From contig NW_027266276.1 in assembly GCF_022045235.1 (NCBI RefSeq), positions 496,001-560,000 of the forward strand: a stretch of DNA of 64,000 nucleotides, in the 5' to 3' direction. Below, piece after piece: positions 1-64,000 of the stretch. Within the stretch, counting starts at the first letter, position 1, and every line of letters starts with the position of its first letter. A program made the translations under genes and the position numbers. The notes under the pieces are model-generated. The model made no database searches, was not told the DNA's origin, and was given only the letters and a program-made list of their open reading frames with translations. The DNA comes from Haliotis cracherodii (Eukaryota).

Positions 1-11870: not shown

Positions 11871-12833
11871 AGGAAAGTCTAACTCTTCCTCCTCTGTCTC
11901 CTGTCTCTGGCCTTTGCCGGGAAGAAAGCCCTGCTCGGAAACAGTGTGTAAGTCCCAGAAAATATATTTGACTGAATCAGATATGGACTTCTGTGAAACA
12001 AACACATATACCACAATTTCCGATACATGCTTGGGAGAATTACCCCGACGAACGGTTATGTTTGTGAAGAGAAACTGTGCAAATGGATGATGACCCTTCT
12101 GGTGTGACAGTTTGCTTGGATATAAACTTGACTACTGGTGGCTGTTGTTAAATAATATTTACTTCCTCATTCACTCTGTATTGTAGTTCTCAAACACAAC
12201 TTCAGAGTAGCAGCATTTAAATTGAAAGGCCTAATTGTGTTTTGAAGTTTTGAACGGCGGCGAAATCCGCAACCTCGTCAACTCAGTAGTGATCAAGTTT
12301 GGCATGGACGCTGACCACCTGGATTGTGAACAGGAGTGGGAACGGGATTTCACCTCCCTCTTCACCAACGACATTCTCGACCTTTTCTGCGACTTCGTCT
12401 GCAAGGTGTAAGTCAATGATTGTAAAGACAGGGAATAAATGGTTCAACCACAGGTGATATGCTTAGGATTCTGCAGGGCTTGTGATTAAAATGATGGATG
12501 ATTCTCAGCGTCGTTTAAACATTGAATCATTGTGCCATAACGCCCCATAACATCCTAGAGGATTATACTGTATAAAAGACCCGCGATGACACATGTTGAA
12601 ATGGTTGATAAGGCCCTGTAACACATGTGTAACATAATTTCGTGTTGCAATGGTCTTCTTGCACACTTAGTCCATGCTTGTTGCAGTGATCGAGAGCCTC
12701 CTGTTATTATCACGGTGCCCTGAACTAAGTCGTTATGCATATGTACGCTTCACACGCTGTATTTTATTACAGAATCCAGAGCCTGATTCAAAGGTCTCAC
12801 CACGACTCACCGACTACCGCTGTCACCAAATAA
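11871..12833 (+). pseudogene. Array copy 2: pseudogene; exon remnants 11871-11943, 12248-12407, 12773-12833
   Basis: Start codon ATG->AGG (11871), in-frame TAA at codon 4 (11880-11882), upstream acceptor/5'UTR partly deleted, second Cys changed to Trp with a 12-nt insertion, non-coding exon 1 missing. Confidence 0.88.
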
Positions 12834-14004
12834 AGTATTTTCAAATGGTAATCAATATAAACTAGCCATGCAATTTTTTTTGGTTAAAAATGTAATATTG
12901 AAGCACTATCTGCGCATATAAATTATATACCTAGTCCACAAACCTTCTAAAAAATTGCAAAGGACTAATAGTATGGATCCATTCTCCTCATGGTTACAAG
13001 ATGCAAAGTGAGGTTAGGTGAAATGAAATTTGGTTTAACTTGTATTCCAGATTATTACATTTAAGTAATGCCGCATTTTTGTGCTAGCCCATTGCGATAT
13101 CATGCCGCACTGTTAACATGGATATACTCAGACACAGCATACTGACTCTTGTCGACAGTTCTTGTCTTATCCCATCAATGCCGAGTGGCGGCAGGGTAAA
13201 ACGAGTACTATCTCTAACGTCTAAAATGCCTACACCAATCCTCAGCATCCGCGTCTGCCAAAAGTCGATATGAAAATGTAAGAAATCTGCATATGCCCTG
13301 TTAGAATTGTGTACATGTCACCAGTCCAGTTCACAACGGTCGTCGCTGGTCGTCACAGTGTAGTAAAATCCTGTCACCCAACCTTTTGTCGGCCTAGGAT
13401 AGACTGGAGAAAACATGTGTCCCATGATCCCATGATCTTGATGAGGTTGCAATAGGTAAGGAACGTGACGTCACGGAAGGTGAACGCAGGACATGTGGCG
13501 GCTCCCAGTCTATCCCAGCACCGAAGGTTAACATGGGGATTGTGACGTTATCTGTTAAGAGAAGCACTGTCACTCCTTCACATCTCGACACACAGCTTAT
13601 TGCATACAGAAATAATGGTTCACCTACAAAGTCCTTGAGGACCGTCCATCTACCATTCTTCGGGAGGGGCGTAGGGACAAAGAGACAACATATATTTCGT
13701 CACCAAGTTCTTCTAGATATACAATGGTTTTCCGTGAAAGAGTGAGCTGAGCGGAACTTTATCATAACCAAACGTGAATTGAACCAACATATTTTAGACA
13801 TTAGAGCAATATGACATTTCGGAGACGTTAGGGGCATTGTGCCATATTTGGAATATTTTTCATGTCAGCGACTTATGGCATTTGTAATAAATTACCCGTC
13901 ATTATTGTTCCGCGGAAGATGCCAATAGATGTATCTGTATGACAGATAGCGTGAACAGGACTTCCAAGTTAAACCATGTCAGTTTGAATAAGTACCTCCT
14001 TACA

Positions 14005-14658
14005 ATGAAGAGCTGAGAGCCATAAGGGCCAATGTCATGTGGAGTCTGTTTGGAGAAAAGTGATGAAAACCATAACCATATGCATGCTAATGAATTTTTT
14101 TACTGATAAATTCCTAGACATTAACGCATTCTGACAGCAGAGATACAAATGTTGTTATAAGAAGCATTTAAAAAAGGAAATAAACTTACGTTTTTAATTT
14201 GTGTAAGGGTGGAAAGGGCCAATGTCTGTATTTTGGCCCTTTTTGACCATCAGGCATTTGCATGGGATTTAACATGTGAGATTGGTAAACTACTACTGCT
14301 GAAAGTACAAACACATACTATTGAAGTATTTTAAATGATATAAACTATTTCCAATTTGTTGAAATAGTTGAAACATAATAATAAGGTGTCCAAACTTTCA
14401 AAATCTCTCTCAGACAACCAGTCTCAACCACACACGGAAATGAGAGCTAAAACGGCCAAAATCCAGCAAAGGGACTTTGGCTCTTTTGGAACTTGACTTT
14501 GGCCCTCTAGAATTTTAAGTAGCTATAAAAAAACGCACCAATGAAAACATACAATATTCTTTTCACAGATAGACAAGAACTCATAGATGTTATTTGTGCA
14601 ATAAAATGCAAAAAGGGCCAAAATGCATTTTGGCCCCTTTTAGCACTAAGGTCTTCAT
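14005..14658. mobile_element. Non-autonomous DNA-transposon/MITE-like insertion
   Basis: Absent at the paralogous site (~7750); imperfect terminal inverted repeats (TIRs) ATGAAGA..T.AG.GC..AAGGGCCAA; internal AAGGGCCAA/TTGGCCC repeats. Confidence 0.55.
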
Positions 14659-15841
14659 AAATAACTCCCCTTACAAATGAAAACTGAAAAACAAAATAAA
14701 AATCATCAATATTCATAAAATAAATTATTTAGCGTCTGAATTTATTCAGACTAGAATATACTTCTCAAAGAAATTAAAGAACACCCGATTTGTTCCTATT
14801 ACTGTAAGTCTTTGAAAGGCGTCTAGAAGTGATACACATAAGGAAGAGAATTTATGGATGTCAACTTCTTTAGTATGAGGACCACGAACATGGTATTTCT
14901 CATAATAAAGAAGTTTATATCCATAAATACTCTTCCTCATATTACTGTAGTTAATGTGTCTTGGTATGCCGTGAGGAGACTCACTACACTGACGTTGGCT
15001 GTTCGATGGTTCGAAAGACGTCTTTTTTTGTCATTACATTCCATGTGACGTGGCATTCCAGTTTTGGTTTGTGAGTTCAATGTTGGAGGAAAGACCGAAG
15101 TGATGCAGGTCTCAGACGTTTCCCACTGTGGTGAAACCAACAAGCACGGATGTGATGCTAACAAAACTCGGAATCTGTGATTTTGACACACCTGACGAAT
15201 GCAAGTCGGCGAAAGTACATATTGTGCCTCAGACGACTGGGCAAGAGCCTGATGCACAAAATGATATGTGCATAGCTATTACCACATTTATCCGTATAAT
15301 AACACTACACCTTCAGTTATTAGAAAGTCACATGCGGACGGGACGTGTAAGGGGGACTCTGTGTGGGGACTCTGTGTCTGTGTGTGTGTGTTGGGGGGGG
15401 GGGGGGGGGGGGTAGGGTGTGTTGGTGGCGGCGGTGGCCCTAACCAAATATTGGAGAGTCTACTTTTGTACTTTTTTTCCAGACATTTCCAATTTTCTCC
15501 TTGGTTACATCGATAAGTCACCATGACATTCCGCGAGTTTTACAACTCGTCCATTTCAATACATATTTTATGTAACTCTGTTCACCGTGCCATTGGTAGA
15601 TGTCCACAAAGATTTCATGACAGTATGTGTGCTCATACAGACTACATTAGGAAATGTAGTGCAATTTATGTAATGTGTTGCTCATCGGTACTGACATCAG
15701 TTACATAAAAAGCCTACAATCGCAATGCACACGTTCTCTTTCCATGTATTCTGCATTTATTTCAAGATAAGGCGCATTTAGAACTAAACTCTAGGTATGC
15801 GTTGATTGGTTGGAAGGAACGTGTGAGACGTGTTGAAGGGC

Positions 15842-15894
15842 TTTAAATATCAAACATTTGCTGAGTGTCAGTCTTCCTGATTTGAACGGTAAGT
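15842..15894 (+). promoter_or_regulatory. Copy 3 core promoter and non-coding exon 1 (15870-15888)
   Basis: TTTAAATA at 15842, Inr TCAGTC at 15868, donor ACG|GTAAGT. Confidence 0.7.
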
Positions 15895-16656
15895 GCAACA
15901 TATAGGACGCAGTGTAAATGAACAAATCTTATGCTACTTGTGCAGTTATTGCACATGGGACTTTCGCCGCTTGTAACAGTTCCTGCCAGGAAAGGCTTCC
16001 ACCATTATTCCGATCTGGGAATAGAACGCGGACCTTTGCTTGGCGAGCCAACACTTTAACAACTTGGCTACCAATCCGCCCGATTTGTTAGATGTGTGTA
16101 TGACTGGGTGTAACGATTAGAAAAGTTTATTTAACTCAATATCGTCATGTGCTTTAATTTAATCATTGATGTTCGGAGACAGGTTATTTTGGCTGTCAGG
16201 TAATGGATGGGGGACCGTGGATAATATCCTGCAGCCCGCAATGGACGATTTCAGTCATTGAGTGGGTTCTTATTAAGCCAAAGGCCGAGGTATGATTTCT
16301 CACAATGTACCGGTACATTGTGTGAAACCCATTTTCTTGTTTTTAGCTCGCGATATTGCTGTAGTATTGCTGAAAGCAAAAAAAAACCACTCACTCATCC
16401 AAGCTTTCGGAATGTATTTTTTTAATTTTATAAGTTTGATTGTATTGATTCAAGCCATGGAATCACAGATCTGTGACTTATTCTGTGAAATAAGAAATAG
16501 TAAGCCACAAACAAAAATACATTATTCATCATTTGATATTCTAAAATTTCATAATATCAATTTGTTTTTGTAAATTATATATGTCTTCCTACAAAGCTAA
16601 GATGCTTTGAAACAACGTGTCTATGATTTATTATCTCAGGCAGAAACAACTTCAAC

Positions 16657-17586
16657 ATGAAAGTCGCTATCTTCCTCCTCTGTCTCCTGCCTCTGGCCTT
16701 TGCCGAGAAGAAAGCCCTGCTCGGAAACAGTATGTAACACGAAATCCTCAAAAATATATTTGACTGAATCAGATATGGACTTCAGTGAAACAAACACATA
16801 TACCACAATTTCCGATACATGCTTGGGAGAATTACCCCGACGAAAGGTTTTGTTTGTGAAGAGAAACTGTGCATATGGACGATGACCCTTCTGGTGTGAC
16901 AGTTTGCCTGGATATAAACTTGAATATTGTTGGCTGGTGTTAAATAATATTCACTGACCCACTCTGTACTATAGTTCTCAACCACAACTTCAGAGGAGTA
17001 GCAGTATTCAAACTGAAAGGCCAAATTTTGCTTTATAGTTCTGGACGGTGGCGAAATCCGCAACCTCGTCCAATCAGTAGTGACAAAGTTTGGCAGCGAC
17101 GCTACCGAACAAGAGTGTGAACAGGAGTGCACCGCTCTCTTCACCAACGACATTCTCGACCTTGGCTGCGACTTCGCCTGCAAGGGGTAAGTCCGTGATT
17201 ATAAAGACAGGGTTCAACCACAGGTTTTATACTTAAGATTTCGCAGGGTTTGTTGATTAAAATGAAGGATGATTCTCAGCGTCGTTGAAACATTGAATCA
17301 TTGTGCCATAACATCCTATAACTTCCCAGAGAAATATACTGTATAAAAGACATGCGATGACACGTTGCAATGGGCGATAAGGCCCGGATTCATATAACAT
17401 ATAACATATAACATTATTCCCTGTTGACATGATCGATAGCCTCCTGTTACCATCATGGTGCCTTGAACTAAGTCATAAGATGGATGTACCCTTAGTCAGT
17501 ATTCACGCATTCTGTTTTATTTCAGAATCCAGAGCCTTATTCAAAGATTTCACCACGACTCACCGACTACCGCTGCCACCAAATAA
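16657..17586 (+). CDS. Array copy 3: secreted twin-CX3C protein, 93 aa; exons 16657-16729, 17039-17186, 17526-17586
   Basis: MKVAIFLLCLLPLAFAEKKALLGNILDGGEIRNLVQSVVTKFGSDATEQECEQECTALFTNDILDLGCDFACKGIQSLIQRFHHDSPTTAATK*; canonical splice sites; AATAAA downstream. Confidence 0.9.
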
Positions 17587-18458
17587 AGTATTAAATTTTG
17601 TAACTGGTCATGAATAAAATCTAACTTCGCCACAATGCAAGTTTTGTTGTTAGAAATGTAATATTGAAGCATTATCTACGGATATCCAGAAATCCACAGT
17701 CCACACATTTTTTCAAAACTTACCATGGACTATTAGTTCGGGTCGGTGGGTAGCCTAGTGGTTAAGGTGTTAAGGCATTTTCGATTCTCCTCACGGTTAC
17801 AGCATGTGAGGCAATTTTCTGATTTCCCAACTCCCATGTTGCAAGGTGAGGTTAGGTGAAGTGAAATGGGGTTTAAAANNNNNNNNNNNNNNNNNNNNNN
17901 NNNNNNNNNNNNNNNNNNNNNNNNNNNNNNNNNNNNNNNNNNNNNNNNNNNNNNNNNNNNNNNNNNNNNNNNNNNNNNNNNNNNNNNNNNNNNNNNNNNN
18001 NNNNNNNNNNNNNNNNNNNNNNNNNNNNNNNNNNNNNNNNNNNNNNNNNNNNNNNNNNNNNATACCTAGTAGTAATACCGCATTTTTCTGCCAGCCCAGA
18101 GCGATACTATGGCGCACTTTAACATGAATACCTCACTCAGACACAGCATACTGACTGCGAGCCGACAGTTCTTGTAATACACCTCAATGCCGAGCGGCGG
18201 CAGGGTAACAACCAGTACCATCTTTAACGTCTAATATGCCCGCACCAGCTTTCAGCATCCGCGTCTGCCAAAGGTCGGTATGAAAATGTAAGAAATCTGC
18301 ATATGCTCTGTTAGAATTGTGTACATGTCACCAGTCCAGTTCACAACGGTCGTTGCTGGTTGTCACAGTGTAGTAAAATCCTGTCACCCAACCTTTTGTC
18401 GGCCTAGGATAGACTGGAGGAAAGATGTGTCCCAAGATCTTGATGAGGTCTCAATAGT

Positions 18459-18610
18459 TGAGTGAGTGAGTGAGTATGGTTTATGCCGCTTTTAGCAATA
18501 TTCCAGCAATACACAATAAATGAGGTTCACAAATTGTACCCATGTCGGAAATCGAACCCCCGTCTTTGGCGTGACGAGCGAACGCTTTAACCACTAGGCT
18601 ACCCGACCGT
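18459..18610 (-). mobile_element. SINE family A
   Basis: (TGAG)n tail and reversed A/B boxes; absent at the paralogous site ~13455. Confidence 0.8.
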
Positions 18611-18956
18611 AATAAGTAAGGAACGTGACATCATGGACATGGGGCATGTGGCAGCTACCAGTCTATCCCAGCACTGAAGGTTAACATGGGGATTGTGACG
18701 CTTTGTGTATATCACTGTCACTCCTTCACATCTCGGTACACAGCTTATTACATACAGAATTAAAAGTTCACCTACAAAATCCGTTAGGATCGTCCAACTA
18801 CATTCTTGGGGAGGGGGGAGGGAACCGAGGAGACGGGATATATGTTTCAGTCAGCACATCTGGGTATACAATGGTTTTCTCTTAAAGAGAAAGTCAGACA
18901 ATTTTCATCGCAGTAAGTTCATAATCGAAACGTGATGTAGAACCAACACAATTGAG

Positions 18957-19522
18957 GGACATTAGAGACATATGGCATGCTAAAGATATATTGCAGGTTA
19001 GAGATATATGGCATGTTATGGATATATGGTGTGTTAGAGATAAATGGCCTGTTAGGGATATATGGCATGTCAGGGGTATATGGCATGTTAGAGGTATATC
19101 GCATGTTAGAGGTATATGGGATGTTTGAGGTATATAGCATGTTATAGGTATATGGCATGTTAGGGATTTATGGCCTGTTAGGTATATGTGGCATGTTAGA
19201 GATATATGGCCTGTTAGGGATATAAGGCACGTTAGAGGTATATGGCATGTTGGGGGTGTATGGTATGTTGGAGGTGTATGGCACGTTAGGTATATATAGC
19301 ATGTTAGGGATATATGGCATCTTAGAGATAGATGGCCTCTTTGGGATATATGGCATGTTAAAGATATATGGCCTGTTAAGGATATATGGCATGGCAAGGT
19401 TGTATGGTATGTTAGAGGTATATGGCATGTTAGGGATGTATGGCATGTTAGGTATATATGGCTTGTTAGAGGTTTATGGCATGTTAGAGGTATATGGCAT
19501 GTCAGGGATATATGGCATCTTA
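18957..19522. repeat. 18-bp minisatellite, same family as 655-1875
   Basis: GGCATGTTAG(A/G)G(G/A)TATAT period. Confidence 0.92.
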
Positions 19523-19747
19523 GAACTTTTTTTTATATTCGTTGCCATCTCTATCAACCACCAATTAGAATTTGACAGGAGAAATTGCTGTGAAATCTTA
19601 AAAAATGACAGATCACAAACATGAATATTCAAACTCTCGTATCATAAAAATGTCAGCTCATCTGCATCCTTTGTTGTTGAGTATTTTAGCCACGGCACCA
19701 TTGGTTGCAGCGACCATCTAGTGCTGAGAAAAAGTTCAGAGGATAGG

Positions 19748-19800
19748 TTTAAATAGCGTCGCAATGGGTTACGTCATTCTTCTTATCTAAGACGGTAAGT
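19748..19800 (+). promoter_or_regulatory. Copy 4 core promoter and non-coding exon 1 (19776-19794)
   Basis: TTTAAATA at 19748, Inr TCATTC at 19774, donor ACG|GTAAGT. Confidence 0.7.
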
Positions 19801-20569
19801 GGAACGGACAGACGTGTAATCGTGAGATAGGTTTGTGTAACATCATGTTCGTTATGATACATGGGGACAGTTAGATTTCAGTCAAATTCAACTGTTTAAT
19901 TAGTTACCTTTTTATAATTTTCTGCTACATGTGAGGTGAGGTGATATGGGTTTCCCCTTTTCGCGAAAACCTGGTATCATTTCTATTTGATAGTGATTCA
20001 TAAACACATGCTCATGATATAGTCGGAATCGTACAATCGACTCTGCTTTATGCAGAGATTTCTTTTGGATGTGGAAAGGATGTTGTAGCTCTATTCACTG
20101 ATTTTAAGTGATCTTAAGATGATTTAAGCTCTTATTTTGCTTTCTAGCTGCTATCGTTTTATATTTAACGGTGTGTTCAGGATTGACACAGGAGCAAAGT
20201 GCAACCACGTGTCTGAAACTTGAATTTCACTATTTATAGGGTAGGGGAACTGTAGCAACACGTAAAGCACGCTTTCCATGTGGTATCTGGACAAATTTAG
20301 GTTCATGAAACTATGGAAGCCTAATTCAGTCATCTATCATCATATTTCGTATTTCTGATTCCCACACCTGAAATCTAGAGACTATGAATATGGTGGCGCT
20401 TAATTTTTGTGCATGTGTATATTATCATTACCGGTGAAGACGGCGAAGGCTGGCCCAGGCATCCGAGGCGTTGAACATGGTTTAGTCCGTTTGGTATGGT
20501 TGTTGTTTTGCGCCACAGTCAGCAATACTCCAGCAATATGGTTAAATGTGCTTCAATCATATCGCGACG

Positions 20570-20770
20570 GGCACGTGCTGCGTGCGTGCGTGTGTGCGCT
20601 AGTCCTGACTACTGACATGCCACTGAGATACCATGCCGCAGTTTAACATGGATACCCCACTCACAGTATTCTTACTCCGAGCCGACCAGTCCTTGTTTTA
20701 GCCCCTTAGTGCCGAGCGTCATGCAGGGCAGCAAGTACTTTCTTTTTACGTCTTTTTGTGTGACGCGACA
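20570..20770 (-). mobile_element. SINE family C remnant in intron 1 of copy 4 (similar at ~28380-28625, ~37930-38210, ~49290-49570, ~22820-23020)
   Basis: GAGATACCATGCCGCAGTTTAACATGGATACC core. Confidence 0.65.
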
Positions 20771-21477
20771 GGGGAATATGCTTCAGATGGATGCATCTTT
20801 CAGATACAAGTTATGATTGTGCCTTTGCGTAATCGGGTGAGATCATGTATAATGTGTCCTTTAACACATTTAGTGAATGTTTAAGTTTGCTTTATGTTGC
20901 AAGTGGTATGCTATATACTACGAGCTGCATATATTGAACTAACAATAAAATGATTTCTTTGCATTTATGAAAAAGGACAAGATCAGGTTTGTTGACCTGG
21001 ATACATCTGAGGCTGTATACAGGTCTATTCCAAAGATCTTGTGGCGGAAGTCAAAACAGGGAATTAGGAAATCGGACATCGTTTTTGTTACTGATGCTTC
21101 ACATTTAGAAATGTCCTCCACATGTCTTCTATTAAACATTTCGAAAGCTTTACTTGGTATTGAATGGTGCCCATGGGGATGCCTACTTCTTGTCTAAAAT
21201 TCTTACCACTAAAATTTACACAGATATTATCAATGAGGAAGTCCAGCATTCAGACACCAGGTCACTCAAAGTGCTTTTGTAAGACAGATGTGATTCTGAT
21301 CGAATGTGTATGTCTATCATGTGACACAAGGACACACAAAGTAGTGGCGCTTGGGTGCTCGTCTCCCACATAGTACAAGACAGACATTGTAGTGACATAG
21401 AGTATGTGTATCTCCAGATCCAACTTGACACTATTGTGACATGTGTTGTGTGTGTCTCTAAGGTGAAAAACAACAAC

Positions 21478-22579
21478 ATGAAGGTCGCCATCGTCCTCCT
21501 CTATCTCCTGCCTCTGGCCTTTGCCGAGAAGAGGGAACTGCTCGGAAACAGTAAGTGTCACGACACATGTACATGTTCACATAAAACACGAGTTTCTTAT
21601 TGTATTTGAATAAACACACAGTCATCACACAATGCATACACACCAACGCCAGATCTCTCCTCATCCAACCCCACCCTACCCCACCCAACCCCACCCTCAC
21701 ACACGTTCTTTGACTGCCAGAATAACATGAAGACGTCTCAGTTTCATACAAGGAACGCCTTTGTTGGAAATGGACAGCATTCAACTAATCACAAGAATAC
21801 ACGAGCAACGTCAATGTCACACAACTTCAATGTGGTTGTATTCATATTTAAAGGCATAATTTTGTTTTTGTAGTCCTTAACGGCGGCCAAATTCAAAATC
21901 TCATCACTTCTGTGATTAGGAGGTATGGCATACATGCAAACGTTTGGCAGTGCGAGAAGGAGTGTCTGGAACTCTTCACCAACCACATCCTCGACCTCGG
22001 CTGCGACTTCACCTGCAAGGGGTAAGTCAATCGTTTAAAAGACAGGGAATAAATGGTTCAATCACTGGTGTTATTATGCCTCCGAAAGGGTTTGTGATTA
22101 GAATGTAGGGTGATTCTCAGCCTCGTGTATTATGAATCATTGTGCCGCAATGCCCTGTAACATCTGATATTCTTATACAGTTACAAAGACCAGTGATGTC
22201 ACAAGTTGAAAGTCTGAGAGCGCCCTGTGACGTTAATGTAACATCAACTTCTTGTTGCAGTGATCGTTAGCCTCATGCAGCAGACTAGATGCATACTTGT
22301 TGCAGTGATCGATAGCCTTTCATAGCACACTTGTGGCATTCTTGTTGCATTTATCAATAGCTTCTTATAGCACATTGTTGATTTCTTTTTGCGATGATCG
22401 ATAGCCACCTGCTACAACCATGGTGCCCTGGACTAAATCGTTGTTTTCTTTAACAAACTGTTTTTTACAGAATCCAGAGCCTTATTCAGCACCACTTACC
22501 CACGACCCATGCCGTACACCCAAAAATAACTACCCATGGCGCTAACCGCCACCCAACCACTCATGCTGCTGCCAAATAA
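21478..22579 (+). CDS. Array copy 4: divergent His-tailed paralog, 109 aa; exons 21478-21550, 21874-22021, 22471-22579
   Basis: MKVAIVLLYLLPLAFAEKRELLGNILNGGQIQNLITSVIRRYGIHANVWQCEKECLELFTNHILDLGCDFTCKGIQSLIQHHLPTTHAVHPKITTHGANRHPTTHAAAK*; all four mature Cys, the 73/148-nt exon lengths and the splice sites are retained. Confidence 0.88.
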
Positions 22580-23529
22580 AGTATCTGAAACTGTTCATGA
22601 ATAAAATGTAACTTCGCCACCATGCAGTTTCTGTTGTTTAAAATAAAATACTGAAGCACAATCTACGCATAAACGCTTCATACGCTGTCCGTAAAACGTT
22701 TCGAAAATTACAAAGGACAGGAAGATGGGTGGGTACTCACTTGTTAAGTTGTTGAGGCGTTTTCGATTCTCCTCATAGTTACTGCACGTGAAGCGAAATC
22801 CTGATTTCCCCGAAACACCACACGCCTCTCTTTGTGCTCGCCATTGAGCAACTGTGCCTCAATTTAACATGGACACCTCACTCACACGGTATACTGACTC
22901 CGAGCCGACCACCTCTTTAATGCAGAGTTCCAGGCGGGTAACGACTACCAACTTTAACGTCTGTATCTCTGACAAGGCCGGGGATCGAACAGCTGACCTT
23001 CCGCTGTCCACCAGGCGGTCACCACATGCAGGGTACGTCAACCTTGTAGGTAAAGCGTCACACTTCAGATGTAGCTCGATTTTAAGAACGAGATCTACAA
23101 GACCTTATAAGGTAATAACATGACTTCAACATGGAGGCCCAGACTTCCAAGGCTTATCACTTATAGTGTATTGATCAACCGATCATAAGTTCGAATCAGA
23201 GACTCGCCCTGATTATGATAATTGATTTGTCAGCACCACACTCGGGCTTGTTAGTTTCACCAAAGCCGTAAACGTCTTTCTCATCAGTTAGACTTTCCTC
23301 CACGTTTCGTTGACACGCACCAATGTAATGAAATGCTACCTAAAGTGGCCCCTTAACACAGTATTTGGAAAACATGACTATTTGTGAGTATCCAATCCTA
23401 CTTGATGCAAATCGGGTCGCAAAAGGCCTAGAAACGCCCTGATGTCGCTCATATAGGCAAAGGCAGACATCTAGAAACTGCTACCACTGACAAATACTAT
23501 GTGTTCATGTATGACAGTCGCTGCTTTCA

Positions 23530-24425
23530 TACTACACACTCCTCCGTCAAGAGAAGAAAGTTTTAATCCAGTGAAAACTTTATGTAAAATGGACACGTTC
23601 AAGGAGAAAGTTTACTTATTACTGTATTACTCCAAAAGAACACAAAATACATTCTACCAGCAAGATCATGAAAACTGCATGAACATATGTGTTCGGAGTA
23701 AATGAACTGACTCTAGACAGAACATCCGCAATCACGATGTCTTTTTGCATGGTATATTTGATTTGAAGATTAAATCTTGCAAAGACAAACGCCAATTCAC
23801 CAATCTCTGATTTTGGTTCTTCATCTTATCACGAAAAGTCAGTGGATTGTGATGAGAGAAAACTTCAAAGGGATAAACTGTATAGTTTCCAAATACACGA
23901 AAGCATGACTTGTATTTTTTTCTCTGTGGCAAAGTAATCTTTCTGCTGCTTGTCAAATTTCTTTGAAAAATAACAAATAGTATGATGGATATAACTTCCA
24001 TTTCCTTGTAATAAAAGACCATCAGCACCGATGTCACTTGCTACAATTACCAGCCGAAATATTTTCCTGAAGTGCAGGTGTTTTCAAGACTGAAGAATGC
24101 ATGATAATGGAATTTACTATTCCCAAAACTGCCTGGTTTTGACCGATAAGTTAGATACTACATCAGAAAAATGCCCCAGTTTCTATAGTTACCAACCGTA
24201 CTCGGAAACTTTATTAGTTCTTTTTTGTTTGGCAAAACTTTGAATTTGTAATAGCTTCTACTTTTGCATTGATATGGTGTACCTGAATCAAACAGGTGTT
24301 CAGTACAGGGTCAGTGCCCGGAAAAAGGGCCTTGATCTCAGCATGCACAAACAGCTTGAAACCTTCCACCAAAGCCAAATGCGTTACAAGCCTTTAAAAG
24401 TGCAACATAGGTGGGACTAATCTCA
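23530..24425 (-). mobile_element. Decayed Gypsy-type LTR retrotransposon pol fragment (RT/RNase H)
   Basis: Minus-strand FSHHNPLTFRDKMKNQNQRLVNWRLSLQD resembles the Gypsy RNase H C-terminal TDHNPL..KNQRL.RW.L.LQ motif; many stops; purine-rich tract near 23535. Confidence 0.65.
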
Positions 24426-24519
24426 TATTTCTGGTCTCATCAAAGTGATCTTGATCATGTTGATATGAATTGAGGACTGTAATATATCACTAGTAATGTG
24501 GTGTATCTCACCAAAATCA

Positions 24520-25480
24520 CTAGTACTGTGATATATCTGACCTACATCAAAAGTATTGTGATATATCTGACCTGCATCAAAAGTAGTGTGATATGTCTGA
24601 CCTACACCAAATGTAGTGTGGTGTATCGCACCTTCAAAGTATTGTAATATTGTTGACCTATATAAAAAAGGTTGTAATGTATCTGACAAACATTAAAAGT
24701 ATTGTGATATATCTGACCTACTTCAAAAGAAGTATGATATATCTGATAAACATCAAAAGTATTATGGTGTATATGACCTACATCAAAAGTATTGTGATAT
24801 ATCTGACCTACATAAAAAGTATTGTGATATATCTGACCTACATCAAAAGTATCATGGTGTATCTGACCTACATCAAAAGTATTATGATATATCAGACCTA
24901 CATAAAAAAGTATTGTGATATATCTGACGTACATCAAAAGTACTCTGATATATCTGACCTACATCAAAAGAAGTATGATATATCTGACCTACATCAAAAG
25001 TGGTGTGATATATCTGACCTACATAAAAGGTATTGTGATATATCTGACCCTCATTAAAAGTAGTGTGATATGTCTGACCTACATCAAAAGAAGTATGATA
25101 TATCTGACCTACATCAAAAGTGGTGTGATATATCTGACCTACATAAAAGGTATTGTGATATATCTGACCTTCATTTAAAGTAGTGTGATATGTCTGACCT
25201 ACATCAAAAGTATTGTGATATATCTGACCTACATCAAAAGTGTTATTTTATAGCTGACCTACATCAAAAGTATTGAAAATATGTGACCTGCATCAAAAGT
25301 TCTGTGATATATCTGTCCTACGTCATTAGTTCTGTGATATATCTGAACTACATCACTGGTACTGTAATACATCTGTCTGAAATCAATTGTACTGTAATAT
25401 ATCTGACCGGCATTGCTGGTAGTGTAATATATCTGACCAACTCTGCTATTACTGTAGTATATCCAACCAACTTCATTAGT
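24520..25480. repeat. 30-bp minisatellite (ATTGTGATATATCTGACCTACATCAAAAGT)n
   Basis: 30-bp period that decays at both ends. Confidence 0.93.
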
Positions 25481-25555
25481 ACTGTAATAAATCCACATCA
25501 CCACATCACTAGTATTATGCTGTGTCTGGCACACAAGTTTGTTCATGCATCGTAA

Positions 25556-25884
25556 CGATCCACGCTTTAAGTAAGACCACGCTCAAGCCCGTCCACACAT
25601 TGTAACAACACGATCCACGCTGTAAGTAAGACCATGCTCAAGCCCGTCCACACATTGTAACAACACGATCCACGCTGTAAGTAAAACCATGCTCAAGCCC
25701 GTCCACACATTGTAACAACACGATCCACGCTGTAAGTAAAACCACGCTCAAGCCCGTCCACACATTGAAACAACACGATCCACGCTGTAAGTAAAACCAC
25801 GCTCAAGCCCGTCCACACATTGTAACAACACGATCCACGCTGTAAGTAAAACCACGCTCAAGCCCGTTCACACATTGAAAAACA
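25556..25884. repeat. 55-bp tandem repeat, 6 copies
   Basis: CGATCCACGCTGTAAGTAA...CACATTGTAACAACA starting at 25556, 25611, 25666, 25721, 25776 and 25831. Confidence 0.95.
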
Positions 25885-26510
25885 ATAGACGATGTTGAGA
25901 TTTCAGGTTTGTGATGTCAGATTGTATGAGCGGCGTGTGCTACCAGTAGGACAGGGCAAGCTTTTCCTGGTGTCATCTCTGATTTTCAGTGATCCATTCA
26001 TAATAACTTCAAACTATGTTTCCATTGTAAGGCGTTATAATGAGGCAATTTCAGTCTCGTTATACGACGACTATCTTTGTACATGTGTTTACGTTGAATA
26101 CTTTGGTGGGTGAGATTGAGAAAAAATTGTGTTGCTTTACACTTTCGAGAATGTAACCAAGGTCCTAACAAGATGGAGATTTGACTGATTGTTTTGGGGA
26201 ACATGTGCTTTTTAGATCAAGGACTTAAAAATGAAATTGACGCTGTAAACAAATTATTAATTTATCTCCAAACGTTTTTTAAAGAAATGGGGATTTGAAA
26301 TCACAATCTCTAGGTTTCAAAGCTCATGTGACATATCAGGACGAAACACTTTATCCACTAAGCCAAAGTGAGGAGGTTCAAATGAAGATGACTTTAAGTA
26401 GACCAAATATTTAACTAAGAAAAACTTTCTTCTAAAAATAAATGAAACTTAAACCATTACCTAAATATAGAAAATGAACTTTAAACAAAACTCTTGAAAC
26501 AGATGAAAAA

Positions 26511-28036
26511 CACTCTCTCAAAAAAGAAACGCAACCCCAGTCTGAAAATGTTAGAAAGCCCCAAAAAGAAAAATGTTGATTGTAAATACAGTTTTTCTGA
26601 TATGCAAGTATACCATGTACACTGTTTATTAACGTAAGCGCCCAAACACATTAACTGTCGTGCACAAGGGCATTTTATTGTTACTTTTATCATAGTGAAC
26701 AAAATTTTCATGTGGCCCATGCCAAAAGCCTCATGCACGTGCAATTCATGGAAAGAGCAGTAGAAGTATGGGTTTATAAAAGCACGTGTTGATTAGCAAT
26801 TCACTCTATCATTTTCACCGAAAGACAAGGTCGAATATGCCACGGTTGAGTGCTGCAGATCGAAATATCGCAATTTGTCGTATTGAGGCCGAACAAAGTT
26901 TTGGAAACGTTGCCTGGCACCTCAATATTCATAAAACAACGATTCCCTACTTTGGAGCGAATACACCCAGTTTCATGCAACTGAAGATCGCCCCAGAAGT
27001 GGTAGGCCAAGTGTTACCACACCACCTCAGGATCGATTCATCCAGGTCACCCACCTACGTAATCGGCTAGCCACACCTAGGGTCACTGCAACATAGGTGC
27101 CAGTTTTGAGAAGAGTGTCCGCACAAACAATTAGGAACCGTCTACGAGAGGCCGGTCTACGTGCAAGAAGACCACTTATTGGACCTGTTTTACGCCACGA
27201 ACATCGACGCCAACGACTCAGGTGGTGCACCAATGTTCGGATATGGACCCTCAGAAACTGGAGGCGCGTCTGGTTTAGTGACGAATCACGTTTTCGCTTA
27301 CAACGCCGTGACGGAAGACAGCGTGTCTATCAAAGAGGAAACTAACGTTTTGCCCCGAAATGTGTTCGGCAGGTCGACAGATTTGGTGGAGGGAGCGTCA
27401 TGGTGTGGGGAGCCATGTATTACAACCAAATATCAGACTTGGTGATCATTTGTGGCAATTTGACAGCCCAGCGCTATATCAATGACGTTTTACAGCCTCA
27501 TCGTCTGCCGATTATCGACCAACAGAGGGAGCTCTATCAACACGACAACGCCCAGCCGCACACTGTTCATGCAACAGTGAATTTTCTCCAGAATTCTAAC
27601 GTCAACGTGTTACCATGGCCCTCCCGATCACCAGACATCAACCCAATCGAACATCTTTGTGATTATCTGGATCGACGAGTACGTGCACGTACACCGCCGC
27701 CCGAGACGTTGGATGCACTAGCCGTTGCACTGAAGTAGGAGTGGAGAGCAATCCCTCAGGAAAGAATCCGGCGTCTTGTCCGTTCTGTTCCAAGGAGGTG
27801 CAATGCTGTGATCGCAGCTCGTGGCGCTCATACGAGGTACTGAGAAAGACGCCCCCTTGCGTCAAGTCAATCTTAGTGAGAGAACTGTCGAATCTTGGAC
27901 TTAAACTTGCATAACTGTACTCCCACCATGCCAAATTTCATGTTGTTGTCTTCAATAATAAATGTGTTATAATAACTTGAATATTGAGATAAACATCTTG
28001 AAAATATAGGGGTTGCGTTTCTTTTTTGAGAGAGTG
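26511..28036 (+). mobile_element. Tc1/mariner (DD34E-type) transposon, full length with disrupted transposase (26837-27843)
   Basis: Perfect 28-bp TIRs CACTCTCTCAAAAAAGAAACGCAACCCC (26511-26538 and 28009-28036), 3' TA; motifs MPRLS, WFSDES, QHDNA, WPSRSPDINPIEH, GAHTRY; a frameshift and several stops. Confidence 0.93.
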
Positions 28037-28214
28037 TATTTAACTTGATTCTAACTATTTTGTATGCTTCATAATTTCGATAGGTGACACGTGTGTTTTC
28101 GTGTTCGTTTCCCACAAGATCGACCTATTCACCCGATAACGCATGGGAGTTATGATATTAGCGTTCATTGGTTTGAGTGGTCACGTGGTACAAAGAGAGA
28201 AATCAGAAAATATG

Positions 28215-28267
28215 TATATATAAGACATCAGTATGTAAAGTCATTCTTCTTGTCTAAGACGGTAAGT
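28215..28267 (+). promoter_or_regulatory. Copy 5 core promoter and non-coding exon 1 (28243-28261)
   Basis: TATATATAA at 28215, Inr TCATTC at 28241, donor ACG|GTAAGT. Confidence 0.72.
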
Positions 28268-29224
28268 GGAACTGATAGAAAGACGTGTGAGTGATCGAGG
28301 TTTGCGAAACGTCATGTTGGTTATGACAATTGTTTTAGTTTGTAATATATACGTATTGTATGACATGCTTAAGAGGTTTGGTGGAATGTGGTCCAACGCC
28401 GCGTTCAAGAATAATTCACTCATATAGCGACGTGCATGCACGTGTGTACGTGTCAATGCGTGTGCTACTCCGGTTTTACTGTGATAGCCTATTGAGACAC
28501 CATGCCTCAGTTTAACATTGATAGCCCTTTCAGAGTCATTGTACTGGTCCAAGCCGACGATGGTCCTTGTTTTGTCCAGTAACTGCCGAGCGCCAGTCAT
28601 GGAAAAAACAAGTACGACCCTTTAACGTAGTTTGAATGATGCTGTCAAGGAATTATGCCGTTGCATATGTGTTTATGTTAATATGCATGTAAATTAACAT
28701 ATGGCAAACCTGTTCAACTTTTGTTGTATGTTGCAAGTGGTATGTTTTTTTGCGAATTAATTTCATGATCACCGGGGCAGCATGTGGCATGCTACATAGT
28801 GAAGAGGTTGTTTGATTGAATCACGGGGAGTTGCTTAGCATTCATGTTTGAATTAATTATAACCCTGTATTTTCATGGGGACGTTTTGGAATCCTAGATG
28901 TGTTATATCCACCGCAAATGTTTCGCTTTTAGTTATTGTGATACTGAGTCATGGATATTAACCCGAACAACATGAGAACATTGAGGACATGTCAAAATTG
29001 GAAAATACCTCGTTTTTGTCACTGATGCGTCACGTTTGGAATAAAATCCACGTGTCTATCAAATATCTGAAAACCACCAAGACACGCTTGACTGTGGTCA
29101 CAATCACATTTATGATATTGTTTCTAACTGACATTTCTTTATCAATAATGCTGAGTCAACCCGAGAAAAAACATTTTTGCCGAGACTTTAAACCTTTTAT
29201 TAACGTGGCACTTTGCACGTTGCA

Positions 29225-29945
29225 CATATTGCAGTGACGCGTGTGTGTTTGTCTTCCCGGCTAAAACAAGGGCACACATTGTAGTGACACGTGAGTGTAT
29301 GTCTCTCGGCTAGAACCAGGAACCCATTGCAGTGACACGTGCGTTTTTGTCTCTCGGCTAGAAAAAGGAATCCATTGCAGTGACACGTGTGTGTTTGTAT
29401 CTCGACAAGAACAAGGAACCCACTGTAGTGACACGTGCGTGTTTGTGTCTCGGATAGAACCAGGAACCCATTGCAGTGACACGTGTGTGTTTGTGTCTCG
29501 GCTAGAACCAGGAACCCATTGCAGTGACACGTGCCTGTTTGTCTCTCGGCTAGAACCAGGAACCTATTGCAGTGACACGTGTGTGTATGTGTCTCGGCTA
29601 GAACCAGGAACCCATTGCATTGACACGTGTGTGTTTGTATCTCAGCAAGAACAAGGTACCCATTGCAATGACACGTGCGTGTTTGTCTCTCGGCTAGAAC
29701 CAGGAGCCCATTGCAGTGACACGTGTGTGTTTGTATCTCAGCAAGAACAAGGAACCCATTGCAATGACACGTGCGTGTTTGTATCTCAGCAAGAACAAGG
29801 AACCCATTGCAATGACACGTGCGTGTTTGTATCTCAGCAAGAACAAGGAACCCATTGCAGTGACGTGCGTGTTTGTCTCTCGGCTAGAACAAGGAACCCA
29901 TTGCAGTGACATGTGTGTTTGTATCTCAGCTACACATATTGTAGT
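29225..29945. repeat. 48-bp minisatellite in intron 1 of copy 5
   Basis: CATTGCAGTGACACGTGTGTGTTTGTCTCTCGGCTAGAACCAGGAACC, ~14 units. Confidence 0.93.
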
Positions 29946-30110
29946 GATCTCCTTGATCGCATTTGAAACATTGTTGTGACAAATAGTTTGTTTGTCTCTA
30001 AGCTTGTACAAGACACATTGTAGTGTCACCGTGTGGTTGACTCCCAGATCGTAGATGGCTATTGTAGTGACGTATGTTGTGCTTGTCTTCCAGGTAGAAA
30101 CAACATCACA

Positions 30111-30995
30111 ATGAAGGTCGCCATCTTCCTCCTCTGTCTCCTGCCTCTGGCCTTTGCCGAGAAGAAAGCCCTACTTGGAGGCAGTGAGTGTCACGACACA
30201 GATACTACTGGGCATATACACTTGTTTGTATATACATATTGTATCAGAATATACACATACAATCATCGCATAATGCATACGCACCACCACCAGACCCCAT
30301 CCCACCCTGACACACGTTCTTTGACTGCCAAAATAACCGTCATGATGACAGAGCAAGGTCAATGTCACACAACTTCACTGTAGTGGTATTCAAACATACA
30401 TACATACATTCATACATACATACAAGTCATTCAACTGTTCACAGGAAAACACGAGCAATTGTCAATGTATTCAAAGTTAATAGCTCACAATTGTGTTTTA
30501 AGTTTTGGACGGCGCCGAAATCCATAATCTCGTCAATTCCGTGGTTGAGAAGTTTGGCAGTGATGCTACCGAGAAAGAGTGTGAAACGGAGTGCACCGCA
30601 CTCTTCACCAACGACATCCTCGACCTCGGCTGCGACTTCGCCTGCAAGGAGTAAGTTTTTCTTGCCAAATACTTTTTAAATAAAATTAAGAAAGGGGTCA
30701 GTTGAAATGCAGCTTCGTGTAACCTTGAACACATTGTTGCAAGACCCGTCACGTCGAATGTTGCATTGGTTGTTGCAATGTTTGATAGCCTTCAGTTACT
30801 ATAATGGCGCCCTGAACTAAGTACCACCTGTATGGTCTAGTCTAGTGGGCAGAGGGTCTGCCCGGAGAGTAGAAAGTCGCTTGTTCGATCCCCGTTAAAA
30901 TATACTTGTTATTTCCCTGTATGGCCCATGACATTAATAGTGACTGTTCTTTTTTCAGAATCCAGAGCCTTATTCAGAAGTTTCACAAGAACTGA
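30111..30995 (+). CDS. Array copy 5: secreted twin-CX3C protein, 85 aa; exons 30111-30183, 30503-30650, 30959-30995
   Basis: MKVAIFLLCLLPLAFAEKKALLGGILDGAEIHNLVNSVVEKFGSDATEKECETECTALFTNDILDLGCDFACKEIQSLIQKFHKN*; GT-AG introns. Confidence 0.88.
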
Positions 30996-31067
30996 CCGAC
31001 GTCCGCTATGATAAACTGTCTGTCACCGGTCATTAATAAAATGTAGCTTCGCCACCATGAACTTTGT

Positions 31068-31760
31068 TGTTGATAATAATGTAAGATTGAAACGCTACTT
31101 ATGCTAGGCCTTACATCGTTTAAAACATTGACTATACGAATAGGGCAGGGGTTAACGCATTCGCTCCTCACGACGAAGACCCGGGTTCGATTCCCGACAT
31201 GGGTACAATGTGTGAAGCCCATTTCTGGTGTCCCCCACCGTGATATTGCTGGAATATTGCTTAAAGCGGCGTTAAACCATACTCACTCACTCACTCACAC
31301 ACTCACTGTTGATAATATTGTAACATTGAAACACTAATTATGCCAAGTCTTACATCGTTTAAAACAGTGACTATACGAATAGGGCAGTAGTGTAGCCTAG
31401 AGGTTAACGCATTCGCTTGTCACGCCGAAGACCCGGATTCGATTCCCGACATTGGTGCAATGTTTGAAGCCCATTTCTGGTGTCCCCCGCCGTGATATTG
31501 CTATAATATTGCAGAAAGCGGCGTTAAACCCTACTCACTCACTTACTCACTCACTGTTGATAATAATATAACATTGAAACACTATTTATGCCAAGTCTTA
31601 CATCGACTATACGAATAGTGCGGCTGGGTAGCCTAGTGGTTAACGCGTTCGCTTGTCACGCCGAAGACCCGGGTTCGATTCCTTTTAGGGTACTGTATGT
31701 GACGCAAATTTCTGGTTTCTCAAGATAAAATTGGAATATTGCTAAAGGCGGCGAGCGAAA
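31068..31760 (+). repeat. ~240-bp tandem triplication of copy-5 3' flank plus SINE A
   Basis: Three units of GTTGATAAT...TTGAAAC..TACATCG..ACTATACGAATAG, each followed by a SINE A copy. Confidence 0.8.
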
Positions 31761-31795
31761 CAAAAATTCAGTCCCTTAGATCTACAAGATGCAAG

Positions 31796-32031
31796 GTTGT
31801 TTTGTTTGTTATTTTTTTGTTGTGGTTAACGCCGGACTCAATAGCAATATTCCAGCTAAATAATCGAGTCTACATCAGACAACACAGTGATTGACATCAT
31901 GAGCATCGGTCCACGTAAATGGGATGCGATGACATGCATCAGTCACGTAAACTAGCCTGACCACCCGATGTGGTCGCCTCTTACGACAAGCATGGGTGCT
32001 GAAGACCTATTCTAACCCAGATCTTCACGGG
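31796..32031 (-). mobile_element. SINE family B
   Basis: GTCGCCTCTTACGACAAGCATGGG core. Confidence 0.75.
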
Positions 32032-32034
32032 TGA

Positions 32035-33455
32035 CCTTAAGCTAAGATACAAGATGCCTTAACCTAAAATGCAAGGTGCCTTAATCTAAGATGCAAGGTG
32101 CCTTAACCTAAGATACAAGGTGTCTTAATCTAAGATGCAAGGTGTCTTAATCTAAGATGCAAGGTGCCTTAACCTAAGATACAAGGTGTCTTAATCTAAG
32201 ATGCAAGGTGTCTTAATCTAAGATACAAGGTGCCTTAATCTAAGATGCAAGGTGCCGTAACCTAAGATGCAAGGTGCCTTAATCTAAGATGCAAGGTGTC
32301 TTAATCTAAGATGCAAGGTGCCTTAACCTAAGATTCAAGGTGCCTTAACCTAAGAATGAATGAATGAATAAATTTCTTTATTTCCTCCCGAGTTGAATCC
32401 GAAGATGTTACATGGGCATATACATTATTTACAATACATCAATGAAATTACTTGACTATATAAAATGAAATCATGTTATACACTGCTATTAATAAATAAT
32501 TTACAATGTACATTTTGAGAGCAATAAGGTATCTAGTAGATATACATAAGGTGTTTCTTTAAATTCCATATGAAGTGGCAGAAAGCCATTATGATGCTTT
32601 GCCAAGTATCATAATCAAGTTCGTTAGTCAAGTCATGGACATCTGCACCGAGAAAGAACGAAAGCCTATCATCATCGTCAAGCATATCTATTTCCCGTAT
32701 ACATCCACGTCAAGTTTATCAGTCAGGCATGAGAAGAAATTATTTCTGTCAGGCATAAACATTTCACAGTGCAAAATAATATGGCAATCATAGTCATAGC
32801 AATGTCTATTACAATGGTTACATTCTTTCGACACTTTTGCTCTTGATCCGATTTTAATAGAAAGTTGCAGGGGTTGTCTTAAATGTGGATAGAGATACAT
32901 TACATTATAAAAACATCCATTTGTAAACGTTTATGAATTTTATGGTATCGTGAAAGATCTGGTCTCTGTGCTAGTCTCTCTCTCCAGATGTACTGTTTAT
33001 TCTCTGATAGACGTCTGATTACAAGAGCTCGCCAAGCCGATTTAGTTGGGAATGAACCACTATCAGTATATTCCTTTATATAGTTATCTAAATGGTATTT
33101 TTAGCAGTATATAGAAGGATGTTGCATATGCTTACTGGACGGCTAATATTAACAATAGCGTTGTTAGCAATGTGAGCACAAAATAGGTCTTTTGTTATTA
33201 AGTTACAATCGTTATTGCAAAGCCTTCCTAATAATTTTAGTCTACATTTATCAATGTATCCATTCACTGACCATATTCCCAAGTTAGAAATAGACGAATC
33301 TAAGATGCAAGGTATGTAAACCTAAGATGCAAGGTATGTAAACCTAAGATGCAAGGAGTCTTAATCTAGGATGCAAGGTGTCTTAATCTAGGATGCAAGG
33401 TGTCTTAACCCAAGATGCAAGGTGCCTTAACCTAAGATGCAAGGTACCTTAACTT
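32035..33455. repeat. 22-bp satellite (AACCTAAGATGCAAGGTGCCTT)n interrupted by a LINE fragment
   Basis: 22-bp period at 32035-32353 and 33298-33455. Confidence 0.9.
32354..33298 (-). mobile_element. 3' fragment of a non-LTR retrotransposon (LINE)
   Basis: (ATTC)n 3' tail; disrupted ORF2 C-terminus LGIWSVNGYIDKCRLKLLGRLC...FPTKSAWR...CNHC..HIILHC (CCHC knuckle-like). Confidence 0.7.
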
Positions 33456-33529
33456 GAGGTAAAGCTTCACGCCGGAATTCACGTGACGTTTCAGCGACAC
33501 AGACAGGTACAATGTTACAAAGACAGACA

Positions 33530-33985
33530 CGGTGTTACACAGACTCAGATTTGGTGCAAAGTTACATTGACGCAGATTTGGTGCAATGTTACGCAGACTC
33601 AGATTAGGTGCAATGTTACACAGACTCAGATTAGGTGCAATGTTACGCAGACTCAGATTAGGTGCAATGTTACACAGACTCATATCTGGTGCATTGTTAC
33701 ACAGACTCAGATTAGGTGCAATGTTATGCAGACTCAGATTTGCTGCAATGTTACACTGACTCAGATTAGGTGCAATGTTATGCAGACTCAGATTAGGTGC
33801 AATGTAACACAGACTCAGATTAGGTGCATTGTTACACAGACCCAGATTTGGTGCACTGTAACACAGGCTCAGATTTGCTGCAGTGTTAAACAGGCTCAGA
33901 TTTGCTGCAATCTTACACAGACTCAGATTTGCTGCAATCTTACACAGACTCAGATTTGCTGCAATCTTACACGGGTGCAATGTTG
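33530..33985. repeat. 27-bp minisatellite (TGCAATGTTACACAGACTCAGATTTGC)n
   Basis: 27-bp period. Confidence 0.93.
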
Positions 33986-35333
33986 GATAACTGATCAACT
34001 GGCTGACTCATTGAAGCTAGGGAATACAGAATTAGCTTGGAAAGGATGTTTAGAAATTCCGAGAGTGCAAAGAAACAATTTCAAGAGTCTGATATTTCCC
34101 TACTGCTGTGCGACGTTAAGAACAAACAAACGCTTACTTTTTTGTAGCGGGTTCTACCTGTAGAGCAGGTCTTGCTAACCTTTTTGCGAACACCTGGTGC
34201 TATCACTGATATTTTCTGAACTGAGTCGAAGTTTTTGGAGATGGAGTCTCCGAGTTTCATCATAAACTCAGTAGCATTTGTAACTTATGCTGAGTAAACT
34301 TCAAAAACATCTTTGGGCTGAGACATTAAAATAATTTAATAACATAAAATAATAAAATTTTCACAACTATTTTGCATTTTTGCAAAATGGAGTCTGTTTG
34401 GGCGGATAATCGAGACTGATTATTCCCTGGCGTTGACTTTGTATATTTGTAGATGTTCCACCAAAGCTTTTAAATAGAAGCCACAAAAACCCTTTCCATA
34501 TCCATAAGAAATATCGATTGTACGATTCCGACTTAACGCTGAGCATGTGTAGATACCAGGTGTTCTGGAAAACCCAAGTTCATCACGATTGCATGTATGT
34601 ACGAGGAGTGAAGGAAACGTTCTGAGCCTGACTATGTTGGACTGCGTCGATGAGTTGATTGTTAATTGTTTGTCAACATCCTCCCCTCGGAGGTACGCAT
34701 GTCTGTCCACGATGCTGGAGTGCGTGAACAGCAAAAATAACGTCATCATCATTTGCATAGTGCTTGTCAAAACGTTTGTTCTTTAATTTAGGAAGAGGTT
34801 ATAAATATGGCAGTGCCAAATCTGGTGAACAAGTAGGCTGTTCAATTAGGTCAAATCCACAGGAATGCATTGCGGGTTACAGATTGGCACACAGTTACAT
34901 TGTCCAGCTGAACAACACACATTTGGTGAGTTTTCCACGACGTTCAACCTTGATAATCTCACGATAATCCCAAGGCAAAGTTGCATCATGTTGGCCATTG
35001 ATGGAATGTTTCAGGAGGTAGTCCGCCAGTAAGATACCCTTGTACCCCTCCCCTCTCCTCCCACAATCCACCGCAGAAAGGAATAAAGAAAACAAACAAA
35101 AACACCGAAGCCATAACCTTGCTAGGTTCTTCGGGGGACGATACTTCAGCGTATTCTACTATCTTGACGCACCACATGTCAATAGCCACACCAGTTGGTT
35201 TCTCCCATGGGAGAGTTGAAAATAGCTGAAAAAAGTCATGTGAACTGGACCCTGTTGGTTTTGCTACTTTGTAACCATGGGTACGTCTTGGGTCGCTGAC
35301 TGATAGCGGTTGACCCATAGATACAAGTCACTT

Positions 35334-36718
35334 GTCACTGCTACAGAAAGCATGTATTCCATGCAAAAGTAGACTTTTATACAAGCCCGATGCATTTCAC
35401 TACCAAAGAATCGGTATAAAAACATGTGCTTTAACGGGATTCTATATGCATTGTTTAGCATCTTGCTGATAACAACCACTCAGAAAAACAACAAAATTAC
35501 GCAATTATTCAACATTACGAAATGCCACGCCTGTCCGAAAATGAGCGTCTGCGAGCCATTGGTAGGCTTGAAGCAGGATCGAATCACCGTGATGTTTCAA
35601 GAAAATTTAACGACCACAGTTACACCATTTGGTGTTTATGGCAACGTTGGCAACAGACGAATGCAGTCAGAGACCATCCTCGGAGTAGCAGGCAACGTGT
35701 AACCAATAATCGACAAAACAACTGGATTCGAACAACACACTACGAAATAGATTCTAGCCAGCAGCAGTGACTGCAAGAAGCATCCCTGGCCTTCGACGAA
35801 TATCTTTACAAACCGTACGTCGCCGCTTCAGATGTGCAGGGATTGTCCTAAGAAGACCCGCCAGACGTCCCATTTTGACAGGAAACCACCGTCAAGTACG
35901 TCTAAAGTGGTGCAGACAGCGTCTACGCTGGATGGCCATGCAGTGGGGACAAGTTCTATTCACTAACGAGTCTCGTTGTCACCTCAGCCACAGCGATGGG
36001 CGGATTCGATTGAACCGTCGTCGAGGTGAACGTTACGTCCATCATTGTGTCATGGGAGAAGATCGGTTCGGGGGCGGCAGCGTTATGGTATTGGGTGGGA
36101 ATACAGCAAGATAGAGGACCCGTTTGATAGTGGTAGGGGGAAATTTCAATGGACAGTGCTACCGCGACGAGATCATCGGCTCTAATGTTCTACCGTTTTT
36201 GCGTCGTCATGGCCCAGGCATTACCCATCAGACAACGCCCGGACTCATATTGCTCGACTTGTTCAGGATTCTCTTCAACAAAACAACGTGAATGTCATCC
36301 CCTGGCCGGCTCGCTCCCCTGATCTCTCACCAATCGAGCACATGTGGGATGAGATGGATCGGCCCCTTTGACGTCAACCACGTGTTCCACAGACACTCCA
36401 TCGAAACATGCTCCAGTAGATATGGACAGATATCCCACAGGACTTGTGCGACGCCTGGTCCATTCCATGAGACGAAGATGTGTTGCTTGCGTCGCAACCA
36501 GAGGTGGACACACTCGCTATAGATTTGTAAATTGACATTTTGGCATGTTCATGTTTTTTTATGAAATCATGCATTTTCTTTAGTCATTATGGTAAATTAA
36601 ACCATTTGAACACTTACAGGAGTCTGTTATCTGTTGCAAACTGACATTGTTTCAGAATTGGTAATAAACTTTGCATGAAATCTTATTCAATGTCACAGGA
36701 ACGTTTGTTGTTTAGTAA
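35334..36718 (+). mobile_element. Tc1 transposon, left TIR deleted, disrupted transposase (35522-36522)
   Basis: MPRLSENERLRAIGRLEAG, LFTNESR, GGGSVMV, DNA, WPARSPDLSPIEH, GGHTRY; right TIR at ~36691-36712; paralog of 46540-48026. Confidence 0.88.
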
Positions 36719-37740
36719 AGATCAGCGTGCTGAAACCCTACGTCACGCCAAGTTCATTCAGCAGAATATTTTCAACTCTCTCACGGGAGAAACCTGTTGT
36801 ATCGGCTATGTGACGTATGGTGTGTCATCGATCATTGAAAATCAAATCATGTATTTTATAAACATTTTCCATTCTGATGAAGTCAGTATATGGCTGAATT
36901 ATTGCCGATGTGACTTTAAATTTTAACTCACTCATCATTCTGATGATGGTTGAAGGTCTTCCTCATCTTAGATCATTTCCGGGGCTTTCTCTTACCCTCT
37001 TAAACTCCGCTGCCCACTTCCTCACAGTCGCACAGGAAGGAGCATCGTTCATTCAAGCAGATTTGGTCCTTTCACGGGAAATACTTGGTGACAGAGCAGT
37101 AGATAATTTTGCCCCGTTTCATCAAAAGAATATCCAGTCATTTTGAAGTCTGCAGAAATATGCTGCCCGGTTGTGTATTTGGTTCAAATGCAGCCCGTAA
37201 CCCTGGAGAGTGTTGTACTTCATATAGGCAACGTGTTAAGAGTGTCTTATCCATCCTTCGAAGTTGGTTATTGTCCAAAGTTGGTAAAAAAAGGTAAAAC
37301 TTACACAGAGCAAATAAAACTTTAAACATCCTCGAAGCCTCATTTTCAATTCCATCACTATTTAATAGTGATTCATGAATATATGTTATTTGTATATTCA
37401 GAATCATTTAAGGCAATTTCTTATGGTCCCATGTAACAACGACGTAGTTTAGTGTTGGAATCGCACTTTGGACTCTTTACGTTTAGCGAAATTTCTCATG
37501 ATTATGTAAAGGGATTGTTGCTTTATATTTAAAAGTCTACTTCAGAGATATTTAACCGAGTTCTATTTAACCGAGTTCATAATATTTCGTATGTTTTATA
37601 ATCTAGTAGCGTGACACATGTTTTTTCTTGTTCGTTTCCCACAATATCGGCCTTTTCACCCGATAACGCATGGAAATTTTTATCTTGACGTCCATTGGTT
37701 GCAGTGATCACGTTATGCAAAAAACACCTCAGAGAATATA

Positions 37741-37793
37741 TATAAAAAGCGTAATAGTTTGTGAACTCATTCTCCTTGTCTCAAACGGTAAGT
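37741..37793 (+). promoter_or_regulatory. Copy 6 core promoter and non-coding exon 1 (37769-37787)
   Basis: TATAAAA at 37741, Inr TCATTC at 37767, donor ACG|GTAAGT. Confidence 0.72.
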
Positions 37794-38572
37794 GGAACTG
37801 CTTGATTGTGACTGTCGTGTATGGGCGTGAGAAATGTTGGCATAATGCCATTGTGGTTACGACAAATTGTACAGTTAGGTGACAGTGAAATGTTTTAATT
37901 AGTCATAAGTCCACATCTTGTATGACACGCTTAAGATGTGATGCGAAATAGGTTTTAAGGTCGCGTTCACGATACTTTCACTTCCATTGAGACATGCAGA
38001 CATGTGTGCGCGTGGCTGCTTGTACTAGCCCGGACGTATGCCTGTTTGATAGTGCCAGAACACCGAGATACCATGCCGCAGTTTAACATGGATACCCACT
38101 GAGACACACTGTGTTAACTTATAGCTGGCCAGTCCTTGTTTTATCTTCTTAAGGCCGACCGCTAGACAAGGTAACAACGAATACCATCGTCTAAGGTCTT
38201 GTGTGACGTTGCCAGGAAAATATGCATGTTTAAATGATGTATTGTAAATTAAACTACACTCGCATTAATTTGGTGACGCATTAATTTCACGAGTAGCATG
38301 CTTCATGTTGCAGAGGTCATTTGATTGAATCATGGCTAGCTACCTCGCATTCATGTTTGAATTAACACTCTACGTTCATGTGGGTGTTTTTGAATCCTAT
38401 ACCTGAAACCGGCTATAGGCTTATTTTGTGGAGAGATTTACAATTTAATGATATAGCATAAAGTCGGTGTACGATTCGGACTACACCATATGTTTATGAT
38501 TCACTATCAATCGGTGAGGTTATCAGGTGACCGCTAAATGTCTTCTGTAACAGTCACAGGGGATTTAAAATC

Positions 38573-38637
<65 letters not shown>

Positions 38638-38699
38638 GGATATTTAGTTTTCCAAAATTGACGTGATCACAGTTACTATATTTTTTCCTATTTATTTTC

Positions 38700-38960
38700 A
38701 ATAGTCAACTTTCCCAGTAAGGTCGAGTTATATTCCTGCAGCTCCAGCCTTTGGTCTTTTCAATTAACAACTTTTGAGGTGAAAAAGAGCATGCTTTTTC
38801 TGCAATGATTTCAAAGAGTGTCATACGGTACTTGCTCAAATGTGGTTTGATCAAGGTGACAACATTCAAGGCCTCAGTAAAGCTTTCAATTTTTTTTTAT
38901 GGTAGGCATATGGAGGACAAATCCAAATGTAACGCATCAGTGACAAAAAAGATGTCCGAT
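38700..38960 (+). mobile_element. Penelope-like retroelement RT C-terminal remnant in intron 1 of copy 6 (paralog ~50270-50530)
   Basis: Degenerate match to the IVNFP..SSNIPAAPA motif, seen more clearly at 48361. Confidence 0.5.
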
Positions 38961-39151
38961 TTTCCTATGTTTGAGCTTTTCGCGACTACCTTGTATCATA
39001 TCTATTTGACAGTGATTCATAACAATGCTTCTGATGTGGTCGAAATCGAACAATCGACTCTGCTTTTGGCGGAGACTTGTTATGGAGATGTAAATTGTAG
39101 TGACGTGTGTTGTGTTGTGTTTTTCAGGTAGAACATAAACCACAAATCACA

Positions 39152-40501
39152 ATGAAGGTCGCCATCTTCCTGCTCTGTCTCCTGCCTCTGGCCTTTGCCG
39201 AAAAGAAAGCCCTGCTGGGAGGCAGTGAGTGTCGTGACTCTGATACTATTTGTCATGTGCACTGTTATTTACAGTCTCAAATTATACTGNNNNNNNNNNN
39301 NNNNNNNNNNNNNNNNNNNNNNNNNNNNNNNNNNNNNNNNNNNNNNNNNNNNNNNNNNNNNNNNNNNNNNNNNNNNNNNNNNNNNNNNNNNNNNNNNNNN
39401 NNNNNNNNNNNNNNNNNNNNNNNNNNNNNNNNNNNNNNNNNNNNNNNNNNNNNNNNNNNNNNNNGTTTAATCAAATCTAAATTATTTTGTCTTTTAAGTT
39501 CTGGACGGAGGCGAAATCCACAAACTCGTCAGTTCCGTAATTGAGAAGTTTGGCAGTGATGCTACCGAGACAGAGTGTGAAAAGGAGTGCACCACCCTCT
39601 TCACCAACGATATCATCGACCTCGGTTGCGACTTCGCCTGCAAGGGGTAAGTCATAGTTTTGCATTAATTCTACAGAATGAATGAATGGGTGAACCAAAG
39701 GGGGCATGCCTAGGTTTGGGATTCAAATCTGGGATGATTCTCAATGTGGTGTAACCTTGTGTTAGAAAAACATATGAGGCTGCACGGTGTTACAATGACC
39801 ATCTGTCATCTGCCGCAGTTGTTAACACTGCTCAGTAACACCTAACAAGGAGGGCACGGGTGGCCCAGTCGTCTAAGGCGCCGAGATTTGGTGTGCAGAG
39901 TTGCGTCCCTTTGGCACGCCAGAAACCTATGATTGTTGGTTCGAATCCCGGTTCGCCCCGATTATGTTTCTAGATTTGTCAGCGACATTCCGAGATATAA
40001 CTGGAGTACTGTTAAAAGCGGCGTTAAACCTAACTCACTCACTCAATAACACCTACGATGATATAGGTTGTTGCAATGTTGTGTGTCGTATATTTCATCA
40101 GCCTCCTGTAGTGCTACATATTGATGCTCTTTTGTTGCAATGACCTAAGTGAGTGAGTATGGCTTTACGCCGCTTTTAGCAATATTCCAGCAATATCACG
40201 GCGGGGGACACCAGAAATGGGCTTCACACATTGTACCCATGTCGGGAATCGAACCCGGGTCTTCGGCGTGACGAGCGAACGCTTTAACCACTAGGCTACC
40301 CGACCGCCCCTCAATGACCTAAGATTGAACTTCATGTTGCAATGATCGATAACCTTCTTTTCCAACTTTATGTTGCCTCATTATTGCTGTACATTTAGGT
40401 TATAACTTAACAAACCGCTTTTGAAAATTTGAATACTTTGTTACAGAATCCAAGGCCTTATTCAGAAGTTTCATCACAACTCTGCCCCTGCCACCAACTA
40501 G
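39152..40501 (+). CDS. Array copy 6: secreted twin-CX3C protein, 91 aa; exons 39152-39224, 39499-39646, 40447-40501
   Basis: MKVAIFLLCLLPLAFAEKKALLGGILDGGEIHKLVSSVIEKFGSDATETECEKECTTLFTNDIIDLGCDFACKGIQGLIQKFHHNSAPATN*; N-gap inside an intron (39290-39464). Confidence 0.86.
39853..40045 (+). mobile_element. SINE family D (long tRNA-like head) in the last intron of copy 6 (paralog 51622-51882)
   Basis: A box at 39861, B box GGTTCGAATCC at 39938, (CTCA)n tail; internally deleted. Confidence 0.75.
40150..40311 (-). mobile_element. Young SINE family A insertion in the last intron of copy 6
   Basis: 12-bp TSD CAATGACCTAAG (40138-40149 and 40312-40323); empty site at ~51974 in copy 7. Confidence 0.92.
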
Positions 40502-41565
40502 AGCACCTGTAACCAGTCATGAATAAAGTGTAACTCCTATAGCAAGTCTCTTGTTCTTTGCTATGGTATACTGAAGCACAATACAGTCACAGTGGATAAA
40601 ACGTGTTTCAACTTTCACAGGGCTACTATAAAGGGGTGGTGGGATAGCCTAGAAGTGTTCGCTTATCACATGGACGAACTTGGTGCGATTCCAGGTACTA
40701 CGTGAGAAGCCCATGTTCAGACTGTGCAGCACGGAAATGTCACATACGTGTGACCTTCGCGTTTGGAATACTGAAAAAGTGACATAAAATATTTCACCCA
40801 CTCACTGGTAGCCGTTCAGAACAATTAGATATGCATGCATGAGTCGGTGCAAGATAGTATCGCCCGCCTCACTCACTCACTCACTCACTCACTCACTCAC
40901 TCACTCACTCACTCTTAAAAGATGGAAATATCAATTTAAATATTTTTCCCGGACCGAGATCCTGGTTCTGGTCTTTTCAGGATCCATGTGTGATCAACTC
41001 CACTTGTCTCCTATATCCTCGGAAAGTATTTAATTTAACTTTTTTGTCAGAATTATTGTTAGTAGTGTTGATAAGGATTTAGTGGTACATTTCCTGGACC
41101 TACAAACTAATGTATCTTAGGAATATATGGATTCTTAATAAGAATGCATGTATAAAAACACCAGAGGATAAATTTCATTATCTGCCGAACCAGACTTCTT
41201 TGTTCTCAAAAGGCAAAACAGTGATGAGAGCAATATATGTGGTAACTCTCGCCACAGTTTGCATAAACAGTAAGCGTCTGTTGCCTTACGTCGTTCCAAG
41301 CAATAATCCTGATGAACGTCGGCGTCCTGTAAACATTGAAGTCTGGACCAGAGTTTCAGGTAATAGTGAATGGGGGCCAAACACTGTAGTGACACGATGT
41401 GTGTGGAATACTCCTCACGTGTTATAGAAATTCAACGATTACCTTGAAACAATTCATGATAGTCAGATATTTCCTTCTTCGGACAAAGAACTGGATTTTG
41501 TACGTTGGGTTAGTAGGTATCCATCACACTACCTTGCACAGATAGTTCATGACGATAGTATCCAT

Positions 41566-41835
41566 ATTTGTTTGTTTGTTTGCTGTTTAACGCCCCACTC
41601 AGCAATAGTCCAGCTATATGACGGCGGTCTCTAAATAATCGGAACTGGACCTGACAATCCAGTGATTGGCATCATGAGCATCGATCCACGCAAATGGGAT
41701 ACGATGTCATGCATCAACCAAGACAGCGTGCCTGACCACTCGATCCCGTTCGTCACCTCTTACGACAAGCATAGTCACCTTTTATGGCAAGCATGGGTTC
41801 CTGAAGACCTATTCTACACCGGATCTTCACGGGTC
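41566..41835 (-). mobile_element. SINE family B (duplicated at 53124-53393)
   Basis: 10-bp TSD TAGTATCCAT; (TTTG)n tail. Confidence 0.88.
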
Positions 41836-41961
41836 TAGTATCCATGTACGAGGGTTGGCGGAAAAGACTGACTGTGTTGGACTGTGTTGATGGAGTTGGC
41901 AATCCCATTACAATCAGATCTCAGTTCTCAGATCTAAACAAAACATGTCAGCACATCCGGG

Positions 41962-43940
41962 AGATGCAAGGTGCCTTAACCTTAAATGCAAGGTGCATTA
42001 ACCTAAAATGCAAGGTACCTTAACCTAAGATGCAAGGTGCCTTAATCTAAGATGCAAGGTGCTTTAACCTAAGCTGCAAAGTATGTAAATTTAAGATGCA
42101 AGGTGCTTTAACCTAAGATGCAAAATACGTAAACCTAAGATGCAAGATGCCTCAACCTAAGATGCAAGGTAACTTAGCCTAAGGCGCAGGTGCGTTTGTC
42201 TAAGATGCAAGGTGCCTTAACCTAAGATGCAAGGTGTCTTAACCTAAGATGCAAGGTGCCTTAACCTAAGATGCAAGGTGCCTTAACCTAAGATGCAAGG
42301 TGCCTTAACCTAAGATGCAAGGTGCCTCAACCTAAGATGTAAGGTACGTAAACCTAAGATGCAAGGTACGTAAACATAAGATTCAAGGTAAGAAAACCTA
42401 AGATGCAAGGTGCCTTAATCTAAGGTGCAAGGTGCTTTAACCTAAGCTGCAAAGTATGTAAATTTAAGATGCAAGGTGCTTTAACCTAAGATGCAAGGTA
42501 CGTAAACCTAAGATGCGAGGTACCTTAACTTAAGATGCAAGGTACATAAACCTAAGATGCTAGGTACGTAAACCTAAGATGCAAGGTACCTTAACCTAAG
42601 ATGCAAGGTACCTTAACCTAAGATGCAAGGTACCTTAACCTAAGATGCAAGGTACCTTAACCTATGATGCAATGTACGTAAACCGAAGATGCAAGGTACG
42701 TAAACCTAAGATGCAAGGTACCTTAACCTAAGATGCAAGGTACCTTAACCTAAGATGCAAGGTACCTTAACCTAAGATGCAAGGTACCCAAACCTAAGAT
42801 GCAAGGTACCTTAACCTATGATGCAAGGTACCTTAACCTAAGATGCAAGGTACCTTAACCTATGATGCAAGGTACCTTAACCTAAACTAAAATGCAAGGT
42901 ACATAAACCTATGATGCAAGGTACCTTAACCTATGATGCAAGGTACCTTAACCTAAGATGCAAGGTGCCTTAACCTATGATGCAAGGTACGTAAACCTAA
43001 GATGCAAGGTACCTCAACCTAAGATGCAAGGTACCTTAACCTATGATGCAAGGTACCTTAACCTAAGATGCAAGGTACCTTAACCTAAGCTAAGATGCAA
43101 GGTACGTAAACCTAAGATCCTAGGTACGTAAACCTAAGATGCAAGGTACCTTAACCTAAGATGCAAGGTACCTTAACCTAAGATGCAAGGTACCTTAACC
43201 TAAGATGCAAGGTACCTTAACCTATGATGCAATGTACGTAAACCGAAGATGCAAGGTACGTAAACCTAAGATGCAAGGTACCTTAACCTAAGATGCAAGG
43301 TACCTTAACCTAAGATGCAAGGTACCTTAACCTAAGATGCAAGGTACCCAAACCTAAGATGCAAGGTACCTTAACCTATGATGCAAGGTACCTTAACCTA
43401 AGATGCAAGGTACCTTAACCTATGATGCAAGGTACCTTAACCTAAACTAAGATGCAAGGTACATAAACCTATGATGCAAGGTACCTTAACCTATGATGCA
43501 AGGTACCTTAACCTAAGATGCAAGGTGCCTTAACCTATGATGCAAGGTACGTAAACCTAAGATGCAAGGTACATAAACCTAAGATGCAAGGTACCTTAAC
43601 CTATGATGCAAGGTACCTTAACCTAAGATGCAAGGTACCTTAACCTAAGCTAAGATGCAAGGTACCTTAACCTAAGCTATGATGCAAGGTACCTTAACCT
43701 ATGATGCAAGGTACCTTAACCTATGATGCAAGGTACCTTAACCTAAGATGCAAGGTGCCTTAACCTATGATGCAAGGTACCTTAACCTATGATGCAAGGT
43801 ACCTTAACCTAAGATGCAAGGTACCTTAACCTAAGATGCAAGGTACCTTAACCTAAGATGCAAGGTACGTAAACCTAAGATGCAAGGTACATAAACCTTA
43901 GATACAAGGGGTCTCAACCTAAGGCGCAAGGTACCTCAAC
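41962..43940. repeat. 22-bp satellite (AACCTAAGATGCAAGGT(A/G)CCTT)n, ~2 kb
   Basis: 22-bp period with internal higher-order duplication. Confidence 0.95.
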
Positions 43941-44019
43941 CTTGTGGTAAAGCTTCAAGCCGGAATTCACGTGAAGTTTCAGTTACACAGACAGGTACAA
44001 TGTTACAAAGACAGACACG

Positions 44020-45130
44020 GTGTTACACAGACTCAGATTTGCTGCAATGTTACACAGACTCAGATTTGCTGCAATGTTACACTGACTCAGATTAGGTGCA
44101 ATGTTACACAGACTCAGATTAGGTGCAATGTTACACAGACTCAGATTTGCTGCAATGTTACACAGACTCAGATTTGCTGCAATGTTACACAGACTCAGAT
44201 TAGGTGCAATGTTACACAAACTCAGATTTGCTGCAATGTTACACAGACTCAGATTTGCTGCAATGTTACACAGACTCAGATTTGCTGCAATGTTACACAG
44301 ACTCAGATTTGCTGCAATGTTACACAGACTCAGATTTGCTGCAATGTTACACAGACTCAGATTTGCTGCAATGTTACACAGACTCAGATTTGCTGCAATG
44401 TTACACAGACTCAGATTTGCTGCAATGTTACACTGACTCAGATTTGCTGCAATGTTACACAGACTCAGATTTGCTGCAATGTTACACAGACTCAGATTTG
44501 CTGCAATGTTACACTGACTCAGATTTGCTGCAATGTTACACAGACTCAGATTTGCTGCAATGTTACACAGACTCAGATTTGCTGCAATGTTACACAGACT
44601 CAGATTTGCTGCAATGTTACACTGACTCAGATTTGCTGCAATGTTACACAGACTCAGATTTGCTGCAATGTTACACAGACTCAGATTTGCTGCAATGTTA
44701 CACTGACTCAGATTTGCTGCAATGTTACACAGACTCAGATTTGCTGCAATGTTACACAGACTCAGATTTGCTGCAATGTTACACAGACTCAGATTTGCTG
44801 CAATGTTACACTGACTCAGATTAGGTGCAATGTTACACAGACTCAGATTTGCTGCAATGTTACACAAACTCAGATTTGCTGCAATGTTACACAGACTCAG
44901 ATTAGGTGCAATGTTACACAAACTCAGATTTGCTGCAATGTTACACAGACTCAGATTTGCTGCAATGTTACACAGACTCAGATTTGCTGCAATGTTACAC
45001 AGACTCAGATTTGCTGCAATGTTACACAGACTCAGATTTGCTGCAATGTTACACTGACTCAGATTTCTGCAATGTTACACAGACTCAGATTTGCTGCAAT
45101 CTTACACAGACTCAGATTTGTTGCAATGTT
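44020..45130. repeat. 27-bp minisatellite, highly homogeneous, ~41 units
   Basis: TGCAATGTTACACAGACTCAGATTTGC; explains the CNVTQTQIC ORFs. Confidence 0.96.
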
Positions 45131-46539
45131 GGATAACTGATCAACTGGCTGACTCATTGAAGCTAGGGAATGCAGTATTAGCTTGGAAAGAATGTTTAGA
45201 AATTCCGAGTGCAAAAAAACAATTTCAAGAGTCTGATATTTCCCTACTGCTGTGCGACGTTAAAAACAAACAAATGCTTACTTTTTTGTAGCGGGTTCTA
45301 CCTGTAGAGCAGGTCTTGCTAACCTTTTTGCGAACACCTGGTGCTATCACTGATATTTTCTGAACTGAGTCGAAGTTTTTGGAGATGGAGTCTCCGAGTT
45401 TCATCATAAACTCAGTAGCATTTGTAACTTATGCTGAGTAAACTTCAAAAACATCTTTGGGCTGAGACATTAAAATAATTTAATAACATAAAATAATAAA
45501 ATTTTCACAACTATTTTTCCATTTTTTGCAAAATGGAGTCTGTTTGGGCGGATAATCGAGACTGATTATTCCCTGGCGTTGACTTTGTATATTTGTAGAT
45601 GTTCCACCAATGCTTTTAAATAGAAGCCACAAAAACCCTTTCCATATCCATAAGAAATATCGATTGTACGATTCCGACTTAACGCTGAGCATGTGTAGAT
45701 ACCAGGTGTTCTGGAAAACCCAAGTTCATCACGATTGCATGTATGTACGAGGAGTGAAGGAAACGTTCTGAGCCTGACTATGTTGGACTGCGTCGATGAG
45801 TTGATTGTTAATTGTTTGTCAACATCCTCCCCTCGGAGGTACGCATGTCTGTCCACGATGCTGGAGTGCGTGAACAGCAAAAATAACGTCATCATCATTT
45901 GCATAGTGCTTGTCAAAACGTTTGTTCTTTAATTTAGGAAGAGGTTATAAATATGGCAGTGCCAAATCTGGTGAACAAGTAGGCTGTTCAATTAGGTCAA
46001 ATCCACAGGAATGCATTGCGGGTTACAGATTGGCACACAGTTACATTGTCCAGCTGAACAACACACATTTGGTGAGTTTTCCACGACGTTCAACCTTGAT
46101 AATCTCACGATAATCCCAAGGCAAAGTTGCATCATGTTGGCCATTGATGGAATGTTTCAGGAGGTAGTCCGCCAGTAAGATACCCTTGTACCCCTCCCCT
46201 CTCCTCCCACAATCCACCGCAGAAAGGAATAAAGAAAACAAACAAAAACACCGAAGCCATAACCTTGATAGGTTCTTCGGGGGACGATACTTCAGCGTAT
46301 TCTACTATCTTGACGCACCACATGTCAATAGCCACACCAGTTGGTTTCTCCCATGGGAGAGTTGAAAATAGCTGAAAAAAGTCATGTGAACTGGACCCTG
46401 TTGGTTTTGCTACTTTGTAACCATGGGTACGTCTTGGGTCGCTGACTGATAGCGGTTGACCCATAGATACAAGTCACTTTACAAAATCAGCTGGGTCTGC
46501 CACGTAAAATATCACGAGAGATGATGAACCTGGAGCAAA

Positions 46540-48026
46540 TATAATCAACAACAAAAGTTCCTGTGACACCAATATTTTAGTATATTTTTCAAACAAGTAA
46601 AGTTTGGTTATAAACAGTGTATCACATGTATGGAATCAAGTCACAAAAACGTAACTGCTACAGAAAAGCATCCATTCCATTCAAAAGTTGACTTTTATGC
46701 AAGCCCGATGCATTTCACTACCAAAGAATCGGTATAAAAACATGTGCTTTAACGGGATTCTATATGCATTGTTTAGCATCTTGCTGACAACAACCACTCA
46801 GAAAAACAACAAAATTACGCAATTATTCAACATTACGAAATGCCACGCCTGTCCGAAAATGAGCGTCTGCGAGCCATTGGTAGGCTTGAAGCAGGATCGA
46901 GTCAACGTGATGTTGCAAGACAATTTAACGTCCACAGAAACACCATTTGGTGTTTATGGCAACGTTGGCAACAGACGAATGCAGTCAGAGACCATCCTCG
47001 GAGTGGCAGGCAACGTGTAACCAATAATCGATAAAACAACTGGATTCGAACAACACACTACGAAATAGATTCTAGCCAGCAGCAGTGACTGCAAGAAGCA
47101 TCCCTGGCCTTCGACGAATATCTTCACAAACCGTACGTCGCCGCATCAGATGTGCAGGGATTGTCCTAAGAAGACCCGCCAGACGTCCCATTTTGACAGG
47201 AAACCACCGTCAAGTACGTCTAAAGTGGTGCAGACAGCGTCCACGCTGGATGGCCATGCAGTGGGGACAAGTTCTATTCACTAACGAGTCTCGTTTTCAC
47301 CTCAGCCACAGCGATGGACAGATTCGAGTGTACCGACGTCGAGGTGAACGTTACGTCCATCATTGTGTCGGGGGCGGCAGCGTTATGGTATGGGGTGGGA
47401 TTACAACAAGATAGAGGACCCGTTTGATAGTGGTAGAGGGAAATCTCAATGGACATTGCTACCGCGACGAGATCATCGGCTCTAATGTTCTACCGTTTTT
47501 GCGTCGTCATGGCCCAGGCATTACCCATCAGACAACGCCCGGACTCATATTGCTCGACTTGTTCAGGATTCTCTTCAACAAAACAACGTGAATGTCATCC
47601 CCTGGCCGGCTCGCTCCCCTGATCTCTCACCAATCGAGCACATGTGGGATGAGATGGATCGGCCCCTTTGACGTCAACCACGTGTTCCACAGACACTCCA
47701 GGAACTTTGAAACATGCTCCAGTAGATATGGACAGATATCCCACAGGACTTTGTGCGACGCCTGGTCCATTCCATGAGACGAAGATGTGTTGCTGGCATC
47801 GCATCCAGAGGTGGACACACTCGCTATAGATTTGTAAATTGACATTTTGGCATGTTCATGTTTTTAATGAAATCACGCATTTTCTGAAGTCAGTATGGCA
47901 AATTAAACTATTTGAACACTTACAGGAGTCTGTTATCTGTTGCAAACCGAAATTTGTTTCAGATTTGGTAATAAACTTTGCATTAAATCTTATTCAATGT
48001 CACAGGAACTTTTGTTGTTCAGAATA
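46540..48026 (+). mobile_element. Tc1 transposon with both TIRs, disrupted transposase (46840-47829)
   Basis: 22-bp TIR core AACAACAAAAGTTCCTGTGACA (46547-46568 and 47998-48019); Tc1 motifs with stops and frameshifts. Confidence 0.9.
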
Positions 48027-48291
48027 GATCAGCGTGCTGAAATACTTTGTGACAGAGCAGTAGATAATTTTGCCCCGTTTCATCAAAAGAATACCCTGCC
48101 TGGTGCCTGGTAGTGACTTTGGTTCAAATGCAGCCCGTAAGCCTGGAAAGTGTTGTACTTCATATATGCAAGGTGTAAAGAGTGTCTTATCCATCCTTCG
48201 AAGTTGGTTATTGTCCAAAGTTGGTAAAAAAAGGTAAAACTTACACAGAGCAAATAAAACTTTAAACATCCTCGAAGCCTTATTTTCAATT

Positions 48292-48740
48292 ACCTTCGTA
48301 TGAACAAGAAATGAACGAGACAGGTGAAACACTATTCAGAGTGACAAAAAACTCTCCAAGAGACTGTATGACAAAAGAGATGACTTCAACTTTCCCTTTA
48401 TGTCGAGCAATATTCCTGCAGCTCCAGCCTACATTTCAGAACCTTTGAGATACAATCGAGCATGCTCTTTCTACGAACGTTTTACAGAGCGCCATTCGGC
48501 TCTGGCTGAATAGTTGTTTGATCACGGATACAACACTCAAGGCCTCAATAAACTTTTAAAGTAGCTTGTGGAGGACGCTTCAAAATGTGACGTATCACTT
48601 ACCACAAATACAAATCCATGCTTTACGTGTACCATATTGTGTGGGTTTATTTTAGGTAAATATTTGACTTGCCGTTGTATGTGTTTCTGCGTGGGCCGAC
48701 TGTGGGGCAGGATAGGCTTACCTGTTTCCGAACACCTGGT
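48292..48740 (+). mobile_element. Penelope-like retroelement fragment
   Basis: From 48361: RLYDKRDDFNFPFMSSNIPAAPAYISEPLRYNRACSFYERF, resembling the C-terminal RT/thumb region of Penelope-like elements; not present in the paralogous unit near 37350. Confidence 0.7.
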
Positions 48741-49097
48741 ATCATCACTATTTAATAGTGATTCATATCATTTGTATATTCAGAATGGTTTAAAGGAAAT
48801 TTCTTATGGTCCCATGTAACAGCGACGTAGTTTAGTGTTGGGATCGCATTTTGGACTCTTTACGTTTAGCGAAATTTCTCATGATTATGTAAAGGGATTG
48901 TTGCTTTTTATTTAAAAGTCTTCGTCAAAGATATTTAACCGAGTTCATAATATTTCGTATGTTTCATAATCTAGTTGCGTGACACATGTTTTTTCTTGTT
49001 CGTTTCCCACAATAACGGCCTATTCACCCGATAACGCATGGAAATTTTTATCTTGACGTCCATTGGTTGCAGTGGTCACGTTATGCAAAGAAAAAAC

Positions 49098-49150
49098 TAT
49101 AAAAAGCGTAATAGTTTGTGAACTCATTCTCCTTGTCTCTTACGGTAAGT
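49098..49150 (+). promoter_or_regulatory. Copy 7 core promoter and non-coding exon 1 (49126-49144)
   Basis: TATAAAA at 49098, Inr TCATTC at 49124, donor ACG|GTAAGT. Confidence 0.72.
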
Positions 49151-49904
49151 GGAACTGCTTGATTGTGACTGTCGTGTGTGGGCGTGATAAATGTTAGCAT
49201 AATGCCATTGTAGTTACGACAAATTGTACAGTTAGGTGACAGTGAAATGTTTTAATTAGTCATAAGTCCACATCTTGTATGACACGCTTAAGATGTGATG
49301 CGAAATAGGTTTTATGGTCGCGTTCACGATACTTTCACTTCCATTGAGACATGCAGACATGTGTGCGCGTGGCTGCTTGTACTAGCCCGGACGTATGCCT
49401 GTTTGATAGTGCCAGAACACCGAGATACCATGCCGCAGTTTAACATGGATACCCACTGAGACACACTGTGTTAACTTATAGCTGGCCAGTCCTTGTTTTA
49501 TCTTCTTAAGGCCGACCGCTAGACAAGGTAACAACGAATACCATCGTCTAAGGTCTTGTGTGACGTTGCCAGGAAAATATGCATGTTTAAATGATGTACT
49601 GTAAATTAAACTACACTCGCATTAATTTGGTGACGCATTAATTTCACGAGTAGCATGTTTCATGTTGCAGAGGTCATTTGATTGAATCACGGCTAGCTAC
49701 CTCGCATTCATGTTTGAATTAACACTCTACGTTCATGTGGGTGTTTTTGAATCCTATACCTGAAACCGGCTATAGGCTTATTTTGTGGAGAGATTTACAA
49801 TTTAATGATATAGCATAAAGTCGGTGTACGATTCGGACTACACCATATGTTTATGATTCACTATCAATCGGTGAGTTTATCAGGTGACCGCTAAATGCCC
49901 CCCC

Positions 49905-49945
<41 letters not shown>

Positions 49946-50821
49946 AGACAAATCAATGCGCAGTCGTTCCAATCGATACTGATAGAAAAGTAACACTCCA
50001 TTAACATGGTATCAAATTTGAGATTGCCAAAAAGTATTCATATGGAGTAAAAAAACCGAAAGATTTTCGGGTTTCGAAACACGTTTAGTTTTCCAAAATA
50101 GATGTAGAAAGAATACAACAGACGCTGCACTCTCTGACTGAGCCTAATACGCAGTTATTACATCAAGATAATCTGGAGCACCTGGGACAGAGGTTCGTCG
50201 TAAGCACAGAAGGAAAATTAAGACAAATATTGACGTGATCACAGTTACTATATATTTTCCTATATATTTCCAATAGTCGACTTTCCCAGTAAGGTCGAGC
50301 AATATTCCTGCAGCTCCAGCCTTTGGTCTTTTCATTTAACAACTTTTGAGGTGAAAAAGAGCATGCTCTTTCTGTAAGATTTCAAAGAGTGTCATACGAC
50401 TATTGCTCAAATGTGGTTTAATCAAGGTGACAACATTCAAGGCCTCAGTAAAGCTTTCAAAACTTTTTATGGTAGTTATATGAAGGACATTTCCAGATTT
50501 AACGCATCAGTGACAAAACAAGATGTCCGAAACAAGTCCCTTTTTTTAATTGTACCATACTTTCCGGTGTTTCGTCATGTGAATGAATGGACTTGCCTTT
50601 GCATGTGATTGTGACCGAAGCCACCGGAGGGCAGGATACGCGAACCTTTTCCAGACTACCTTGTATCATATCTATTTGACAGTGATTCATAACCATGCTA
50701 CTGATGTGGTCGAAATCGAACAATCGACTCTGCTTTTGGCGGAGACTTGTTATGGAGATGTAAATTGTAGTGACGTGTGTTGTGTTGTGTTTTTCAGGTA
50801 GAACATAAACCACACATCACA

Positions 50822-52245
50822 ATGAAGGTCGCCATCTTCCTGCTCTGTCTCCTGCCTCTGGCCTTTGCCGAGAAAAAAGCCCTGCTGGGAAACAGTATGT
50901 AACACGAAAACCNNNNNNNNNNNNNNNNNNNNNNNNNNNNNNNNNNNNNNNNNNNNNNNNNNNNNNNNNNNNNNNNNNNNNNNNNNNNNNNNNNNNNNNN
51001 NNNNNNNNNNNNNNNNNNNNNNNNNNNNNNNNNNNNNNNNNNNNNNNNNNNNNNNNNNNNNNNNNNNNNNNNNNNNNNNNNNNNNNNNNNNNNNNNNNNN
51101 NNNNNNNNNNNNNNNNNNNNNNNNNNNNNNNNNNNNNNNNNNNNNNNNNNNNNNNNNNNNNTTCAATGTTTAATCAAATCTAAATTATTTTGTCTTTTAA
51201 GTTCTGGACGGAGGCGAAATCCACAAACTCGTCAGTTCCGTAATTGAGAAGTTTGGCAGTGATGCTACCGAGACAGAGTGTGAAAAGGAGTGCACCACCC
51301 TCTTCACCAACGATATCATCGACCTCGGTTGCGACTTCGCCTGCAGGGGGTAAGTCATAGTTTTACATTTATTTTACAGATTGAATGAATGGGTGAACCA
51401 AAGGGGGCATGCCTAGGTTTGGGATTCAAATCTGGGATGATTCTCTATTTGGTGTAACCTTGTGTTAGAAAAACGTATGAGGCTGCAAGGTGTTACAATA
51501 ACCCTCAGAGTCACATGTTGCAATGGTTGATAGAGTTTGATAACAACCACAATGCTATCTGTTGTTTCAATGACCATGTGTCATCTGCCGCAGTTGTTAA
51601 CATTGCTCGGTAACACCTAATGAGGGGCGCACGGATGGCACGGACGCAATTCGCTAAGTTGTGTCCCTTGGACACGCCAAAAACCTATGATTGTGGGTTC
51701 GAATCCAGGTTCGCCCCGATTATGGTTCTAGGTTTGTCAGCATCATACCCGTGCTCTTGGGTTTCACCGTAGTGGTAAACGTCTGAGACCTACATCACTT
51801 CGGGCTTTCCTCCCACATTAAGCTGACACGCCGCGATATAACTGGAATACTGTTCAAAGCAGCGTTAAACCCAACTCACTCAGTTACACCTACGATGATA
51901 TAGGTTGTTGCGCGTTGTGTGTCATAAATTTCTTTAGCCTCCTGTAGTACTACATATTGTTACTCTTTTGTTGCAATGACCTAAGATGGAACTTCATGTT
52001 GCAATGATCGATAACCTTCTTGTACAGCTTCATGTTACAATGATCGATAACTTTCTTGTACAACTTCATGTTGCAATGATCGATAACCTTCTTGTACAAC
52101 TATATGTTGCCTTGAACTTAATCATTATTGCTGTACGTTTAGGTTATAACTTAACAAACCGCTTTTGGAAAAGTGAATACTTTGTTACAGAATCCAAGGC
52201 CTTATTCAGAAGTTTCATCACAACTCTGCCCCTGCCACCAACTAG
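50822..52245 (+). CDS. Array copy 7: secreted twin-CX3C protein, 91 aa; exons 50822-50894, 51202-51349, 52191-52245
   Basis: Near-identical to copy 6 (LLGN vs LLGG, CRG vs CKG); N-gap in the intron at 50913-51161. Confidence 0.82.
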
Positions 52246-53926
52246 AGCACCTGTAACCAGTCATGAATAAAGTGTAACTCCTATAGCAAGTCTCTTTTTA
52301 CATTGCTTACATTGGCATACTGAAGCACAATACAGTCACAGTGGATAAAACGTGTTATCAACTTGCACACTACTATAAAGGGGTGGTGGGATAGCCTAGA
52401 AGTTAAAGTGTTCGCTTATCACGTGGACTGACTTGGTGCGATCCTGGTCCTGGTCTTTTCAGGATCCACGTGTGATCAACTCCACTTGTCTCCTATATTC
52501 TCGGAAAGTATTTGATTTAGCTTTATTGTTGTCAGAATAATTGTTAGTAGTGTTGATAAGGATTTAGTGGTTCATTTCCTGGACCTTACAAATTAATGTA
52601 TCTTAGGATTATATGGATTCTTAATAAGAATGTAGCTATAAAAACACCAGAGGATAAATTTCATTATCTGACAAACCAGACTTCGTTGTTCTCAAAAGGC
52701 AAAACAGTGATGAGAGCAAGATATGTTTGGATCACAGAAAATTATTTATGACACCAGGTGTTCGCGAAAATGACAAGAATGTCCAGCTCTAATGGTAACT
52801 CTCGCCACAATCTGCATAAACAGTAAGCGTCTGTTGCCTTACGTCGTTCCAAGCAATAATCCTGATGAACGTCGGCGTCCTGTAAACATTGAAGTCTGGA
52901 CCAGAGTTTCAGGTAATAGTGAGTGGGGGCCAAACACTGTAGTGACACGATGTGTGTGCAATACTCCTCACGTGTTATAGAAATTCAACGATTACCTTGA
53001 AACAATTCATGATAGTCAAATATTTCCTTCTCCGGACAAAGAACTGGATTTTGTACGTTGGGTTAGTAGATATCCCATCCATCACAGTACCGTGTACAGA
53101 TAGTTCATGACGATAGTATCCATATTTGTTTGTTTGTTTGCTGTTTAACGCCCCACTCAGCAAAAGTCCAGCTATATGACGGCGGATTGTAAATAATCGG
53201 AACTGGACCTGACAATCCAGTGATTGGCATCATGAGCATCGATCCATACAATTGGGATACGATGACATGCATCAACCAAGACAGCGTGCCTGACCACTAG
53301 ATCCCGTTCGTCACCTCTTACGACAATCATAGTCACCTTTTATGGCAAGCATGGGTTCCTGAAGACCTATTCTACCCCGGATCTTCACAGGTCTAGTATC
53401 CATGTACGAGGGTTGGCTGAAAAGACTGACTGTGTTGGACTGTGTTGATGGAGTTGGCAATCCCATTACAATCAGATCTCAGTTCTCAGATCTAAACAAA
53501 ACATGTCAGCACATCTGGGAGATGGTCATCAGTAGGACCCACTTGGAACCCCAGAAAACCGGTATCTTAGGAGGAGGAGAGGACGTTTGATTATTCCACT
53601 GTTTCGTTGGTTTCCATGGTTTCTGCCTGATACTCATCCATGGTTCTAAATCGTTCAACAAACCGGTGTAGATGCTCACCAGAGAAGAGGAACTTGGAAC
53701 CTTTCAAGTCGGGAGTCCGAAACCTTATAACACAGCGTGCTGAAACCTTTGTCACGCCCAGTTAATTTCTCAGCTCTCTCTCTCACGAGAGATGCCTCTG
53801 TATTTGGATGTGGCGTGTTGCAAGACATCGATCATCCATACTGATATCCTGTAATTTATCAACACTTTCCTTAATGGTGGCAGTTGAAGGTCTTGCTGGT
53901 CATGATCATCTTATAGGCTCTCTGTC

Positions 53927-54045
53927 GCGGTCGGTTCGCCTAGTGGTTAAAGCGTTCGCTCGTCACTCCGAAGATCCGGGTTCGATTCGCGACATGGGTA
54001 CAATGTGGAAAGTCCATTTCTGGTGTCCCCCGCCGTGATATTGCA
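53927..54045 (+). mobile_element. SINE family A, 3'-truncated
   Basis: CCTAGTGGTTAAAGCGTTCGCTCGTCAC...GGTTCGATTC. Confidence 0.7.
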
Positions 54046-54722
54046 GAAATGCCTATCTTGCAAAGGATGGAACATCATCCCCTAAAGTTGACATCATGTT
54101 CCCATGGATGGCTGTTGGACTTGAGATATTTCAGTTGGAGATATTTGATGACGGCGCAGTAGCCAGTCTCATCAACAGAGGCGACTGTGTCACTTTGATG
54201 CCTGCATATATATACAACCGGAAGGTAATGTACTAAGTACATGCAACCTGTTGAGAATGCACTATACAACTCCTTCCTCTTGGATTCAAATATATAGAGA
54301 TATTAGTGGACACCGTCTGCATGGTTGTCTCCATCTCTTGTATTTATTATTCATAAATACTAGTATTAATTTGCTCTCACCTCATCACCCTCTTTCCATA
54401 CCCGTCAAAGTCAGTTCAGTAATGGAGGATGAGTATAAAGAAGGAAACTTAACTTCAAGCTATAAACGTGGTTTTAATCGGAATCGCACTATGGACTGTG
54501 ATTATGAAAGGGATTGTTGCTTGTATTATAAAATCTGCTTCAGAGATATTTAACCGAGCATTTTTTTGTATGTTTCATGATCTCGATGCGTTGCACATGT
54601 GTTTACTTGTTCGTTTCCCACAAGATCGTGCTTTTCTCCAGATAACGCGTGGCATTTATAAACTTAGTGTCCATTGGTTGCAGCGACCATGTGATGCTGT
54701 GAAAAAGTTCAAAGGATAGGTG

Positions 54723-54773
54723 TATAAAGCTTCACTCTTTGTTAAGTCATTCTCCTTATCTAAGACGGTAAGT
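54723..54773 (+). promoter_or_regulatory. Copy 8 core promoter and non-coding exon 1 (54749-54767)
   Basis: TATAAAG at 54723, Inr TCATTC at 54747, donor ACG|GTAAGT. Confidence 0.72.
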
Positions 54774-55159
54774 GGAACTGATAGGCGTTTAATCGTGTGA
54801 GAGAGGTGTGTGTTATACCATGGTGGTTATGACATATGAGGGAGAGTTAGATTTCATTGAAATTCTACAGTTAAACTGGAATCAGCTTCCTCAGGTACAC
54901 GAGTATCTCGAGTATCGAGCATCTTCACATATATATGGGGTCGCGGATCCATTTGTGTTTCAGTACATACGGGTACGTGCACAATGTGTCACGTTCTTTT
55001 AATATCATTATCGGTGAAGATAGCGAAGGGTGGTCCAGTTATCCGAGGCGTTGAACGTGGTTTGGTTTGGCTGTTGTTTGCGCCGCAGTCAGCAATACTC
55101 CAGCAATATGGTGAATTGTGCTTGAACGTCGCCTTTAAGATTGTTTATGTTTATGTAGT

Positions 55160-55640
55160 GTGTTTGTTTGTCTCCCAGCTAGTACAAGCCATGCTGTAGT
55201 GGTACATGGTGTGTTTGTCTCCCAGTTAGTACAAGCCACGCTGTAGTGGTACATGGTGTGTTTGTCTCCCAGTTAGTACAAGCCACGCTGTAGTGGTACA
55301 TGGTGTGTTTGTCTCCCAGCTAGTACAAGCCACGCTGTAGTGGTACATGGTGTGTTTGTCTCCCAGTTAGTACAAGCCACGCTGTAGTGGTACATGGTGT
55401 GTTTGTCTCCCAGTGAGTACAAGCCACGCTGTAGTGGTACATGGTGTGTTTGTCTCCCAGCTAGTACAAGCCAGGCAGTAGTGGAACGTGGTGTGTTTGT
55501 CTCCCAGCTAGTACAAGCCATGCAGTGGTGGAACGTGGTGTGTTTGTCTCCCAGCTAGTACAAGCCATGCAGTGGTGGAACGTGGTGTGTTTGTCTCCCA
55601 GCTAGTACAAGCCATGCAGTGGTGGAACGTGGTGTGTTTT
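55160..55640. repeat. 47-bp minisatellite in intron 1 of copy 8
   Basis: GTGTTTGTCTCCCAGCTAGTACAAGCCACGCTGTAGTGGTACATGGT, ~10 units. Confidence 0.93.
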
Positions 55641-55772
55641 ATCTAGTGGTACATAGATACACATATAAGTTAAACGCAGCGTTTGTCTGAGGTAGTACAG
55701 GACTGTAGTCTGTTTATCTCCCTGGTCGTTCGTGACACATGTGCTTGTCTCTGAGGCAGAAAGAACATCAAC

Positions 55773-56263
55773 ATGAAGGTCGCCATCTTCCTCCTCTGTC
55801 TCCTGCCTCTGGCCTTTGCCGAGAAGAAAGCCCTGTTCGCAAACAGTAAGTGTCATGACACAGATACAATTGGGCTCATTCGCAGTCATGTAGAGTTTCA
55901 TAATGTAATTGAATACACACACAAACACACAAACACACAAACACACAAACACACACAGAGAGTCATCACACACACAGACACACACACCACACATACACAC
56001 AGACATCGGCCCAACANNNNNNNNNNNNNNNNNNNNNNNNNNNNNNNNNNNNNNNNNNNNNNNNNNNNNNNNNNNNNNNNNNNNNNNNNNNNNNNNNNNN
56101 NNNNNNNNNNNNNNNNNNNNNNNNNNNNNNNNNNNNNNNNNNNNNNNNNNNNNNNNNNNNNNNNNNNNNNNNNNNNNNNNNNNNNNNNNNNNNNNNACAC
56201 ACATATACAAACACGCACGCACGCACACATACACACACATACAAACATGCACGCACGCAAACA

Positions 56264-56307
<44 letters not shown>

Positions 56308-58161
56308 CACGCATATACGTTGACAGCTTTGTTGGAAATGGGTATTATTTCCCTGATCAGACAATCACCTTCAAAACCAGACACACCTTTAGAGTATCAG
56401 TATTCAATTTAAAGACACGATTGTGTTTTTAAAGTCTTGGACACCGGCGAAATCCTCAATCTCGTCAAATCAGTGGTTGAGAAGTTTGGCAGTGACGCAA
56501 CAGAGCAGGATTGTGAACAGGAGTGCATCACCCTCTTCACCAACGACATCCTCGACCTGGCTTGCGACTTCGCCTGCAAGGGGTAAGTCAGTGGTTGTAA
56601 TGACAGGAAATAAATGGTTCAAGCAGGTTATATACTTAGGATGCTGCACAATTGTTATTAATATGTAGGATGATTCTCAGCATCGTATAACCTTGAATCA
56701 TTGTGCCGATAGTCTCTTAGAGCACATTGTTGATTCCTTCTTGTGATGATCGATAGTCTCTTATACTTATAGCACATTGTTGATTCCTTCTTGTGATGAT
56801 CGATAGTCTCTTATACTTATAGGGCATTGTTGATTCCTTCTTGTGATGATCGATAGTCTCTTATACTTATAGCACATTGTTGATTCCTTCTTGTGATGAT
56901 CCATAGTCTCTTATAGCACATTGTTGATTCCTTCTTGTGATGATCGATAGTCTCTTATAGCACATTGTTGATTCCTTCTTGTGATGATGTATAGTCTCTT
57001 ATACTTATAGCGCATTGTTGATTCCTTCTTGTGAGTGAGTGAGTGAGTGAGTTGGGTTTAACGCCGCTTTTAACAGTATTCCAGTTATATCACGGCGTGT
57101 CAGCTTAATGTGGGAGGAAAGCCCGAAGTGATGCAGGTCTCAGACGTTTACCACTTCGGTGAAACCCACGAGCACGGGTATGGTGCTGACAAACCTAGAA
57201 ACATAATCGGGGTGAACCGGTATTCGAACCCACAATCATAGGTTTCTGGCGTGCCCAAGGGACGCAACTCTGCACAGCGAATCGCGGCGCCTTAGACGAC
57301 TGGACCACCCGTGCCCCCCCCCTTCTTGTGATGATCGATAGTCTCTTATAGCGCATTGTTGATTCCTTCTTGTGATGGTCGATAGTCTCTTATAGCGCAT
57401 TGTTGATTCTTTCTTGTGATGGTCGATAGTCTCTTATAGTACATTATTGATTCCTTCTTGTGATGATCGATAGTCTCTTATACTTATAGCACATTGTTGA
57501 TTCCTTCTTGTGATGATCGATATTCTCTTATACTTATAGCGCATTGTTGATTCCTTCTTGTGATGATCGATAGTCTCTTATAGCGCATTGTTGATTCCTT
57601 CTTGTGATGATCGATAGTCTCTTATAGCGCATTGTTGATTCTTTCTTGTGATGGTCGATAGTCTCTTATAGCGCATTGTTGATTCTTTCTTGTGATGGTC
57701 GATAGTCTCTTATAGTACATTATTGATTCCTTCTTGTGATGATCGATAGTCTCTTATACTTATAGCACATTGTTGATTCCTTCTTGTGATGATCGATATT
57801 CTCTTATACTTATAGCGCATTGTTGATTCCTTCTTGTGATGATCGATATTCTCTTATACTTATAGGGCATTGTTGATTCTTTCTTGTGATGATCGATAGT
57901 CTTTTATACTTATAGTGCATTGTTGATTCCTTCTTGTGATGATCGATAGTCTCTTATAGCGCATTGTTGATTCTTTCTTGTGATGATCGATAGTCTCTTA
58001 TAGCGCATTGTTGATTCATTCTTGTGATGATCGATAGACACCTGCTACTACCATGGTGCCCTGAACTAAGTCACAATAGTGATGTACATTTAGTTTCAAC
58101 TTCTCAAACTGTGTTTTATTACAGAATCCAGAGCCTTATTCAAAAGTTGCCCACCAAATGA
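55773..58161 (+). CDS. Array copy 8: secreted twin-CX3C protein, 85 aa; exons 55773-55845, 56435-56582, 58125-58161
   Basis: MKVAIFLLCLLPLAFAEKKALFANILDTGEILNLVKSVVEKFGSDATEQDCEQECITLFTNDILDLACDFACKGIQSLIQKLPTK*; last intron expanded by a minisatellite and a SINE. Confidence 0.86.
55915..56312. repeat. (CA)n/(CACG)n microsatellite around an N-gap in an intron of copy 8
   Basis: Visible directly in the sequence. Confidence 0.88.
56708..58037. repeat. 44/50-bp minisatellite filling the last intron of copy 8
   Basis: GCACATTGTTGATTCCTTCTTGTGATGATCGATAGTCTCTTATA(CTTATA). Confidence 0.94.
57035..57320 (-). mobile_element. Full-length SINE family D inserted in the minisatellite
   Basis: 11-bp TSD CCTTCTTGTGA (57024-57034 and 57321-57331); (TGAG)n tail; A/B boxes. 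Confidence 0.88.
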
Positions 58162-59612
58162 CCGACAGCCGCTGCCACAAAATAAAGTATTGGTAACTGT
58201 TCATGAATAAAATGTAACATTAAAGTTTTGTTGTTCATAATGTAATATTGAAGCACTGCCTACGCATATACGCTACTCGCATACAGTCCATAAAACGTTT
58301 CGATTCTTGCAAAGGACAGTTAGTACGCAGCGATGTGTACCCTAGTGGTTAAGGCGTAAGGGCGTTTCCGATTCTCCTCATGGTTACTGTACATGAAGCA
58401 AAACTCACCCGATGCATAAATGGGAAAAAGGAACCGTAATAAATTATTAGTATTATCAACCAAGCCATTTGATATATCAAAATAAGCCGACACGTCTTAT
58501 TAGGAGATTCACATAACTTTTGTGATTTTGTAACCACAGGTTTTAAACATACTTAGCGGTAAACAGGATTTGGATTATGTCGTTAAAAGGAACAAAGTCT
58601 TGTGTGTCTTAACTCTACACGTTAATGACATGTAACACATATCAGGGACTCAATATTCCACAATATCAACATGATTTGAACATTAAACATGTCCATGAAA
58701 AGTGTGGAATATAGTTATTGGTGCCATTCATTAGTTACCCCCTCCCGCATGCGAATCAACACGAGGTACGTGTACATACATCTTCTGTCGTCACAATCAT
58801 AATATCATGAGTCTAAAAGATGTTCCACGCTACAATGTTCCACCTATAGAAGATGTTCCATGCTACAGTGTTCCACCTATAGAAGATGCTTTCAAGCAAC
58901 GCATGTTGAGAGCCATGTTTCAGACGACAACATCTCATCTGCAGTGACAGATCATATATCATATGAACCTGAAGGCTTGAGTGACAGTGGCAGTGTTGGC
59001 AGAGAGTGAATTATCTTACCGTATTGGAGTAAAATAATGGATTTGGTTTTGAGTTACTGAAAATATTGAAGCAGTAGCATATAAGTGCTTCACATTGAGA
59101 CTTCAAAGTAAGTCAATATGATCGGCAATTATAGTACATGACAGAGGCGATAATTATCTTATATATGACAAAAACACGATAGATGGAGATCCTAGTCGAA
59201 ACCTAAATTTTGACAATTACATTTCTCATACATTCCGAAGTGAAGACGAAATATCGTAATTTTACTGTATTGGCGGCCATCCTACAGGCGATTTGGCCGC
59301 CATATTGGATTAATCACATTTCTCGAGCTCACATTTGTAAGATACTTAAACGATTCATGTGTTCAAATAAAAGAAATTGGTGTACAAGAATTTTAGTGTT
59401 GTCATAGTATTTTTTAAACATGTTATTAATATATATTTGTTGTTTCCTTGACAGGATGAGATGGGTGGGATCACATTTACTAAATTGTCATACATTATAC
59501 CTACATTAATTGTGGATCTTTTCATAAGTACCTTAAGCATTTAGGAAGACTTTGAGATATCACATGACATGATTGTCAATATGCAGGTTACATTATCTTT
59601 AGTTTTGTAATA

Positions 59613-59750
59613 CAGTAAAGTACGGTTATAACGAACTCAAATATAAGCATATATACAGCATAATGAAAGCAGATGGTCGGGACCCAAAAAGTAAATTCGC
59701 TATATCCGTCAGTTCGTTATAAGCGTGTTCGTTGTAACCGTAGTTTACTG
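59613..59750. mobile_element. 138-bp Tc1/mariner-pogo-type MITE
   Basis: 24-bp TIRs (22/24 match) CAGTAAAGTACGGTTATAACGAAC flanked by TA on both sides. Confidence 0.85.
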
Positions 59751-61655
59751 TACTTGGAAAATGGAAAATTGAGTGATTTTGGCATGTTTTTTTACACATT
59801 TTGGCCCATTACTTGTAGGTTTCCTAAGTCAGCACAATGATTTAGTTTATACAATGAGCATTGGAATATGCAAACTGACTTGTTTAGAGCCATTTATTTA
59901 ATTCACTTAATTTTGATACACCAGTGTGCATTTTATCACCAAAACAAATCACCACAACCATCGTTTTCTAATGCATAAATGACATCTTGTGAAGAAACAT
60001 GTGGTCGTGCTCTGTTCTACTGTTTGGAGGGGATACTCCTTAAATAAGCCTCATTTTAAGCGTTGGCCGCCACTATACTTGTCTAAAGCGGCATTTAGCC
60101 ACTTTCACGCACTCACTAAAATTGTCGGCACAATCGTAAAATATCTTACTTCAACCACAGATTCCAGCTTTTGGTCCCCCTATCAGATAAGGAGATCACT
60201 GGAGACATTAAGATATTGTTAAAATTACATCCGCAACTTTGTGAGTGTGTATTTTTAGATAATCAGGAATTGTACTCCCTTATAATAGTTACCCCCGAAA
60301 TGCAAAGCACACTGTATGTTTAGTCCTATAGCCTGACACGTCAATTATTCACGCTGTCCTACACAGATAATTGGTCAACGTTTCCCGCCCTTCCCCGTGG
60401 CAGACATTGTCTCCCTTCGGTCTGTCCGGGACAACAGAAACCTCTTTTCACAAAAGTGCGTATTGTTATATGGCACTGTATCGTATTGTTAAACAATGAT
60501 TGTAACGGTGTTACATTGTGTCTGTTGAGATTTGGTAGACGCTCATTGCATTTTATTTTGGTAATGTAAGCAGTCGTCAGAAAGTTACTATTTTTAGATG
60601 CTAGTACAGTGTGTATACTTCCGGTCCGTGAGTGAGAGTATGTTATAGAAACATATGGAAATTTTTGTAATGTTCTATGTTGTGAGTACACATATATATA
60701 TATATTATCACTGACTTTTGCTATTACCACTGTATTTTTGTATTTGATACTGACAACTGCCATCATAATATTTATTGCCATTGAATATTGTACTGCCATC
60801 ATAACTGCAGTGCAGTAATTTGTGCTGATTTGTAAACTCCGTAAACTTTGTTAATTTTGTAATACATTTGTTCATTGTATACCACTTGTTGGCTCTTTTA
60901 CGTACAGATTTCAGGATTTACATATTGTCTCAATTGGTTAATCGACACGTAACAGTAAGAATACATCGATCCATATCGATCCATGAAAGATGGCTGCCGA
61001 AAACCCATCGTTCGATATCGGATCGCTTACGGATGTTTTTGGCGACGATTGTGACAGGCGTTGTTAACCCAGACTAGTTTCATGATGAGATGACAATGGA
61101 TGAGATGGGTACAAACATTAATTGCATACAAATTGTAACGTTGATAGGGACATGTTTGGTAATTCTCACATTGAAAAAAAATCACGATAAACTACGTGTA
61201 CAACAAGCAAAAATATTAGAAAAATGTATGAAAAGCTTCAAACATGACAATATATTGTTACTTGTTTTCGGTATATGTAAACTGTACCTACAGTGTATTT
61301 ACAGCACATTAAGGCCCGACACAGGCGACATGGCCTACACTGGCTAGCGACGGAATGACGTCTGCTGCTACTGGTGACTCTCGCCCACTTCATCACCCTC
61401 GGCACTGAGGAGATCAGGTCAATAGTGATAAACTCGGAGCGCATAAATCTTGATTAAGATATTCAAACGAAGAGAAGAAATATATTTAATAATCATACTG
61501 ATGACTTATGTATATAACAAAGAAAATATGGAAATGTTACGTGTCGGCATTGAATGGGTTGACTTTGCCTCGCGTAACCTACCGTATGAAATGCAAAAAT
61601 TATCATTAATATTTTCAAGAAAACTCACAAGAATATATCCCGCCGCCCACTGGCA

Positions 61656-61832
61656 TGGTACACGGAACCAGCACTTGGCCGCAACAGTTTGTCAAAAATG
61701 ATTAAATCAATTTCTGAAGAGGCAAACTTAAGCAAAGCATACACAAAGCACTGTGTCAGGGCCACAACAATCACACTTCTTTCGTATGCTGGCGTGGAAT
61801 GCCGCGACATCATGAACTTGACAGGGCGCTGA
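61656..61832 (+). mobile_element. Crypton-like tyrosine-recombinase remnant
   Basis: WYTEPALGRNSLSKMIKSISEEANLSKAYTKHCVRATTITLLSYAGVECRDIMNLTGR* matches the HxxR...(S/T)GH box of Crypton/DUF3504-type recombinases; truncated by TGA. Confidence 0.72.
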
Positions 61833-62424
61833 AACTGTCACTCATGTCTTCGGCTCAAAAAAGGCTCAGCCAAGCTCCAGGGTGACAGCAACGTCATGCC
61901 AGCAGGAATAGTTAGTCAACAAGTTGAAGTTGAACAGCATCACACTCACAGTACTGGGTTGGCTTCTGGTTTCCTGCAATTCTTGAACAGCTCTGTTACT
62001 GATATCAATTTCTTTGGCAGCCATAACTGAGAGTGCAGCGCAATGGCAACCGGGACAAGTTAGGACAGTTCTCAATTCAGGGTGGGGGAGGCATAATTTT
62101 TAGTTTGTATAATTTACTGGGGTGGGGGTGTTTCCTGAACGACTAAGTTTAGTCAATATATCCGAAATTAAAAAATATATCTTCGGAGTATTATTAGACA
62201 ACTACTTATGGAAAACTATGTAATTTGAATCGTTATTTTGAACAATGAGAATTTTAATGTTGAACTTTAGTCATATTTGTTACAGTTATAATTACCTGTG
62301 ACCCCTTCTCAGATTTCCCTTTCTGTCGAACAATATTCCTTGCCACAACTTTTGAGGTACAATAGAGCATGCTCTTTCTACGAATATTTCAAGCTGACAA
62401 AGGAGCCGCACTTCTTTATATTAG

Positions 62425-62880
62425 GGGTGTCAGAAACCATTGACTGTGGGTTCGAATACCCCTTCATCCTGTTTATGTAGCTTTTGGCGCTCTATCCCTA
62501 TGCTCTATGCTCGAGGGTTTCACCAAAGTGGTAAACGTATATAACATGAAACGCTTTTGGCTTCTACCCACATCAAGCTGACACGCCGTGATATGACAGA
62601 AATACTGTTTAAAGAGGCTTTGAACTACACTCGAACTCACTCACTCGTTTTCCATACGCTAGCATTATTCCAAGCAATGTGTGCTGGCCTAATGTGGCGA
62701 GGAAATGGTCAGGTTGGGTATTGGTTTATTGCATGTGATCGAACTCCGACGGCGTAGGTAATGATAGTTGATCATAATATGAATAACTGGATTGTCTTGT
62801 CCACACTCGATTATTTACAGGCCGACGTCATATAGCTGGAACATTGCCCAGTGTGGTGTTAAACAACAAACAAACAAATA
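62425..62880 (+). mobile_element. Degenerate SINE D (62425-62645) and SINE B 3' part (~62770-62880)
   Basis: Shared cores and tails with the intact copies. Confidence 0.6.
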
Positions 62881-64000
62881 ATCATGCTCTGTGAACGTTT
62901 GTACATGCACGTATCATGGGTCTGTGGTCTTAATAATGTCTGTCTAAACACTCCATGTTAATTATTACCTCGACTGAACATGGCCTAGATGTTCAGGCGA
63001 GTTTGTTATGTCTCAGTCATGTGCAAACTTTATATGTTTATCTAAGGTTAAAACGTTCAACATCGTCTTGCTCCGAGTCTCTACTGAAGGATAAATCTGT
63101 ATTTGTATAGTAATCTTTTACTTATAATTGGCAAGTCTAGATACGCCGATCCTACAAGGACGCCAGTCTTTTATAGGGACAACGTGTTCTTATCATTTAT
63201 AGTATCTAGAGGTTATTATATAAAATAATAATCATTGCCTTAAAATATTTTGAAAATCTACTTTAAACCCATTGCATTGATTTCGCCCCGTGATGTTAGA
63301 CTCACTGCGTATCTGCTAAATGCATCTTCGCAGCTCAGGATGAAGTACCGTATTTGATGTCTTATAACGACCATGTAATATTATCGGGGTGTACGGGGTT
63401 TTACGAGTTGAATGGGCTTGTAACCATGGGTATTAATGTATAAAACTAATTTCTAAAATCCTTGATCAAGATACCACGTAGATATATCATGTCCGTTTAT
63501 ATCGTAACAATTATTTATGTTATTAAATACATTTTTTATCTGATTGAGATTACCAGTTTACTCACGTCAGAAAATATTATAAATATTATATATTTGAGGT
63601 GGAAAATCAGGTCTCAATAGCCCTTATTTATTTCGTTAACAGAATTCCCTACCTGCGTCTATTTTGCATGCAGGCATTTGAAATAGATCGTTATAACCGT
63701 CAGAACGTTATATCCGTGTCGGTTATATGATGCTCGACTGAAGCTTAAGTCTCGGTAGTCTAAAATGAAAAGGTTTTTTAATCATCGCACGTCAACAACA
63801 AAAATGCGCCTGGGCGATTACTCCACTGAATACGGTATACCGAGCAGGGTCTCCAGCCGCGATGGCGTGTTGGGCGTCGCCCCAACAACACAACTGGAAA
63901 CTTCATCTGACAAAAAATAACAGTTACACAGCGTCACGTGATCAGAAAATATGCCGGAGAGCGGAGACCGGGGGACTAGGCTATCTGTTGACGAGAGTTT

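Follow-up and report, generated by a model that had tools for sequence, protein, structure and literature searches.

The fourth gene of a tandem array in Haliotis cracherodii, hereafter copy 4, appears to encode a real, old and selectively maintained subtype within an uncharacterised family of secreted peptides, and it is probably functional. Its conserved novelty is a patch of residues in the core of the protein (N27, Q30, R41, H45, N47, W49, H62 and T71), not the triple TTH repeat of the tail. Judged by sequence comparison, a functional divergence of this copy from its acidic paralogs is highly likely, and a mechanism built on histidine, pH or metal, argued from composition, is put forward tentatively. 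A sequence-only reading of the same DNA had described copy 4 as neofunctionalised. Divergence held by selection is supported, because a spliced contig was recovered and the divergent state persists in both H. rufescens and H. rubra; the dN/dS of its branch, however, lies below 1 and is not significantly raised.

The window, that is, the whole stretch of 64,000 nucleotides that was analysed, contains eight tandem gene copies of three coding exons each, spanning 5608..58161 on the + strand (Table 1). Seven of the eight are intact and encode proteins of 85-109 aa. Copies 1, 3, 4, 6, 7 and 8 are exact matches of annotated H. cracherodii proteins, and copies lying beyond the window are known through annotated proteins only. 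In copy 2 the start codon is gone, the second Cys has been replaced and four codons have been inserted, with the exon-2 frame still open. Copies 6 (39152-40501) and 7 (50822-52245) represent a recent duplicate, with no silent and three amino-acid-changing differences over codons 20-80 and an N gap in intron 1 of each. Copies 5 and 8 end at an early TGA stop (30993-30995 and 58159-58161, respectively) where copies 1 and 3 have TCA, and the remainder of the former tail is legible in their UTRs. Minisatellite arrays lie at 650-1900, 18960-19530, 24500-25000 and 56700-58050, and an 18-base minisatellite upstream of copy 4 matches one at the start of the window.

Table 1. Coordinates of the tandem array and of the features of copy 4, in positions of the window.
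Feature	Position	Strand	Basis or remark
Intact copies, ATG positions	5608, 16657, 21478, 30111, 39152, 50822, 55773	+	window sequence
Copy 2, broken	about 11860-12820	+	window sequence
Copy 4, predicted core promoter and short non-coding first exon	19699..19794	+	alignment with copies 5-8
Copy 4, coding exons	21478-21550, 21874-22021, 22471-22579	+	gene model, GT-AG introns
Copy 4, first coding exon	21463..21550	+	15 nt UTR, ATG 21478
Copy 4, second coding exon	21874..22021	+	amphipathic helix 28-41, loop, C-x3-C-x12-C-x3-C helical hairpin
Copy 4, divergence patch, codons 25-56	21874..21968	+	most type-specific residues and synonymous divergence peak
Copy 4, H62 codon	21984..21986	+	D in 18/18 acidic Haliotis paralogs; H in H. 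rufescens and H. rubra
Copy 4, third coding exon	22471..22579	+	end of last helix and tail; stop 22577-22579
Copy 4, three 27-nt (9-residue) His/Thr units	22490..22570	+	predicted disordered
Copy 4, two AATAAA polyadenylation signals	22600, 22642 (22600..22647)	+	sequence

Copy 4 corresponds to XP_071108665.1 (RefSeq, H. cracherodii), a protein of 109 aa with three coding exons and four Cys; by inspection, its signal peptide covers about residues 1-16, and KR stands at 18-19. The sequence-only reading had regarded the Cys residues, the splice sites, the promoter and a canonical KR site as intact. For the four Cys and the splice sites this holds, the introns being of the GT-AG type and in agreement with the joints of a public contig described below. 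The KR site is likewise present, but as a retained ancestral trait, because KR is usual in H. asinina, H. rubra and distant molluscs; it is the other six intact copies, all acidic, that carry KK after the signal peptide instead. This KK may alter processing in those copies, and paralogs P0057 and P0058 have no dibasic site. As for the promoter, the core elements are in place (CCAAT box at 19699, the TATA variant TTTAAATA at 19748-19755, an initiator-like element at 19774 and a donor at 19795), but the far-upstream block common to copies 5-8 has been replaced in copy 4. A decayed TATA box was considered and dropped, since the same variant, TTTAAATA, also lies upstream of copies 1 and 3.

Three public runs, all from one study, were consulted, and their contig depth can neither rank the copies nor give a level of expression. 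In run X1, over 19600-22900, a 345-nt contig joins 21550 to 21874 and 22020 to 22470, in both cases across GT..AG; X1 is RNA by guess only, and both joints coincide with predicted introns. The contig differs from exon 2 of copy 4 at a single base (G21919A, that is, R40K) and is identical to copy 4 along 150 nt that comprise exon 3 and UTR. A lack of expression, which had been named as counting against a new function, is therefore not what was found. Exon 2 of copy 4 is without cover in runs X2 and X3, and no copy-4-specific contig joining the predicted non-coding first exon was seen among the run contigs. A joint from 19748 to 21469 was evaluated as a 5' exon of copy 4 and rejected, its loose end being an exact match to the region upstream of copy 8. 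X1 also contains contigs of the paralogs of copy 4. At copy 8, a contig of this run (window 54641-54768) extends at least 255 bases upstream of the CCAAT box and joins a coding exon, perhaps from an upstream start.

Annotation of this locus is a problem that the analysis has exposed, as RefSeq merges copy 4 with copy 5, listing the two as isoforms of one gene, and does not recognise the copy-4 subtype. In XP_071108662.1/3.1 (RefSeq, H. cracherodii), the first coding exon of copy 4 (21478-21550) is joined to copy 5 (30094-30995), and the H. rufescens model combines copy-4-type exons with a copy-5-type tail containing one His. Such joined models reflect either merged annotation or real splicing between neighbours that swaps tails.

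The evidence for an old subtype comes from its orthologs. H. rufescens XP_048238949.1 (LOC124151186) shares 47 of the 48 exon-2 residues of copy 4; the sole difference is the same R40K as in X1, and two further changes separate the signal peptides of these proteins. H. rubra, which passages of PMC12627906 place in the main abalone lineage opposite to that of H. cracherodii, has XP_046572019.1 (LOC124280167), with 33 of 48 exon-2 residues as in copy 4, and the change therefore reaches over the oldest division within the abalones; across the same lineage split, acidic proteins are identical at 36-40 of 48 and are thus more alike than the copy-4-type orthologs. For a comparable abalone split, >84.9 Ma figures in passages of 10.64898/2026.01.03.697505, where it serves to calibrate and is not itself estimated. 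In the tree, a branch supported at 100/99 sets copy 4 and the H. rufescens and H. rubra proteins apart from the rest, and grouping the H. rubra protein with southern-lineage paralogs is rejected (p-AU 0.017). Conservation of orthologs in related species had been proposed as a check, with neutral-rate divergence and frequent loss as the outcome that would speak against a new function. That outcome is largely contradicted, since the copy 4 type has been kept in H. rufescens and H. rubra, but no such protein is present among nine H. asinina proteins, an absence that may be due to loss or to missing annotation.

Of the 60 sites in residues 21-80, 37 have the same residue in at least 16 of the 18 acidic Haliotis proteins, and at nine of these 37 both copy 4 and the H. 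rubra protein have departed from it. Seven changes are identical in the two (D27N, E30Q, K41R, D45H, T47N, D62H and A71T), while S44 has become I or T and E48 has become V or I. W49 is also common to both proteins. The only further conserved sites to have changed, in one ortholog each and always conservatively, are V35I, F42Y and F70I. In copy 4, the codons of N47-V48-W49-Q50 (21938-21952) carry a 9-base word from which the other seven copies encode their K-F-G-S loop, here 19 bases downstream and in another frame; a single short templated event may have produced several of the diagnostic residues.

The family to which the array belongs is widespread in molluscs. A profile of the seven exon-2 translations gave 34 matches among 1.84 billion representatives, one of which (P0035) was spurious; fused or much longer copy-4-type forms are covered by this representative search only. 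Many members are precursors of 2-9 modules separated by KR, with Thr/Pro-rich linkers (P0004-P0037). The sources looked up were Haliotis, Patella, Littorina, Crassostrea, Mytilus and Solemya, and all entries are 'uncharacterised' or unnamed. Pfam contains no family for exon 2 or the tail of copy 4. A weak recurrent match to the Pfam family BSMAP exceeded the cut-off only through summed repeats in 2 of 14 relatives and was rejected as a likeness in Cys spacing. A search of the ESM Atlas with copy 4 gave no usable match and later an eclosion hormone at 0.78, below lead level, and sequence searches of the PDB gave no match and then a single chance match. Family accessions and identifiers were not mentioned in the literature searched, outside which most subscription papers lie, and a search by motif returned only unrelated papers among the matches listed.

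Copy 4 shows the family signature, namely a signal peptide, a dibasic site and C-x3-C-x(8-20)-C-x3-C, and lacks the acidic loop G-[ST]-D-x-[TNS]-E before the first Cys, as D45 and E48 have been replaced. Distant relatives were represented by 75 distinct domains from 29 of 32 proteins (the other three had no domain, and P0011 and P0035 were left out beforehand). Among these domains, D45 occurs in 68 and E48 in 67, whereas H45 occurs in one and W49 in none. Because D45 and E48 are near-universal there, the acidic state is ancestral and copy 4 has altered the most conserved non-Cys motif of the family; the replacement of both residues therefore makes it a derived subtype. Of the 75 domains, 67 have T, N or S at position 47, and since these three residues cap helices, T47N keeps the fold.

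Selection was assessed with a two-ratio codon model on the seven intact copies of the window, copy 2 being left out of all codon analyses. The copy-4 branch has an omega of 0.46 against 0.19 elsewhere (p 0.07-0.08 on two trees), with 0.67-0.78 over codons 25-50 and 0.12-0.21 over the Cys core, which on this branch is still under purifying selection. As regards the dN/dS check suggested by the earlier reading, the ratio is raised, but it is never above 1 and not significant, with only seven sequences and low power, on a branch that mixes an early burst with later conservation. Burst followed by conservation appears to be the pattern of copy 4, the contrast between stem and later branches giving p 0.018 or 0.066 according to the rule for counting variable sites.

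When the 11 diagnostic columns are removed, the copy-4-type orthologs group in 0% of 200 bootstraps, and hence the orthology of copy 4 and the H. rubra protein rests on those columns. Copy 4 then falls among the northern paralogs (86/86, moderate), with the H. rubra protein outside them. Silent differences between copies 4 and 5 affect 8 of 14 codons within the divergence patch and 2 of 38 outside it, in a window chosen after looking. A scan-corrected permutation yielded p <0.05 in three of five copy-4 pairs (0.0025, 0.0025 and 0.017; 0.07 and 0.09 for the rest) and in one of ten acidic pairs, copy 7 having been left out of the silent-site comparisons as a near copy of copy 6. The introns are not homogenised, with 74-81% identity in copy 4 pairs (intron 2), so that conversion would have to be old or restricted to exons, unless constraint at the nucleotide level in the signal and C-terminal regions produces the same picture. 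The grouping by lineage outside the patch is consistent with a patch that selection has shielded from gene conversion.

In composition, the residue counts reported earlier for the region after residue 19 are exact: 6 D/E, 7 K/R and 9 His in copy 4, against 11 D/E and 5 K/R in copy 1, which has 4 His there. The altered loop, the change of TND to TNH and the three TTH units are also all present, and three TTH within 35 residues were met in only 4 of 200,000 composition shuffles. The tail, described as lengthened by three units, has however acquired only two extra ones, with a net gain of 16 aa over copy 1, because the last unit is a modified ancestral end. Residues 83-109 have a pLDDT <50. Copy 4 has seven tail His and the H. 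rubra protein six, against 0-2 in 16 acidic proteins; the H. rubra tail places its six His in 28 residues with one TTH and without the triple repeat. What the two tails share is His richness, not the TTH repeat, and the tail sequence itself is not conserved. Among 79 tails from other family members, the highest number seen is 4 His, in the linkers of five.

The cationic activity anticipated from these counts would be confined to acid conditions, as the computed charge of copy 4 is +8.2 at pH 5.5 and near neutral (-0.2) at pH 8.1, the pH of seawater. Computed values for the H. rubra protein are likewise near 0 at pH 8.1 and about +8 at pH 5.5, whereas the 16 acidic proteins range from -4 to -9 at pH 8.1. 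An N-terminal xxH copper motif is absent from copy 4. The shift is concentrated in residues 25-50, with a charge of +1 to +2 in the copy 4 type versus -1 to -4 in acidic proteins; residues 51-80, the hairpin half, are still acidic (-2 to -3). Helix 28-42 has a hydrophobic moment of 0.53-0.65 in the copy 4 type versus 0.30-0.58 in nine acidic proteins.

AlphaFold models are weak (pLDDT 57 and 54) and agree on helices at 28-41, 48-58 and 62-82. In three fold searches with these low-confidence models, no match rose over background (Z 4.1 and 5.3 at best; Foldseek E never <0.001). A complex model of copies 3 and 4, for which alignments were not used, scored 0.01. Since the modelled helix order puts H45 and H62 at opposite ends of the hairpin, a single site formed jointly by both within one chain is unlikely.

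A course of events that can be proposed with good confidence is a duplication early in abalone history, after which a burst of change would have replaced the acidic surface and selection would have held the resulting patch. The burst would have cost D/E at 27, 30, 45, 48 and 62 and brought basic residues at 40-41, His at 45 and 62 and an exposed Trp at 49. The fold would have been kept throughout by the four Cys, the hydrophobic positions and the helix-capping residue at 47, and the flanking coding sequence would have stayed neighbour-like through gene conversion or strong sequence constraint. What follows at the protein level is rather doubtful as a whole: loss of the signal peptide followed by processing at KR would release a 90-residue peptide that is neutral in seawater, and acid pH or the binding of Zn/Cu by its 8-9 His would render it strongly cationic. 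In that form it could attach to anionic surfaces, such as microbial membranes or polyanions, by means of its amphipathic basic helix, Trp loop and flexible His tail, the acidic copies presumably binding a different, probably cationic, partner. With predicted biochemistry and a chance a little short of even, copy 4 may thus bind anionic surfaces through a His switch that acid pH or Zn/Cu turns on, and it would serve most likely in defence or mucus.

Several other readings of these data have to be weighed. A rather unlikely one is a change of partner, the family being protein binders or signalling ligands that are freed from their precursors at KR sites; the H45-N47-W49 loop and H62 would fit another receptor, and charge shift and tail would be secondary. 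Prohormones are built as KR-separated multi-copy precursors, as are many relatives of copy 4, and this reading agrees both with the clustering of changes in one exposed loop, including a new conserved Trp, and with a tail whose sequence is not conserved. However, five independent losses of acidic residues over helix, loop and turn exceed the needs of one binding loop, as do the His-rich tails in both lineages. The opposite charge of residues 25-50 in the two types could instead point to a minor subunit whose charge complements that of the acidic copies, so that it pairs with them and alters their activity or assembly, consistent with their position in the same array and the occurrence of copy 4 and paralog contigs in the same run. 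The still acidic hairpin half of copy 4 and the lack of such a partner in H. asinina, a lineage with nine acidic proteins, make this improbable.

There is also little chance that copy 4 is redundant and drifting under relaxed selection. Its omega is raised yet below 1, its signal peptide has changed twice relative to H. rufescens, it has no counterpart among nine H. asinina proteins, its upstream promoter block has been replaced, and tandem expansion of a tail is a common neutral event. These signs are opposed by seven replacements that are the same in both lineages and affect sites conserved elsewhere, by a core omega of 0.12-0.21 and by an intact frame, Cys set and splicing, while the neighbouring copy 2 exemplifies decay. 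Finally, the northern and southern proteins could have arisen twice from local acidic copies and not be orthologs, as each groups with its own lineage once the diagnostic columns are set aside; but such convergence needs eight identical parallel replacements (seven conserved sites plus W49), gene conversion gives the same tree more simply, and a double origin is very improbable.

The value of copy 4 lies in the access that it offers to the family, which occurs in gastropods as well as bivalves. No curated domain accounts for this family, the records looked up give it no name, and some sequences classed as conotoxins may belong to it. In copy 4, nature provides a long-tested variant with the most conserved acidic motif inverted, and its comparison with copy 1 or 3 is therefore a direct route to the role of the motif and of the family. 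Should it be a defence peptide switched by pH or metal, it would be relevant for abalone immunity and aquaculture. In its most extended form, which is speculative and on the whole unlikely, the proposal is that the family acts in defence or on surfaces; that its His-switched abalone member, inert in seawater, acquires activity on membranes or metals when in acid compartments or with zinc; that its patch has been protected for tens of millions of years in an array levelled by conversion; and that splicing between neighbours toggles the His tail.

Among known systems, the family may be linked to the cone-snail precursors Cerm06 / Divergent MKVAVVLLVS. These have a similar signal peptide ending in EKR, a likeness seen by eye in the signal fragment given in PMC11066669. 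Passages of PMC11359391 describe body-wide expression of Cerm06 at >15,000 TPM, with unidentified homologs in Littorina and Elysia, and doubt its role in venom; abalone, unlike the cone snail, are not venomous. HGAP, a growth-associated peptide of haliotids, was also considered and rejected, having nine conserved Cys and other accessions in the portion of PMC11108583 that describes it.

Saposin-like proteins resemble the family as small secreted helical modules in multi-copy precursors, but contain six Cys and three disulfides, whereas the mature region of copy 4 contains four Cys. With a low-confidence model, the saposin-like Ac-SLP-1 reached Z 4.1 (rmsd 2.5 over 55 residues) at rank 40 of 50, tied with unrelated helical bundles. 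Plant alpha-hairpinins and vicilin-buried peptides have the same C-x3-C ... C-x3-C spacing and helical hairpin, a likeness of motif only; for alpha-hairpinins, tied top rows at Z 3.5-4.1 are background for a weak model, copy 4 has an extra N-terminal helix, and a sequence link is lacking. The likeness between copy 4 and alpha-hairpinins is most likely convergent.

Clavanins, clavaspirin, histatins and piscidins are His-rich antimicrobial peptides whose activity depends on pH or zinc. Clavaspirin is described as His-rich in passages of PMC11767717. Peptides of this kind share with copy 4 a His-rich composition, an amphipathic helix and a cationic state at acid pH, computed in the case of copy 4. 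Such peptides are short and linear, and some carry an N-terminal xxH copper motif, which copy 4 does not; copy 4, with 90 residues, disulfides and an acidic hairpin, has no homology to them.

That selection can keep a tandem paralog distinct is well known, and copy 4 does not represent a new kind of system. In the red/green opsins, as presented in sections of PMC3924837, a selected patch likewise persists under gene conversion and is marked by a local peak of divergence. The introns of copy 4, unlike those of the opsin model case in that source, are not homogenised; as in the opsins described there, orthologs of copy 4 group inside the patch and paralogs outside it.
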